Origin: an uncultured Thiogranum sp.
GTDB taxonomy: Bacteria > Pseudomonadota > Gammaproteobacteria > DSM-19610
NCBI GenBank assembly: GCA_965544455.1
Contig: CBEUNK010000001.1
Coordinates: 1-62,525, forward strand
Length of the DNA: 62,525 bases
Direction of reading: 5' to 3'
Every line of letters starts with the position of its first letter. Position 1 is the first letter of the stretch. The translations under genes and the position numbers were made by a program. Positions 1 through 62,525 of the stretch are shown here, piece by piece. The notes under the pieces were generated by a model. It was not told the origin of the DNA. It saw only the letters and a program-made list of their open reading frames with translations, and searched no databases.

Positions 1-2
1 AT

Positions 3-713
3 ATCTACATCGACCTCGGGCACGTGGGTATTTTCCGCGGGCTGGCGCGCGATGCCGGCCTGGATGAAGGTCAGGAGGCGTTTCTGTTCGATGCGCTGCA
101 GCGCAAGGCGATCCCTGAAATGCAGGTTTTCCTGGCAAAACTGGACCTGTCCACGGCACAGCGTGAACGTCTCGCCGGCCTGGCTACGCTGAACGGCGAC
201 GCGGACGTGCTGGAAAAAGCCGCAACCCTGTTGCAGGGCAGTGGTGACGCGCCGCGGGCGGCGCTGGATAACCTGATGCGTATCGCCTCGCTGGCACAGC
301 GGCGCCTGCCGGGTGTTTCGCTGCACTATGACCTGGCCGAGCTGCGCGGCTACCAGTACCAGACCGGTGTCGTGTTCGCGGCCTTCGTCGCCAACAGGGG
401 GCAGGAAATCGCCCGCGGCGGCCGCTATGACGAGATCGGCAAGGTGTTCGGGCGTGCCCGTCCGGCGACCGGTTTCAGTACTGACCTGCGTACGCTGATG
501 CAACTTGGCAGCCGGGACTGGCCAACGGCCACGGGGGCGATCCTGGCGCCCGCAGAGGAAGACGCCGCACTGGATGAAAAGGTCGGCACGTTGCGCACGG
601 AAGGTGAGGTTGTTATCCGGCAGTTGCCGGGGCAGGAAGGCAGCTACGCGGAGATGGGTTGTGATCGCATGCTGCGTTGGGATGGTTCGGCCTGGGTGGT
701 GGATTCACTGTGA
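3..713 (+). CDS. hisZ: ATP phosphoribosyltransferase regulatory subunit (5'-truncated by window edge)
   Basis: Frame open from the window start (IYIDLGHVGIFRGL...). HisRS-like motifs DLAELRGYQYQTGVVF and GGRYD...FGRARPATGFS. Conserved position directly upstream of purA. Confidence 0.93.
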   Translation: MYIDLGHVGIFRGLARDAGLDEGQEAFLFDALQRKAIPEMQVFLAKLDLSTAQRERLAGLATLNGDADVLEKAATLLQGSGDAPRAALDNLMRIASLAQRRLPGVSLHYDLAELRGYQYQTGVVFAAFVANRGQEIARGGRYDEIGKVFGRARPATGFSTDLRTLMQLGSRDWPTATGAILAPAEEDAALDEKVGTLRTEGEVVIRQLPGQEGSYAEMGCDRMLRWDGSAWVVDSL

Positions 714-744
714 GCCCGGGCCATGTTAAATGCGTTAGTACTGA

Positions 745-2052
<1,308 letters not shown>

Positions 2053-2064
2053 AAACCACCTTTC

Positions 2065-2898
2065 TCAGCCGATGGCGCGGCACCGCGGTGCGCGATGCTG
2101 TGAGGATGTGCATTCGGCCAGTTTCTCCAGTTCGTCGAAGTTCTTGATCTGAATATAGCGACGCTCGACCTGCAGCAGGCCGAGCTCCTGGAAACGGGTC
2201 AGTATGCGGCTCACGGTTTCCACCGCGATACCAAGGTGGCTGCCGATCTCGCTGCGCTTCATGCTCAGGTTGAAGCAGGAGGCGGAATAGCCCCGGGCCT
2301 GAAAGCGTTGCGACATCCCGATGAGAAATTTCGCCATCTTGGCTTCAGCGTCTTTTTTGATGATCAGGCCCAGGACATCCTGGTCACGTACCAGTTCCAT
2401 CGAGAGCAGTTTGTACAGGCAGTGGTGGTAAGCGGCTGTCTGTTCCAGGCAGCTGATGGGAATCACGCAAAGCGTGGTGCGTTCCAGTACCACCGCGGAG
2501 GTTCGGTGTACACCGCTTCCCAGGGCGTCCAGTCCCAGTACCTCGCCGGGCATGTAGAAGGCGACGACCTGTTCGTTACCGTCTTCGGATATGAAATACA
2601 GCTTGGCCGAGCCCGACTTGATAATGTACAGGGCTTCCGGCTTGTCACCCTGATGGAACAGGTGCTCCCGTTTACGCAGTGTATGGGCATGATCCACCAC
2701 GGGTGGTGACTGGTCGTCAATCAGGGTCGCCAGTCGCGAGCCGAGGCAATGCTCACTGGAAGCACAACAGCGACAGGATGCAGTTACTGCAGCAAGGCCG
2801 CCATCCTGTGACTGTCCGGTCGCCATGCCGGCCTGTACACGGGCGCCGGTAAATTTTTCAGCGCGTGTCGCGCCGGAATTGACTGCTGAAACCGTCAT
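2065..2898 (-). CDS. FNR-type Crp/Fnr regulator with predicted [4Fe-4S] ligands
   Basis: C-x2-C-x5-C (CRCCASSEHC) plus central Cys (TTLCVIP), as in E. coli FNR C20/C23/C29/C122. Recognition helix GIAVETVSRIL. ATG at 2898 follows a strong SD (GGAGGAGG, 2903-2910). Orthologue versus paralogue of fnr/anr is unresolved. Confidence 0.88.
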   Translation of the reverse strand: MTVSAVNSGATRAEKFTGARVQAGMATGQSQDGGLAAVTASCRCCASSEHCLGSRLATLIDDQSPPVVDHAHTLRKREHLFHQGDKPEALYIIKSGSAKLYFISEDGNEQVVAFYMPGEVLGLDALGSGVHRTSAVVLERTTLCVIPISCLEQTAAYHHCLYKLLSMELVRDQDVLGLIIKKDAEAKMAKFLIGMSQRFQARGYSASCFNLSMKRSEIGSHLGIAVETVSRILTRFQELGLLQVERRYIQIKNFDELEKLAECTSSQHRAPRCRAIG

Positions 2899-2998
2899 GG
2901 TCCCTCCTCCTTGCAACTGGCTGCAGTTACAGCCACAGGTTTATGGTGGCTATATTCTTTTTATTGGGTAGCAGCATGCTGCCTGCGACGTCTTCAGC

Positions 2999-3036
2999 CT
3001 ATCGGGGTTTCCCCCATAGTGCCTTGGGGGAAATCC
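2999..3036. promoter_or_regulatory. paired G/C-run palindromic sites, candidate NarL/FixJ-family operator between divergent genes
   Basis: CTATCGGGGTTTCCCCCATAG (2999-3019) is an imperfect palindrome. TTTCCCCCA (3008-3016) and TGGGGGAAA (3025-3033) form a 9-bp inverted repeat. Function is inferred. Confidence 0.4.
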
Positions 3037-3131
3037 AGTGAGGCTGGCGGCAGGCAACAAAATTTTGTTTTACACTTGTATGCAAGCGGCGTGGTACAGC
3101 ACACCAGGTGGAGGGGGAGTGGGGTAATAGC

Positions 3132-4262
3132 ATGATTTTCAAACCAAATGGGGAACACCAGCTTTCGGTTCTACTGATCGACCGCGAGGCCGACTATTGC
3201 GATCGGGTTCGACAGGCCTTTGAAGCCAATGAAGCTCAGGCGCAGAAAATACGTCCGGGAACAGAGTCCAGGGCAAGCTGCGCTGCCATGTCGCCGCTGC
3301 CTAATACTGTACAAATAGCTATTGTCGATACCTTGCAGAAGGCTCGCCGGGCGCTGGCATCCATGACGCCCGACCTGGTGATCGCCAACCGGCAACTCCC
3401 CGATGGCGACGGTATCGAGCTGCTGTCACAGGCCGGTAACGCCCCGTATCCCGTGGTGATTACCTCGGACAAAAGCGGTGAACAGCTCGCTATCGAGGCC
3501 ATAAAGGCCGGGGCTATCGACTACGTGGTGAAATCCACGGAGACCGCGGCGATGATGCCGGAAATCGCCGCTCAGGCAATGCAGGCCTGGGCGCTGTTGC
3601 TGGAGCATCAGAATCTGCAACACGAAGTCGCCGAAATCCCCGAGCGTAAACAGCATCAACTCGGGCGCGAGTTGCACGATGGGCTGGGGCAGCAGCTCAC
3701 GGGGCTCGGCTTGCTGGCCACAAGCCTGGTCAAGCGCCTGGCTGACGTCGCACCGCGTGAACAGGAGATGGCCCGGCAACTCGCCGCCGGGCTGGACCAG
3801 GCGCTGGCTGATGTCCGCGCCCTCTCGCATGGCCTGATGCCCGTGCCGATGGATGCGCGTGGCCTGGTCAGTGCACTTGAGGCGCTGGCGAAACGTGTCT
3901 CCAAACAGAGCGGTATCCAGATCGAGCTGCTGCATGAAAACCCTATCCTGATCTCCGACAATGCAACGGCGACCCACGTCTTCCGCATTGTGCAGGAAGC
4001 CATCAACAATGCGATCAAGCATTCCAATGCCAGCAGAATCACCCTGATACTGGAAGCCGATGAGCACGAAGCGGTTATCGAGGTGCGTGATGACGGTCAT
4101 GGCCTGCCCGAAGACCTGCACGCCCGGCAGGGGCTGGGTATGCGTACCATGTACCATCGTTGCCAGCTGTTCGGCGGTAGCCTGGATATCTATACCCACG
4201 ACAATGGCGGTACCCGGGTGCGCTGCTGTTTCCCGCTCAATCCGGTGAAACGGCCCGCCTGA
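3132..4262 (+). CDS. cytoplasmic histidine kinase: pseudo-receiver + HisKA_3 + HATPase_c
   Basis: H-box ELHDGLGQQL; N-box FRIVQEAINNAIKHS; DDGHG and GLGM G-boxes. N-terminal REC-like domain; no TM helix. Confidence 0.88.
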   Translation: MIFKPNGEHQLSVLLIDREADYCDRVRQAFEANEAQAQKIRPGTESRASCAAMSPLPNTVQIAIVDTLQKARRALASMTPDLVIANRQLPDGDGIELLSQAGNAPYPVVITSDKSGEQLAIEAIKAGAIDYVVKSTETAAMMPEIAAQAMQAWALLLEHQNLQHEVAEIPERKQHQLGRELHDGLGQQLTGLGLLATSLVKRLADVAPREQEMARQLAAGLDQALADVRALSHGLMPVPMDARGLVSALEALAKRVSKQSGIQIELLHENPILISDNATATHVFRIVQEAINNAIKHSNASRITLILEADEHEAVIEVRDDGHGLPEDLHARQGLGMRTMYHRCQLFGGSLDIYTHDNGGTRVRCCFPLNPVKRPA

Positions 4263-4906
4263 TGAAGCGTATACTCATTGTCGATGATCATCCGCTGGTG
4301 AGGACGGGGTTCGCCCAGCTTATTTCCGACGAGCCCGACCTGGAGGTCTGTGGCGAGGCTGCCGACGAGGCCGAGGCCCTGCAGCTGGTAGCGGCTACCC
4401 GGCCCGACCTGGTGATTGTCGATCTGTCACTGGCCGGCGGCAGCGGCATCAACCTGATCGAGCGCATCAGGGCGCATCACGATGATGTTTCCATGCTGGT
4501 AGCCTCAATGCACGATGAATCATTGTTCGCGGAACGCGTCCTGGCGGCCGGTGCCCTGGGTTATCTCAACAAACAGGAAGCGCCGGACAACATTATCAAG
4601 GCAATACGACGTGTTCTTGACGGCAAGGTCTACTTGAGTGATGAATTGACAGAGCGGCTGCTGGATGGTCTGACGGGCACCACAATGGTGCCGGGACAGT
4701 CTCCCATTCAGCGACTGTCGAATCGTGAACTGGAAGTCTTCGAGCTGATCGGTCGTGGTATGACGACAGGCAAGATCGCCGATCATCTGCGGCTCAGTAT
4801 CAAAACCATCGAAACACATCGCGAGAATATCAAGAAAAAGCTGCAACTCGCATCCGGTCAGGAACTGACCCGGCATGCTATTCACTGGTTGATGGAACGA
4901 GACTGA
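4262..4906 (+). CDS. NarL/FixJ-family response regulator (REC + LuxR HTH)
   Basis: ILIVDDHPLVR, phosphoacceptor Asp (VDLSL), LSNRELEVF...KTIETHRENIKKKL. 1-nt overlap with the kinase stop. Confidence 0.95.
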   Translation: MKRILIVDDHPLVRTGFAQLISDEPDLEVCGEAADEAEALQLVAATRPDLVIVDLSLAGGSGINLIERIRAHHDDVSMLVASMHDESLFAERVLAAGALGYLNKQEAPDNIIKAIRRVLDGKVYLSDELTERLLDGLTGTTMVPGQSPIQRLSNRELEVFELIGRGMTTGKIADHLRLSIKTIETHRENIKKKLQLASGQELTRHAIHWLMERD

Positions 4907-4924
4907 ATATTCCGCGCGTGGAAT

Positions 4925-4965
4925 TTGACCGGCGTCAATAAATGCCCGCCGGAAAGTACTATGCT
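4925..4965 (+). promoter_or_regulatory. FNR/ANR-type box with class II promoter for the BON gene
   Basis: TTGAC-CGGC-GTCAA (4925-4938), perfectly inverted half-sites. -10-like TATGCT at 4960-4965 places the box centre near -41. Confidence 0.7.
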
Positions 4966-5000
4966 GTGGCTACTCTGAAAGGGCAGTGGGGGATTCAGAT

Positions 5001-5666
5001 ATGGAACGCAGTGATGCGGAAATAAGCAGTGATATTGTCGAGGCGCTGTCACGTGACAGCCGGGTAAACAACGCCAGGATTACCGTTGTTGTCAGGGATG
5101 GTGATGTCGTACTCAGCGGCGACGGCCCAACTCTCTACACCACCCATGTTGCCAATGAACTGGCAGCCTGTGTGCCCGGCATACGTTCGGTGCGCAATGA
5201 ACTTACCGTGGCGCGCCCGGCGGCCATACCCAGTGATGACGAAATTCGCAGCCACGCCGAACACATACTGAGCTGGAATGCCAGTATCGCTGCCCGTCGG
5301 GTCGCTGTCAGCGTCAGCTCGGGGCGGGTAACCCTGGAGGGCGAGGTGGATGCCTGCTGGCAGCGCAACCGCGCCGAAGCCCTGATGCTGGACATCGAGG
5401 GCGTGATCGGCGTCGTCAACAATCTGGAAGTGATGCCCGAGCTGATCCCCCAGGACCAGGTTATTGCCACCGATGTCAGGTCGGCGCTGGCACGCTGCAC
5501 CAGCCTCGACCCCGACAGTATCACCGTCGAGGTCGATCACGGCCTGGTAACACTGCGGGGCCGGGTGCCGAGCTGGTGGAACAAGCGCAATACGCCACAC
5601 CTGGCCGAGTCCATCCTCGGTGTCAAGGGAATCGTCGACGACCTGGTTGTCGAATGGCGCGAGTGA
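5001..5666 (+). CDS. BON-domain protein (three BON repeats, OsmY-like)
   Basis: Three repeats of (S/Q)D.EI...I.V.V..G.V.L.G......GV..V.N.L.V; no signal peptide evident. Confidence 0.88.
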   Translation: MERSDAEISSDIVEALSRDSRVNNARITVVVRDGDVVLSGDGPTLYTTHVANELAACVPGIRSVRNELTVARPAAIPSDDEIRSHAEHILSWNASIAARRVAVSVSSGRVTLEGEVDACWQRNRAEALMLDIEGVIGVVNNLEVMPELIPQDQVIATDVRSALARCTSLDPDSITVEVDHGLVTLRGRVPSWWNKRNTPHLAESILGVKGIVDDLVVEWRE

Positions 5667-5824
5667 CTTAACCCGAAACCAGTCGCAGCCGTTCAGTGTC
5701 AGTGGCGGCCTCCCCGATAACTTCTCCATCCCCGCTACCGGAGTTCCTGCAAAAGGGGCAAAACTTCTGGTTCGGTGGGTAAGCCCGTTGGGATCGAGGC
5801 TCGAAAACGGCAGCCGGTGACTGA

Positions 5825-6883
5825 TCAGCTGCCGGTGGCTTCGCGCTGATCACCCAGCATGAACTGGATCTTGCCGACCCGTTCGAGTTGCGCAATGAAG
5901 GCGTCCAGGCAGGCGGGGTCGAAGTACCTGCCGCGCTGCTGGTTGAGATAATCCAGGGCCTTGTTCGTATCCCAGCGGGGCTTGTAGGGGCGTTCCGAGG
6001 TCAGGGCATCGTAGGCATCGGCGACACTGACGATGCGCGCCGCCAGGGGGATCTCCTGGCCGCCGAGCCGGTTGGGATAGCCGGTGCCGTTGAATTTCTC
6101 GTGGTGACTGAGCGCGATGATGGCGCCCATCTGCAGGTACTTGGACGGACTGTCCTTGAGAATCTCGTAGCCGATCTGGGTATGCGTCTTCATGATTTCG
6201 AATTCACAGTGACTCAGGCGGGCGGGTTTGCGCAGGATCTCGTCGGGGATGCCGATTTTACCGATATCGTGCATCGGGGCAGCCAGTTCGATGGTATCGC
6301 ATTCATCCGCCGCCAGCCCCATCTGTTCCGCGATCAGCCGTGAGTACTTGGCCATGCGGATGACATGATTGCCGGTTTCCGCGTCCCGGTATTCGCCGGC
6401 CTTGGCCAGGCGCAGCAGGGTTTCGTGTTCCCGCTGGCGGATTTCGTTGGTCGCGTCGGTGACTTTCTGTTCCAGCCAGCGGGCGCGCTCGTGGATCATC
6501 CGGTGCTGACGGCGCTGGGTCAGCAGGTTGCTGCAGCGGGCGTGAAATTCCAGGTCGTCCACAGGGGTGGCCAACAGGTCGGTGGCGCCGGCGTCCAGCA
6601 CCTGGCGGCGCACCTCGTTGTCACCACAGGGTGTCATCATGAGCAGGGGAAGGTTGTCACCCTTGGGTAAACCACGCAGCTGCTGAATAAGGTCGATGGG
6701 ATGAATCGCGGGCAGCTGGCTGTCGGCGATTACCAGGTCGGCGGTGTGCCAGTACAGCCAGGAGAGGGCCGGTTCCGGCTTCAGGAAAGCTTCGATGCGG
6801 ATGGCTGGATCGATGCGGCGGCCCAGGTCGACCAGGCGCTCTCTCCGGGATACATCCCGGTCCAAGATGAGTATCGTCGGCAT
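5825..6883 (-). CDS. REC + HD-GYP c-di-GMP phosphodiesterase (RpfG-like)
   Basis: MHDIGKIGIPD, HHEKFNGTGYP, ADAYDALTSERPYK; N-terminal receiver domain. Confidence 0.93.
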   Translation of the reverse strand: MPTILILDRDVSRRERLVDLGRRIDPAIRIEAFLKPEPALSWLYWHTADLVIADSQLPAIHPIDLIQQLRGLPKGDNLPLLMMTPCGDNEVRRQVLDAGATDLLATPVDDLEFHARCSNLLTQRRQHRMIHERARWLEQKVTDATNEIRQREHETLLRLAKAGEYRDAETGNHVIRMAKYSRLIAEQMGLAADECDTIELAAPMHDIGKIGIPDEILRKPARLSHCEFEIMKTHTQIGYEILKDSPSKYLQMGAIIALSHHEKFNGTGYPNRLGGQEIPLAARIVSVADAYDALTSERPYKPRWDTNKALDYLNQQRGRYFDPACLDAFIAQLERVGKIQFMLGDQREATGS

Positions 6884-7024
6884 ACGGTGCCTCGTTTCCC
6901 CTGTTCTTCACAGCAGTAGTTGATTACTGCGGCGCTTCCGTGCCGACCGCGTCACCGAGGAAAGACATCCTCTAACACGCTGAATTAAAACTAGAAACAA
7001 TTTTTCTTCCGGTGCTGCTTGTAG

Positions 7025-7051
7025 CTAACGGCAGAGATGGTACAAACTTAA
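7025..7051 (-). promoter_or_regulatory. sigma28 (FliA)-type promoter for the HD-GYP gene
   Basis: Minus strand reads TTAAGTTT-N11-GCCGTTAG versus consensus TAAAGTTT-N11-GCCGATAA. Confidence 0.65.
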
Positions 7052-7127
7052 GAAGCTAATCTCGACGAGCTTGCCTGGACCCTGGTCTAGTGGCTTGATG
7101 TAACAACACATTAACAAGGGAGGCTGC

Positions 7128-7355
7128 ATGTCGCAGCAGCAGGAATCAAACCAGCGCCGTCAGTCACTGGGCAGCGTGTTCAGCAGTGTCTTCTCATCGG
7201 CGTTCGGTGTGCAAAGCAGCAAGAAACATGAGGAAGATTTTGCCAAGGGCAGTGCCAAGGCCTATATCGCTGTTGGCCTGGTTGCCACTGTGATTTTCGT
7301 TCTTACCGTCTGGGGTCTGGTTAAACTGGTTGTGTCGGTGACGCAACCGGGCTGA
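7128..7355 (+). CDS. small membrane protein, DUF2970-like
   Basis: [13 protein letters not shown]...DF..G....YI..G signature, one C-terminal TM helix, SD GGAGG. Confidence 0.75.
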
Positions 7356-7378
7356 GTTTCGTACCGCTCGATACCGTT

Positions 7379-8116
7379 TTGATAGATACCGCCAAGGCCC
7401 TGGGCCGGTCATTGCTGGACAGCTTGCGCGACCTGTTACCGGTTGTGCTGGTCGTGGTGTTTTTCCAGCTCGCCGTACTGCAACAGCCGTTGCCGAATGT
7501 GGTTCAGTTGATTTCCGGCCTGCTGCTGGTGGTGTTGGGGTTGACGTTTTTCGTCAACGGCCTGGAGATGGGCCTGTTTCCCATTGGCGAATCGCTGGCA
7601 CACGCCCTGGCGCGCAAGGGCAGTCTGTTCTGGCTGGTCGTGTTCGCCTTTTCACTCGGGTTCGGGACGACGGTGGCCGAGCCGGCCCTGATTGCGATAT
7701 CGGAGGAGGCGGCTGAAATCGCCGCAGACGCCGGTATTATCGCCGCGGACAAGCACTCGCAACTGGGCTACGCCGATGGGCTGCGCTACACCGTCGCGTT
7801 CGCAGTCGGTCTTGCCATTGTGATTGGCGTGATACGCATTCTCAAGGGCTGGCCCATGCACTGGATGATTATCGGTGGCTATGTCATCGTGGTGATCATC
7901 ACCGCCTTTGCACCGAAGGAAATTATCGGCATTGCCTACGATTCCGGCGGGGTGACCACCTCGACCATTACCGTACCCCTGGTAACCGCGCTGGGTGTGG
8001 GGCTGGCATCCTCGATACGCGGGCGTAATCCCATGATCGACGGTTTCGGCCTGATTGCCTTTGCGTCCCTGACGCCCATGATTTTTGTCATGATCTACGG
8101 GATGACGGTGCACTGA
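7379..8116 (+). CDS. DUF1538-family membrane protein (copy 1)
   Basis: Polytopic. [33 protein letters not shown] and [11 protein letters not shown] motifs. TTG start is uncertain. Confidence 0.85.
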
Positions 8117-8892
8117 TGCTGTGGAACGACCTGCTGCAGACCCTGCTCGATACCCTGGGCGACGTGACTCCGATTGCCACGATCGTCGTGGTCTTCCAGT
8201 TCATGGTCATCCGCAAGCCGATCGCTCACCCGGCGAGAATGCTGGTCGGGTTTGCTTACGTGCTGGCGGGCCTGACCCTGTTCCTGGTCGGCCTGGAAGA
8301 GGCGCTGTTCCCCCTGGGGCGTTTGATGGCCGGCCAGCTGACCCACCCCGATTTCATTTATGGCAGTACGGTGGCGGAAATACCCGCCGGACACTGGGCG
8401 GATTACCTGTGGGTATATATTTTTGCCTTTGCGATCGGCTTTTCCACCACCATCGCCGAGCCGGCGTTGCTGGCAGTTGCCATAAAGGCCAACCGGGTTT
8501 CGGGTGGTGCTATCGGTATATGGGGTTTGCGTATCGCCGTGGCGCTGGGAGTGGCGGTTGGCATCTCGCTGGGAACGTTTCGTATTGTCAGCGGACTGCC
8601 GATCCACTATTTCATCATCATCGGCTACATTGTAGTAGTGATACAGACGATGTTTGCGCCGCGCATGATCATTCCCCTGGCCTATGATTCGGGTGGGGTG
8701 ACGACCTCGACGGTGACGGTGCCGCTGGTCGCGGCGCTGGGACTCGGACTTGCCGAGACCGTGCCGGGGCGTAACGTACTGATTGACGGTTTCGGGTTGA
8801 TTGCCTTTGCCAGCCTGTTTCCGATGATTAGCGTCATGGCTTATGCACAATTATCGGAATGGCGCGGCACCCAGGGTGACGTTGAACAGTGA
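8116..8892 (+). CDS. DUF1538-family membrane protein (copy 2)
   Basis: Paralogue of the previous gene ([44 protein letters not shown]); TGATG overlap. Confidence 0.85.
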   Translation: MLWNDLLQTLLDTLGDVTPIATIVVVFQFMVIRKPIAHPARMLVGFAYVLAGLTLFLVGLEEALFPLGRLMAGQLTHPDFIYGSTVAEIPAGHWADYLWVYIFAFAIGFSTTIAEPALLAVAIKANRVSGGAIGIWGLRIAVALGVAVGISLGTFRIVSGLPIHYFIIIGYIVVVIQTMFAPRMIIPLAYDSGGVTTSTVTVPLVAALGLGLAETVPGRNVLIDGFGLIAFASLFPMISVMAYAQLSEWRGTQGDVEQ

Positions 8893-8937
8893 CACGGTGG
8901 CTGTGTGTCACGTCTTACAGACAGTGAGTGAAAGAAT

Positions 8938-9288
8938 ATGCACTTCAAACTGATTATCGCTTTAGTGGAAGATACCGTAACTGACAAGGTCATGGAGGCG
9001 GCGCGCGACGCCGGGGCCACCGGGGCGACCGTGATCAGCAACGCCCGTGGCGAGGGCCTGAAAAAGAGCAAGACCTTTTTCGGCCTGTCGCTGGAAACCC
9101 AGCGCGACGTCCTGTTGTTCCTGGTCGAAGAACACCTGAGCAGGAATATTATCGAAACCGTGTGCGATATCGGGCGGTTTGACGAGCGACCCGGGACTGG
9201 TATCGCATTTCAGGTCGACGTCGAAGACGCCGTCGGGGTGCAGCGCCAGGTCGAGGAACTGGTAGAGCGTGTGGAGGAAGAGTTATGA
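8938..9288 (+). CDS. PII-like (GlnB superfamily) signalling protein, non-canonical
   Basis: KLIIALV...AGATGATV..ARGEG and B-loop PGTGIAF; no GlnB T-loop Tyr. Confidence 0.82.
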   Translation: MHFKLIIALVEDTVTDKVMEAARDAGATGATVISNARGEGLKKSKTFFGLSLETQRDVLLFLVEEHLSRNIIETVCDIGRFDERPGTGIAFQVDVEDAVGVQRQVEELVERVEEEL

Positions 9289-9692
9289 ATGATAAACAAC
9301 TGATACGGGTCCGCGACGTCATGAAAACCGATTTCGACATGATCGACGGCAGGATGACAGTTAAAGATGCCCTCAAAACCATGAAGCACGTGGATACGAA
9401 GTCCTTGCTGGTCGACAAGCGTGACGACGACGACGAATACGGCATGGTGCTTCTGTCGGATATCGCCAAGTACGTGCTGGCAAAGGACCGTTCACCGGAA
9501 CGGGTGAATATTTACGAGATCATGTCCAAGCCGGTGGTGTCGGTAGACCCTGAGATGGATATCCGTTATTGCGCACGCATGTTTGACCAGTTCGGCCTGT
9601 CCCGCGCACCCGTGGTTGAAAACGGCAAGGTTATCGGTATTGTCAGTTATACCGATATGGTGCTGAAAGGCATTGTCGGCAACGAGTTGTAG
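9285..9692 (+). CDS. CBS-pair protein
   Basis: VRDVM...; IYEIMSKPVVSV...APVVENGKVIGIVSYTD; ATGA overlap with the PII gene. Confidence 0.9.
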   Translation: MNDKQLIRVRDVMKTDFDMIDGRMTVKDALKTMKHVDTKSLLVDKRDDDDEYGMVLLSDIAKYVLAKDRSPERVNIYEIMSKPVVSVDPEMDIRYCARMFDQFGLSRAPVVENGKVIGIVSYTDMVLKGIVGNEL

Positions 9693-9709
9693 CTGCGTTC
9701 AGACCGTTC

Positions 9710-12529
9710 CTAGAGCGCAGCGATTTTCACCAGCTGTTCTTCAAGTTGTGCCATCGCCGCGCGCAGGTCGGCGGCCCGGGCCTTTTCCTTTTCCACCACC
9801 GCGGCCGGTGCTTTTTCGACAAAGCCGGCATTGCCCAGTTTATTTTCCGTGCGTTCCAGTTCACCACGTTTCCTGTCCAGTTCTTTCGACAGGCGTGCCT
9901 GCTCGGCGGCTTTGTCGATCAGGCCGGCCATGGGGATGAGCAGTTTCATGTCGCCAACCAGCGCGGTGGCCGATTCCGGGGCTTCCTGCCCGTCGAGCCA
10001 TTCGACCGATTCGACACGGCCCAGGGAGGCAATGTAATGGCGGTTGCTGTCGAGCCGCTGCCGGTCCTGTTCGCTGCCGTTCTGCAGTAACACGGGCAGG
10101 GCCTTGCGGGGGTCTATATTGTAACCACTGCGGATTTTACGCACGCCGAGGATGAACTGCTTGACCCAGTCGATTTCCGCCATGGCATCCTGGTCGACAG
10201 TTGCGGCATCGCCTTCAGGATAGGGCCGGTGCATGATGGTGGGGGCATCGTCGCCGATACCGGCCAGCGGTGCGACCCGCTGCCAGATTTCCTCGGTAAT
10301 GAAGGGAATAATGGGGTGTGCCAGCCGCAGCACGCGCTCCAGCACGCGCACCAGCGTCTGGCGGGTACCGCGCCGGGCAGCTTCGGAGGCGCCGTCGCTG
10401 GTCAGGACCGGTTTCGACAGCTCCAGGTACCAGTCGCAGTATTCGTCCCAGATGAACGCATAGATGGCCTGGGCGGCCAGGTCGAGGCGGTAGCCGCCGA
10501 AGTGGTCGATCACCTGGCATTCCACCTGTTGCAGCAACGACAGGATCCAGCGGTCCGCACCGGACAGCTCAATGTCACCACCCTGCTGCCCGCAATCCTG
10601 TCCCTCGGTATTCATCAGTACGTAGCGCGCGGCGTTCCATAACTTGTTACAGAAGTTGCGGTAGCCCTCGATGCGGTTCAGATCGAAGTTGATGTCGCGT
10701 CCGGTGGACGCCATGGCGGCAAAGGTAAAGCGCAGCGCATCGGTACCGAAAGAGGGTATGCCGCCGGGAAAGTCCTTGCGTGTCTGTCTGGCGATTTTTT
10801 CCGCCAGGTGCGGCTGCATCATGCTGCCGGTGCGTTTCTCGACCAGGGCCTCGAGGTCGATACCATCGATCAGGTCAATGGGATCGAGCACGTTGCCCTT
10901 GGACTTGGACATCTTGTTGCCGTGTGCGTCACGCACCAGGCCGTGAATGTAGACTTCCCTGAAGGGAACGTCGTCCATGAACTTCAGCCCCATCATGATC
11001 ATGCGGGCGACCCAGAAGAAAATGATGTCAAAGCCGGTGACCAGTACGCTGGTGGGGTAAAAGGTCTTCAGGCGGTCGGTCTGTTGCGGCCAGCCGAGGG
11101 TGGAAAAAGGCCACAGGGCGGAACTGAACCAGGTGTCGAGCACGTCCTCGTCCTGGTGCAGGTCGAGCGCCGTGTCGAGTTCGTGTTGGGCGCGGACCTC
11201 GGCCTCGGAACGGCCGACGTAGACATTACCCTGAGCGTCATACCAGGCGGGGATGCGGTGCCCCCACCAGATCTGCCGTGAAATACACCAGTCCTGGATG
11301 TTGCGCATCCATTCGTAATAGGTGTTCTTCCAGTTATCCGGTACAAAGCGGATAGCGCCGTTTTCAACCGCCTTGATCGCCGGGTCGGCCAGCGGCTGGA
11401 TTTTCACGTACCACTGGTCGGTGAGAAAGGGTTCGACCACCGAGCCGGAACGATCGCCGCGCGGCACCATCAGTTTGTGGTCGTCGATCTTTTCCAGCAG
11501 GTCGAGGGTCTGCAGGTCCCTGACGATCTGCTTGCGCGCCACGAAGCGGTCCATACCGATGTAGGGGCCCGGAATGAGGTTGTCCTCATCGGAGGCATTG
11601 TCACGAATCGCGGCATCGATGGTAAAGACGTTGATCAGGCCGCCGTGCGGCTGTTCGCTGATGGCCTTTTCGTCGCGGTGGCGCTGCCACACGGCATAGT
11701 CGTTGAAGTCATGTGCCGGCGTGATTTTCACGCAGCCGGTACCGAAATCCGGGTCGACATAGTCGTCGGCAATGATCGGGATGCGGCGGCCGGTCAGCGG
11801 CAGCTCGACAAATTCGCCCAGCAGGTGTTTATAGCGCTCGTCACCGGGATGTACCGCCACGGCGCAGTCACCTAGCAGCGTTTCGGGACGGGTGGTGGCT
11901 ACCACCAGTTCGCCGGTGCCGTTGGTAAGGGGATAACGCATGTGCCACAGGTGGCCGTTTTCTTCCTGCGACAGCACCTCCAGGTCGGAAATCGCCGTGT
12001 GCAGTACCGGGTCCCAGTTGACCAGGCGCTTGCCGCGGTAGATCAGCCCTTCCTCGTAGAGGCGGACGAATACCTCTTTAACGGCATCGGACAGACCGTC
12101 GTCCATGGTGAAGCGTTCACTGGCCCAGTCAACGGAGGTGCCCATGCGTCGCAACTGGCGGGTGATGTGGCCGCCCGAGGTGTGTTTCCATTCCCAGACC
12201 CGCTCGATAAAAGCCTCGCGGCCCAGGTCGTGACGGGTCTTGCCCTCGGCTTCCAGCTGGCGCTCCACGACCATCTGGGTGGCGATACCGGCGTGATCGG
12301 TGCCCGGTTGCCACAGGGTGTTGCAGCCACGCATGCGGTGAAAGCGGGTCAGCGCATCCATCAGCGTATCCTGGAAGGCGTGTCCCATGTGCAGGCTGCC
12401 GGTGACGTTGGGCGGCGGGATCATGATGCAGTAGGGCTCGCCCTCGCCGTCGGGAGCAAAGTAGCCCCGCTCCTCCCAGGTCTGGTACCAGTGTTGCTCG
12501 ATGCTGTGGGGATTGTAGGTTTTTTCCAT
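9710..12529 (-). CDS. valS: valine--tRNA ligase
   Basis: [13 protein letters not shown] (HIGH), KMSKS, C-terminal coiled coil; 939 aa. Confidence 0.99.
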
Positions 12530-12623
12530 GAAAATCAGGGACGTTACTTGGGTTAAAATTTGGGAGCGGCGATTATACCGCAGAAATGTGGTGCTGCCCG
12601 CGGATCGCCCCGGTTCAGAGGAT

Positions 12624-12992
12624 CTAGCGGGATTCCTGCGAACGGGCCTGCTCGATCACGTTCGCCAGCAGCCCCGGCAGTGCCAGTTGCAACTGGGTGC
12701 GGATATCCTCGACCAGCTTCGGCGCGACTTCTTCGGTGGCCTGTGTGATCAGCAGGTTGATCTGCTCTTTGAGCAGTTCCTCAAATTTCCAGGCCACCAG
12801 CTTCTGCAGGTCTTCCGACATGTCGTCCAGCAGGTCCTGTACCGATGTCGCACGCAGCAGCTCGGCGACTACCTCGGGATCAGCGAAGTCCGGCAGAGGC
12901 GGCGAGGCCGTGGCCGCCGGCTGCTCCGGTGTGACCGGATTCTCCAGCACCGGGATGCCGTCGTCGTCCAGTTTGACTGTGTCTGATGTCAT
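12624..12992 (-). CDS. acidic hypothetical protein between holC and valS
   Basis: ATGA overlap with the holC stop; IPVLENPV motif, Pro/Ala linker, helical C-terminus. Confidence 0.7.
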
Positions 12993-13423
12993 CCGTTTTT
13001 GATCTCGTGGGTGCGCAGGGGATAGCCGCGTTCCTTGTAAAAGCTGTAGCGGCCGCGGCCCTGTTGCCGCAACGTGGCATCGTCATTCACCAGTTCGGCC
13101 ACGCGCTCGAAACGTGAAAAGAACAACGGCACCTCGGGCGCAAGATTGATCAGCACAGCGTGGCTGGCATCGGGTTCCGCGTCGTACCCGAGCTGGACCG
13201 GCGGTGGTGTCGGGTTGCCTTCCTGCCATACGGCGTGCGGGATAAAGCTGTTCTGCTGAAATGTCCACAGCAGGTCGTCGAGTAATCGCGTCTGCTGCGA
13301 CGATTCGGTATGCACGTACACCCGGTGCCCGAGCCGGTAGGCCTTGTCTACCAGCCGGCAGGCGAACTGCGCCCGCTGTTGCAGGTTGTCGCCAGGAAGA
13401 ATATAGAAATCGACCTGTGTCAT
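12989..13423 (-). CDS. holC: DNA polymerase III subunit chi
   Basis: VDFYIL, LDDLLWTF...SFIPH, GRGRYSFYKERGY; pepA-holC-valS synteny. Confidence 0.96.
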   Translation of the reverse strand: MTQVDFYILPGDNLQQRAQFACRLVDKAYRLGHRVYVHTESSQQTRLLDDLLWTFQQNSFIPHAVWQEGNPTPPPVQLGYDAEPDASHAVLINLAPEVPLFFSRFERVAELVNDDATLRQQGRGRYSFYKERGYPLRTHEIKNG

Positions 13424-13435
13424 GCGCGATACGAA

Positions 13436-14938
13436 TCAATCTGCTGTCTGGCACCGGTCCATCAGGTACTGCATCAGTAGTGGCACGGGACGACCGGTTG
13501 CACCTTTCTGTTTACCGGATTTCCAGGCGACGCCGGCGATGTCCAGGTGCGCCCAGCGGTAGTCCCCGGTGAAGCGGCCCAGGAACGACGCGGCGGTGAT
13601 GGTGCCGGCGCCGCGACCCCCGATGTTGGCCATGTCGGCAAAATTGCTCGATAGCTGCTCGTTGTACTCTTCCCACAGGGGCAGTTGCCAGGCGCGGTCG
13701 AAAGCGGTCTGTCCCGCGTCGAGCAGGGCGTCAGCCAGGTCTTGGTCGTTACTCAGCAGGCCGGTGGTGTGGTGGCCCAGGGCGACGATACAGGCACCGG
13801 TGAGGGTGGCGATGTCGATGACCACGTCCGGGTTGAACTTGTCGACGTAGGTGAGGGCATCGCACAGGATCAGGCGGCCCTCGGCGTCGGTATTGAGTAC
13901 CTCGATGGTCTGCCCGCTCATGGAGGTGACGATATCGCCCGGCTTGCTGGCGTCGCCGTCCGGCAGGTTCTCGGTTGCCGGGATAACGCCGACCAGGTTG
14001 ATCGGCAGGCCCAGCTCGGCGACCGCCGACACGGTGCCCAGCACACTGGCCGCACCGCACATGTCGAATTTCATTTCATCCATGGCCGCGCCCGGCTTGA
14101 TGGAGATGCCGCCGGAATCGAAGGTCACACCCTTGCCCACCAGTACCACCGGTTTTTCCGCCTTGTCCGCACCGTTGTACTGCAAGACGATCAGCCGGGG
14201 TGGCTGGCGGCTACCGCGCGCCACCGACAGCAGGGCGCCCATGCCGAGTTTCTCCATGGCCTTTTCGTCGAGCACCTCGACCTTGAGATCGCTGTGGGCT
14301 TTTTTCAGCTCGCGGGCCTGTGTGGCCAGGTCGCTCGGCGTACACAGGTTGCCCGGCCGGTTGCCAAGGGTACGCGCCAGCTCGACGCCGTTGGTAATGG
14401 CAATGCCGTTGGTCACACCGGTTTTGGTCTCATCAACATGATCGCGGGAACTGACGGCCACCGTCAGGCGGCGCAGCGGGCGTTTGGGCGCCTTGACGTC
14501 GGTCTTCAGTTCGTCGAAACGGTAGACGGCGTTGCGGCTGGCGGTAACGATCTGCGCGGCTTTCCAGGCCAGGTCACGGTCTTTCACATCGATTTCGGCG
14601 AGGTAGGACAGCGCGTCGGTAGCGCCGCTGCGCTGCAGGGCGCTGGCGGCCGCCGAAACCAGCTTGATGTAGGATTTCGCCGACAGCTGCTTGTCCTTGC
14701 CGCAACCCACCACCAGGATGCGGCTGGCCTGAATACGCCCTTTCGGACTGTGTATCAGCGTGGTTTTCCCGCAGTCGGTATCGATGTCACCGCTTTTCAG
14801 CAAGCCGGCCAACTGCCCGCGGCTGGCCTTGTCCAGGCGCTCGGCGGCTGCGGACAGACGGCGCGGCGCGGAAATCCCCACGACTACACAACCGCCGCGC
14901 AGTTTGTCCGAGTCGCCGCTCTTGACGGTGAAATTCAT
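13436..14938 (-). CDS. pepA: leucyl aminopeptidase (M17)
   Basis: GKGVTFDSGG, MKFDMCG, NTDAEGRL. Confidence 0.98.
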   Translation of the reverse strand: MNFTVKSGDSDKLRGGCVVVGISAPRRLSAAAERLDKASRGQLAGLLKSGDIDTDCGKTTLIHSPKGRIQASRILVVGCGKDKQLSAKSYIKLVSAAASALQRSGATDALSYLAEIDVKDRDLAWKAAQIVTASRNAVYRFDELKTDVKAPKRPLRRLTVAVSSRDHVDETKTGVTNGIAITNGVELARTLGNRPGNLCTPSDLATQARELKKAHSDLKVEVLDEKAMEKLGMGALLSVARGSRQPPRLIVLQYNGADKAEKPVVLVGKGVTFDSGGISIKPGAAMDEMKFDMCGAASVLGTVSAVAELGLPINLVGVIPATENLPDGDASKPGDIVTSMSGQTIEVLNTDAEGRLILCDALTYVDKFNPDVVIDIATLTGACIVALGHHTTGLLSNDQDLADALLDAGQTAFDRAWQLPLWEEYNEQLSSNFADMANIGGRGAGTITAASFLGRFTGDYRWAHLDIAGVAWKSGKQKGATGRPVPLLMQYLMDRCQTAD

Positions 14939-15029
14939 GGTGTACTCCTCGCTTGCTGGTATGCTTGACCGATGTAAATGCGGCTAGTGTACTGGATGCA
15001 CTGGCGCCGCCCAAACTTTATTGCCACGC

Positions 15030-16109
15030 ATGTCATCGCTCATACGCCGCTACCTCAGTTGGGAATTATTGCAGTACTGGCTGGTGTTCACGCTGGTGCT
15101 GTGGCTGGTGCTGCTGTCGGCACGGTTTTCCCTGTACCTGGGGCAGGCCGCCGACGGCCGGTTGCCGGCGGGCGCTGTGCTCACCCTGCTGGGTCTGAAG
15201 TCGGTTGGCTTTTTTGTCTTCCTGATGCCGCTCTCCCTGTTCCTCGCCCTGCTGTGGCTGCTTGGCCGCCTCAACCGTGATCACGAAACGCTGGCCATGG
15301 GCGCCAGCGGCATCGGCGTGGCACAGCTCTATGCGGCGGTCGCCCCGGTTCTGCTGCTGGTGACCTTGCTGGTCGGTATCCTCAGTTTTTACCTGGTTCC
15401 GCACACGGCCAGACAGGGTTACCAGGTGCGCGCCGATGCCCAGCAAAGCCTTGCAACCGACAGTCTCGGTGCCGGCCGGTTCCATTCGCTGCGCAACGGC
15501 CGCTGGTTGCTGTATGCCCAACGGGCCGGCGTGGCCAAGGGTGAGTTGAACGATGTCTTTATCCATGTACAGCAAACAGCCCGGCCGCAGGTGCTGGTAG
15601 CCAGCAGTGCCCGGGTACGCGCGTCAGACAAAGGCGGTGACCGTTTCCTGGTGCTGCAGGATGGCTACCGCTATGACGGCGTGCCGGGGCAGGCCGATTA
15701 CCGTGTGCTGCGTTACGCCGAGTACGCCCTGCGCCTGCCGGCCACGCACGCCAAACCGGCACACAAGTGGGACGCGGTGGCAACCGCTGACTTGTGGTCA
15801 GACCCGCGTCCCGCCGCCATGGCGGAATGGCAGGCGCGCCTGTCGCGCCCGCTGAGCGTTATCGTACTGGGGCTGATCGCGGTGCCACTGGCGCGCTTCC
15901 GGCCGGCGACCGGCCGCTTTTATCCCCTGTGGCTGGGGGTACCGGTGTTCGCCCTGTATTTCAACCTGCTGGCGACGGCACAACTCTGGCTCGGCCGCGG
16001 GGTTCTACCGGGGTGGCTGGGCCTGTGGTGGGTACACGCCGGCTTCCTGTTCGGCCTGTTGCTTTGGCTGCGGCCTCGACCGGGTCGGGCACCCCGGGTG
16101 CGCGCATGA
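15030..16109 (+). CDS. lptF: LPS export permease LptF
   Basis: YjgP/Q topology (3 TM, beta-jellyroll, 3 TM); L..G.RYDG.PG..DY; AEWQARLS. Divergent from pepA as in E. coli. Confidence 0.92.
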   Translation: MSSLIRRYLSWELLQYWLVFTLVLWLVLLSARFSLYLGQAADGRLPAGAVLTLLGLKSVGFFVFLMPLSLFLALLWLLGRLNRDHETLAMGASGIGVAQLYAAVAPVLLLVTLLVGILSFYLVPHTARQGYQVRADAQQSLATDSLGAGRFHSLRNGRWLLYAQRAGVAKGELNDVFIHVQQTARPQVLVASSARVRASDKGGDRFLVLQDGYRYDGVPGQADYRVLRYAEYALRLPATHAKPAHKWDAVATADLWSDPRPAAMAEWQARLSRPLSVIVLGLIAVPLARFRPATGRFYPLWLGVPVFALYFNLLATAQLWLGRGVLPGWLGLWWVHAGFLFGLLLWLRPRPGRAPRVRA

Positions 16110-17203
16110 AGCGGCTCGATGCCTACCTCGGCAAGTCAGTGATAAGTGCCACGCTGCTGGTGTGGCTGCTGGTCAGCGTGCTGGATGCCGTGTTCGTGCT
16201 GCTGGGCCAGCTGGCGGATATCGGCCGCGGCGATTACAGCCTCGCCGACGCTGCCCTGTACGTTTTACTGGGATTGCCGGCCCGGGCCTGGCAGGCGTTC
16301 CCGCTGGCCGTGCTGATCGGCACCGTCCTGGGGTTGGGCAATCTGGCCGCCCAGCTGGAATTGAATGCCTTCCGTCTTGCCGGTTGTTCGGTTGTCCGCC
16401 TGACCCGGGCGGTCATGGGCGCCGGTGCATTGATGCTGGCCGGCGCCCTGCTGCTGGGTGAAGGCTGGGCACCGCATGGCCAGAGCCTGGCGCAGCAGTT
16501 GCGCAGCCGGGCGATCTACGCCGACGTGAGCGTGCAACGCGATGCCGGTTTCTGGGTGCACGATGGGCGGCGTTTCATCCAGGTGGGCCGCAGCGAAGCC
16601 GATGGCAGTCTCAGCGGCGTGACGGTTTATCAGCTGGGTGCGGCAGCCAGGCTGCAACGTGCAACCGCCATTGGCAGTGCGCGGCCTCGGGGAGACGGCT
16701 GGTTACTCGGGAACGTCGCCAGCAGTGAGTTCGGCGAGCGGCATGTCGCGGTGAAACAGCAGGCTGAAGTGGCCTGGCCACAGTTGATGGACGCGCGCCT
16801 GGCGCAGCTGCTGACCCGCGATGCCGCCACGCTGTCGCTGCCCGAGCTGCGCGAGTATATCGACTACCTGCGGCGCAACGGCAGCGATGTTGCGGCGTAT
16901 CGGGCGAACTACTGGCAGCGCCTGGCGGCACCGGTGGTGGCGCTGGCGATGTTGTTGCTGGCCGTGGTCCTGGTGCTGGGTCCGCTGGGACACCGTACCC
17001 TTGGGCAACGCCTGCTGGTAGCGGTGCTGGCCGGCCTGGGTTTCAAGTTGCTTGGCGGTATCGCGGCCCACGCGGGCCTGGTCTATGGCATGCCGCCGCC
17101 ACTGGGCGCTTTTCTGCCGGCGCTGGTGGTCCTGTTGCTGATCGGCCTGGGCATGCTGAAACACCGGTCCCTTCGAATGCCGCCGCAGCGCATCGTACCG
17201 TGA
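16106..17203 (+). CDS. lptG: LPS export permease LptG
   Basis: Real start is the ATG at 16106 (MKRLDAYLG) overlapping the lptF TGA. LGLGNLA...EL and LS..EL..YI.YL..NG motifs. Confidence 0.92.
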   Translation: MKRLDAYLGKSVISATLLVWLLVSVLDAVFVLLGQLADIGRGDYSLADAALYVLLGLPARAWQAFPLAVLIGTVLGLGNLAAQLELNAFRLAGCSVVRLTRAVMGAGALMLAGALLLGEGWAPHGQSLAQQLRSRAIYADVSVQRDAGFWVHDGRRFIQVGRSEADGSLSGVTVYQLGAAARLQRATAIGSARPRGDGWLLGNVASSEFGERHVAVKQQAEVAWPQLMDARLAQLLTRDAATLSLPELREYIDYLRRNGSDVAAYRANYWQRLAAPVVALAMLLLAVVLVLGPLGHRTLGQRLLVAVLAGLGFKLLGGIAAHAGLVYGMPPPLGAFLPALVVLLLIGLGMLKHRSLRMPPQRIVP

Positions 17204-17220
17204 AGTGTTAAGTGTGCGGG

Positions 17221-17679
17221 CTAGCCCCTGGTTGTGCGCGGGTGGGGGTTTTCCTGCAGCTGTACGACAGTGGTTTCTGAATAACGGTCATGCCAGCTCA
17301 GGTGTTTACGGTCAACCAGGATCCACAGGTAACCCAGGCCAAGCAGCAGGCCGGACGGCAGAGCTACCATGAAACGCAACAGTACCTGCCACCAGCTGAT
17401 CGGACCCGGGCGCAGGTTGCGCAGTTGCAGGCGCCATGCGCGCATCCCCAGCGTCTGGCCGCCGTGCCGCCAGAACCAGCCGTAAAAGAAAAAGCTGATA
17501 AACAGCAGATAGGTGGTCAGCAGCGGGTTGTTGGGACCGAAGGCCTCGCCGCCGTGAAACGGCAACAGGATGGCGGTGGCGATAAACCACAGCGCCAGTA
17601 ACAGCAGCGAATCGTAAAACAGGGCGGCCAGGCGTTTGAACAAACCGGCGGCTGGCGGGGCGTTACTGGCGTCTGACAT
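17221..17679 (-). CDS. RDD-family membrane protein
   Basis: KRLAALFYD, GQTLGMRAW, SWHDRYSET; usual position convergent with lptG. Start chosen at MSDAS. Confidence 0.88.
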   Translation of the reverse strand: MSDASNAPPAAGLFKRLAALFYDSLLLLALWFIATAILLPFHGGEAFGPNNPLLTTYLLFISFFFYGWFWRHGGQTLGMRAWRLQLRNLRPGPISWWQVLLRFMVALPSGLLLGLGYLWILVDRKHLSWHDRYSETTVVQLQENPHPRTTRG

Positions 17680-17806
17680 GGCGATGAATGGTGAGGTATC
17701 GACGCCACTGTACCGCCTGTACCGAGGCCCGCGCAACGGTGACAACCCCGGTGCGCTGTGATAAGAACAACATTGTAAAACAAGCATAATACCAAGGAGC
17801 AGTTGG

Positions 17807-18166
17807 ATGAGTGTTTATGCCGACCTGGCATCGCTGGACGGGGTAATTGCGGCGGGCGAATATTCCTACCGGGGTGACCGTTACCACTACAAGGGCCGGA
17901 TCAGCGAGGAAATGGCCCGCATGGCGTCCATCATGTGCCGCGCCACCACCATGAGTACCCACATGCAGTCCGATATCCTGTGCACCAATATCGACAGCAA
18001 AGACTGCCCGTTCAACGAGTCGCATGGCTGGATCGTACGCGGGCCGCAGTTCTCGGTGTGCGTGATGGCCAACGTATTCTGCTTTGTGGCCAACCAGCCC
18101 GGCGTGCTCAACCGCGTTTTTGCACAGATGCGCGCGCGACTGATGGACGCGGAAGAAATGGTCTAG
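17807..18166 (+). CDS. DUF2173-like protein (paralogue 1, Cys-rich)
   Basis: L..LDGVIAAGEY...G and GWIVRG..FSVCV..N shared with the two downstream ORFs; SD AGGAG. Family name is from recall and needs an HMM check. Confidence 0.72.
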   Translation: MSVYADLASLDGVIAAGEYSYRGDRYHYKGRISEEMARMASIMCRATTMSTHMQSDILCTNIDSKDCPFNESHGWIVRGPQFSVCVMANVFCFVANQPGVLNRVFAQMRARLMDAEEMV

Positions 18167-18218
18167 CCGGCATGACCGCAGACAGCCATTCAGAAATCAG
18201 TTAAAGAAGAGAGAGAAC

Positions 18219-18557
18219 ATGAGTAGTCTGGATAACCTGATGAGCCTGGCCGGCGCCGATGCCGCCTTCGAATTTTCCGCTACTGGTGAACTCACCGATC
18301 ACCGCCTGGCGGAAAGCTCCAGGCTCAAGCCCGGGTCACTGGACCTGCTGGCGCATACCTTCGTGGCCAACATTGCCATTGCCACCATGCAGGCCCGTGG
18401 CTGGGAGAGCAGTACCGGGCAGGGCGGATTTTATCCCATCCAGGGGTTCACCCTGATCGGCCTGGAATACTCGACCGTGGGCAACGGTCAGCGCGGTGTC
18501 GTGCTGCACAACGATACCGCGGACTTCGAAGCGGCCTTTGCGGCGCTCGACAGTTGA
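18219..18557 (+). CDS. DUF2173-like protein (paralogue 2)
   Basis: LDNLMSLAGADAAFEFSATGEL...MQARGW...G..GFYPIQGF...ADF. Confidence 0.72.
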   Translation: MSSLDNLMSLAGADAAFEFSATGELTDHRLAESSRLKPGSLDLLAHTFVANIAIATMQARGWESSTGQGGFYPIQGFTLIGLEYSTVGNGQRGVVLHNDTADFEAAFAALDS

Positions 18558-18566
18558 GGCCGGCCG

Positions 18567-18899
18567 ATGATTAAGCGACTGCTGGCCCTGGACGGGGTGC
18601 TGGTGATCTGCCACTTCCGGGATGACGGCGAACTGGTGGAAGGCTATGGCCTGATGGACGAGGCGATGATGCGTCGCCTGTCCAAGTTCGCCCATGATTA
18701 CAAGCGGATGGTGCAGGGTAATACCGACCAGTTTTCCATGTTTACGCAGTTGCCCGGCTGGGCGCCGCCGGGCGGCTGGATTGTGCGCGGCAAGCAACAG
18801 ACGGTGTGCAGCGTCGGCAACCTGGTGTGTTTTATCGATAACACGGAAGCCTCTCTGAACGAGGTGATGCGTGAATTGGCCGAGGCGTCGCGGTACTGA
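18567..18899 (+). CDS. DUF2173-like protein (paralogue 3)
   Basis: LLALDGVLVICHFRDDGEL...GWAPPGGWIVRG..TVCSVGN...SLNEV. Confidence 0.72.
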   Translation: MIKRLLALDGVLVICHFRDDGELVEGYGLMDEAMMRRLSKFAHDYKRMVQGNTDQFSMFTQLPGWAPPGGWIVRGKQQTVCSVGNLVCFIDNTEASLNEVMRELAEASRY

Positions 18900-18905
18900 G
18901 GAAAA

Positions 18906-18980
18906 TGGCGCTCCCTAGGGGAATCGAACCCCTGTTACCGGCGTGAGAGGCCGGCGTCCTAACCGCTAGACGAAGAGAGC
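18906..18980 (-). tRNA. tRNA-Glu (anticodon CTC)
   Basis: Reverse complement folds as a cloverleaf: acceptor GCTCTCT/AGGGAGC, anticodon arm CCGGC-CT-CTC-AC-GCCGG, T-loop GTTCGA, encoded CCA. Confidence 0.96.
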
Positions 18981-19012
18981 GCGGGACGCTGTATGCAGGA
19001 CAGCGGGGTGGT

Positions 19013-19040
19013 ATTATACGCCTCAGTGAATCAGGGACAA
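19013..19040 (-). promoter_or_regulatory. sigma70 promoter of tRNA-Glu
   Basis: Minus strand TTGTCC-N16-TATAAT followed by a GC-rich discriminator, typical of stable-RNA promoters. Confidence 0.6.
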
Positions 19041-19051
19041 GCGAAAATAAC

Positions 19052-20380
19052 GTGACCAATCAAGGCGATATCGATCCAGGTAGCGCCCGGCCCGTCACCA
19101 TCCCCCGGCCCGAGCACAGGATTTCACGGGCCAGTATCAGTTCCAGTGCCTTGAAAGTGCTGTACCGGCTGAAAGATGCCGGCTTTCAGAGTTTTCTGGT
19201 GGGGGGCGGCGTGCGGGACCTGCTGCTGGGACGGGAACCCAAGGACTTCGACGTCGGCACCAACGCCACCCCCGAGGAAATCCGCGGGCTGTTCCGTAAC
19301 TGCCGGCTGATCGGGCGGCGCTTCCGGCTGGCACACGTGCGCTACGGCCGCGACGTGATCGAGGTTGCGACTTTCCGTGCGCGGCACGACGGTGACCGGG
19401 GCGAGGACGACCACCGCGCCCATTCGGACGAGGGGCGCATTCTGCGCGACAACGTTTACGGCAGCCTCGAGGACGACGTCTGGCGCCGGGACTTTACCGT
19501 CAACGCCCTGTACTACGATATCCGGGATTTCTCGGTCATCGACTATGTCGGCGGACTGGCTGACCTGGAGGCCGGCATCCTGCGCCTGATCGGCGACCCG
19601 GAGCAGCGCTACCGCGAGGACCCGGTGCGCATGCTGCGCGCGGTGCGGTTTGCCGCCAAGCTCGGCTTCCGCATTCAGGGCGACAGTGAAAACGCCATCT
19701 ATGAACTGGGCTATCTGTTGGAAGATATCCCGGCGGCACGCCTGTTCGAAGAGGTCATGAAGTTGTTCCTGGGAGGCTGTGCCGTCAGCACCTTCGAACT
19801 GCTGCGCCACTACGACCTGTTCGAGTGCCTGTTCCCCCTGACCGAAGAAGCCCTGAGCCACGAGGAACAGGGCTTTCCCATCACCTTTGTGCTGCGCGCC
19901 CTTGAAAATACCGACCAGCGCCTGGCGGAAGGCAAGCCGGTCACCCCGGCCTTTCTCTATGCCGCGCTGTTGTGGGAACCCTTCCGGCTGCGCGCGCAGG
20001 CCTTGCGCGACGGGGGCGCCTCGCCACTGGAAGCGGCACAGATCGCCGGTAACCAGGTGACGGCCGAGCAGGTGCAGGCGACGTCCCTGCCCAAGCGTTT
20101 CAGTATGCCGATGCGTGAAATCTGGAACCTGCAGCCGCGCTTCGAGCGCAAGCGCGGCAAGGCGCCGTACCGGCTGCTGGAACACCCGCGCTTCCGCGCG
20201 GCCTATGATTTCCTGCTGCTGCGTGCCGAGGTCGGTGAGGCTCCGGAAGAACTGGCGCAGTGGTGGACGGATTTCCAGACACTGAACGCGGGTGAGCGTG
20301 AACAGATGGTGGAAGCCGCACCCAAGAAGCGCCGCCGGCGGCGGCCACGGCGGCGCAGGCCGGCCACCCAGGATGGCTGA
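19052..20380 (+). CDS. pcnB: poly(A) polymerase I
   Basis: VGGGVRDLLLG..PKDFD, LIGRRFRLAHV signature, RRDFTVNALYY, Arg-rich tail. Confidence 0.97.
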   Translation: MTNQGDIDPGSARPVTIPRPEHRISRASISSSALKVLYRLKDAGFQSFLVGGGVRDLLLGREPKDFDVGTNATPEEIRGLFRNCRLIGRRFRLAHVRYGRDVIEVATFRARHDGDRGEDDHRAHSDEGRILRDNVYGSLEDDVWRRDFTVNALYYDIRDFSVIDYVGGLADLEAGILRLIGDPEQRYREDPVRMLRAVRFAAKLGFRIQGDSENAIYELGYLLEDIPAARLFEEVMKLFLGGCAVSTFELLRHYDLFECLFPLTEEALSHEEQGFPITFVLRALENTDQRLAEGKPVTPAFLYAALLWEPFRLRAQALRDGGASPLEAAQIAGNQVTAEQVQATSLPKRFSMPMREIWNLQPRFERKRGKAPYRLLEHPRFRAAYDFLLLRAEVGEAPEELAQWWTDFQTLNAGEREQMVEAAPKKRRRRRPRRRRPATQDG

Positions 20381-20873
20381 GGTCGACGCCTACATCGGGC
20401 TTGGCAGCAACCTGGACGATCCGCAAGCGCAGATTGAAACGGCGCTGCGGCAACTGGCGGCCCTGGAGCATTGCCGCCTGGTGAAGCGGTCGTCATTGTA
20501 TCGCAGCCCGCCAATGGGGCCCCGGGACCAACCGGACTATATCAACGCCGTGGCGCTGCTGCGTACCACCCTGGCGGCCGGGACGCTGCTGGACGCCCTG
20601 CAGGCAATCGAACACCAGCACGCCCGGGTGCGTGAGCGGCACTGGGGCCCACGGACCCTGGATCTGGACCTGCTGCTGTACGGGCAGGCCAGCATCGGCA
20701 GCGAGCACCTCGTGGTGCCGCACCCGGGTATCGCCGAGCGCAATTTCGTGCTCTACCCCCTGGCGGAAATCGCTCCGGCACTGGGGATACCGGGTCGCGG
20801 CCGTGTGGCGGCGCTGCTGGCGCAATGCCCGGATAGCGGGCTGGAAAAGCTCACCCCACAGGAAAGCAGGTAA
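20373..20873 (+). CDS. folK: 2-amino-4-hydroxy-6-hydroxymethyldihydropteridine diphosphokinase
   Basis: AYIGLGSNL, DQPDYINAV, RHWGPRTLDLDLL; ATG at 20373. Confidence 0.96.
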   Translation: MAEVDAYIGLGSNLDDPQAQIETALRQLAALEHCRLVKRSSLYRSPPMGPRDQPDYINAVALLRTTLAAGTLLDALQAIEHQHARVRERHWGPRTLDLDLLLYGQASIGSEHLVVPHPGIAERNFVLYPLAEIAPALGIPGRGRVAALLAQCPDSGLEKLTPQESR

Positions 20874-20882
20874 ACACAGCGC

Positions 20883-21548
20883 ATGCAGAACCCGGGATTC
20901 ATCGTCGTCGAAGGCCCCATCGGGGTCGGTAAAACCAGCCTGGCACGCCGCCTGGCCGAGACCTTCGGCTGCGAGCTGCTGCTGGAGGGCGCCGCCGACA
21001 ACCCTTTCCTGGAACGTTTTTACCGCAACCCGCGCGCAGCGGCCATGCAGACGCAGTTGTTTTTCCTGTTACAGCGTGCCCAGCAGATGCAGGAACTCCG
21101 CCAGGGCGACATGTTCGAACCGGTGCGCGTGGCCGATTTTCTCATGGACAAGGACCGCCTGTTCGCCAAGCTGACGCTCGACCGCGAGGAGTTCAAACTC
21201 TACGAACAGGTCTACGCCCACCTGACCATCGACGTGCCGAGGCCGGACCTGGTGATTTACCTGCAGGCGCCGGTGGATGTACTGATCAAGCGTATCGGCA
21301 AGCGCGGGATCGGCTACGAGCGCGGTATGGAGCCGGCCTACCTGCGCTCGCTGTGCGAGACCTATACACGCTTCTTCCATTATTATGATGAGACGCCTTT
21401 ACTGATTGTGAACGCGGCGGACATCAACCCGGTGGACCGCGAGGCCGATTACCAGGCCCTGCTGGAACAGATGGCGCTGGCGAAAAGCGGCCGTCACTAT
21501 TTCAACCCCATGCCGGCCGCCCTGCGCGTGGCGGGAGACGAGCAGTGA
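20883..21548 (+). CDS. deoxynucleoside kinase
   Basis: EGPIGVGKT P-loop, NPFLERFY, PDLVIYLQA; usual position between folK and panB. Confidence 0.92.
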   Translation: MQNPGFIVVEGPIGVGKTSLARRLAETFGCELLLEGAADNPFLERFYRNPRAAAMQTQLFFLLQRAQQMQELRQGDMFEPVRVADFLMDKDRLFAKLTLDREEFKLYEQVYAHLTIDVPRPDLVIYLQAPVDVLIKRIGKRGIGYERGMEPAYLRSLCETYTRFFHYYDETPLLIVNAADINPVDREADYQALLEQMALAKSGRHYFNPMPAALRVAGDEQ

Positions 21549-22345
21549 GCAAGACGATCACCCTGACAACCCTGCAGCGGCTGAAACACGAAGGTGAAAA
21601 AATCGCCTGTGTCACCAGTTACGATGCCAGTTTTACCTGCCTGCTGGAGCAGGCCGGCGTGGAAATCGTGCTGGTCGGTGATTCGCTCGGCATGGTGATC
21701 CAGGGGCACGATTCCACCCTGCCGGTGACGCTGGACGACATGGTCTACCATGCCGCCTGTGTTGCGCGTGCGGGCAGGACGGCGCTGCGCGTGGTGGACA
21801 TGCCGTTCATGACCTATGCCACGCCGGCCCAGGCGCTGGACAGTGCCGCCCGGCTGATGCGCGAGGGCGGGGCGCAGATGGTCAAGCTGGAAGGCGGCCT
21901 GCCGGTGCTCGACAGCGTGCGTGCGCTGACCGATCATGGCATTCCCGTGTGCGCCCACCTGGGCCTGACGCCGCAGTCGGTGCACCAGCTGGGCGGTTAC
22001 CGGGTACAGGGACGCGGGCAGGCCGCTGCCGACCACCTGCTGGAAGCGGCGCATCAACTTGAAACAGCCGGTGCCGGCCTGCTGGTACTGGAGTGCGTGC
22101 CGGCCGCGCTGGCCGGGCAGGTGACCGCCGCGGTCGCCATGCCCACCATTGGTATCGGCGCCGGCGCCGCTTGCGACGGGCAGGTGCTGGTGCTGTACGA
22201 CCTGCTGGGGATTACGCCGGGCAAACGGCCGAGCTTCTCGCGTGATTTTCTTGCCTCGGCCGGCAGTGTCACCGCCGCCCTCGAGGCCTACGTCGCGGCC
22301 GTCAAGTGCGGTAGCTTTCCGGGCCCCGAACACAGCTTCGACTGA
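21545..22345 (+). CDS. panB: 3-methyl-2-oxobutanoate hydroxymethyltransferase
   Basis: LVGDSLGM, VKLEGG, HLGLTPQ, CDGQVLV. Confidence 0.98.
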   Translation: MSKTITLTTLQRLKHEGEKIACVTSYDASFTCLLEQAGVEIVLVGDSLGMVIQGHDSTLPVTLDDMVYHAACVARAGRTALRVVDMPFMTYATPAQALDSAARLMREGGAQMVKLEGGLPVLDSVRALTDHGIPVCAHLGLTPQSVHQLGGYRVQGRGQAAADHLLEAAHQLETAGAGLLVLECVPAALAGQVTAAVAMPTIGIGAGAACDGQVLVLYDLLGITPGKRPSFSRDFLASAGSVTAALEAYVAAVKCGSFPGPEHSFD

Positions 22346-23187
22346 TGCAGTGCGTTCAGGAGGTGGCCGACCTGCGCGCCCGGCTGGCGCAATGGCGCGC
22401 GCAGGGGCAGCGCATCGTGTTCGTGCCCACCATGGGTAACCTGCACGCCGGCCACCTGCAGCTGATAAAGCATGCCCGCGCACTGGGTGAGCGCGTCATT
22501 GTCAGCGTGTTCGTCAATCCGACCCAGTTCGCCCCGGGCGAGGATTTTGCCACCTACCCACGCACCCTGGCAGACGACAGCCGGCAGCTGGAGACGGAAG
22601 GCGTGGACCTGTTGTTTGCCCCGACGGTGGACGACATCTATCCCGGCGGCACCGGCGTCGATCCGGCGTTGTCCCTGCCGGCCGTGGCGGAGGGCCTGGA
22701 AACCGATTACCGTCCGGGGTTCTTTGCCGGGGTGGTGACCGTCGTCAGACGCCTGTTCGAGCTGGTGCAGCCGGACACCGCGGTCTTCGGTGAAAAGGAT
22801 TACCAGCAGCTGGCCGTGGTCCGTGCCCTGGTGGCGCAGTTGCAACTGCCCATTGCGATCATCGGTGTTGCCACCGTGCGCGAGGCCGATGGCCTGGCCA
22901 TGAGTTCGCGCAACCAGTACCTGTCCGCCGAAGAACGGCAGCGCGCCCCGCAGCTCTACCAGGTGCTGTGCCGTACAGCCGACCGTCTACGCGGCGGCGG
23001 GGACCCGCAGGCACTGGAGGAAGAGGCGAAGCAGGCGCTGGCGGCGGCGGGTTTCATGCCGGATTATGTCAGCATCCGCCGGGCCGGGGACCTGCGGCCG
23101 CTGGAGGCCGGAGAGACCGAACAGGCGGTGGTGCTGGCGGCCGCGCGCCTCGGCCATACCCGCCTGATTGATAATGTTATTGTCTAA
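22345..23187 (+). CDS. panC: pantoate--beta-alanine ligase
   Basis: PTMGNLHAGH, FGEKDYQQ, DGLAMSSRN, RLIDN. Confidence 0.98.
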   Translation: MQCVQEVADLRARLAQWRAQGQRIVFVPTMGNLHAGHLQLIKHARALGERVIVSVFVNPTQFAPGEDFATYPRTLADDSRQLETEGVDLLFAPTVDDIYPGGTGVDPALSLPAVAEGLETDYRPGFFAGVVTVVRRLFELVQPDTAVFGEKDYQQLAVVRALVAQLQLPIAIIGVATVREADGLAMSSRNQYLSAEERQRAPQLYQVLCRTADRLRGGGDPQALEEEAKQALAAAGFMPDYVSIRRAGDLRPLEAGETEQAVVLAAARLGHTRLIDNVIV

Positions 23188-23207
23188 AATCCCGCATTAT
23201 CGGGGGT

Positions 23208-23236
23208 TTGCAGCCCGGTTCTGATCTTGGGATAAT
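23208..23236 (+). promoter_or_regulatory. sigma70 promoter upstream of panD
   Basis: TTGCAG-N17-GATAAT with an extended -10 TG. Confidence 0.5.
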
Positions 23237-23269
23237 ACCGCGGTTGTTGCCAGGCAGGGATATTCCCGC

Positions 23270-23650
23270 ATGCAGATCACGCTGCTCAAATGTAAATTGC
23301 ACCATGCGCGCGTCACGCACGCCGAACTCGAGTACGAAGGCTCGTGCGCCATCGACAGCGATCTGCTGGCGGCGGCCGGTATCCGCGAGTACGAGCAGAT
23401 CCATATCTACAACCTCAACAACGGCGAGCGCTTTACCACCTATGCCATTCAGGCCCAGCCGGGCTCCGGTATCATTTCCATCAACGGTGCGGCGGCGCAC
23501 AAGGCGTCCCCCGGTGACCGCATCATTATCTGCAGCTACGCGAGCATGAGCGAGCAGGAAGCCCGCGCGTTTCAGCCGACACTGGTTTACCTGGACGAAG
23601 GCAACCGCATCGTGCGGCAGCGCAACTCCATTCCCGTACAGGCTGTCTGA
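23270..23650 (+). CDS. panD: aspartate 1-decarboxylase proenzyme
   Basis: [11 protein letters not shown]|SCAID self-cleavage site, [13 protein letters not shown]. Confidence 0.97.
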
Positions 23651-23654
23651 GACG

Positions 23655-25046
23655 CTATAACGCGGGCGACTGGATGGTCAGCGCCGGCGACGGCGGGCGC
23701 GGCGGGTGTTCGCGTTCCGTCACCCAGACCAGGATATCGTAATAGCTGCGGATGTTTTCCACGTAGCGCACCGGTTCATGTCCCCGGGCATAGCCGTGTT
23801 TGGCCTGCTTGTACCATTTCTTCTGACTGAGGTGGGGCAGGTATTTCTTCACGTCCACCCACTTGTCGGGGTTGGCGCCGTCACTCTGGGTCAGCACGCG
23901 CGCGTCCTCCAGGTGGCCAAAGCCGATATTATAGGCCGCCAGCGCCATCCAGGTACGGTTCGGTTCCTTGATACGTTTGGGAATACGTTTTTTCACCCGG
24001 CGGATATAGCGGGCGCCACCCTCGATACTGGCCTGTGCATCGTGGCGGCTCTTGTCGATGCCGAGTTGTTTCATCGTATCCTGGGTCAGCATCATCAGGC
24101 CACGCACCCCGGTGGGTGACACAGCCTTCGGGTTCCAGTGCGACTCCTGGTAACCGATGGCCGCCAGCAGGCGCCAGTCGATACCGGTTTCCTTGCCGGC
24201 CTGTTCAAACCAGGCCTGGTAGCGCGGCAGGCGCTGTTCGATATGCTGCATATAGCGTCGTGTGCCCACGTAATCGAAATCGCTGACATAGCCGTAGTAC
24301 TTTTCCAGCAAGCGGTCGAGCCCGCCATCATCGCGCAGCGACTGTAAATATTCGTTGGCCTTGTCCACCAGGCTGCGGTCTTCCCCGGGCGGAAAAGCCC
24401 AGGCCAGCGGTTCCGGTTTACTGATATCAAAGGCGACGCGCAGCTCGGGATAAAACCGCCGGCTGATGGCGACCTCGTTGGAATCGGCCACCGTGTAGTC
24501 GATCACCTGTTCCCAGACCAGGTTGAGCAGCTGTTCGTTTTCCAGGTTGGCGTTTTCCTCGAACGACATGTTGGGGTACTCCTCCTGCAGTGCCCGCAGC
24601 CGCTCGGCATGACTGCTGTCGGCCACTACTTCGAGGCTGCCGTTCAGGTTATCGAGGTTGCGCGGTGCACGCATGCCAACGCGGTAGACCAGCTGCGGTG
24701 TGATGCGCTGGTAGCTGCTGCTGAAGTTCAGTAGCTGCTGGCGTTCGTGGGTGACCGTCAACCCGGCGGCCGCCATGTCGGCGCGACCGGCCTGGATGGC
24801 CTCCAGGATATCCGACAGGGTATCGGGTACCTCGATAGCGAGTTTGACGCCCAGGAAGCGGGCAAAGCCGGCCGCCAGTTCGTACTCCAGGCCGGCCGGC
24901 CCGTAGGGACCTTCGTAATAGGTGGTGGCACTGTTGCGCGTCAGCACCCGCAGAACGCCGTCATCCCTGACCCGTTCGAGGTGCGACTGGGGAAACAGAT
25001 CGCAACCGGCGGCAAACAGACAGAATAGGATGGGCAGAAAGCGCAT
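23655..25046 (-). CDS. mltF: membrane-bound lytic murein transglycosylase F
   Basis: PBPb N-domain plus SLT domain (YQESHW, SPTGVRGLMMLT, AYNIGFGH, GYARG). Confidence 0.95.
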   Translation of the reverse strand: MRFLPILFCLFAAGCDLFPQSHLERVRDDGVLRVLTRNSATTYYEGPYGPAGLEYELAAGFARFLGVKLAIEVPDTLSDILEAIQAGRADMAAAGLTVTHERQQLLNFSSSYQRITPQLVYRVGMRAPRNLDNLNGSLEVVADSSHAERLRALQEEYPNMSFEENANLENEQLLNLVWEQVIDYTVADSNEVAISRRFYPELRVAFDISKPEPLAWAFPPGEDRSLVDKANEYLQSLRDDGGLDRLLEKYYGYVSDFDYVGTRRYMQHIEQRLPRYQAWFEQAGKETGIDWRLLAAIGYQESHWNPKAVSPTGVRGLMMLTQDTMKQLGIDKSRHDAQASIEGGARYIRRVKKRIPKRIKEPNRTWMALAAYNIGFGHLEDARVLTQSDGANPDKWVDVKKYLPHLSQKKWYKQAKHGYARGHEPVRYVENIRSYYDILVWVTEREHPPRPPSPALTIQSPAL

Positions 25047-25203
25047 GGATTAAAACAGTGTGACCCCTGTAGCTGTCACTATAGCGGGCACCCCGGGTGA
25101 AATTTTAGCGTTACGCACAACGCTTGGGGTACAATACGCCCGCAATGCATCAAGAGCCAGAGCATGTGCCACTTGCTCTTGATTTTCAAGTAAAAACTGC
25201 CTC

Positions 25204-25294
25204 GGAGAGGTGCCGGAGCTGGCCGAACGGGCTTGACTCGAAATCAAGTGAACTCTTACGAGTTCCGAGGGTTCGAATCCCTCCCTCTCCGCCA
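25204..25294 (+). tRNA. tRNA-Ser (anticodon CGA)
   Basis: Acceptor GGAGAGG/CCTCTCC, anticodon arm CTTGA-CT-CGA-AA-TCAAG, long variable arm, GTTCGAATCC, CCA. Confidence 0.96.
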
Positions 25295-25331
25295 CATAAA
25301 AAAAGCCCCATACGGGGCTTTTTTTATGTGG
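25292..25331. terminator. bidirectional rho-independent terminator (tRNA-Ser / ppdK)
   Basis: CCACATAAAAAAAGCCCC-ATAC-GGGGCTTTTTTTATGTGG, a perfect 18-bp inverted repeat with A7/T7 tracts. Confidence 0.88.
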
Positions 25332-25369
25332 TGAAGCAGGGCGCCTTGCCGGGTTAACCAGCCTTGTGA

Positions 25370-28150
25370 CTACAAGGCCTGCTTCCCGGCTTCCCCCGTC
25401 TCCCCGGCCAGGGCCGCATGCGCGGCCGCCAGGCGCGCCACCGGCACGCGCGGTCCGGAACAGGAGACGTAGCTCAGGCCGATGGCGTGACAGAAGTGGA
25501 TGGAATCCGGGTGCCCGCCGTGTTCGCCGCAGATGCCCACTTTCATGCCCGGGCGTGTTTCGCGGCCCCACTCGATGGCCAGCTTCATCAGCTTGCCCAC
25601 GCCCTTGGTGTCCAGTACCTCGAAGGGGTTGTCCTGCAGGATGCCGCGATCGTTGTACATGGGCAGGAACTTGTTCTCGGCGTCCTCGCGCGAGAACGAG
25701 AAGGTTGCCTGGGTCAGGTCATTGGTGCCGAAGGAGAAGAACTCGGCTTCTTCGGCCAGGCTGCCGGCGCGCATGCAGGAACGCACCACTTCCATCATGG
25801 AACCGAACTTGAAATCCACTTTCACGTCATACTTGTTTTCCACCACAGTGTGCACTGCGTCGACGTAACTTTTGACCCGCTTGAGTTCCTGCGAGGTGCA
25901 TACCTGCGGCACCATGATCTCGGGTTGCACGTCGAAGCCTTCCTGGTGGCATTCCGCGGCCGCTTCCAGGATGGCGGAGATCTGCATGGAGTAGATTTCC
26001 GGGAACGACAGGCCCAGGCGCACGCCGCGGTGCCCCAGCATCGGGTTAACCTCGTACAGGGCGCGGACTTTTTTCAGCATGGCCTCCTTTTTCTCGATCG
26101 CCTCGTCGACCAGGCGCGGATCCGTCAGACGCTGGACACTGGGGTGTTCACGGCCGCTGTATATGAACTGCACGGCATCCGACAGCACGTTCATACCCAT
26201 GACGGTATCCTTCAGGTGACGCAGCTGGTCCAGTTCGTCCACCAGTTGCTGTTCAGATGGCAGAAATTCGTGAATCGGTGGATCGAGCAGGCGAATGGTC
26301 ACCGGCCGCGGCGCCATGGCCTTGAAAATGCCCTTGAAGTCCTCGCGCTGTATGGGCAGCAGCCGGTCGAGTGCCGTCTGCCGGTCCGCGGTGGTTTCCG
26401 CCACGATCATTTCGATGACGATGGGCAGTCTTTCCACGTTGTTGAACATCCGCTCGGTACGGCACAGGCCGATACCCATGGCGCCGTACTTGAGTGCCCG
26501 TTCGGCATCGTGCGGCGTATCGGCGTTGGCCATGACCTGCAGGCGGGCGGTTTCGTCCGCCCACCCCAGCAGTGTTTCCAGTTCCGAGGAAAAATCGGCC
26601 TCGATCATCGGCACCTCGCCGAGGTAGACGTCACCGGTGGTGCCGTCGATGGTGATCAGGTCACCCTCGCTGATGGTCTGTTCGCCGATAAATGCCTTGC
26701 GCATGCGGACGTCGACGTGGATGCCCTCGGCGCCCGCCACGCAGGGCTTGCCCATGCCGCGGGCGACGACCGCCGCGTGCGAGGTCTTGCCACCGCGCGC
26801 GGTGAGGATGCCCTGGGAGGCGAAAAAGCCGTGGATGTCCTCGGGCTTGGTTTCCTCGCGCACCAGGATGACACGCTGCCCGCCGTGGCCCTGCTGCTCG
26901 GCGCGATCGGCGTCGAACACCGCGTGCCCGACCGCCGCGCCGGGTGACGCCGGCAGGCCGCGCGCCACCGGGGTGCTGCGGGTATCCGGATCGAGACGTG
27001 GAAACAGCAATTGCTCCAGCATCTCCGGCTGGATACGCAACAGCGCCTGGCGCTTGTCGATGAGATCCTCGCGGGTCATGTCCACCGAGGTGCGCACCAG
27101 TGCCGTGGCGTTCATTTTGCCGTTACGCGTCTGCAGGCAGTAGAAGCGGCCTTTTTCGATGGTGAACTCGAAGTCCTGTACTTCCCGGTAATGGGCTTCC
27201 AGCCGTTCGCGCAGGGCCTGTAACTCGCGGTACATGTCCGGCATTTCCGACTGCAGCATGTCGATCGGCTTGGGGGTGCGGATACCGGCGACCACGTCTT
27301 CACCCTGGGCGTTCACCAGGTATTCGCCGAACAGCGCGTTCTCACCGGTATCGGGATAGCGGGTGAAGCCGACGCCGGTGGCGCTGTCCTCGCCAAGATT
27401 ACCGAAGACCATGGTCACCACGTTGACCGCTGTGCCGTTGGCCATCTCCGGCGTGATATTGAATTCGCGCCGGTAGTCCACCGCGCGCTTGCCCATCCAG
27501 GAGTTGAACACCGCCTTGACCGCGATTTCCAGCTGTTCCATGGGGTCGTCCGGGAAGGCCTTGCCGGTTTCCCGCTCCACCACGTCCAGGAAGCGGTCGG
27601 AGATCTCGTGCAGGTCACGGGCGGTGAGCGCGATGTCCTGTTTGACGCCCGACTTCTCCTTGACGGCGTCGAATTCCGCGTCGAAGGCCTCGTCCGGCAC
27701 GCCCAGTGCAACCTTGCCGAACAGCTGTATGAAGCGCCGGTAGGCATCCCAGCCGAAACGCTCGTTGCCGGTCTGGGCAATCAGGGCTTTCAAGGTGTCA
27801 ACGTTCAGCCCCAGGTTGAGGATGGTGTCCATCATGCCCGGCATGGACATGGCCGAGCCCGAGCGTACCGAGACCAGCAGGGGGTTCTCCCGGCCGCCGA
27901 ACACCTTGCCGGTTTTTTCCTCCAGCGCCCGCATCTGCGTCCGGACTTCCTCCATGACACCCGCGGGTAATTCGCGTTCGCTACTGTCCAGGTAGTACAG
28001 GCAGGCCTCCGTCGAGATGACGAAGCCGGGTGGCACGTTGATGCCGATCTGGGTCATTTCACACAGGTTGGCACCCTTGCCGCCCAGCAACATCTTGTTA
28101 TGACCATCGCCCTCTTCAAAGGCAAAAACGAACTTCCCCGGACTGTTCAT
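25370..28150 (-). CDS. ppdK: pyruvate, phosphate dikinase
   Basis: LLGGKGANL, SVRSG...SMPGMMDTILNLG, GGKTSHAAVVARG phospho-His, NPMLGHRG, SFGTNDL, GICGEHGG. Confidence 0.97.
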   Translation of the reverse strand: MNSPGKFVFAFEEGDGHNKMLLGGKGANLCEMTQIGINVPPGFVISTEACLYYLDSSERELPAGVMEEVRTQMRALEEKTGKVFGGRENPLLVSVRSGSAMSMPGMMDTILNLGLNVDTLKALIAQTGNERFGWDAYRRFIQLFGKVALGVPDEAFDAEFDAVKEKSGVKQDIALTARDLHEISDRFLDVVERETGKAFPDDPMEQLEIAVKAVFNSWMGKRAVDYRREFNITPEMANGTAVNVVTMVFGNLGEDSATGVGFTRYPDTGENALFGEYLVNAQGEDVVAGIRTPKPIDMLQSEMPDMYRELQALRERLEAHYREVQDFEFTIEKGRFYCLQTRNGKMNATALVRTSVDMTREDLIDKRQALLRIQPEMLEQLLFPRLDPDTRSTPVARGLPASPGAAVGHAVFDADRAEQQGHGGQRVILVREETKPEDIHGFFASQGILTARGGKTSHAAVVARGMGKPCVAGAEGIHVDVRMRKAFIGEQTISEGDLITIDGTTGDVYLGEVPMIEADFSSELETLLGWADETARLQVMANADTPHDAERALKYGAMGIGLCRTERMFNNVERLPIVIEMIVAETTADRQTALDRLLPIQREDFKGIFKAMAPRPVTIRLLDPPIHEFLPSEQQLVDELDQLRHLKDTVMGMNVLSDAVQFIYSGREHPSVQRLTDPRLVDEAIEKKEAMLKKVRALYEVNPMLGHRGVRLGLSFPEIYSMQISAILEAAAECHQEGFDVQPEIMVPQVCTSQELKRVKSYVDAVHTVVENKYDVKVDFKFGSMMEVVRSCMRAGSLAEEAEFFSFGTNDLTQATFSFSREDAENKFLPMYNDRGILQDNPFEVLDTKGVGKLMKLAIEWGRETRPGMKVGICGEHGGHPDSIHFCHAIGLSYVSCSGPRVPVARLAAAHAALAGETGEAGKQAL

Positions 28151-28214
28151 GCAGCGTCTCCTGGTAAACGGGTAGTGGGCCGGCCGGACTGGCCTGCGGA
28201 TTCACAGGATACGC

Positions 28215-28256
28215 ATTATGATCGATGATCGGGGACTGGTCATTGATCCAGATCAT
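28215..28256 (-). promoter_or_regulatory. FNR-type box and class II promoter for ppdK
   Basis: TTGAT-CCAG-ATCAT (28243-28256, one mismatch). Minus-strand -10 CATAAT at 28215-28220 places the box centre at about -41.5. Confidence 0.62.
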
Positions 28257-28303
28257 GAGGGGAAATGCCGGCCGGCGGCCGGCGCGCTGTCGGCCGCTGT
28301 CGC

Positions 28304-29323
28304 TCAGGCGTCGAGCAGGCTGTAACAGTCGGCGCAGCTGTCGGTCAGGCGTCCGCGCAGGCGGCAGGCCATGCGGTCCACTTTTCCGGTGAAACGTCCC
28401 TGGGCCGACAGGATGTGCAGCTTGGACAGCTTGTCACCCGTATAGAGCAGATCGCCCAGTCGCGACATGTCTTCCGGCCGGTCACCGGACTGGTCATCCA
28501 GGGCGTCCAGGACCGCCGGGGGAAAGTCCCATTCACGGGCAATGAGCAGGGACAGGCGCCTGGCGCGCCGCACGAGTGCGGACCGGAACCGGTGTGAGCG
28601 TGGGGCGTGGTTGCCGTCGAAGCTGCGGTCCAGCACCCGCAGCGCGACAATGAAGCCGACATTCTGCACGATGGCCGCAAGGTAGGCGTAAAACCGGTCG
28701 AGGTGCTCCTTTTTCGCCAGGCAGTCACAGACACGGGCGGTTTTTTCCGCCTGTTCCCACAGGGTGGCTCCCGACAGCCGGGTAAAATAGCCGGTGTCGA
28801 GGTTGATCAGCGGCTTGAACGCTGCGCGGGTGACCAGCTGGCGCAAGCCAACACGTCCGAGAATAAAAATCGCCTGTTCCAGGCTGTTGATGCGGTCACC
28901 GGTACTGTAGCAGGCACTGTTGGCCATCTGCAGGACGTCACTGACGAGCACGGCATCGCGGCCGATTTCCAGCGCCAGGTCTGCCGCCGAGCTGGTGTCG
29001 TCGCGCAGCGTGCCCATCACTCGGGGTATGATCGCCGGCAGCCGGGGGACGAGTTCGGCACGGGCGTTTTCCCTGGACACCAGCTGGTCAAGCGCCGACA
29101 GGACATCTTTCTCGAAGCGGTTGAGCGGCGTGTCCAGGGGGGACTGTACACCGAGGATGAAACTGTAGAAGGCCGTATCCAGGGCGGCCGGGCGGATGCC
29201 GTCCTGCCGGGTATGCACGGCAGGACGCCCGCCCGGCCGCCGCGGCAGCCGCTGTGCAGAGGGGCGCACAGGCTCAACTGCTTCCGGTTCGGGGAAGAAC
29301 AGGTTTTTAAGTATGTTCAGCAC
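28304..29323 (-). CDS. HDOD-domain protein
   Basis: VPRLP.II.RV, IGRDAVL...VLQMANSA.Y....I.SLEQAI..LG, EWDFP. GTG at 29323 with GGAG SD is chosen as start. Confidence 0.82.
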   Translation of the reverse strand: MLNILKNLFFPEPEAVEPVRPSAQRLPRRPGGRPAVHTRQDGIRPAALDTAFYSFILGVQSPLDTPLNRFEKDVLSALDQLVSRENARAELVPRLPAIIPRVMGTLRDDTSSAADLALEIGRDAVLVSDVLQMANSACYSTGDRINSLEQAIFILGRVGLRQLVTRAAFKPLINLDTGYFTRLSGATLWEQAEKTARVCDCLAKKEHLDRFYAYLAAIVQNVGFIVALRVLDRSFDGNHAPRSHRFRSALVRRARRLSLLIAREWDFPPAVLDALDDQSGDRPEDMSRLGDLLYTGDKLSKLHILSAQGRFTGKVDRMACRLRGRLTDSCADCYSLLDA

Positions 29324-29385
29324 GCCATGGGGCTCCGGTGCGATTCTCCGCCGGGAACATCTAGGGGACACTCCCGGTAACCTGC

Positions 29386-29412
29386 TTGGCGGCCGGGTAA
29401 AGTGTAACTTGA
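29386..29412 (-). promoter_or_regulatory. sigma28-like promoter for the HDOD gene
   Basis: Minus strand TCAAG-N14-GCCGCCAA (two mismatches in the -10 element). Confidence 0.45.
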
Positions 29413-29553
29413 CTGGACGGTTGTATTATTTTGACGCGCGCACCTTATCGGTGCGGCAAGCCCTGTCACAGAGCAGGGTAATTTTTATCGGAATGCTGGC
29501 GTTACCGGTGATTGATGGTGCCGCCCTGGCGACCACTGTTGCGGTGTGCTTTT

Positions 29554-30495
29554 CTAGGCAGGGTGGCTCTGCGCCCGCATACCCTGCAAAGCGCCGACCC
29601 GTTCGAGTGCGGATTCTGACAGCTGTTGCGCGGCCAGCATGACATCTTCGTTTTTGCTGTGCGTCACCACAGCGTCATAGAAGTAAAAGCAGCGATCGCT
29701 ATCCGAGTAAAGACGTTGTAACGAAGCGTTCGCGTCATCGTTTTTTGCGGCGGTCTTTCTTTCATACTCCCTGATCGAGTCCAGCACGGCAGCGATAGCG
29801 GCTCCCGCCTGCCCGGCGGTTTTCAGTCGCGCCTGTATATCGGCCAATTCGTTTTGTAACGCCGTCTTGACGGGCTGCAGCGCGGGATAAGCATCCAGCA
29901 GCGCATCCATGTTTTCGGCCAGGCAGTGCTCCATGCCTGCCGCCACGGTGAGCAGGTCTGCCAGAGTATGAATGGCCCCCGGATCGACATCCGGTTCCTC
30001 ACGGGCGGCTTCCTGTTCGGCGTGCCATGCCTGTCGGCGCATGGCGCGCAGCAGGGCGGCATGACCGAGTTCTTCCTGTGCCAGGGTTTCGGCATAGTCG
30101 CGCACGGCTTCATCGTCAGCATTGGCTGCGACATGAGCATAAAAGTGGAAGGCGCGTTCCTCGTTATGGACGGCGAATGCCAGCGCCCGGTAGGGTGTGC
30201 AGCGTGCCGGGTCGACCGCCTCGTTATCGTAAACTGTCGGGACCTGCGGGTCCTCCCAGCTTACCGGCCCGATGTCGGTTCGCAGTTCGATGCCTTCGAG
30301 TTGCGCCCATTCCTCGAGCAGGCGTTCGTGCTCCTGCTCTTCCCTGGCCATGCGTTCGAACAACGCGGCGGCCTCCCGGTTGCCATGGTGACGCATGGCA
30401 TCAACCAGTCGGAGATAACGCCGGACGGCTTCGCGTTCGGCCTTCAGGGCAATGGACATCAGGTCACTGGCAGTCTTTACATTTGTCGTCAGCAT
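29554..30495 (-). CDS. ferritin-like / rubrerythrin-family diiron protein with C-terminal helical extension
   Basis: Two E...EExxH ligand sets (ALKAEREA...EEQEHE; AVHNEERA...EELGHA); no rubredoxin CxxC. Confidence 0.8.
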   Translation of the reverse strand: MLTTNVKTASDLMSIALKAEREAVRRYLRLVDAMRHHGNREAAALFERMAREEQEHERLLEEWAQLEGIELRTDIGPVSWEDPQVPTVYDNEAVDPARCTPYRALAFAVHNEERAFHFYAHVAANADDEAVRDYAETLAQEELGHAALLRAMRRQAWHAEQEAAREEPDVDPGAIHTLADLLTVAAGMEHCLAENMDALLDAYPALQPVKTALQNELADIQARLKTAGQAGAAIAAVLDSIREYERKTAAKNDDANASLQRLYSDSDRCFYFYDAVVTHSKNEDVMLAAQQLSESALERVGALQGMRAQSHPA

Positions 30496-30548
30496 AGTAA
30501 GGGCTTCACATCTACCGTAATCCTGCGTTTGCCGGTTTTTTCGGGCTC

Positions 30549-30591
30549 TTGATGTGAATCAAGTCGAATTGCCCCGGCGTTTGACTATACT
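30549..30591 (+). promoter_or_regulatory. perfect FNR/DNR box and class II promoter for nosR
   Basis: TTGAT-GTGA-ATCAA (30549-30562) and -10 TATACT (30586-30591). Lies between the divergent ferritin-like gene and nosR. Confidence 0.85.
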
Positions 30592-30629
30592 CACCTTCCA
30601 CTCACGGATAATACGCTTGACATATTTAG

Positions 30630-32918
30630 GTGAATAGGTCGAAACACGGCGGTGGCAGGAGGCTGTACCGTACCTGTCCTGTGTCAGGTGCGCGGCGGGG
30701 TGTTTCTGGGGCCGTGTTTCTGGTGTGTTTAGCCCTGCTGGTTCCGCTGTTCGCCATAGGAAAATTTGCAGAAGCTGCTGATTTGACGCAATTTCTGCAA
30801 GATATCGAGCCGTCGGTGATATTTCCCGAGGCAGACCGGATGGGCACGCCGGAAGGTGAGCCGCAGGTAGCGCCGGCTTTCAGCGGAGACCAGCAGGTCG
30901 GCTTCGTTTTCCTGACCAGCGACTACGTCAATACCACCGGCTATTCCGGGAAACCCATCCACCAGCTGGTCGCCATCGATTTCAAGGGGGTTATCCGCAA
31001 GGTGCTGCTGGTCGAGCACCATGAACCGATCGTTCTGATCGGTATTCCGGAAAAACGCATTGTTGCCGTGCTCGACAACTATATTGGCCTGGATGTCGGT
31101 GCGCTGGTACGTGGCGAACTGGGTGAGCACAAGGTTGATGTAGTCACCGGTGCAACAGTGACGGTGATGGTGATGGATGACACCATTCTGCGCAGTGCCA
31201 TCAAGGTGGCACGTGCCCATCGTCTCGGGGGGTTGACACCCGAACGCCAGGCAACCGGTCCGCGGGCCGTGATCAACGCCGCTGCCGGTGAGGTTGAGAA
31301 CTGGCAGGCCCTGCTGGCGGATGGCTCGGTGCAGCAACTGGCGCTGACGCTCGAACAGGTCAATGCGGCTTTTGAAGCCTCGGGCGATCCACTGGCTATC
31401 AAGCGACCCGAAGAGGGTGCCCCGGATGAATCGTTTATTCAATTGTATGCCGCTGTTGTATCCATCCCCGCGATTGGCCGAAGCCTGCTGGGAGAGGCGG
31501 AGTACAACAACCTGACGCAACGGCTGGAGCCCGGCCAACAGGCCATCCTGCTGGCGGGCGACGGCCGCTACTCGTTCAAGGGGTCGGGTTACGTGCGCGG
31601 CGGTATTTTCGACCGTTTCCAGGTCATCCAGGGTGATGCATCGATACGTTTCCACGATTTCCAGCACAAACGGCTGGGACGGATTGCGGCTGACGGCGCG
31701 CCGGATATCAAGGATGTAGACCTGTTTCTGTTGCCGCCCGACCAGGGATTTGATGCGGCGGTACCCTGGAAACTGGAGTTGCTGGTGGGGCGGGCCATCG
31801 GGCCGAGAAAAAAGGCGTTTCAGACATTTGATCTGACTTACCGCCCGCCGGATAAATACCTGTCGTTTATCGAGCCGGAGAAAACCGGTGCCGCAGACTG
31901 GACAGCCTGGTTTGATGCCGATGCACCGGACGCGCCCCTGTGGAGAAAGATGTGGGTGACCAAGCTGCCCGAGATCGGGGTTCTTTTGCTGGCACTGGGC
32001 GTGCTGACGCTGATCTTTTTTTTCCAGGGCTGGCTGGTACAACGTCCGCGGCTGACTGATCGGGTGCGGCTCGCTTTCCTGGTATTCACCCTGTTCGGTA
32101 TCGGCTGGTATGCCAATGCCCAGTTATCGGTGGTGAATATTCTCGCTGTGTTCAATGCCCTGATCAGTGGCTTTGACTGGGGTTACTTCCTCATGGAACC
32201 GCTGATATTCATTCTGTGGGGCTCCGTTGCCGTGGCACTGCTGTTTTGGGGAAGAGGGGCGTATTGCGGCTGGCTTTGCCCTTTTGGTGCCCTGCAGGAA
32301 CTGCTGAACCGCGTTGCGAAACGATTCAGGGTCCCTCAGCTGGAACTGCCCTGGGGGCTGCACGAGCGCCTGTGGCCCCTTAAATACCTTATTTTTCTGG
32401 TGCTGTTCGGTTTTTCACTGCATTCCCTGGGATGGGCCGAGCGCCTTGCCGAGGTCGAGCCGTTCAAAACCGCGATTATCCTGAAATTCGTGCGTGACTG
32501 GCCGTTCGTGCTGTTTGCCGTCGCAATGCTGGTACCCGGTCTGTTTATCGAGCGGTTTTATTGCCGTTACCTGTGCCCGCTGGGGGCGGCCCTGGCGATT
32601 CCCGGACGGCTGCGCATGTTTGAATGGCTCAAGCGCTACAATGAATGTGGTGCGCCCTGCCAGCGTTGCGGCAATGAATGCATGGTTCAGTCCATTCACC
32701 CGGAAGGCAATATCAATGTCAATGAGTGTCTGTACTGCCTGCATTGCCAGGTGGTGTATTCAGATGAGCATGCCTGCCCGGTCCTGATTCAGAAACGATT
32801 GAAGCGGGAACGGCAGGCAAATTTGTCGAAGGGCGATAAATCGGGAATCGCCCTGAAAGTAGAGACAATCAGGAAAAAAAAGAAGGAACACCCGGAGGTC
32901 GTGACGGCCTCAGATTAG
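30630..32918 (+). CDS. nosR: NosR membrane Fe-S flavoprotein
   Basis: GYSGKPI, FMN-binding DVVTGATVT, FKGSGYVRGGIFDR, CGWLCPFG, CRYLCPLG, C-terminal ferredoxin Cys clusters. Confidence 0.96.
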   Translation: MNRSKHGGGRRLYRTCPVSGARRGVSGAVFLVCLALLVPLFAIGKFAEAADLTQFLQDIEPSVIFPEADRMGTPEGEPQVAPAFSGDQQVGFVFLTSDYVNTTGYSGKPIHQLVAIDFKGVIRKVLLVEHHEPIVLIGIPEKRIVAVLDNYIGLDVGALVRGELGEHKVDVVTGATVTVMVMDDTILRSAIKVARAHRLGGLTPERQATGPRAVINAAAGEVENWQALLADGSVQQLALTLEQVNAAFEASGDPLAIKRPEEGAPDESFIQLYAAVVSIPAIGRSLLGEAEYNNLTQRLEPGQQAILLAGDGRYSFKGSGYVRGGIFDRFQVIQGDASIRFHDFQHKRLGRIAADGAPDIKDVDLFLLPPDQGFDAAVPWKLELLVGRAIGPRKKAFQTFDLTYRPPDKYLSFIEPEKTGAADWTAWFDADAPDAPLWRKMWVTKLPEIGVLLLALGVLTLIFFFQGWLVQRPRLTDRVRLAFLVFTLFGIGWYANAQLSVVNILAVFNALISGFDWGYFLMEPLIFILWGSVAVALLFWGRGAYCGWLCPFGALQELLNRVAKRFRVPQLELPWGLHERLWPLKYLIFLVLFGFSLHSLGWAERLAEVEPFKTAIILKFVRDWPFVLFAVAMLVPGLFIERFYCRYLCPLGAALAIPGRLRMFEWLKRYNECGAPCQRCGNECMVQSIHPEGNINVNECLYCLHCQVVYSDEHACPVLIQKRLKRERQANLSKGDKSGIALKVETIRKKKKEHPEVVTASD

Positions 32919-32936
32919 GGTTCGCGAAGCCTCGGT

Positions 32937-32952
32937 TGGCGTGGCTTGTGCT
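32937..32952 (+). promoter_or_regulatory. possible sigma54 (-24/-12) element upstream of nosZ
   Basis: TGGCGTG-GCTT-GTGCT has correct GG-N10-GC spacing but is an imperfect match to TGGCACG-N4-TTGCW. Confidence 0.3.
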
Positions 32953-32996
32953 GATGAGCGTTAAACAATAGCAGCAATATCAAGAGGAGAGATGTG

Positions 32997-34907
32997 ATGT
33001 CAAAAGATGACGACAAAAAGGCGGGTATTACCCGCAGGGAGCTCCTGGGCGGTTCCGCCAAACTGGCGGCGCTGGCCGGGGCCAGTGGTATGGCCGGCCT
33101 CGCCGGTGGTGCCATGCTGTATTCTGAATCTGCGCAGGCGGCCGGCGGCAAGGCCGATGTGGCACCGGGCGATCTGGACGACTACTACGGCTTCTGGAGC
33201 AGCGGCCAGACAGGTGAACTGCGTATCATGGGTGTTCCCTCCATGCGCGAACTGATGCGCGTGCCGGTATTCAACCGCTGCAGTGCGACCGGCTGGGGGC
33301 TGACCAACGAGAGCCGCAAGATCCTCACCGAGGGATTGACACCGGATACACGCAAATTCCTGGAAAGCCGGGGCGGTATCTGGCTGAACGGTGACCTGCA
33401 TCATCCGCACATGTCGTTTACCGACGGCACCTATGATGGCCGCTATCTGTTCATGAACGACAAGGCCAACACGCGGGTTGCGCGGGTGCGCTGCGACGTT
33501 ATGAAGTGTGACAAGATCACGGAGATCCCCAACGCGTCAGACATTCACGGACTGCGACCGCAGAAGTATCCCCGTACCGGCTACGTCTTCGCCAATGGTG
33601 AACACCGGGTGCCGCTGCCGAACGACGGCCGGGATCTCGACGACCCGAAGAAATACCACGCAATCTTCACGGCCGTCGATGGCGACACCATGAAGGTGGC
33701 CTGGCAGGTGATGGTCAATGGTAACCTGGACAACTGCGACGCCGACTACCAGGGCCTGTATGCCTTTTCGACCTGCTACAACGGCGAAGAGGGTGTGAAC
33801 CTCGCCGAAATGACCGCCAACGAGCAGGACTGGGTGGTGGTGTTCGATATCAAACGGATCGAGGCGGCGGTGAAAAGCGGCGACTACAAGGAGATGAACG
33901 GGGTGCCCGTGATCGACGGGCGCAAGGGCTCGAAATATACCCGCTACATTCCCGTATCCAACAGTCCGCATGGTTGTAATACCGCCCCTGACGGTCATCA
34001 TGTCGTCATCAACGGCAAACTGTCGCCCACCGTCAGTGTCCTCGATGTCCGGCGGTTGCCCGATCTGTTCAATGACAAGATCAAACCGCGTGATGCGGTG
34101 GTGGCCGAGCCGGAGCTGGGCCTGGGGCCCCTGCATACCGCGTTCGACGGCAAGGGCAATGCGTTCACAACCCTGTTCCTCGACAGCCAGGTGGCGAAGT
34201 GGAATATCCAGAAAGCGGTTGATGCCTACGCCGGCAAGGATGTTAACCCGGTCCTGGAAAAAATCGATGTGCACTATCAACCCGGTCACAATCACAGCTC
34301 CATGGGCGAAACCAAGGAAGCAGATGGCAAGTGGCTGGTGTCGCTCAACAAGTTCTCCAAGGACCGCTTTATCAATGTCGGTCCCCTGAAGCCGGAGAAT
34401 GACCAGCTGATCGATATAACCGGGAAGAAGATGGCGATTGTGCACGATGGGCCGACGTTTGCCGAGCCGCACGACTGCATCATTGTGCGTGCCGATGTGG
34501 TCAACCCGCATTCCCTGTGGACAAAAGATGATCCGATGTGGGCCGAGGCGACGGCCCAGGCCAAGAAGGACGGCGTAAACCTGTACACGGACTCCAAAGT
34601 CGTTCGGGATGGTAACAAGGTACGCGTTTATATCTGGTCGATCGCACCTAACTTCAGTATGGAGAAGTTTAGCGTCAAGCAGGGTGATGAGGTGACGGTC
34701 TACGTCAGCAACAACGACCAGATCGATGACCTGACACACGGCTTCACCCTGGCCAACTACGGTATTGCCATGGAAATCGGCCCGCAGGCGACGTCGTCGG
34801 TGACCTTCAAGGCGGATCGTCCGGGTGTCCACTGGTATTACTGCCAGTGGTTCTGTCATGCCCTGCACATGGAAATGCGTGGCCGGATGCTGGTGGAACC
34901 GGCATAG
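32997..34907 (+). CDS. nosZ: nitrous oxide reductase, clade I (Tat-exported)
   Basis: Twin-arginine TRRELL, CuZ ligands DLHHPH / HG / EPH, CuA motif [12 protein letters not shown]. Confidence 0.99.
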
Positions 34908-34919
34908 GGTATTTGCGTT

Positions 34920-36215
34920 TTGCGGTATGCCAGGGAGCATCGGGGCCCGCCAGGCGGTTGTTGTCCGGTTGGCGGGCTCCTGTTGCTCGCGGCGCTCTGC
35001 CTGCCATTGCCGTTAATTGCGGCCGACCGGCCGGTCAGGCCGGGTACCGGTTCATTACAGCAGGCGGTCAACGAGGCCGGTGATGGCGACCGCCTGCTGC
35101 TGGAGGACGGTATATATACCGGTCCGGTCAACGTCAACCGGTCGGTGAAACTGCTCGGTTCGGCTGGCAGTATTATCGAGGGTCAGGGCGCCGGCAGCGT
35201 GCTGACGCTGGCGGCGGCGGATATCGTCGTAAGAAATGTTGTTGTGCGTGGTTCCGGCGGCAGCCTGGCCACCGAGGACAGCGGTATATTTGTCACCGCC
35301 GATGCGGACCGGGCCCTGATTGAAGACAATCGCCTGGAAGGTAATCTTATCGGCGTATACCTGAAAGGGCCCGACGACGCGGTCGTGCGGCACAATGTTA
35401 TCATCGGCAGTACCGATCCACACGTGAATGACCGTGGCAACGGTGTGCAACTCTGGAACACTCCCGGTTCGGTGGTCGAGGATAATGATATCCGCTTTGG
35501 CCGTGATGGCATATTTGTAACCACCAGCCGCAACAATATTTTCCGCGCCAACCGCCTGCATGATCTGCGTTTCGCCATACACTACATGTACACCAATGAC
35601 AGCGAGGTCAGTGCCAACCGGTCGGAAGGGAATCACGTAGGTTACGCGCTGATGTATTCCCAACGGCTTCGGATCAGGGACAATATCTCGGAAAGAGATC
35701 GCGACCGGGGCCTGTTTCTGAATTACGCCAATTATTCCGATATTGAAGGTAACCGGGTGAGCGGTGGCACGGAGAAGTGTGTGTTTATCTATAACGCCAA
35801 CGTCAACAACATCCATGACAATTATTTTTCCGACTGCGATATCGGTATCCACTTCACGGCTGGTTCCGAGCGCAACCGCTTCTATGGAAATGCTTTTCTG
35901 AACAATCGTACCCAGGTGAAATATGTCGGTACCCGTTATATCGAGTGGTCGGACCGCGGTCGGGGAAATTACTGGAGTGATAATGCGGCATTCGACCTTG
36001 ATGATGACGGCATCGCGGACCAGGCCTACCGGCCTAATGATCTCGTTGACCAGATCGTCTGGCGACATCCCCTGGCCAAACTGCTGCTGAACAGCCCGGC
36101 GGTGCAGGTTCTCAAGTGGGCGCAATCCGAGTTTCCAACCCTGTACCCCGGAGGGGTCAGTGACAGTGCACCGCTGATGGCTGTTCCCCGGCGGTGGCAT
36201 CGGGCCGATGGATAA
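34920..36215 (+). CDS. nosD: NosD periplasmic beta-helix maturation protein
   Basis: RGNGVQLWN, GRDGIF, LRFAIHYMY, GYALMYS, GNYWSD. Start codon is uncertain. Confidence 0.95.
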   Translation: MRYAREHRGPPGGCCPVGGLLLLAALCLPLPLIAADRPVRPGTGSLQQAVNEAGDGDRLLLEDGIYTGPVNVNRSVKLLGSAGSIIEGQGAGSVLTLAAADIVVRNVVVRGSGGSLATEDSGIFVTADADRALIEDNRLEGNLIGVYLKGPDDAVVRHNVIIGSTDPHVNDRGNGVQLWNTPGSVVEDNDIRFGRDGIFVTTSRNNIFRANRLHDLRFAIHYMYTNDSEVSANRSEGNHVGYALMYSQRLRIRDNISERDRDRGLFLNYANYSDIEGNRVSGGTEKCVFIYNANVNNIHDNYFSDCDIGIHFTAGSERNRFYGNAFLNNRTQVKYVGTRYIEWSDRGRGNYWSDNAAFDLDDDGIADQAYRPNDLVDQIVWRHPLAKLLLNSPAVQVLKWAQSEFPTLYPGGVSDSAPLMAVPRRWHRADG

Positions 36216-37143
36216 ACAGGTGGCAACAGACCCTGCTGTAGACGTGTCGGCGCTTGTAAAGTGCTATGGTGACAAGTCTGTGGTTCGCGATGTCGATCTT
36301 GACGTCCGTCGTGGTGAACGCATGGTGCTGATCGGGCACAACGGGGCCGGTAAAACGACCCTGTTGAAGCTGATGCTCGGCCTGACCCATCCCACTGCCG
36401 GCACCGTGCGTGTACTCGGCGAAGACCCTGCAAGGGCGGATGCGGCACACCGCCGTCGGATCGGTTATCTGCCGGAAAGCGTGGCATTCCACAGCGCCAT
36501 GAAAGGGCGGGAAGTGCTCACCTTTTACGCCAGGCTAAAGGGCGTCGCACCATCGGACTGTGCCGATATCCTGGAACGGGTCGGGCTGGCACGGGCCGCG
36601 GACCGGCGGGTGAGTACTTACTCCAAGGGAATGCGCCAGCGGCTGGGGCTGGCGCAGGCGATGCTGGGGAAACCGGACCTGTTGTTCCTGGATGAACCGA
36701 CCAGCGGACTGGACCCTTCGCTCCGCCGGAAATTCTATGACCTGATCGACACCTTCAGTCTCTCGGGTACCACCTCACTGACGTCATCTCATTCTCTCAA
36801 CGAGGTCGAGGCGCGCGCGGACCGTATCGCCATCATGAAATCGGGCGCCATCGTGGCCTGTGGAACGCTGGCCGAGCTGTCGCGGCAGGCCGGCCTGCCG
36901 ATCGTCGTGCGGCTCAGGGTCATGGCGGGAAATGCCGCCAGCGTGGCCGAACGGCTTGCGCCCCTCGGCGATATTCGCCGGGTCAATGACCATGGCATCG
37001 ACCTGTCCTGCCTCGGCGCCTCGAAGATGGTGCTGTTCCGCCACATCGCCGGTCTGGGCGAGGTGATCGAGGACGTGGACGTGATTCCACCGCGGCTGGA
37101 TGAAATCTACAACCACTACATGGAGAACGTGCAGCTGCAATGA
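36208..37143 (+). CDS. nosF: NosF ABC ATPase
   Basis: GHNGAGKTT, YSKGMRQRLG, LDEPTSGLDP. Confidence 0.95.
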   Translation: MDKQVATDPAVDVSALVKCYGDKSVVRDVDLDVRRGERMVLIGHNGAGKTTLLKLMLGLTHPTAGTVRVLGEDPARADAAHRRRIGYLPESVAFHSAMKGREVLTFYARLKGVAPSDCADILERVGLARAADRRVSTYSKGMRQRLGLAQAMLGKPDLLFLDEPTSGLDPSLRRKFYDLIDTFSLSGTTSLTSSHSLNEVEARADRIAIMKSGAIVACGTLAELSRQAGLPIVVRLRVMAGNAASVAERLAPLGDIRRVNDHGIDLSCLGASKMVLFRHIAGLGEVIEDVDVIPPRLDEIYNHYMENVQLQ

Positions 37144-37967
37144 GAGCGATAGCGATACTGGCAGTAAACGAGTTCATGGATGGCCTGCGTAACCGCTGGG
37201 TGGCTGCAGCGATCATTCTGCTGGGGGCCACGGCACTGGCACTGTTGCTGGTAGGGTCCGCGCCTGCGGGTACCGTCCGTGCCGGTGCCCTGGATATCAG
37301 TGTTGTCAGTCTTACCAGTCTGAGTGTCTACCTGTTACCGCTTATCGCCTTGTTGCTCTCCTTTGATGCACTGGTCGGCGAGTTCGAACAAGGCACCATG
37401 TTATTGTTGCTGACCTATCCCGTGGCACGTTGGCAAGTGGTGATGGGTAAATTTACCGGCCACCTGATGATCCTGCTGGTGGCGCTATTCGTCGGTTATG
37501 GCGGTGCCGCCCTGGTCACCATCCTGTTTACGGAAAGTGGTAACACCGGTTGGCAGGCTTACGTCACCATGATGGCCAGTTCACTGATGCTCGGCGCCGT
37601 GTTTATTGCGCTTGGCTATGTGGTCAGTGCAGTGGTACGCGAGCGAAGCACCGCCGCCGGGGCCGCGATCGTCCTGTGGCTGATTTTTGTGGTGTTGTAC
37701 GACCTGGCACTGTTCGGCCTGTTGCTTGCGGATCACGAGCAGAAGATCGGGCAGACACTGTTTTCCACCCTAATGCTGGCGAGCCCGGCCGATACCTACC
37801 GGATTCTGAACCTCACGGCTTTCGACACAGTGGGGCAGGCGGCCGGTATTGCCGGCGTGGCCGCGCGTTCGGGGTTCGGCCTAACCCTGCTGCTGGGCCT
37901 GTTGTGCCTGTGGATCGTGCTACCTCTCGCGGCGACCATGGCGGTGTTTCACCGGCGGGAACTGTAG
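37140..37967 (+). CDS. nosY: NosY ABC permease
   Basis: LRNRWV, SL.SL.VYLLPLIAL, GE.EQGT..LLLTYPV, SP.D.YR..NL. Confidence 0.95.
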   Translation: MRAIAILAVNEFMDGLRNRWVAAAIILLGATALALLLVGSAPAGTVRAGALDISVVSLTSLSVYLLPLIALLLSFDALVGEFEQGTMLLLLTYPVARWQVVMGKFTGHLMILLVALFVGYGGAALVTILFTESGNTGWQAYVTMMASSLMLGAVFIALGYVVSAVVRERSTAAGAAIVLWLIFVVLYDLALFGLLLADHEQKIGQTLFSTLMLASPADTYRILNLTAFDTVGQAAGIAGVAARSGFGLTLLLGLLCLWIVLPLAATMAVFHRREL

Positions 37968-38470
37968 TGAAACGGATCCACAGAACGGCCTGTGGCCTGT
38001 TGTGCGCGCTGCTGCTGTCGGCCTGTACCGAGCCGGATACGGTGACGGTGCCCGCGCCACAGGAGTTGACACGGGATGCCGTGGGTTATTTTTGTGGCAT
38101 GACGGTCCTGGACCATCACGGACCGAAGGGACAGATATTCCTGGCAGACCGGCAACAGCCGCTGTGGTTTACCTCTGTACGCGATACGGTCGCTTTCACG
38201 CGCCTGCCAGGTGAGCCGAAAAACATCACGGCGATTTACGTGACAGACGTGGGGCGAGCTGACTGGGACCAGCCGGAGCCCGGAACATGGATCAATGCGT
38301 ACCGGGCGTTTTACGTCATCGGCAGCGACCGTGTTGGCGGTATGCAGGCGCCGGAACTCGTGCCCTTTGGCGCCAGAAAGGATGCAGAGCAGTTTCAACG
38401 TCAACACGGCGGGCAAATTTACCCTTTCGATGCCATCCCCGCCGAAAGCGTTATCGACACGACGCAGTAG
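37967..38470 (+). CDS. nosL: NosL copper-chaperone lipoprotein
   Basis: GTG start overlaps the nosY stop; lipobox LSAC; CGM...H.GPKGQ; WFTSVRD; GGM.APE.VPF. Confidence 0.93.
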   Translation: MKRIHRTACGLLCALLLSACTEPDTVTVPAPQELTRDAVGYFCGMTVLDHHGPKGQIFLADRQQPLWFTSVRDTVAFTRLPGEPKNITAIYVTDVGRADWDQPEPGTWINAYRAFYVIGSDRVGGMQAPELVPFGARKDAEQFQRQHGGQIYPFDAIPAESVIDTTQ

Positions 38471-38590
38471 GCATTCCTCCCGGGTTACAACAGGCGCCGG
38501 CCGCCAGCGGCGGCAGAGTTTCACTACGACTTTGATTATTGGTTACAAGCTGTAGAATGCGCTGCTGAACGGGCGAGCGGAGATCTGCAG

Positions 38591-39616
38591 GTGAAAAGCA
38601 CAAGGCACAAAGGCAACATACGTATCAGCCGGCTGGCCGGCTGCCTCGTGTCGGCACTGTGTGTCAGCGGTGCGCGTGCCCAGACCGATTCCTACCGGGA
38701 TTGCGTACTCGGGCTGGTGGAGAGTTCAGCCGGCGAGGTGACGGTCAGGGAAATCCGCAATACCTGTCAGACAACACTGGAGGCGGAAGGCGCGCCGGAG
38801 CCGGTCACGGAGGCGGTGCCGGAGTCGGCCATCGACCGCCGGCTGGCGGTGGAGGGTGCCACCGAGATCGTGCCTTTCGTGATGACACCGCACAAACCCA
38901 ATTACATCATCTATACCTACAACTTCAAGGATTACCGGGATCCGCGTGCCGCGCGGCCGTTCGCCGACACGGACTCCAACAAGAATTCCGAGGTGGATTT
39001 CCAGGTCAGTTTCAAGTTCCCGGTGTGGCGCAATATGTTCAACACCAAAACTCACCTGTTTGCCGCGTACACCAACCGCTCGTTCTGGCAGGTGTTCGAT
39101 CACGACGATTCCTCGCCGTTCCGCGAGACCGACCATGAACCGGAAATGTGGCTGTCGCACCGGACGAAGTGGAAACTGTTCGGCCTGACCGCCCGCTTGC
39201 TGCAGGCCGGTATCGTGCACCAGTCCAACGGGCGCAGCGCCGACTTGTCGCGCAGCTGGAACCGTGTCTATGCCAACATGATTCTTGAGCGTGGCCATTT
39301 CTATTTTGGCCTGAAGCCCTGGTTGCGGATACAGGAAGACCGGGACGACGATGACAACCCGGATATCGAGGACTATCTCGGCTACTTCGAGTTCCAGGGA
39401 GTCTACAACCGTAACAAGAACAATATCGGCCTGTTTTTCCGCAATACACTGAAAGAGGACTATCGGGGTGCGCTGCAGCTCGATTGGAGTTTCCCGATGC
39501 ATAACCACGTGCGCGGCTATGTGCAGTACTTCTACGGGTACGGCGAAAGCCTGATCGACTACAACCACAAGGTCAACAAGCTGGGTGTGGGAATCAAGCT
39601 GACCGACTGGCTGTAG
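38591..39616 (+). CDS. pldA: outer-membrane phospholipase A
   Basis: HKPNY, FQVSFK, SSPFRET, catalytic HQSNG, SRSWNR, GYGESLIDYN. Confidence 0.93.
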   Translation: MKSTRHKGNIRISRLAGCLVSALCVSGARAQTDSYRDCVLGLVESSAGEVTVREIRNTCQTTLEAEGAPEPVTEAVPESAIDRRLAVEGATEIVPFVMTPHKPNYIIYTYNFKDYRDPRAARPFADTDSNKNSEVDFQVSFKFPVWRNMFNTKTHLFAAYTNRSFWQVFDHDDSSPFRETDHEPEMWLSHRTKWKLFGLTARLLQAGIVHQSNGRSADLSRSWNRVYANMILERGHFYFGLKPWLRIQEDRDDDDNPDIEDYLGYFEFQGVYNRNKNNIGLFFRNTLKEDYRGALQLDWSFPMHNHVRGYVQYFYGYGESLIDYNHKVNKLGVGIKLTDWL

Positions 39617-39640
39617 AAAGGCGAACGACGAGTGCGAGCC

Positions 39641-39811
39641 TCAATGCGGCGGGGCGCTTTCCGCTTCCGCCGTCTCGCTATCTTCGCGGAGGGGGAGTGG
39701 GGTATTGGCATGCAGCCACTGCCACGCCTCGTCCTCCGTCATGCACGCGACTTCCTCGTCGCTGAACTCGCTGCCGGATTTCAGTATTTTTGCCAGTCTG
39801 CCAGTCGCCAT
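39641..39811 (-). CDS. small acidic protein, 56 aa (below the ORF-track cutoff)
   Basis: Hand translation MATGRLAKILKSGSEFSDEEVACMTEDEAWQWLHANTPLPLREDSETAEAESAPPH*. GGAGGA SD lies just upstream of the ATG. Fills the gap between pldA and DUF4197. Confidence 0.55.
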   Translation of the reverse strand: MATGRLAKILKSGSEFSDEEVACMTEDEAWQWLHANTPLPLREDSETAEAESAPPH

Positions 39812-39885
39812 GATTCCTCCACGGATTTTCTGGTTATAGACAGTATGATGTCGCCAGGGGGCAAAATATTCGCCCCATGGTATGG

Positions 39886-40647
39886 CTAGGGGGTGCCGGC
39901 GAAAACTTTTCTAAGTAAATCAGTACTTCGCGCCACCGGGTCCTCCCGGATGCGCTTTTCCTCCGTGGCCAGTTTCAGGAACAGGCCGTCCAGGGTTTTC
40001 TGTGTCACGTAGCGGTCCAGGTCGAGGTCGCCCTGGTCGACGAGCGGTGACAGCATGCCGAGGTTACCGGTCATGTCCTTGTAAGCCGAGGTGACGCCGG
40101 CCTGCGCGGTGCTGTCCCGGACGATGGGCAGCAGGGCATCGGTCAGCCGTGCTTCGTTCTGTTGGCGGAAGTATTGCGTGGCGGCGTCATCCGGTCCGTT
40201 GAGTATGCCCCTGGCATCTTCCAGCGACATGTTGCGGATAGTGTCGGCAAGAATGGTGGTGGACGCCGGCACCGCCTGTTCGGCCGCATGGTTCATGGTG
40301 GCAATGAAGTCGTCCGCGAGCGCGTCCTGGCCAACAGTCCGCAGGCCCCGTTCCACCTGTTGCAACGGTCCGGGCATGGGGATTCTGACCAGGGCATCGT
40401 TCAGGAAGCCGCCATCCTGGCCGAGCAGGCGGGTGGCGCGTTCAACCCCGACATTCAGGGCTTCTTTCAAACCCGCAATGATCTCCGTCTGTGACAGGGC
40501 TGCGGCCTGGCCGTCAGCCGGTTGTCCGGCCGGCAGGGCATTTTCGAGTTTCTTGTACCAGTCATTCCAGCCCGCCTCGACTGCCGGACTGGCGGACAGT
40601 ACCAGCGCCATCATCGTGGCGATCGATGTTGATTTTACCGCGTTCAT
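39886..40647 (-). CDS. DUF4197-family secreted protein
   Basis: Signal peptide; GLKEAL..G, MN.AAEQA, ILNG.DDAATQYF, LDGLF......EK.IREDPVAR..DLLRKVF. Confidence 0.85.
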   Translation of the reverse strand: MNAVKSTSIATMMALVLSASPAVEAGWNDWYKKLENALPAGQPADGQAAALSQTEIIAGLKEALNVGVERATRLLGQDGGFLNDALVRIPMPGPLQQVERGLRTVGQDALADDFIATMNHAAEQAVPASTTILADTIRNMSLEDARGILNGPDDAATQYFRQQNEARLTDALLPIVRDSTAQAGVTSAYKDMTGNLGMLSPLVDQGDLDLDRYVTQKTLDGLFLKLATEEKRIREDPVARSTDLLRKVFAGTP

Positions 40648-40854
40648 TTGATTCGCTCCCGCGTTGGTGTACAGATGCCTTCAACAAAGACTAGTCGAAG
40701 AATGCCGGCCGTGAAAGCAGGCCTTGTGTCTGCCGGTGAAATGTCACAGAAGTTAACAATTGCTGTATTGCCAGTGGCGGTATGACGGGGGAAAAATACG
40801 CCCTGGAAGTACGAAGCGCGTCAACGCGTCCACAACAGATCGGAGAGAGGCATT

Positions 40855-41262
40855 ATGAACCGGAAAATAGAGGACATCGAAGGCATCGGCCCGAAATACG
40901 CGGAAATGCTCGGCCAGGCCGGTATTACCCATACCGGTCAGTTGCTGGCCAGGGGCGGCCAGACAAAGGGCAGGGAAGAAATCGCCGAACGCTGCGGTAT
41001 CAACGACAAGCTGGTGCTCAAATGGGTCAACATGAGCGACCTGTTCCGCATCAAGGGTGTTGCCGGCCAGTACGCGGAGTTGCTGGAGGCGGCCGGTGTC
41101 GACACGGTGAAAGAGTTGCGGCACCGCAATGCAGAGAACCTGGCGGAAAAAATGCGTGAGGTTAACCGCGAAAAACGCCTGGTTCGCGCGGCCCCCAGTG
41201 TGAAGTCGGTGGCGAGTTGGGTTGAGCAGGCCGGCAAGCTGGAACCGGCTGTCTACTACTGA
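40855..41262 (+). CDS. DUF4332-like helix-hairpin-helix protein
   Basis: IEDIEGIGPKY, WVNMSDLFRIKGVAGQYAELLEAAGVDTVKEL..RN; SD GAGAGG. Confidence 0.82.
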   Translation: MNRKIEDIEGIGPKYAEMLGQAGITHTGQLLARGGQTKGREEIAERCGINDKLVLKWVNMSDLFRIKGVAGQYAELLEAAGVDTVKELRHRNAENLAEKMREVNREKRLVRAAPSVKSVASWVEQAGKLEPAVYY

Positions 41263-41310
41263 GCATGCCGGGCAACGTTCCGAACCGGTAAACCTGTTTA
41301 TAGAGAGGCT

Positions 41311-42087
41311 ATGACAATGAATGTATTCAGACTATTACTCGTAATCGCGGTGACGGGATTGTACGGCTGCAGCGATAAAGATGATGGAACCGGCGGCGAA
41401 GGCAAGACCTCGCTGATCGAGAAGGCCGGCCAGATGAGTTCGGGTCTTGCGGACAAGGTCAAGCAGGGCGCGACGGATGCCGGCAAGGTCGCCACGGAAA
41501 GCCTCGACAAGGCGACGGATAAGGTCGGTGATGCCGTGGACACGGTCAAGGAGGCAGGCTCCCGGACGGTTGAATCGGTCGTCGACGCTTCCAGGTCGCT
41601 GACCGGTGGTACGGACGAAAGTGGCGATGCCGGCCAGGCCGTGGTGGCCGATGCGCAGACACAGGTGGAAAACGCCGGCGATGAAATAGCCGCTGCGGCC
41701 GCTTCCGGCCAGGCCGTGATGGCCGAAACAGCCTCTGCTGTTTCCACCGATGTCGAGAAGACGACCGACAAGACCGTCGAAGCCGCGGGTCTGGAGGCTG
41801 CCCCTGCAGCGGATGTGCTCGACACGACACAGGTCGCCATGGGCAAGACGGTCTACTCGAAACACTGCATGGCCTGTCACGCAGCCGGAGTTGCCGGTGC
41901 ACCCAAGGTCAGTGATACCGCCGTCTGGGCACCGCGGATCGCCCAGGGCATGGAGACGCTTTACGGCCATGCCATCAATGGTTTTCAGGGCGCTAAAGGC
42001 GTGATGCCGCCCAAGGGCGGTTTCAGTACGCTGAGTGATGATGATGTCAAGGCAGCGGTCGCCTACATGGTGACCGTCAGCCAGTGA
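41311..42087 (+). CDS. lipoprotein with long low-complexity linker and C-terminal cytochrome c5
   Basis: Lipobox LYGC; about 165 aa rich in A/D/T/V/K/E; CMACH...GAP...W.PR...G...MPPKGG c5 domain. Confidence 0.88.
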   Translation: MTMNVFRLLLVIAVTGLYGCSDKDDGTGGEGKTSLIEKAGQMSSGLADKVKQGATDAGKVATESLDKATDKVGDAVDTVKEAGSRTVESVVDASRSLTGGTDESGDAGQAVVADAQTQVENAGDEIAAAAASGQAVMAETASAVSTDVEKTTDKTVEAAGLEAAPAADVLDTTQVAMGKTVYSKHCMACHAAGVAGAPKVSDTAVWAPRIAQGMETLYGHAINGFQGAKGVMPPKGGFSTLSDDDVKAAVAYMVTVSQ

Positions 42088-42112
42088 TTGTGTCCCTCCG
42101 ACACGGAGCTTT

Positions 42113-42142
42113 ATGGCGGGCCTGCTGCCCGCCATCTTTTTT
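42113..42142 (+). terminator. rho-independent terminator after the cytochrome c5 gene
   Basis: ATGGCGGGC-CTGCT-GCCCGCCAT followed by CTTTTTT. Confidence 0.8.
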
Positions 42143-42156
42143 ATCCGCCTACGAAT

Positions 42157-42171
42157 GTAAACAAATGTAAC
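42157..42171 (+). promoter_or_regulatory. OmpR/CpxR-type direct repeat upstream of the OmpA-like gene
   Basis: GTAAA-CAAAT-GTAAC, one mismatch to GTAAA-N5-GTAAA. -10 TATAGT at 42210-42215. Similar copies at 40743, 49140 and 52896. Confidence 0.5.
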
Positions 42172-42269
42172 AACCATGGCGCTCAGGTATCATCCGTTGC
42201 CAGCGGGCGTATAGTCGCAAGTCAAGACCAACAAATACGGGCGTACATGTCCGGAAGGAGATCTGAAAA

Positions 42270-42905
42270 ATGTCGAACAAGCATCTGTTATTTATCCTGG
42301 TTCTCGCGCTGGTGGGCCTCATGGCATACAAGCAGACGATGGCTCACGAGCTGGGCAAGGGGAACGAGTCCTACGTGGGCGATTCGCGGGGGCATTTGAT
42401 TACCGACGGTTTCGGTGACTGCGTGAAGACCGGTGCCTGGAACAAGGCGCATGACCTGGTGGATTGCGGCGCTGCGCCGGCACAGGCCGCGGCCGAACCG
42501 GAGCCCGCACCTGTTGCCGAGCCGGTGCCGGCACCTGTAGCGGTCACAGAGTCGGTATCCCTGTCGGCCGGTGCACTGTTTGATGTGAACAGCGATAATC
42601 TGAAGGACGCAGGCAAGCGCGAACTCTCCCAGCTGGCTGACCGAATCAAGGCCATGAAGGAAGTTCAGAGTGTCAAGATCGTTGGGCACACGGACAGCAG
42701 TGGAGCGGAAGCCTACAACCAGGTGTTGTCACAAAAACGTGCCAACTCGGTGAAAAATTACCTGCTCGACCAGGGTGTGCCGCCGACCATCATGTCTACG
42801 CTGGGCATGGGTGAAAGCCGGCCGGTGGCGAGCAATGCCACCCGCGAGGGACGGGCAAAAAACCGCCGTGTTGAAATTACCATCGAAGGCACGCAGACTC
42901 GCTGA
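42270..42905 (+). CDS. OmpA/RmpM-like peptidoglycan-binding protein (no beta-barrel)
   Basis: Signal peptide, CVKTG.W...C, PA-rich linker, GHTDS.G...YN..LS.KRA, GRAKNRRVEI. Confidence 0.9.
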   Translation: MSNKHLLFILVLALVGLMAYKQTMAHELGKGNESYVGDSRGHLITDGFGDCVKTGAWNKAHDLVDCGAAPAQAAAEPEPAPVAEPVPAPVAVTESVSLSAGALFDVNSDNLKDAGKRELSQLADRIKAMKEVQSVKIVGHTDSSGAEAYNQVLSQKRANSVKNYLLDQGVPPTIMSTLGMGESRPVASNATREGRAKNRRVEITIEGTQTR

Positions 42906-42945
42906 GTGTTGCGGAAAAAGCTAATCAACAACGAGGAGTATTCGA

Positions 42946-43770
42946 ATGGACCAACTCGAAAAACTCGGTGATCCCGACCTGATTCAGACCATGCTGATCC
43001 CCTGGGCGATCAAAATCGGCGTGGCGCTGGCGATATTCATTGTCGGTCGCTGGATCGCGAAATGGCTGACGGGCGTACTCAGGAAGGTGATGGCCAAGTC
43101 CAATATGGACGAAATGCTGATCCAGTTCCTGGGCAACATCGTGTACACCGTCCTGTTGCTCGTCGTGGTGATGGCGGCGCTCGACCAGGTGGGTATCCAG
43201 ACAACCTCACTACTGGCTGTATTTGGTGCCGCCGGCCTGGCCATCGGCCTGGCGCTGAAGGATTCGCTGGGTAACTTTTCTTCCGGGGTGATGATTATTC
43301 TGTTCCGGCCGTTCAAGGTGGGCGACTTCATCGAGGCCGGTGGTGCGACGGGTGTGGTGGAGCAAGTCCGTATGTTCGCCACCATCCTGCGCAGTGGCGA
43401 CAACCGGGAGATTATTGTGCCGAACAGCCAGATCTACGGCGGCACGATTATCAATTACTCGGCCAAAGAGACCCGCCGCATCGACCTGGTGTTCGGTATC
43501 GGCTACGGTGACGATATCGCCAAGGCCAAGCAGATTATCGACGACATCATGCGCCAGGACGAACGCATCCTGGCGGATCCCGCGCCCTCGATCGCGCTGG
43601 GCGAGCTGGCCGACAGCAGTGTCAATTTCAACGTGCGCCCCTGGGTGAAGAGCGGTGACTACTGGCCGGTACGGGCCGATCTGCTGGAAAAGGTAAAGCT
43701 GGCATTCGACGCCAACGGTATCAGCATTCCCTATCCGCAGCAGGACGTGTATATGCACGAGGTAGCATGA
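42946..43770 (+). CDS. mscS: small-conductance mechanosensitive channel
   Basis: GAAGLAIGLAL...L.NF, FRPFKVGD, IPYPQQDV. Confidence 0.93.
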   Translation: MDQLEKLGDPDLIQTMLIPWAIKIGVALAIFIVGRWIAKWLTGVLRKVMAKSNMDEMLIQFLGNIVYTVLLLVVVMAALDQVGIQTTSLLAVFGAAGLAIGLALKDSLGNFSSGVMIILFRPFKVGDFIEAGGATGVVEQVRMFATILRSGDNREIIVPNSQIYGGTIINYSAKETRRIDLVFGIGYGDDIAKAKQIIDDIMRQDERILADPAPSIALGELADSSVNFNVRPWVKSGDYWPVRADLLEKVKLAFDANGISIPYPQQDVYMHEVA

Positions 43771-43793
43771 ACCCTGCGCTGTTCTGCCTGTAG

Positions 43794-43822
43794 AAAAATC
43801 CCCGCCCGGCGGGGATTTTTTT
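43794..43822. terminator. bidirectional terminator between mscS and the CHASE2 kinase
   Basis: AAAAATCCCCGC-CCG-GCGGGGATTTTTTT. Confidence 0.85.
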
Positions 43823-46187
43823 ATTCACCGGAAGTCTGCCCGTTCTCAACGGCCTCGGACGGCAGCACCAGGCAGAAGGTCGAACCTTTTCCCGGTTTAC
43901 TGCTGACCGTAACGCGCCCACCGTGCTGGCGAGCGACCGCATCGACGAGTGCCAGTCCCAGACCGGCGCCGCGCTGCCCCTTTATCCCGGGACGCTCGAT
44001 ACGGTGAAAGCGCTCGAACAGGTGCGGCAGCTGGTCAGTGTCGATACCCGGTCCCTGGTCGTTGACGCAACAGTGGACGCGGCCCTGTTCCACGCGCACG
44101 TCCAGGGACACAACCGTGCCGGGCTCGCTGTACTTGATGGCATTGTCCAGCAGGTTGACCAGAGCGCGTTCCAGCAGGCTGCCGTCGCCTGTCAGCCAGG
44201 CCTCCAGCTCGGGATCCCAGGCCTGTTGCAGGTGGATCTGCCGGCTTTGTGCCTGTCCCCAGACCTGTTCCAGCGCATTGGTTGCGACGCCCACCAGGTC
44301 GATTTCACGGAAGGTGAACGATTCGCTGCTTTCGGCGCGTGCCAGCTGCAGGAATTGTTCCGCCAGTTCCAGCGTGTTGCCGGTATAGCTCTCCATGCGG
44401 TCCAGCAGGCCGGCGATTTTACCGCCGGGTTGATGACTGCGCGCCAGGTCGATGAGGGCACTCAGCGAAACCAGCGGCGAACGCAGGTCGTGTGACAGGA
44501 AATTCAACAGTTCGTTGCGCTTGCGCTCACTGGCTTTCAGCGGGCTGATATCAGAAAAATTGAAAATCAGGCCGGTGATGCCAGTGGGCCCGGTATTGAG
44601 TGGCGCAATCTGTACCAGCAGGTCCCGGCCATCGCGGTGCCGGACGCTGACCTGCTGGCGGGTGCACTCCTCCAGGCCACGCCGTATCAGTTCGGTCCAC
44701 TCGCCACCCTGTTCCAGGTTGAGGACCTGCAAAAGATCGCCCACCGGCAGCCCGTTGAGTTCGGCGTTGTCGTCGCCACGCAGGTACCAGCCGGCACGGG
44801 CATTGGACAGCAAAACACCCCCCCGGGTATCGGTCACAATGACACCGTCCGCCATGTTGGCGAGGCTGTCATCGATAAAGCGGCGCAGTTCGCGCAGCTG
44901 CTGCGTGGCCTGCTGCACCTGCTCGATCCGTGCCTGCAGATCTTTTTCCGGCTGCCGCGTGACGGTCACCGTCGCTGCAGCTTGCAGCTTCGACTGTTGT
45001 TCATGGAGTTGATCGAGTTCCTGGCTCAGGTAACGCATGGCCAGCTCGAGGCGGCGCCAGCTCCACAGGGGATAGCTGAGGGCGACTGCCAGCAATGCCG
45101 CCGTGGGCGGAAACCAGTAATGCAGCCCTGCCAGCAGCGCCGCACTGACGGCGATGCACAGGGATAGCAGCAGCGCGGTAATCAGCAGATTGGTGCGCGG
45201 CGCGCGGCGCGGGAACAGCCACAGGGGTAACATCGCCAGCAGGCCGCTGAGGCCCATGCGCCAGGGAGTATCCAGCGGTGTAATGGTCAGGCCAAGGCGC
45301 AGGGCGTCGAGCACGTTGGCGTTGATTTCCACGCCCGACATCGAGTGGCTGAACCCGGACAGCGGTGTCGGCAGGGCATCGCCCAGGCCCGCCGCGGTAG
45401 TGCCGATCAGTACGTACTTGTCGCGAAAGGTGCCGGGGGCGTAGGTTTTCTTGATGACCTGGTTATAGGAGATATGCCGGAAGTGGCCCGGCGGCCCGGC
45501 AAACGGGATCAACAGCGGCTGGCGGCGATACCAGACCAGCGGCGAAGCCGTGTCCGCCGCCGGTGTCGTTTTGCGGCCGTTCACGGGGACAGCGGTTTCG
45601 CCGGCCGTTGCCAGCAGCGCCAGGCTGATATGCGGCCAGCGCGGGCCACCCAGGCCGGCGTACAGGAACAGCTCGCGGGCGATACCATCGGGGTCGAGTT
45701 CGACGTGGACATGGCCGAGCGCCGCGGCGGCATTGGCCAGCGACGGCAGGGGCAGCGTTTCCACCGGCTGGCTGCCCACCCGCGGTTGTTCCATGAGCAC
45801 CGGCAGGACTACATTGCCACCGGCCCTGATCGCCTCGGCAAAGCTGGCATCGCCCTCGGCATCCTGCAGATTGGGTTCAGCGAAAATGATGTCGAAGGCG
45901 ACGGCCCGGGGATGTTCTTCGTTGAGCACGCGCAGCAGGTGGGCGTGCACCTGCCGCGACCAGGGCCAGCGGCCGAACTCGCGCAGCGTGTCTTCGTCGA
46001 TGGCGATAATGACAATGTCTTCCGGCGCCGGCCGGTTCCACAGCCGTAACTGGGCATCGTAGAACACCCGGTCCCAGCGCCATAACCAGTCCTGCTGGAC
46101 CAGCAGGACGGCGAGGCCGACCAGTACCGCGCCCAGTATAAAGCGCTCACCTCTGCCAAGCGGTCCTTGACGGGGCGACCGAATCAC
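43821..46187 (-). CDS. CHASE2-PAS-HisKA-HATPase sensor histidine kinase
   Basis: CHASE2 motifs IAIDE..L..FGRWPW.R, AFDIIF.EP, D.DGI.R, GVEINAN; three TM helices; PAS; SHDLRSPL; NLLDNAIKYS; GAGLGL. GTG at 46187 overlaps the upstream TGA. Confidence 0.92.
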   Translation of the reverse strand: MIRSPRQGPLGRGERFILGAVLVGLAVLLVQQDWLWRWDRVFYDAQLRLWNRPAPEDIVIIAIDEDTLREFGRWPWSRQVHAHLLRVLNEEHPRAVAFDIIFAEPNLQDAEGDASFAEAIRAGGNVVLPVLMEQPRVGSQPVETLPLPSLANAAAALGHVHVELDPDGIARELFLYAGLGGPRWPHISLALLATAGETAVPVNGRKTTPAADTASPLVWYRRQPLLIPFAGPPGHFRHISYNQVIKKTYAPGTFRDKYVLIGTTAAGLGDALPTPLSGFSHSMSGVEINANVLDALRLGLTITPLDTPWRMGLSGLLAMLPLWLFPRRAPRTNLLITALLLSLCIAVSAALLAGLHYWFPPTAALLAVALSYPLWSWRRLELAMRYLSQELDQLHEQQSKLQAAATVTVTRQPEKDLQARIEQVQQATQQLRELRRFIDDSLANMADGVIVTDTRGGVLLSNARAGWYLRGDDNAELNGLPVGDLLQVLNLEQGGEWTELIRRGLEECTRQQVSVRHRDGRDLLVQIAPLNTGPTGITGLIFNFSDISPLKASERKRNELLNFLSHDLRSPLVSLSALIDLARSHQPGGKIAGLLDRMESYTGNTLELAEQFLQLARAESSESFTFREIDLVGVATNALEQVWGQAQSRQIHLQQAWDPELEAWLTGDGSLLERALVNLLDNAIKYSEPGTVVSLDVRVEQGRVHCCVNDQGPGIDTDQLPHLFERFHRIERPGIKGQRGAGLGLALVDAVARQHGGRVTVSSKPGKGSTFCLVLPSEAVENGQTSGE

Positions 46188-47953
46188 AACACCAGCAGCA
46201 GGGGAACGGCGAGCACCAGCGGCCACCAGGGGTAGAGCGGAGGCACGTAAAATTTCTGCGGCGGGCTGAAGGGTCCGGCATCACCTGTTAGGTTAATTGC
46301 CCTGACGCGGAAAAAATAGACCTGCGAGGGTGGCCGCGGCAAGTCGATACGCGTGGCCTGAACTTCCGTGTTAACCAGCAGATCCCTGAAATAAGGATCC
46401 GTGGCGAGCTGGAGCTGGTAGTTTCCGGCACCTTCAACGACCTGCCAGGCCAGTATCAGGCGGGCACGATCGAACAGCGGCTGCCGCGTGGCCGGCGCCG
46501 CCAGCGGCGGGCGGTAGGTGAAGTGCCGGGGTGTGTTGAACGGCCCTTGTTGTCCCGCCGTGTCTACGCCGGCGACGCGCCAGTGGTAGGTGCCCGGTGT
46601 CAGCGCTGGCACCTGCCGGAAACTCGTGGACGCGACATTCTGATCGGTGACGAGATCGGCAAAACCGCTATCGCGCGCGACCTGGATGCGGTAGGCGGCG
46701 CTGTCCGGTGTCGCCGTCCAGCTGAATGTCGGCCTGGCAGTGGCAATGACGGCGGTATCGGCCGGACTGGCGCTGGGCGGCGGTACCGGCCGGGCATCGA
46801 CTTCGAAGCGGTATTCGCTGTCGAGGCCTTCCAGGCCGACTTCATCAATACCACGTATCCGCAAAGCGTAATGCCCGTCCGGCAGGTCCTGCCAGTGCGC
46901 GGCCGGTTGTGAGGTTGTCCAGTCGGCCAGCAGGGTTTCGAAGCGGATATCGGGTGCGATCTGCACCCGGTAAGCCTGTGCACCGTCGAGCGCCGGCCAG
47001 TCGAAGTCAAGCGGCAGTTGCCGCTGGACCGCGGGCAGCCGTGACAGGTCCACGGCCGGCAGCAGTTCGCGCGGTTCCCCGAGGGGTTTGCCGGCTTCGG
47101 CAACCAGTCCAAAACCCGCGGGTACGGCAGTGCTCCTGGCGGCGTTACCTACCCCGACAGTGCCTTGTGTCACCTCGCTGCGCATCAGCGCTTTGCCCGC
47201 GTCGGCGGCGACCCGGAATGCGGTGCCGCGCACCGCGGCGACCGCCGCCGGCGTGATGATCTGGTAGCGGCTGCCGGGCCCCCGGGCGGGTTTTACCCGG
47301 GTGTCGACCCGGCCACCTTGCAGGCGTATGCGGGTGTCCACCATGCCCGTGGTGCCCCAGGCGCTGAGACTGTCCATCACCACGGTCGAATCCGCCAGCA
47401 CCAGCAGCTGGGAGCCGTCGGCGAACTGCAGGGTGAGGTTGCTGTCGGCAGCGGTGTTTACCCCGTCACCACTGTGCAATTCAGTACCAACCTCCACGGG
47501 TGCCGGCTGGCCACCGCTCGCTCGCAGTAATTCTGCCCGGCCGTGCAGCCGGGTGACGTGGGCGCTTGCCGGCTGGTGTTTGAGAATACTCAGGGGGAAG
47601 CGCAGCCGGGTGCCTGGCGGGATCTGGCGGTCGAGATCGATGTTGTTCAGTCTCTGAATACGCTGCCAGTAGCGCACGCTGGTGCAGTGCTGTTTGGTCA
47701 GGTTCCAGATATTGTCACCGGGCCGTACCGTGTATTCCCAATACTGTTCGGCCGCACTCGCCGGAGTGCCGGTGAACAGCAGCAACAGCAGGGCAAGTGG
47801 TAACAGTGTGGCCAACCTGATGGCTTGCTGAGGGAAAGTCCTGCAGACAGGTCTGGCAGCCAATGATACATACCCCGTTCTTGTTTGTGTTTTGGTATCA
47901 GCCGTGTTCGGCACCGGTCGGTTCCAGGCGATAACCGTGGTGATAGACGGCAT
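46184..47953 (-). CDS. periplasmic LysM + FecR-like + 3x Fn3/Ig-like protein with C-terminal membrane anchor
   Basis: Signal peptide ending ASA|AE; LysM YTVRPGDNIW...IPPG.RL; FecR-like FADGS...I.TPAAVAAVRGTAFRV; three W...Y..Q.A.D..F repeats; C-terminal WWPLVLAVPLLLVL. The true start is probably downstream of 47953. Confidence 0.85.
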   Translation of the reverse strand: MPSITTVIAWNRPVPNTADTKTQTRTGYVSLAARPVCRTFPQQAIRLATLLPLALLLLLFTGTPASAAEQYWEYTVRPGDNIWNLTKQHCTSVRYWQRIQRLNNIDLDRQIPPGTRLRFPLSILKHQPASAHVTRLHGRAELLRASGGQPAPVEVGTELHSGDGVNTAADSNLTLQFADGSQLLVLADSTVVMDSLSAWGTTGMVDTRIRLQGGRVDTRVKPARGPGSRYQIITPAAVAAVRGTAFRVAADAGKALMRSEVTQGTVGVGNAARSTAVPAGFGLVAEAGKPLGEPRELLPAVDLSRLPAVQRQLPLDFDWPALDGAQAYRVQIAPDIRFETLLADWTTSQPAAHWQDLPDGHYALRIRGIDEVGLEGLDSEYRFEVDARPVPPPSASPADTAVIATARPTFSWTATPDSAAYRIQVARDSGFADLVTDQNVASTSFRQVPALTPGTYHWRVAGVDTAGQQGPFNTPRHFTYRPPLAAPATRQPLFDRARLILAWQVVEGAGNYQLQLATDPYFRDLLVNTEVQATRIDLPRPPSQVYFFRVRAINLTGDAGPFSPPQKFYVPPLYPWWPLVLAVPLLLVL

Positions 47954-48596
47954 TCAGGCGCCAGCCGCGCTCGGGCCGTATTCCCAGTTTGTTACGCAGG
48001 CGACTGACGTGGGTATCGACGGTACGGGTCGTCAGCTCGCTGCGCACACCCCAGACGTTTTCCAGTAGGTAACCGCGGGACAACAGTCTGCCACTGTTAC
48101 GGAAGAGCAGCAACGCCAGTTGAAATTCCTTGTTGGTCAGGCCGATGGTCTGGTTGTCCACGTTTACCTGCTGGTTATTGATATCGAATTCAAAGGGGGC
48201 GCAATGGTAAACGGGCTTCTCCGTCGTTTCCGGCAGGGCGCGGCGCAGCAGTGCACTGATGCGTGCCATGGTTTCGCTGCGCTTGATCGGCTTGGTCATG
48301 TAGTCGTCGGCACCGCTCTCCAGGGCCAGCACGATGTCCTGTTCGCGGTCACGACTGGTGGTAAACAGTACCGGGATATCCCAGTCGAGTTGCTGCCGGA
48401 CCCAGACCAGCATCTCGGGGCCGCTGGTGTCGGGCAGGTTCCAGTCCAGCACCAGCAGGTCGAAGGTCTCGCGCCGGATCGCGTCCTGGAAATCGCCGCC
48501 ATTGGCAAAGCCGTAACTTTCGTGACCGGCTTCGCCGAGCCAGCACTGGAGCAGCTCCAGCTGGGCGCTGTCGTCTTCCAGTATTGCGATTCGCAC
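47898..48596 (-). CDS. OmpR/PhoB-family response regulator
   Basis: IAILEDD, LDWNLPD, GADDYMTKP, LTNKEF, TRTVDTHVSRLR.KL. Confidence 0.95.
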   Translation of the reverse strand: MRIAILEDDSAQLELLQCWLGEAGHESYGFANGGDFQDAIRRETFDLLVLDWNLPDTSGPEMLVWVRQQLDWDIPVLFTTSRDREQDIVLALESGADDYMTKPIKRSETMARISALLRRALPETTEKPVYHCAPFEFDINNQQVNVDNQTIGLTNKEFQLALLLFRNSGRLLSRGYLLENVWGVRSELTTRTVDTHVSRLRNKLGIRPERGWRLNAVYHHGYRLEPTGAEHG

Positions 48597-48668
48597 GATC
48601 AGAATTCCATCTTATTCGTTAACAGAGAGCTTACTGTATGTGGCCCGCCAACCCCAACCTCCGCAGAC

Positions 48669-49058
48669 TCAGTGAAACAATCCCTTCGTCATTCCTGCCA
48701 GCCCCGGCATCCCTTTGTCGCCGGCCATACCCAGCAGGCTGGCAGCGGCCGGATTGTCTTTCAGAAAGCCGAGAACCCGCGGGATGATGGCCTGCAAGCC
48801 GTTACTGGCGAGTGCGCCGTCGCCGCCCAGGTGACCGGCCAGAGCGGCAATATCGATTTTACTCATCAGGCTGGAGGTTTGTGTATTGCTGTCCACGCCC
48901 ATCAATGCCTGGACATCGACCTGCTGCAGCCCGCCGATCACACTCTTAAGGGCGTCGGGCAGGAAATCCTCGGCCTGTTCGGCACCAAGACCGGCGCCAG
49001 TCAGTTGTTCAATCAGCTCGGCGCTTTTGTCGCCCATGAGGTTATAGATCAGATTCAT
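48669..49058 (-). CDS. hypothetical helical protein (YidB/DUF937-like character)
   Basis: SD GGAGGAG; Gly/Ala/Leu-rich helical repeats ending GMTKGLFH. Family assignment is uncertain. Confidence 0.65.
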   Translation of the reverse strand: MNLIYNLMGDKSAELIEQLTGAGLGAEQAEDFLPDALKSVIGGLQQVDVQALMGVDSNTQTSSLMSKIDIAALAGHLGGDGALASNGLQAIIPRVLGFLKDNPAAASLLGMAGDKGMPGLAGMTKGLFH

Positions 49059-49218
49059 CGTATTCTCCTCCGCGTAACGCGCAGTGCCAGTGGGTCGGAT
49101 TTACGGGTATAGTGTAAAAGAAAGCGGGGTTGGCAAGTTGTTAACGATTGTAAAATCTTGCCGCCGGTCCGGTGAAACTACCGCCGCTTCTGCTGACCAT
49201 GACGAGCCTGTGGGATTT

Positions 49219-49938
49219 ATGCCTTCCGCTATACCCTACCGACGCCTGGCGGTAATCGACAGTCTGCGTGGCATCGCCATTGTGCTGATGGTGGTGTTTC
49301 ATTTCTGCTATGACCTGAGTTATTTTGGCCTGGCGGATTTCGATTTCTATCGTGATCGTTTCTGGCTGAACGCGCGCACCTTTATACTCGGTTCCTTCCT
49401 GTTTCTGGTTGGTGTCAGCCTGGTGCTGGCAACCACCCGCGGGTTGAATATCCGGCGTTTCCTGTATCGCCTGGGGTATATCGTGGCGGCGGCCTTGCTG
49501 GTCAGCCTCTCTACCTGGTGGTTATTCGGCGAGCGTTTCGTGTTCTTCGGTGTGTTGCACTTTATCGCGGTAGCCAGCGTGCTGGGTCTGCTGTTCGTGC
49601 GCACCGGCTGGTTTAATCTGCTGCTGGGTTCGGCGCTGATCGTTGCCGGGGTCTATTACCAGTCAGCCTGGTTCGATGAGCCCGGCCGCCGCTGGATCGG
49701 TTTGATGACGCACAAACCGCTTACCGAGGATTACGTGCCGCTGTTACCCTGGTTCGGTGTGGTGCTGGCCGGTATGGCGTTGGCGCCGTCGCTGCAACGA
49801 CTTGCCGAGCGCTTCTCTGCCATCGGCAGCAACCGGCTGGTCAGCGGCCTGGCCTTCAGTGGCCGGCACAGCCTGTTGATCTACCTGCTGCACCAGCCGG
49901 TCATGATGGGATTGCTGATGCTGTTCCGGGGACAGTAA
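49219..49938 (+). CDS. DUF1624 / HGSNAT-like membrane protein
   Basis: IDSLRGIAIVLMVVFH..YDL, FGVLH, DYVPLLPW.G, GRHSL.IYL.HQP. Confidence 0.85.
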   Translation: MPSAIPYRRLAVIDSLRGIAIVLMVVFHFCYDLSYFGLADFDFYRDRFWLNARTFILGSFLFLVGVSLVLATTRGLNIRRFLYRLGYIVAAALLVSLSTWWLFGERFVFFGVLHFIAVASVLGLLFVRTGWFNLLLGSALIVAGVYYQSAWFDEPGRRWIGLMTHKPLTEDYVPLLPWFGVVLAGMALAPSLQRLAERFSAIGSNRLVSGLAFSGRHSLLIYLLHQPVMMGLLMLFRGQ

Positions 49939-49953
49939 ACCTGGTTTGAATCG

Positions 49954-50406
49954 CTACTGCAGCTGAGCCACCGTCAGCCCGGTTCTCGCGGTCTGTATCG
50001 CCAGCAGGTCATGGGAGAGCTCATCCATATCTTTGTTGATCTCGGCCAGTTCGTCCCTTGCCTGATCGAGTTTGCCTTCTTTAACCAGGGCGTAGAGAAG
50101 GCCCCCGGGCATGATCACGGTAATCAGGGTATCCTTTGCGCCCAGCCGGTTTTCATCCAGGTACCTGGCTACTTCCTGTTGCCGCTGCACCAGAAAGACC
50201 TGATAGGTCCTGACCAGTTCGATCAGTTTATTGTGACTGACGGCGGGAAGGTCAATGGCAAACCCCCCGGCGGTCGTGACAGGACCCTGGTTTCGGTTTT
50301 GCAGGTGTGCAACCACCGGCTCATCGGTCGCTTCCGCGACGGCTGAGACGGGCAGGGCTGTTGTCGCGAATAGCAGGGTCAGACAAAAATAGCACCGATG
50401 CATCAC
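49954..50406 (-). CDS. hypothetical secreted/membrane protein
   Basis: SD GGGAGG, signal peptide, coiled coil - IMPGGLLYA hairpin - coiled coil. Confidence 0.7.
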   Translation of the reverse strand: MMHRCYFCLTLLFATTALPVSAVAEATDEPVVAHLQNRNQGPVTTAGGFAIDLPAVSHNKLIELVRTYQVFLVQRQQEVARYLDENRLGAKDTLITVIMPGGLLYALVKEGKLDQARDELAEINKDMDELSHDLLAIQTARTGLTVAQLQ

Positions 50407-50520
50407 TGTGGTTCCTCCCGATATTTTTGATATCGAAAATTTTAATGAGCTTTATCAGTGCTTATTATAGGTTGATGACTGGATCATTCCATGATCCAGC
50501 TCATTGCAAAACGCTTATCA

Positions 50521-52761
50521 TCAGGACTGTTTCTGATACTCCTTCAGCACAGTGCCGACAGCACGGTCCATCAGCGGAATATTGTTGACGATACGTGCGC
50601 GGGCTACGCGCAGCAGTTGCGCCAGTTCTTCCTGGCTGTAGTTGCCGGCCTTCAACCCCTGCCGGTCGGTAAACAGGTAGGTGCTGGTAATCGGGCTGAT
50701 CCAGCTCAGCTTGACCCGGGTCGTCTTGCCATCACTACCGTTAATCTCGATCCAGGTTCCGGTTGTGAGTTGCCTGACGCGGGCGCTGTGTTCATCGTCG
50801 ATGGGGGCGGTTTTACCGGCCTTGTCATCTTTCGATTTTTTATTCGCGGCATGTTTGCCACGCAGCGATTTTACCGGCGTCACCTTGTCTGTTGCCGCGG
50901 GTTCACTGGCCACCTCATCCTTGTGCTCGTCGATGTCGCCATCTGACATTTCCTTATTGACAGCGGTACGACCATGGGCATGCACCAGCCTGGCGATGAA
51001 ATCATCGCGTTCGGTGGCCGGGATCGACAGGCGCTCCATGCCGGCGCGCAGGTTATTCAGCAGGCTGGGCTGGATGGCAACAAGGCGTTTGCGGTCCTCA
51101 ACCGAGTGTTTGGGTTTGACACTCCAGATCAGGTCATCCATGGTTGCGACCGCCTGTTTCCACGCATCACTGTCCTTTCCCTGGCGCGCACAGGTGATGA
51201 ATAACAGGTTCTTCCAGTGGCTGGTCACAAATTCACGCACGAAATCCAGGCTGTCCTCGCCACTGACGCGGGGTTCGATTTCTTCCAGTGTCGTCGACTT
51301 GGCAACCTCCAGGCGCTCCTGGCCTTCCATGACCTTGGCCGAGCGCTCGGCGCGGACCTCCGCACGTTCCTGTTCCTGTTGCAGGAAGCCGTCAAGGTCT
51401 TCGAGCAGGGATTCGAACAGGCGGCTGTCGTCCTCGAACTCATCAAGAATGGTTTGTACGACAGCTTCTACTTTACGGAACACCGGATCATCGTTGCCCT
51501 GCTGTTCGTCCCAGCCGACTGCCGTGTCCGCCAGGCGGTTCAGCAGCTGGCGCGCCGGGTGCGACTTGCGCGTGAAGAATTCGCGTTCCAGCAAGGCCAC
51601 CTTGAGTACCGGGATCTGCAGGCGGCCGATGAGGGCTCGCATGGCATCCGGGATGTTGCGGTCGTCCAGGATGTAGTCGAACAGCATGGCGACAATGTCG
51701 ATGGTCATGTCACCGGATTTACCCAGGTCCTGGACAAGTGGGGAAGCCTTGATACCGTGCAGGATATTCACCTGACCGGAAGCCAGCGCCGAGGGATCGA
51801 CGGTAAAGCCGGCACCCTGGTCATTGGCCGCGGCAACGCCGCCCTGTTGCAGGAAGGTCAGGGCGCTGATCGAGGCCTGGGCGCCGCCCGGGTAGCCGCC
51901 ACCAGGTATGCCGGTCTGGAAAAACGGGCCGCCGTGGTCCGCTGGTACACCCTGCCCGTAATCGACCGACTCGTAGCCGGTAGACTGTTCGTCGCCGGAT
52001 TCAGGCATATAGGTGGCCTGCGGACGCGGCACGGGGTGGCTGGACTTGCGCACCGTGGTGCGGATTTCCGGCAGTACGCCGAGTTTCACCAGGTGCTGGT
52101 TGAGTTCCTTGTATAACTCGTCCATGTGGCAGACGACGTGCTGGTCGAACAGCTTGAAGATAACCAGGCGGATTTCAAGACCGGTTTCGATCCGCTTGGC
52201 AGCATCACGGAAGGCGTTACAAAGTGCTTCGGGGCCGAGCGGATTATGCCAGCGCTCCAGGTCCGGGTCGCTGATCAGGAACCCGATGCGCTTGTCCAGC
52301 GAATAGAGTGACTGGGTACAGGTGCCGCGAATCTTGTTGACCATATTGGAGATGGCCAGGTCTTCTTCCATGTCGTTCTTGTCCACCAGCCCCAGCGATG
52401 CGTCGTCTTCAAAGTTCAGGCTGAAAGCTTCGCCACTCTGCACCTGGCGGGGTACGCCCTGGTTGAAGCGGCTTTCGAATCCCTGGATGAAATCTTCCTC
52501 GATATCCTTGCGGATAATGCGCAGCTCGCGCATGGCATCGAAGTACTGGGTCTGCACCGTGTTGCTTTCGGCCTTTTCGGCACGGGCAAACAGGGCGTCG
52601 TCGATTTTTTCCATCATGCGCCCGACGTGGTGCTGCAGGCGGCTGCCAGCGAGTTTGCGTATTTCACTTAATGCCTTGGTTCCGGGGCCGTTCCCGAGCC
52701 CTCGCCGCATTTGCCCGTAATCGTCCAGGCTGACAACATTTCTCTTGGCGGTATCTGACAT
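50521..52761 (-). CDS. DUF1631-family protein
   Basis: DDALF..AE, NPLGP..L, LN..L...GVLP, IDIV.MLFDYIL.D, LQIP.LK.A...FF....HPAR.LLN, DLIWSV.P, G.WIE...KLSW.SP....YLF. Start at MSDTAKR. Confidence 0.85.
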   Translation of the reverse strand: MSDTAKRNVVSLDDYGQMRRGLGNGPGTKALSEIRKLAGSRLQHHVGRMMEKIDDALFARAEKAESNTVQTQYFDAMRELRIIRKDIEEDFIQGFESRFNQGVPRQVQSGEAFSLNFEDDASLGLVDKNDMEEDLAISNMVNKIRGTCTQSLYSLDKRIGFLISDPDLERWHNPLGPEALCNAFRDAAKRIETGLEIRLVIFKLFDQHVVCHMDELYKELNQHLVKLGVLPEIRTTVRKSSHPVPRPQATYMPESGDEQSTGYESVDYGQGVPADHGGPFFQTGIPGGGYPGGAQASISALTFLQQGGVAAANDQGAGFTVDPSALASGQVNILHGIKASPLVQDLGKSGDMTIDIVAMLFDYILDDRNIPDAMRALIGRLQIPVLKVALLEREFFTRKSHPARQLLNRLADTAVGWDEQQGNDDPVFRKVEAVVQTILDEFEDDSRLFESLLEDLDGFLQQEQERAEVRAERSAKVMEGQERLEVAKSTTLEEIEPRVSGEDSLDFVREFVTSHWKNLLFITCARQGKDSDAWKQAVATMDDLIWSVKPKHSVEDRKRLVAIQPSLLNNLRAGMERLSIPATERDDFIARLVHAHGRTAVNKEMSDGDIDEHKDEVASEPAATDKVTPVKSLRGKHAANKKSKDDKAGKTAPIDDEHSARVRQLTTGTWIEINGSDGKTTRVKLSWISPITSTYLFTDRQGLKAGNYSQEELAQLLRVARARIVNNIPLMDRAVGTVLKEYQKQS

Positions 52762-52930
52762 GGCTGCACCAGTGGTTTCGGTTATGTAAATGGTTATCGT
52801 CCAGGACTTATTGATAGCACAACGCAATACCGGATTATGTGATCAGCTCGGCAAAAAAGTGATTGCGGTGTTCTCCAGTTTTGCCTTTACGGGTCGTTAA
52901 CAGATGTAACGAAAACCGGTAGATACGCCC

Positions 52931-53815
52931 ATGATTACGCAAAATTCACCGCTGGCCAGCCAGACACAGAAAGACTCCATTGTCGCCCTGCTGGACGACG
53001 TCGAAGGCCTGGTGTCGCCACCGGATGTCTGCATGCGCCTGTTCGAACTGATTCACCTGCCGACCACCGGGGCCAGGGAAATTGCCAACGTGGTCAGCGT
53101 CGATCCCAACCTGACGGCGCGCCTGTTGCGCATGGCCAACAGTTCGTTCTACAGTTTCAGCCGCAAAATCGATACGGTCAGCCGCGCAGTTACCATTGTC
53201 GGCAATGCCGAGCTGTACCAGCTGGTGTTATCGATCTCCGCCGTCAAGTCGTTCACCTGTATTCCCAATGAGCTGGTCAGGATGGAGACCTTCTGGCGTC
53301 ACAGTGTTTACACGGGCCTGCTGGCGCGCGCGCTGGCCACGCGGGCCAACGTGCTGCACCCGGAACGCCTGTTCGTGGCGGGCCTGATGCACGACCTCGG
53401 CAGCCTGGTGCTCTATAACCAGCGACCTGACGCCATGCGTGACATCCTGTTGGTAGCCGACGGCGACGAGGAAGTGCTTTACCAGGCCGAACTGGAGCGC
53501 TTTCACTTCAGTCATGCCAGCGTGGCGGCCCACATGATGGAGCAGTGGCAGTTACCGGAAGTGCTGATCGAAGCTATCCAGTGGCACCACCAGCCGGAAC
53601 GTGCCGTCGAAGCCGGCATCGAGGCGCATATCCTCTACCTGGCCAATCACCTGGTGAACGAGTCGGAGCAGGGCAATTTCATGGGGTCGCCCAAGGCCGA
53701 TATCCAGATCTCCCAGGCACTCCTCGATGTGATCGGGCTGCAGGAAGACGAACTGTTTTTCGCCTTCGAGGAAGCCGCCGAACAATTCCCGACCACCCTC
53801 CAGTCACTGATTTAG
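52931..53815 (+). CDS. HDOD-domain protein
   Basis: L.SPP.V, DPNLTARLLRMANSSFY, FWRHSV, AGLMHDLG, HA.V.A.M...WQLP, WHHQP. Confidence 0.9.
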   Translation: MITQNSPLASQTQKDSIVALLDDVEGLVSPPDVCMRLFELIHLPTTGAREIANVVSVDPNLTARLLRMANSSFYSFSRKIDTVSRAVTIVGNAELYQLVLSISAVKSFTCIPNELVRMETFWRHSVYTGLLARALATRANVLHPERLFVAGLMHDLGSLVLYNQRPDAMRDILLVADGDEEVLYQAELERFHFSHASVAAHMMEQWQLPEVLIEAIQWHHQPERAVEAGIEAHILYLANHLVNESEQGNFMGSPKADIQISQALLDVIGLQEDELFFAFEEAAEQFPTTLQSLI

Positions 53816-53926
53816 CCCCTAATAGTATGAAAATTTGAGATAAAGTGGCTGTAGAAGACGGCAAAACTGCCGCTATGCCCGGGGTAGGGTAAGCCCGTTA
53901 CGCCCAGGACGCACAATCAACAGCTT

Positions 53927-55633
53927 ATGGAAGAAGCCGCCACAGCCACCCTTGAGGTCAAGCCGTCGGATTTGCCGGCACCGCCCAAGGACGCCATTCG
54001 TATTGTGCAGGCCTGCTCGAAAAGCGGTGTCGACAGCCGTGACCTGGGCGGAATCGTCGCCAACGACCCGGTCCTGACCGCGGAACTGTTGCGCATTGCC
54101 AATTCAGCCTTTTTCGGCCTGGTCAGCCAGGTCAGGTCGGTAGCCCGCGCGGTGACTGTCCTGGGGAACCGTGCCTTGCGCAACCTGGTGCTGTGTATCT
54201 CCATGCGTGATGCCCTGCGCTCGGACTCCATCCCGGGTTTCGACATCGATGCCTACTGGGAGGATGCCCTGCGGCGTGCGGTCAGCGCGCGCAGCCTGGC
54301 GAGCCTCGCCGGCCTGGATGCCGACGAGTGTTTCACCGCCGGCCTGCTGCAGGATTTCGGCCTGCTGGTCATGCTGTACCTGATGCCCGACCGCGTTCAG
54401 CACTGGCAGACCCTGTCGCAGGCAACGCCGGAACAGCGGCGTGACCTGGAAATCGACCTGTTTCATACCACGCACGACGAAGTTGGCCTGCTGCTGGCCA
54501 CCAGCTGGGGACTGCCGCCCGAGCTGGCATCGGCCATGGGCTACCACCACGACGGTCCCCCCGAGGATGCCGACCCGCAGGATGTCATGCTCTGCCGCGT
54601 GGCAACGTGTGCCGACTGGATGGCGGCGGTTTATCGCAGTGATGACAAGCGGCTGGCGATCCAGCGTACCCGTTCACTGCTGAAGAACTATTTCGAGGCC
54701 ACTCCTGAACATACCGATTACCTGTTGCAGAGCGTGGCGGAATCGGTGGCCGAGGCCGCCAGCGCCATGGGCATGCGGGTGGGCGAACAGATACAGTTCG
54801 ACGCTGTGCTGCGTGAGGCCAACCTGCGCCTGGCGGAAGAAAACCTCAGCTACCAGGAGCTGACCTGGCGTCTTGAACAGACACTCGCCGAGCGCGACCG
54901 GATCGCCGAGGAATTGCGCCGCGAACTGGAGTTGGCGCGTGAAGTGCAGAAAAGCCTGTTACCCTGTCATGGCGTCCGCGTTGGCGGTGCAACGGGCATC
55001 AATCTGTCCGCCAAGGCGGTTTCCGGTGATTTCTATGACTACTATCAGCTGGCGGACGGCCGGCTTGCCTTCTGCCTGGCCGATGTTTCGGGCAAGGGTA
55101 TGCACGCTGCGCTGTTGATGGCCAAGACCGCCAGCCTGTTCCGCTGCCTGGGCAAGGGTATCCATGACCCGGGTAAACTGCTTGCCATGCTGAACCGGGA
55201 AATTGCCGAGACCGCGATACGCGGCATGTTCGTGACCATGCTGGCCGGGGTGGTCGAACCTGCCAGCGGTGAAGTGGTGCTGGCCAACGCCGGCCACCTG
55301 CCGGCCCTGCACATGGGCTGTGCGGCCCTGATCGGCGAGTATCCCGCCAAGGCGCCCCCCCTGGGCATCGACGCCGACAGTGTTTTTCCCAATGAAACTT
55401 TCGCATTAGAGGGGGGTTGTCTATACCTTTATACAGACGGCCTGCTGGAAGCCCGGCTGGGCGAGGGTCGGCTGGAAATGACCGGGCTGCTCCGCCTGCT
55501 CAAGGAATATGCGCATTTGCCCCTTGAGGCGCGGACCCAGGCAATTGCCGATGCCGTACTGGACGCCGGTGGCGTTGTTGAGGACGATCTGACACTGGTG
55601 ATTATCGAGGGAAGCAAACAGCATGGCCTGTGA
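53927..55633 (+). CDS. HDOD + coiled coil + SpoIIE/RsbU-type PP2C phosphatase
   Basis: HDOD (DPVLTAELLRIANSAFF, AGLLQDFG, WGLP). PP2C metal-binding motifs intact: VSGDFYD, LADVSGKG, NAGH, YTDGL, DDLT. Confidence 0.92.
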   Translation: MEEAATATLEVKPSDLPAPPKDAIRIVQACSKSGVDSRDLGGIVANDPVLTAELLRIANSAFFGLVSQVRSVARAVTVLGNRALRNLVLCISMRDALRSDSIPGFDIDAYWEDALRRAVSARSLASLAGLDADECFTAGLLQDFGLLVMLYLMPDRVQHWQTLSQATPEQRRDLEIDLFHTTHDEVGLLLATSWGLPPELASAMGYHHDGPPEDADPQDVMLCRVATCADWMAAVYRSDDKRLAIQRTRSLLKNYFEATPEHTDYLLQSVAESVAEAASAMGMRVGEQIQFDAVLREANLRLAEENLSYQELTWRLEQTLAERDRIAEELRRELELAREVQKSLLPCHGVRVGGATGINLSAKAVSGDFYDYYQLADGRLAFCLADVSGKGMHAALLMAKTASLFRCLGKGIHDPGKLLAMLNREIAETAIRGMFVTMLAGVVEPASGEVVLANAGHLPALHMGCAALIGEYPAKAPPLGIDADSVFPNETFALEGGCLYLYTDGLLEARLGEGRLEMTGLLRLLKEYAHLPLEARTQAIADAVLDAGGVVEDDLTLVIIEGSKQHGL

Positions 55634-56045
55634 TGACGAGCTGGTCTTACTGAGCTTCTGTTCCAGGCCCAGCCGGCTGAAACTGTTGCGCTGCGTGATT
55701 CGTGACGCGGCTGATATGGCCGGGCTGGACGCCGCGGCCACCGACGCAGTGGTACTGGCGGTGAACGAGGCCTGTATGAATATCATTCAACACGGCTACA
55801 AGATGGATCCCAACGGTCGTATCGATGTCAGAGTCAGTAGAGAACCCGGGGCGCTGGTCTTCCAGCTGCGCGACTACGCCCGCTGTGTCGATGTCGAAAA
55901 GGTCTGCTCGCGTGACCTGGATGATGTCCGGCCGGGTGGGCTGGGTGTACACCTGATCGGTTGCCTGATGGACGAGTGTGGTTTTCTGGAGCCCCCTGAA
56001 GGCGGTGGCAACCTGTTTCAAATGAAAAAGCTGGTCGAAGCCTAG
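55623..56045 (+). CDS. RsbW/SpoIIAB-like serine kinase (HATPase_c_2)
   Basis: LAVNEACMNIIQHGY N-box, RPGGLGVHLI..LMD, GGNL..M.K; 11-nt overlap with the phosphatase gene. Confidence 0.9.
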   Translation: MACDDELVLLSFCSRPSRLKLLRCVIRDAADMAGLDAAATDAVVLAVNEACMNIIQHGYKMDPNGRIDVRVSREPGALVFQLRDYARCVDVEKVCSRDLDDVRPGGLGVHLIGCLMDECGFLEPPEGGGNLFQMKKLVEA

Positions 56046-56054
56046 GAGGCGGAT

Positions 56055-56387
56055 ATGCCATTTCCAGTGGAAGAAAAGCAGGGTTTTTCCGTTGTACTGC
56101 TGAACGGCGAAGTCGACCTCAGCAAGTCACCGGACGCACGCAAGGTAATCCTCAACAGTCTGAAGAAGATGAAACACGTTATGGTCGACCTGTCGGCCGT
56201 GGACTATATCGACAGTTCCGGGGTCGCCAGCCTGGTGGAGGGCTTTCAGTACGCCCGCTCGAATAATCTCGAGTTCGGCCTGATCGGCGTCAGCGAGGCG
56301 GCCATGAGCGTGCTGCGGCTGGCCCGGCTCGACCAGGTGTTCCGTATCTACGCATCGCTGGAAGAGCGGCTCACCAATGGCGACTGA
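56055..56387 (+). CDS. STAS protein, RsbV/SpoIIAA-like
   Basis: L.GEVD, DLSAVDYIDSSG with phosphoacceptor Ser, L.LARLD.VF; SD AGGAGG. Confidence 0.92.
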   Translation: MPFPVEEKQGFSVVLLNGEVDLSKSPDARKVILNSLKKMKHVMVDLSAVDYIDSSGVASLVEGFQYARSNNLEFGLIGVSEAAMSVLRLARLDQVFRIYASLEERLTNGD

Positions 56388-57192
56388 AATTCAGGCCGGC
56401 GGCTTTCGCGGTTTCAGCGAACGTATCGGGCGGCAGTTCGTCAGCGGCGTCGAGGATTTCGGTTACGGTGCATTGCTGCTGGGTGAAAGCCTGTTCTGGC
56501 TGGTGCTCGGTCGCTGGTGGCAGCAACCGGTGCGCTCGCAGGCGATGGTCAAGGAAATGATGGAAATCGGCGTGCTGGCCATTCCGGTGCTGGCGATCCT
56601 GGCCTTTGCCAACGGCGCCATGATGGCCATGCAGGGCATTTATACCCTGCGCGACTTCGGCGCGGAGTCACAGGTGATTACCGGTATTGCCACCTCGGTC
56701 ACGCGTGAGTTCGGCGTATTGATTGCCGGTATCGTCGTTGCCGGTCGATCCGGTTCGGCGATTGCCGCGCGTATCGGGACCATGCAGATGGCCCAGGAAA
56801 TCGATGCCCTGCGGGTCATGGGTGTGGCGCCGGTGCGCTACCTGGTGGCGCCGATCCTGGTGGCCATGCTGGTGATGATGCCGACGCTGACCATACTGTC
56901 CAATTCGATGGCGATCCTGGGAGGCGGGGTAATTTCCATCATGGAACTGCACATCAGTCTCGGCACCTATTTTGAGCGGGTACTGAGCGTGCTGGAACCC
57001 GCCGACATCTGGCAGGGTCTGTCCAAGAGCCTGGTGTTCGGTGTGTTGCTGACCCTGGTGGCGACCGGTAACGGTTTTAACGCCAGTGGCGGTGCCGAGG
57101 GGCTCGGACGTGCCACCACCCGCTCGGTGGTGTTGTGTATCAGTGCCATCGTGGTCGCCGACATGGTTTTCACTTTTTATCTGATCCTGTAA
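56377..57192 (+). CDS. MlaE-family ABC permease
   Basis: REFG..IAGIVVAGRSGSAIAARIGTM...QEIDALRVMG..P..YLV.P, GG..GLG.ATT.SVV; no fused N-terminal STAS. Confidence 0.93.
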   Translation: MATEIQAGGFRGFSERIGRQFVSGVEDFGYGALLLGESLFWLVLGRWWQQPVRSQAMVKEMMEIGVLAIPVLAILAFANGAMMAMQGIYTLRDFGAESQVITGIATSVTREFGVLIAGIVVAGRSGSAIAARIGTMQMAQEIDALRVMGVAPVRYLVAPILVAMLVMMPTLTILSNSMAILGGGVISIMELHISLGTYFERVLSVLEPADIWQGLSKSLVFGVLLTLVATGNGFNASGGAEGLGRATTRSVVLCISAIVVADMVFTFYLIL

Positions 57193-58016
57193 TGACAGTA
57201 TCGGCGCAACAGACAGATCGTCCCGTTATCGAGGTGGAAAACCTCGTGACCTACTATGGTCGGCAGAAAGTGCTGGACCGTGTGTCGCTGGATGTCGGCG
57301 ATGGCGAGATCATGGTCATCATGGGCGGCAGTGGTTCGGGCAAGTCGACCCTGTTGCGCTACCTGCTCGGTCTGCACCGGCCGGACAGCGGCATTATCCG
57401 TTTGTTCGGGAGCGATACCAGCACGTTGAGCGGCCGTGAGTGGATGGCACTGCGCAGGAAAATGGGCGTGTCCTTCCAGGGTGGGGCACTGTTCAACTCC
57501 ATGACAGTGGGTGAAAATGTGTGCATGCCGTTACGCGAGCATACGCGCCTGGACGAGAATACCATGCGCATCATGAGTCGCATGAAACTGGAAGTGGTCA
57601 ATCTGGCCGGTTTCGAGCACCTGATGCCGTCCCAGTTGTCGGGTGGCATGCTCAAACGTGCGGCACTGGCACGCGCCCTGGTCATGGACCCCAGCCTGTT
57701 GTTTTTCGATGAACCCTCGGCGGGGCTCGACCCGGTAGTGGCGGCTGATCTGGATAACCTGATTCTGCGGATCCGCGACGCCATGCAGGTGTCCATTGTG
57801 GTCGTGACGCACGAACTTGAAAGCGCCTTCGCCATCGCCGATCGTATTACCGTGCTCGACCACGGACGAATCCTGATGGTCGGCACCGTCGACGAGGTGC
57901 GCAACTCCGATATTCAACGGGTGAGAAACCTGCTCTCGCGCACAGCGGAAGAACAGCAGGTCGATGCCGACGAATACCTGCACCGCCTCACCGCCAACAT
58001 GGGCCACAGATCATGA
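57192..58016 (+). CDS. MlaF-family ABC ATPase
   Basis: GGSGSGKST, FQGGALFNSMTV.ENV, LSGGM.KRAALARA, DEPSAGLDP; TAATG overlap. Confidence 0.94.
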   Translation: MTVSAQQTDRPVIEVENLVTYYGRQKVLDRVSLDVGDGEIMVIMGGSGSGKSTLLRYLLGLHRPDSGIIRLFGSDTSTLSGREWMALRRKMGVSFQGGALFNSMTVGENVCMPLREHTRLDENTMRIMSRMKLEVVNLAGFEHLMPSQLSGGMLKRAALARALVMDPSLLFFDEPSAGLDPVVAADLDNLILRIRDAMQVSIVVVTHELESAFAIADRITVLDHGRILMVGTVDEVRNSDIQRVRNLLSRTAEEQQVDADEYLHRLTANMGHRS

Positions 58017-58960
58017 GGCGCGAGACGATCAATTATTTCGCCGTCGGCCTGTTCGTCCTGGCCGGCCTGGCCGTGCTGCTGTTCGCCTTGTACCACCTGG
58101 TCAGCGGTGTGGGTGACCGCGAGGTCTACTACACCCGTTATCACAATGTCGCCGGTGTCTCACCGGGCACGCTGGTGACCTACGAGGGTTACACCCTGGG
58201 ACACGTGTCGGCGATCGAGCCGCAACGTACCACGGAGGGTATGCGCTACCGGGTCGAATTGCAGCTGCAGCCGGGCTGGCAGATACCGGACGACAGCATC
58301 GCCCGTATCTATTCCGAGGGGCTGCTGGCAGACACGGTGGTCAATATTTCCGAAGGGCAGAGTGCCACCTTCGTGGAACCGGGCGGCCTGCTGAAAGGCG
58401 AGCAGGGTGTGGACCTGTTTGCGACCGTGGGTGAGCTGGCCGGTGACATTGGCGACTTGAGCGAGCACGCTATCCGGCCCTTGCTCGAGAGCCTTAACCG
58501 TTCCGTGCAGCAGGTCGGCGGCGAACTGGAAAACCGCCTGCCGGTGATCCTCGATGGGGTCGAGAAACTGGTGGCGAAACTCGACAGCAGCGCCACCCAC
58601 CTGTCGGGCGTGCTGAATGCCGAAACCGAGACCCAGGCGCGGCGTATACTGAACAACATTGACCAAACCGCCACGGATTTCCAGGCGTTGAGCCAGGGCC
58701 TGCTGGAGGTCAAGCGTGATGCCCTGCACCTGATCGGCAACCTCGACGGCCTGGTCACGCAAAGTCAGCCGGAATTACAGCAGGCGGTGACCGACCTGCG
58801 GCGTGTCCTGCAACAGGTAGCACGCTACAGCGACGGCATCCTGCAGAACCTCGACAGCACCAGCCGCAACATGAGCGAGTTCAGCCGCCAGATCCGGGAA
58901 AACCCAGGCCGTCTGCTGGGTACCAGCGCCCCGCGCGACAAGGGGGTCCGACGTGAATAA
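58013..58960 (+). CDS. MlaD/MCE-domain protein with long helical tail
   Basis: NYFAVGLFV TM helix, V.G...G..V.Y.G...G.V..I MCE motif, GLL, helical region ending IRENP..LL. Confidence 0.92.
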   Translation: MRRETINYFAVGLFVLAGLAVLLFALYHLVSGVGDREVYYTRYHNVAGVSPGTLVTYEGYTLGHVSAIEPQRTTEGMRYRVELQLQPGWQIPDDSIARIYSEGLLADTVVNISEGQSATFVEPGGLLKGEQGVDLFATVGELAGDIGDLSEHAIRPLLESLNRSVQQVGGELENRLPVILDGVEKLVAKLDSSATHLSGVLNAETETQARRILNNIDQTATDFQALSQGLLEVKRDALHLIGNLDGLVTQSQPELQQAVTDLRRVLQQVARYSDGILQNLDSTSRNMSEFSRQIRENPGRLLGTSAPRDKGVRRE

Positions 58961-59567
58961 AACCATCGGATTGCTGTTGCTGTTTTTACTTGTCGGCGGC
59001 TGCGTGTCGACAGAGCCGGTACCCGAAGACCGCTTCTACCGTCTCGAACGCATCCGGCCGGTGCAAACGCTGGTAAAACCGGCGTTGCACGGCGGCCTGG
59101 CGGTCGACTATGTCCAGGCCGATCCCCTGCGCAGCGGTCGCGCGGTGTTGTACAGCGACCGCGATCACCCCCTGCAACTGCAGCGCTATCATTACGAGTT
59201 CTGGGTGGATCAGCCACCCCGCCTGCTGCACCAGGCGCTGCTTTCCTATTTGCGTGACAGCGGCGTTGCGGACAGGGTGGTCGACACCGCCGTAACCACC
59301 GCGGCAGCCTACCGTTTGCAGCTGCGTCTGCTGAAGTTCGAGCAGGTGTTGAACGGGCAGTCCGCCGATGTCGAGGTTGCCATGCAGGCCACGCTGTCAT
59401 CCGGTGCAGCCGACACGGTATTGTGGACCCGCACCTACGAACACCGGCAAGCCGGCAGCAGCCGGCAGATGCACGCCACTGCCGGTACCATGCAGCAGGC
59501 GCTCGGCGAGCTGTTTGCTACCCTGCAGGCCGACCTGGCCGCCTCGCCGGCACAGAAGAAGCCATAG
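58953..59567 (+). CDS. PqiC-like ABC-transport auxiliary lipoprotein
   Basis: Lipobox VGGC, FYRL, Y.Y..W.D.P, L.L.LL.FEQ; 8-nt overlap with the MCE gene. Confidence 0.85.
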   Translation: MNKTIGLLLLFLLVGGCVSTEPVPEDRFYRLERIRPVQTLVKPALHGGLAVDYVQADPLRSGRAVLYSDRDHPLQLQRYHYEFWVDQPPRLLHQALLSYLRDSGVADRVVDTAVTTAAAYRLQLRLLKFEQVLNGQSADVEVAMQATLSSGAADTVLWTRTYEHRQAGSSRQMHATAGTMQQALGELFATLQADLAASPAQKKP

Positions 59568-59599
59568 CTTCGCCGGCAGCCTGCGACTAAACTGTTTAT

Positions 59600-61807
59600 A
59601 TGGTTGCACGCGCTGAAACACACACGCCCGCCGATGGGCAGGCACCCGATCTCGAGGCCTGGTTACAGGTCGTCGCTGACGGGCGTGACAATGCCGGTCA
59701 GCAATTGATCAGGCAGGCGCTGGAGTGTGCCCGCGACGCGCACCTCGGCCAGGCGCGCGCCTCCGGTGAGCCCTACCTGACCCATTGCCTGGCCGTGGCC
59801 GAGATTGTCCACCACCTGAACCTGGATCCCGAGTCCGTCGCCGCCGCGTTGTTGCATGACGTGGTGGAAGATACCGACATCACGCTTGACGATATCAGCC
59901 AGGGGTTTGGTGCCGGCGTGGCCTCGCTGGTGGATGGCGTAACCAAGATGGGCCACCTGGGCGAGATGCGCGAACCGGCAAGTGGTAAAACGGCCCGCGC
60001 CTCGCAGCAGGCCGAAAGCGTGCGCAAGCTGCTGCTGGCCATGGCCGAAGATGTGCGCGTGGTACTGATCAAGCTGTCCGACCGGCTGCACAACATGCGC
60101 ACCCTGCGCTACCTCGACGAGGTGCGTCAACGGCGCATCTCGCGTGAAACGCTCGAAATCTATGCACCCCTGGCCAACCGCCTGGGTATCTGGCAGGTCA
60201 AGTGGGAGCTTGAGGACCTGGCGCTGCGCTATCTTGATCCGGACGCCTACCACCATATCGCTTCATTGCTGGATGGGCGGCGTATCGACCGCGAAAGCCA
60301 TATCGAGCAGGTCAAACAGCAGTTGCGCAAATCATTCGAACAGGCTGGTGTCGATGCTGAAATAACCGGCCGCCCAAAGCATATTTACAGCATCTGGCGA
60401 AAAATGCGCCGCAAGAATGTCGATTTCCACGAAATATTCGACGTGCAGGCGGTGCGGGTGCTGGTCGACAGGCTGGGCGACTGTTACACCGTACTCGGCA
60501 TTGTGCACGGGCTCTGGCACCACGTACCGCACGAATTCGATGACTATATCGCTAACCCGAAGGCGAATAACTACCGTTCACTGCATACCGCAGTTATCGG
60601 CCCGGAAGGCAAGGCCGTGGAAGTGCAGATACGCACGCGCGAAATGCACGAGCACGCCGAGCTCGGCATCGCCGCGCACTGGCGCTACAAGGAGGGTGCG
60701 CGTTACGACGCGGGCTTCGAAGAGAAAATAGCCTGGTTGCGCCAGTTGCTCGAATGGAAAGACGAGGAACCGTCCGCCGATGAGTTTGTCGATCGTTTCA
60801 AATCCGAGTCGGTCGAGGAGCGCGTCTATGTGCTGACGCCGCATGGCAATGTGGTTGATATGCCGGCAGGCGCCACGGCGCTGGATTTCGCCTACCATAT
60901 TCATACCGACGTCGGGCATCGTTGCCGGGGTGTCAAGGTAAACGGTCGCATCGTGCCTTTGTCGTACGAACTGTCATCCGGTCAGCAGGTGGAGGTACTG
61001 ACCGCACGTCATGCTTCACCCAGTCGTGACTGGCTCAATCCCCACCTGGGTTACCTGAAAACCTCGCGCGCACGCGCCAAGGTACGACACTGGTTCAAGC
61101 AACAGGACCGGGATATCAATATTACCGCGGGACGCCATTCACTGGAGCGCGAGTTGCACCGCCTGGGCCTGTCCGATGGTCATCTGGACGAGGTCGCTGC
61201 AAAACTGAATTTTCAGGATATCGACAGCCTGATGGCGGCTCTGGGGCGCGGTGACCTGCAAACCGGCCAGGTAGTCGGTACGGTACTGAGCCTGAGCAAA
61301 ACCGAGGACCAGGAATCGCTGAACGTACCGAGCCGCCGGGCACGGCCGGCACCGGCGCCCAGGGACTTCAGCATCCTGGGTGTCGGAAATCTGCTGACCA
61401 ATGCGGCGCGTTGCTGCAGTCCGGTACCCAACGACGCGATTGTCGGCTACATAACCCGTGGCCGTGGCGTCACCATCCACCGTCGTGACTGCGCCAATGT
61501 GCTGCGACTGAAGGACGAGGACCGCAATCGCCTGATCGACGTCGAATGGGGGGCGCTGCCGGACCGGGTCTTCCCGGTGGATATTCAGCTGCAGGCCTAC
61601 GACCGGCCCGGGCTGCTGCGCGATGTATCGGCCCTGTTGGCCAATGACCAGGTGAATGTCATGGGTATCAATACCCATACCGACAAGAAAGACTTGATTG
61701 CCCGCATGGAGTTGCATATCGAGGTCACCGATATCGGCCAGCTCAGCCGGATACTCAGCCGCATCGGACAGTTGCCGAATGTCATCGAGGTAAAACGCAA
61801 GACCTGA
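59600..61807 (+). CDS. relA: (p)ppGpp synthetase, RelA clade (HD, SYNTH, TGS, ZFD, ACT)
   Basis: RelA-type KWELEDL, GRPKHIYSIWRKM and EFDDY; NYRSLHT, EVQIRT; TGS; CC.P.P.D; ACT. Confidence 0.92.
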   Translation: MVARAETHTPADGQAPDLEAWLQVVADGRDNAGQQLIRQALECARDAHLGQARASGEPYLTHCLAVAEIVHHLNLDPESVAAALLHDVVEDTDITLDDISQGFGAGVASLVDGVTKMGHLGEMREPASGKTARASQQAESVRKLLLAMAEDVRVVLIKLSDRLHNMRTLRYLDEVRQRRISRETLEIYAPLANRLGIWQVKWELEDLALRYLDPDAYHHIASLLDGRRIDRESHIEQVKQQLRKSFEQAGVDAEITGRPKHIYSIWRKMRRKNVDFHEIFDVQAVRVLVDRLGDCYTVLGIVHGLWHHVPHEFDDYIANPKANNYRSLHTAVIGPEGKAVEVQIRTREMHEHAELGIAAHWRYKEGARYDAGFEEKIAWLRQLLEWKDEEPSADEFVDRFKSESVEERVYVLTPHGNVVDMPAGATALDFAYHIHTDVGHRCRGVKVNGRIVPLSYELSSGQQVEVLTARHASPSRDWLNPHLGYLKTSRARAKVRHWFKQQDRDINITAGRHSLERELHRLGLSDGHLDEVAAKLNFQDIDSLMAALGRGDLQTGQVVGTVLSLSKTEDQESLNVPSRRARPAPAPRDFSILGVGNLLTNAARCCSPVPNDAIVGYITRGRGVTIHRRDCANVLRLKDEDRNRLIDVEWGALPDRVFPVDIQLQAYDRPGLLRDVSALLANDQVNVMGINTHTDKKDLIARMELHIEVTDIGQLSRILSRIGQLPNVIEVKRKT

Positions 61808-61878
61808 GCCCGGGTGAGGCAGGTCCCTGGCCAATCTCCGCTATTGAGAGAAACGGGGTAATACTCGCCACCTTCTGT

Positions 61879-61943
61879 GCAGGAGCGGCCCCCTGGCCGC
61901 GATTACTCATTTATGCTTATCGCGGCCAGGGGGCCGCTCCTAC
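61879..61943. repeat. GTAG-family REP doublet (REPIN-like)
   Basis: AGGAGCGGCCCCCTGGCCGCGAT (61881-61903) and its exact reverse complement (61919-61941). The right copy begins GTAG and the left GCAG; each has an internal GCGGCC/GGCCGC palindrome. Confidence 0.75.
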
Positions 61944-62000
61944 AATCAATGTATTTTTCGCCAGTGTCAGTTCGGTGGGCGGTAAGCGCCCTTGATATAT

Positions 62001-62077
62001 TGGCGTCCCGGAGAGGAGTCGAACCTCCGACCTAGCGCTTAGGAGGCGCTTGCTCTATCCAGCTGAGCTACCGGGAC
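62001..62077 (-). tRNA. tRNA-Arg (anticodon CCT)
   Basis: Acceptor GTCCCGG/CCGGGAC, D-arm TAGCTCAGCTGGATAGAGC, anticodon arm AGCGC-CT-CCT-AA-GCGCT, GTTCGA, CCA. Confidence 0.96.
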
Positions 62078-62159
62078 AGGAGACCGCCTGCGCATACTAG
62101 CAAAGCCACCGCTTTTCAACCACCGCACGACTGTTCGATGGCCTTCCAGGGGGGGCGGG

Positions 62160-62186
62160 TAAATCCTGGCGCGTTGCGGCCGATAA
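62160..62186 (+). promoter_or_regulatory. consensus sigma28 (FliA) promoter
   Basis: TAAA-N15-GCCGATAA, exact match. Confidence 0.85.
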
Positions 62187-62221
62187 CCCCGGGGACTATT
62201 TCTGTTCAAGGGACTGCAGGC

Positions 62222-62525
62222 ATGAGCCAGTGGGCTGTATCCGATCCAACCTCAAGTATGGCCGATACGCTGAACGCGTTTACTTTCTGGGTAGGCAATG
62301 GCTTGTATGCGATTAACCTGGACAAGGTCCTGTCGGTTGAACAGGATGACCGTGAGATCCAGCCGGACCCTTTCCGGGGAACGGGTTCCCTGGGTATTGT
62401 CAGGCACCGGGGTGAACCGGTACGGGTTTTCGATTTTGCGGCCTTCCTGGGAACCAGTTCCTGCAATGTACAGAAAGCCGCGCTGATCGACACGCTCATG
62501 GAACGCGAGCAGGATCATATCGACT
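62222..62525 (+). CDS. CheW-like chemotaxis protein (3'-truncated, absent from the ORF track)
   Basis: Open frame to the window end: ...FTFWVGNGLYAINLDKVLSV...GSLGIVRHRGEPVRVFDFAAFLG...EREQDHID. CheW pattern; sigma28 promoter upstream. Start is 62222 or 62258. Confidence 0.75.
   Translation, partial: MSQWAVSDPTSSMADTLNAFTFWVGNGLYAINLDKVLSVEQDDREIQPDPFRGTGSLGIVRHRGEPVRVFDFAAFLGTSSCNVQKAALIDTLMEREQDHID

What the first reader, a model, noticed from the sequence alone, without database searches (positions are those of the whole stretch)
53927..59567. Partner-switching phosphatase/kinase/STAS module welded onto an MlaEFD-PqiC transporter: candidate phospho-regulated MCE transport system
Seen: seven co-oriented genes, HDOD-PP2C, RsbW-like kinase, STAS, MlaE, MlaF, MlaD, PqiC-like. 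The junctions are overlap 11 nt, gap 9 nt, then overlaps of 11, 1, 4 and 8 nt, implying one translationally coupled operon. No sigma-factor gene occurs in the window. The STAS keeps the YIDSSG phosphoacceptor, and this MlaE has no fused STAS. Known: RsbU/RsbW/RsbV modules usually control a sigma factor; E. coli MlaB is a STAS protein that binds and stabilises MlaF, and many MlaE proteins of E-F-D-lipoprotein operons carry an N-terminal STAS. Inference: here the STAS is the MlaB-equivalent subunit, switched by its own kinase and phosphatase, with HDOD as input. That would be post-translational control of lipid or hydrophobic-molecule transport, which I do not know to have been described.
Basis: partly seen in the sequence, partly recalled or inferred. 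Interest (0 to 1): 0.82.

Follow-up and report, generated by a model that had tools for sequence, protein, structure and literature searches.

The report
Phospho-switch wired to lipid pump ATPase
A kinase, a phosphatase and their small target protein sit in one gene cluster with an envelope lipid transporter in many bacteria and stay next to its ATPase gene when other parts are swapped, so they likely switch the pump on and off by phosphorylation, a control proposed for E. coli but never tied to an enzyme.

Summary
The linkage is conserved: of 80 metagenome loci fetched by the STAS alone, 68 of 71 assessable have mlaE/mlaF directly behind it and 67 of 67 the kinase in front. The constant unit is kinase-STAS-MlaF; phosphatase input (HDOD or GAF) and the permease/periplasmic parts are exchanged. 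The E. coli MlaF residues that touch MlaB (T114, M127, K128, Y261; PMC7784689) are kept: [ML]K in 101 of 105 such MlaFs, 11 of 11 with MlaB, 0 of 22 without a STAS nearby (only 2 phylogenetically independent pairs). The STAS is RsbV-type, not an MlaB by family. Best reading (0.6): phospho-controlled STAS subunit gating an Mla-Pqi bridge transporter. The scan found the GAF-input versions before on other DNA; this is the HDOD-input version.

The parts
53927..55633 (+). HDOD-PP2C (SpoIIE/RsbU-type) serine phosphatase, 568 aa; HDOD carries QD in place of HD
   Evidence: Pfam HDOD 16-209 and SpoIIE 377-561; metal-binding Asp motifs invariant in 91 of 91 operon homologues, Q142-D143 in 63 of 65
55623..56045 (+). 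RsbW/SpoIIAB-type serine kinase, 140 aa
   Evidence: HATPase_c_2; best PDB relatives RsbW 6m36 and SpoIIAB; E49, N53, H57, D84, G106, G108 invariant in 99 of 99
56055..56387 (+). stand-alone STAS protein, RsbV/SpoIIAA type, 110 aa; Ser54 (D53-S54-S55) is the predicted phosphoacceptor, aligned to MlaB Thr52
   Evidence: TIGR00377 above cut-off; D53, S54, S55 invariant in 102 of 102; profile 41-91 aligns to MlaB 39-89; model pLDDT 92.7, closest to TM1442/RsbV
56377..57192 (+). MlaE-type permease without fused STAS, 271 aa
   Evidence: Pfam MlaE 57-267 only; own clade, sister to STAS-fused MlaE
57192..58016 (+). MlaF-type ABC ATPase, 274 aa, with the MlaB-contact residues T118, M131, K132 and a C-terminal helix 259-268 (Y262, L266)
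58013..58960 (+). long MlaD/MCE protein (315 aa), bridge type as in MpcD/PqiB needle
   Evidence: Pfam MlaD 38-115; median 315 aa in 85 homologues
58953..59567 (+). PqiC/MpcA-like outer-membrane lipoprotein, 204 aa
   Evidence: PF03886; lipobox-like motif in 71 of 85 homologues
52931..53815 (+). stand-alone HDOD protein upstream; accessory, kept only in close relatives
   Evidence: Pfam HDOD; present in most of L001-L024 and L031, L059, not seen in the more distant loci

Best explanation
The cluster encodes an Mla-Pqi bridge-type lipid ABC transporter together with a kinase, a phosphatase and a STAS protein, and the STAS likely docks on the ATPase MlaF as a detachable MlaB-like subunit whose phosphorylation would switch the pump. 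Shown: gene content and order, intact catalytic motifs, co-inheritance of kinase-STAS-MlaF, conservation of the MlaB-contact surface on MlaF. Inferred: unphosphorylated STAS binds the helical subdomain of MlaF (Ser54 facing Lys132, as E. coli Thr52 faces Lys128) and the tail helix of the partner MlaF, which stabilises and activates the ATPase; the RsbW-type kinase binds the same STAS face, phosphorylates Ser54 and so removes it; the PP2C phosphatase, gated by its HDOD domain (GAF in relatives; signal unknown, a nucleotide messenger is a guess), restores it. Polarity is the weakest step: I put about 2:1 on 'phosphorylation turns it off' (E. coli T52E weakens MlaF binding), because a clade-specific Arg130 beside Lys132 could instead bind a phosphoserine. 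Cargo is likely phospholipid or another hydrophobic molecule moved between the membranes; direction unknown.
For: Linkage: 48 of 48 (GTDB, 51 of 66 loci held the STAS), 68 of 71 (metagenome loci chosen by STAS only), 8 of 8 (even sample of 400 genomes of the phylum) have mlaE or mlaF directly downstream; kinase directly upstream in 50 of 51, 67 of 67, 8 of 8. Swaps: in L128/L132/L148/L151/L152, L190 and L312 the module sits with a shuttle-type mlaE (plus short mlaD and mlaC, with mlaA in the first group; L312 shows mlaE only) while mlaF stays in the window's clade (98* SH-aLRT); one clade of all module-linked MlaE is rejected (AU p 2e-5), and moving the swapped MlaF to the shuttle group is rejected weakly (p 0.037). 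In G407 kinase-STAS-mlaF stand alone on one contig and mlaE-D-A-C on another. Of 12 genomes where the HDOD phosphatase has no STAS beside it, 9 carry this STAS next to mlaE/mlaF elsewhere. A second MlaF lineage carries the same module (L318), and in family f41 kinase-STAS close an mla-yhdP cluster lacking mlaB (G009, G045) and are the only stand-alone STAS found in G157 and G105. Contact residues: [ML]K at 131-132 in 101 of 105 module MlaFs, 11 of 11 MlaB-operon, 20 of 34 STAS-fused (K in 34 of 34), 0 of 22 with no STAS in the fetched 9 kb; tail Y-x3-L in 105 of 105, 6 of 11, 1 of 34, 2 of 22 (contacts from PMC7784689, passages). The MlaF model aligns to solved MlaF through the tail (6xbd_I, Z 34.5, rmsd 3.0, 260 residues). 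No sigma gene is linked. The genome's canonical mlaFED has its own mlaB, so this MlaF has no other STAS in its cluster.
Against: No binding, phosphorylation or transport data. The residue signature rests on few lineages: 2 independent pairs, sign test p 0.5, and 'no STAS' was judged within about 9 kb only. The E. coli tail is not needed for MlaB binding and mainly stabilises the dimer (PMC7367683 passages), so its conservation is indirect; the AlphaFold model may echo solved MlaF. The STAS is RsbV-type with the extra strand and helix that MlaB lacks. The module occurs without adjacent mla genes in 3 of 71 metagenome loci (L130, L139, L146) and in G484 and G489, where no MlaF of this clade was found (drafts). 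MlaF of this clade occurs with no adjacent STAS in G161, G105 and G066, and in G066 no STAS of this clade was found (310 contigs). The kinase keeps every RsbW/SpoIIAB feature I could check, including invariant Arg23, so a sigma target is not excluded; the genome has RpoS-, FliA- and ECF-like sigmas.
Confidence: 0.6

Rival explanations
1. Transporter as sensor: the STAS does bind MlaF, but information flows the other way. The state of the pump sets how much STAS is free, free STAS antagonises the kinase, and the kinase's real output is a sigma factor or other regulator encoded elsewhere (an envelope-stress reporter).
For: Fits all co-inheritance and contact-residue data equally well. STAS and kinase are textbook RsbV/RsbW in fold and motifs. 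Partner-switch modules of Gram-negative bacteria act on unlinked targets (Pseudomonas PA3346/PA3347-FlgM, Chlamydia sigma66; PMC8256260, part 2 of the text read).
Against: No conserved sigma or regulator is linked in 142 loci; the module spans lineages with different sigma sets (RpoS is absent from Alphaproteobacteria, recalled); a dedicated phosphatase with its own sensor domain would be redundant as input.
Confidence: 0.17
2. Ordinary anti-anti-sigma module: phosphatase, kinase and STAS control a sigma factor elsewhere (RpoS, FliA or an ECF), and the transporter genes are only co-transcribed members of the stress response.
For: STAS scores as anti-sigma antagonist, not MlaB; modules persist away from mla genes in L130, L139, L146, G484, G489; genome holds candidate sigmas.
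Against: Does not explain why STAS stays with mlaF specifically when mlaE/D are swapped or moved, why MlaF keeps the MlaB-contact residues that STAS-less MlaFs lose, or why none of these clusters has an mlaB or fused STAS.
Confidence: 0.13
3. Constitutive subunit: the STAS is a permanent MlaB substitute recruited from a partner-switch operon; kinase and phosphatase act on another substrate or tune something unrelated to transport.
For: E. coli MlaB is a required subunit with no demonstrated phosphorylation (PMC7367683); the HDOD phosphatase is often at a separate locus (12 of 66 GTDB loci); f41 loci have kinase-STAS without an adjacent phosphatase.
Against: Kinase is directly upstream of the STAS in nearly every locus (median gap 9 nt, 90 of 99 within 30 nt), catalytic residues and Ser54 are invariant, and tblastn found no other RsbW or PP2C of these types in this genome (89% complete).
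Confidence: 0.1

Closest known systems
E. coli MlaFEDB with the STAS subunit MlaB (PDB 6XGY, 6XBD; PMC5016091, PMC7367683, PMC7784689)
   Same: MlaF/MlaE/MlaD core; a separate STAS gene; MlaF contact residues T114, M127, K128, Y261 kept as T118, M131, K132, Y262; Ser at the Thr52 position.
   Different: STAS is RsbV-type (110 aa, extra strand and helix) not minimal MlaB; cognate kinase and phosphatase are in the cluster; long MlaD plus PqiC-like lipoprotein instead of MlaC/MlaA.
Brucella MpcEFDA, chimeric Mla-Pqi bridge (PMC12436622, passages read)
   Same: Gene order E-F-D-lipoprotein, long MlaD (315 vs 331 aa), PqiC-like lipoprotein, no MlaC.
   Different: Mpc has the STAS fused to the N-terminus of the permease, and no kinase or phosphatase is mentioned in the passages read; MlaFs next to such fused permeases lack the tail helix (1 of 34), here the STAS is free and the tail is invariant.
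RsbU-RsbW-RsbV / SpoIIE-SpoIIAB-SpoIIAA partner switches of Bacillus
   Same: PP2C phosphatase, GHKL serine kinase and phosphorylatable STAS with intact motifs, in one cluster.
   Different: No sigma factor in or near the cluster; a transporter ATPase is the likely partner; HDOD or GAF input.
Sigma-independent or unlinked partner switches: Bordetella BtrU/V/W, Vibrio SypE/SypA, Pseudomonas PA3346/PA3347 (PMC8256260)
   Same: Gram-negative modules in which the STAS itself is the output and no sigma gene is adjacent; relatives here also fuse phosphatase and kinase in one chain.
   Different: Their outputs are secretion, biofilm or flagellar genes, with STAS targets unknown or FlgM; none involves an ABC transporter subunit.

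Membership tests
MlaB (lipid asymmetry STAS subunit) | scores in NCBIfam mlaB_1 / minimal STAS lacking fifth strand and last helix | tested here: not met
   26.9 bits vs cut-off 90; model has E97-99 and H102-108; MlaBs form a separate clade 99/96*
MlaB (lipid asymmetry STAS subunit) | encoded with mlaF/mlaE/mlaD | tested here: met
MlaB (lipid asymmetry STAS subunit) | binds MlaF and is needed for its stability and ATPase activity | not testable with these tools
RsbV/SpoIIAA anti-anti-sigma factors | STAS fold with D-S phosphoacceptor at the start of helix 2 | tested here: met
   TIGR00377 above cut-off; D53-S54 invariant; Foldseek top hits TM1442, RsbV
RsbU-RsbW-RsbV sigma switch | PP2C phosphatase and GHKL kinase with intact catalytic motifs | tested here: met
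RsbU-RsbW-RsbV sigma switch | cognate sigma factor in the same operon | tested here: not met
   none on C1; one opposite-strand RpoD-like gene about 5 kb from the STAS in 142 loci
RsbU-RsbW-RsbV sigma switch | kinase sequesters a sigma factor | not testable with these tools
   needs pull-down; genome has RpoS-, FliA-, RpoH-, ECF-like sigmas, no SigB/SigF-like among 10 hits
Mpc (Mla-Pqi chimeric) bridge transporter | E-F-long D-PqiC-like lipoprotein, no MlaC in the cluster | tested here: met
Mpc (Mla-Pqi chimeric) bridge transporter | STAS fused to the permease N-terminus | tested here: not met
   MlaE 271 aa, MlaE domain only
Mpc (Mla-Pqi chimeric) bridge transporter | moves phospholipid / maintains the outer membrane | not testable with these tools
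   no phenotype data

The most novel reading that the evidence does not exclude
Kinase-STAS-MlaF is a portable, signal-controlled on/off switch for MCE lipid pumps, plugged into both bridge-type and MlaC-shuttle systems across at least two phyla, and the E. coli MlaB is a stripped-down descendant of such a switch that lost its kinase and phosphatase (module-bearing L318 and f41 MlaFs branch as successive sisters of the MlaB-type MlaFs, 99/92* and 99/98*; unrooted, and the STAS tree does not nest MlaB inside the module clade).
Probability: 0.3. Interest if true: 0.87.

Novelty: new variant of a known kind. Interest (0 to 1): 0.72.

Why it matters
Two papers proposed that MlaB is phosphorylated at Thr52 to regulate the Mla lipid transporter but had no kinase or phosphatase (PMC5016091, PMC7367683). 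This cluster supplies a candidate kinase, phosphatase, substrate and ATPase in one place, so the hypothesis can be tested with four small soluble proteins. If right, it is a partner-switch whose output is an ABC ATPase rather than a sigma factor, and a way to control outer-membrane lipid traffic after translation. It also gives the poorly understood HDOD domain a measurable read-out (phosphatase activity). A cultured strain carries the cluster (Thiohalobacter thiocyanaticus Hrh1, L041).

Tried and rejected
RNA evidence: no RNA holder listed; says nothing on expression. Promoter/terminator scan: counts at chance level (2 vs 2.5; 6 vs 7.4), uninformative. Natural STAS fusions: 2 longer hits among 684 candidates; both read as frameshift or assembly artefacts and were rejected as Rosetta-stone evidence. 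Phylogenetically independent test of the residue signature: only 2 pairs, p 0.5. The DSS motif count mis-matched an upstream D-L-S in 12 of 80 rows; I use the alignment instead. Leptospira PP2C-RsbW-STAS loci L067-L079 are a different module (STAS 21-25% identical, no mla hit in the locus) and were left out of the counts. Upstream HDOD gene and downstream relA were considered as core parts and rejected: both are missing from most distant loci. Literature searches for a description of this system: (0 papers; 0 papers) found none; the library holds open-licence papers only, and I read no supplements (e.g. the MlaB synteny tables of PMC10665443 could list such loci). No co-evolution (DCA) analysis: about 100 pairs and no coordinates to map onto.
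Full report
Observation. The seven genes are present as described, all on the + strand from 53927 to 59567, with junctions of overlap 11, gap 9, and overlaps 11, 1, 4 and 8 nt. Pfam gives HDOD plus SpoIIE, HATPase_c_2, STAS, MlaE, ABC_tran, MlaD and ABC_trans_aux. NCBIfam files the STAS as an anti-sigma antagonist (TIGR00377, above cut-off) and not as MlaB. The window is the whole contig C1 of a 2.78-Mb, 89% complete genome; none of its 10 sigma region-4 hits lies on C1. By sequence and context I read them as RpoD, FliA, RpoS, RpoH, RpoE and five other ECF-like proteins (names are my reading). The genome also has a canonical mlaF-mlaE-mlaD-mlaB cluster on C165. The closest relatives are labelled Thiogranum, Thiohalobacter or unclassified Gammaproteobacteria.

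The enzymes look active. In 91 of 91 operon phosphatases the GD.D, DVxGKG, DG and DD.T aspartates are invariant; in 99 of 99 kinases E49, N53, H57 and D84 are invariant and GGLG nearly so. D53-S54-S55 of the STAS are invariant in 102 of 102, and S54 aligns to MlaB T52 (profile 41-91 against chain 39-89). The HDOD has QD instead of HD in 63 of 65; HDOD domains lack phosphodiesterase activity and their mechanism is not established (PMC6543031, passages).

Conservation. Searching GTDB with the phosphatase gave 79 loci; 66 were not Leptospira, 51 of these hold this STAS, and 48 of 48 with enough downstream DNA have mlaE or mlaF next. They include a Desulfobulbaceae bin and a Magnetovibrio bin. In an even sample of 400 genomes of the phylum, 62 of 401 matched: the window's own, 8 strong hits that all sit between kinase and mla genes, and 53 weaker hits in one family, f41. 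The input domain varies: HDOD in 5 of 46 assessable metagenome loci; of 16 phosphatases scanned, 12 had GAF, 2 HDOD and 2 no named input, and 7 were fused to the kinase. One RpoD-like gene was the only sigma hit in 142 module loci (1.43 Mb), against 11 hit regions in the 2.78-Mb genome.

The constant unit is kinase-STAS-MlaF. In L128, L132, L148, L151 and L152 the module is followed by a shuttle-type mlaE, short mlaD, mlaA and mlaC, and an mlaF of the window's clade lies at the end on the opposite strand; in L190 the order is kinase-STAS-mlaF-mlaE-mlaD-mlaC-PP2C; L312 has kinase-STAS-mlaF-mlaE. On trees these MlaFs fall in the window's clade (98*) and their MlaEs on the far side of starred branches; AU tests reject one clade of all module MlaEs (p 2e-5) and, weakly, the swapped MlaFs with shuttle MlaFs (p 0.037) (quick trees on subsets of the rows). 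In G407 kinase-STAS-mlaF stand alone, with mlaE-D-A-C on another contig. Twelve GTDB loci have the HDOD phosphatase with no STAS beside it and three more are cut by contig ends; in 9 of the 12 genomes the STAS lies elsewhere next to mlaE/mlaF, in 2 (G484, G489) it stands alone and no MlaF of this clade was found, and in 1 (G491) only a STAS fused in a long protein was found. A different MlaF lineage carries the same GAF-PP2C/kinase/STAS block in G427 (L318). In f41 (probably Zetaproteobacteria, my inference) kinase-STAS precede a ubiD-like gene; in the single-contig genomes G009 and G045 they close a co-oriented mlaFEDC-yhdP-mlaE-mlaD cluster with no mlaB, in G157 and G029 they are 170-200 kb from mlaF, and in G157 and G105 this is the only stand-alone STAS found.

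A binding surface is kept. In E. coli, MlaB T52 and Q22 contact MlaF K128 and T114, and M127 with Y261 of the partner MlaF pack on MlaB L55, L59 and L90 (PMC7784689, passages). The window's MlaF aligns to E. coli MlaF over equal-length ranges with an offset of 4, giving T118, M131 and K132; Y262 and L266 lie on a predicted tail helix 259-268, and the model aligns to solved MlaF chains through the tail, while most other ABC ATPases align only to about residue 253 (MetN is an exception). Sorting MlaFs by gene context, [ML]K at 131-132 is found in 101 of 105 module MlaFs, 11 of 11 with mlaB seen, 20 of 34 with a long (STAS-fused type) MlaE, where K is kept in 34 of 34, and 0 of 22 with a short MlaE and no STAS in the stretch; a tail Y-x3-L in 105 of 105, 6 of 11, 1 of 34 and 2 of 22 (of the 80 control stretches fetched, those whose context could not be classed were left out). 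The contrast is sharp but comes from few lineages: 2 independent pairs, p 0.5. The E. coli tail is not required for MlaB binding (PMC7367683, passages), so it is the weaker half of the test. Arg130 is found in 99 of 105 module MlaFs and 0 of 11 MlaB-type; whether it faces the STAS is unknown, and it leaves the switch polarity open.

Mechanism. Most likely the STAS has two mutually exclusive partners for its helical face: MlaF and the kinase. By analogy with MlaB, which is needed for MlaF stability, assembly and ATPase activity and whose T52E mimic weakens MlaF binding (PMC5016091 passages; PMC7367683 section 9 and passages), unphosphorylated STAS would keep the pump assembled and active, the kinase would remove it, and the HDOD- or GAF-gated phosphatase would return it. 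The transporter is of the Mpc bridge type described in Brucella (PMC12436622, passages), with the STAS free instead of fused. All steps after gene content, motifs and co-inheritance are inferred. The main rival keeps the STAS-MlaF contact but makes the pump the sensor and an unlinked regulator the output; an ordinary sigma switch with co-transcribed passengers explains the swaps and the surface conservation poorly.

Known and new. Every part belongs to a known family, sigma-less partner switches exist (PMC8256260, part 2 of 5 and passages), and MlaB phosphorylation was proposed in 2016 and 2020 without an enzyme. I found no paper on a kinase/phosphatase/STAS block joined to mla genes in seven searches of the open-licence library; PMC10665443 and PMC1810536 (passages) discuss MlaB or STAS near mla/mce genes without it, and I read no supplements. 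The scan's own notes hold eight earlier findings of the same arrangement with GAF, FHA-GAF or CHASE2 inputs on other DNA; a look-up by the HDOD phosphatase sequence found none. These notes agree with but did not shape the tests here. Verdict: real, conserved, a new variant of known kinds; interest 0.72.

Noticed in passing
G000 contig C165 (L219): Second, canonical mlaF-mlaE-mlaD-mlaB cluster followed by a bolA-like gene and his genes, with no mlaC between mlaD and mlaB; a ready internal control for STAS specificity.
   Followed up: partly
window 52931-53815 (+) and 50521-52827 (-): Stand-alone HDOD protein that keeps the HD pair, divergent from a DUF1631 gene; both flank the cluster in close relatives, and in L018 the HDOD gene abuts or fuses with the phosphatase.
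   Followed up: partly
window 59600-61807 (+): RelA-type GTP pyrophosphokinase 32 nt downstream, co-oriented, conserved in close relatives and within about 2 kb in L035 and L041; may be co-transcribed.
   Followed up: partly
L309:1990-4446, L362, L367: About 820-aa protein with a TLC (ATP/ADP transporter-like) domain and a C-terminal STAS close to this clade (about 100 bits), in three genomes that also carry the HDOD phosphatase; a second possible transporter substrate of the same kinase/phosphatase.
   Followed up: partly
L310, L311 (G009, G045): Cluster mlaF-mlaE-mlaD-mlaC-yhdP-divergent mlaE-unnamed gene-long mlaD-TPR protein-kinase-STAS-ubiD-like: two MCE systems, YhdP and the kinase-STAS pair in one co-oriented run.
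   Followed up: partly
L130, L139: PP2C-kinase-STAS of this clade followed not by mla genes but by a 747-aa gene that looks like a CHASE2 adenylate cyclase, opposite an FHA/PP2C/kinase cluster (read by eye).
   Followed up: no
G066 (L242, L313): mlaF and mlaE of this clade on separate contigs, mlaF with a very long branch, no STAS of the clade found; looks like a decaying or misassembled locus.
   Followed up: partly
L317 (G445): An MlaB-like STAS (DTAG) directly before an mlaF that is sister to the window's clade and has the same tail, with no kinase nearby: a possible kinase-less relative.
   Followed up: partly
window 43821-48596 (-): OmpR-type regulator, LysM-FecR-Ig protein and CHASE2 histidine kinase in a row.
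   Followed up: no
window about 30630-38470 (+): Run of ORFs whose N-termini look like a nitrous-oxide reductase cluster (nosR, nosZ, nosD, nosF, nosY); recalled resemblance, not tested.
   Followed up: no
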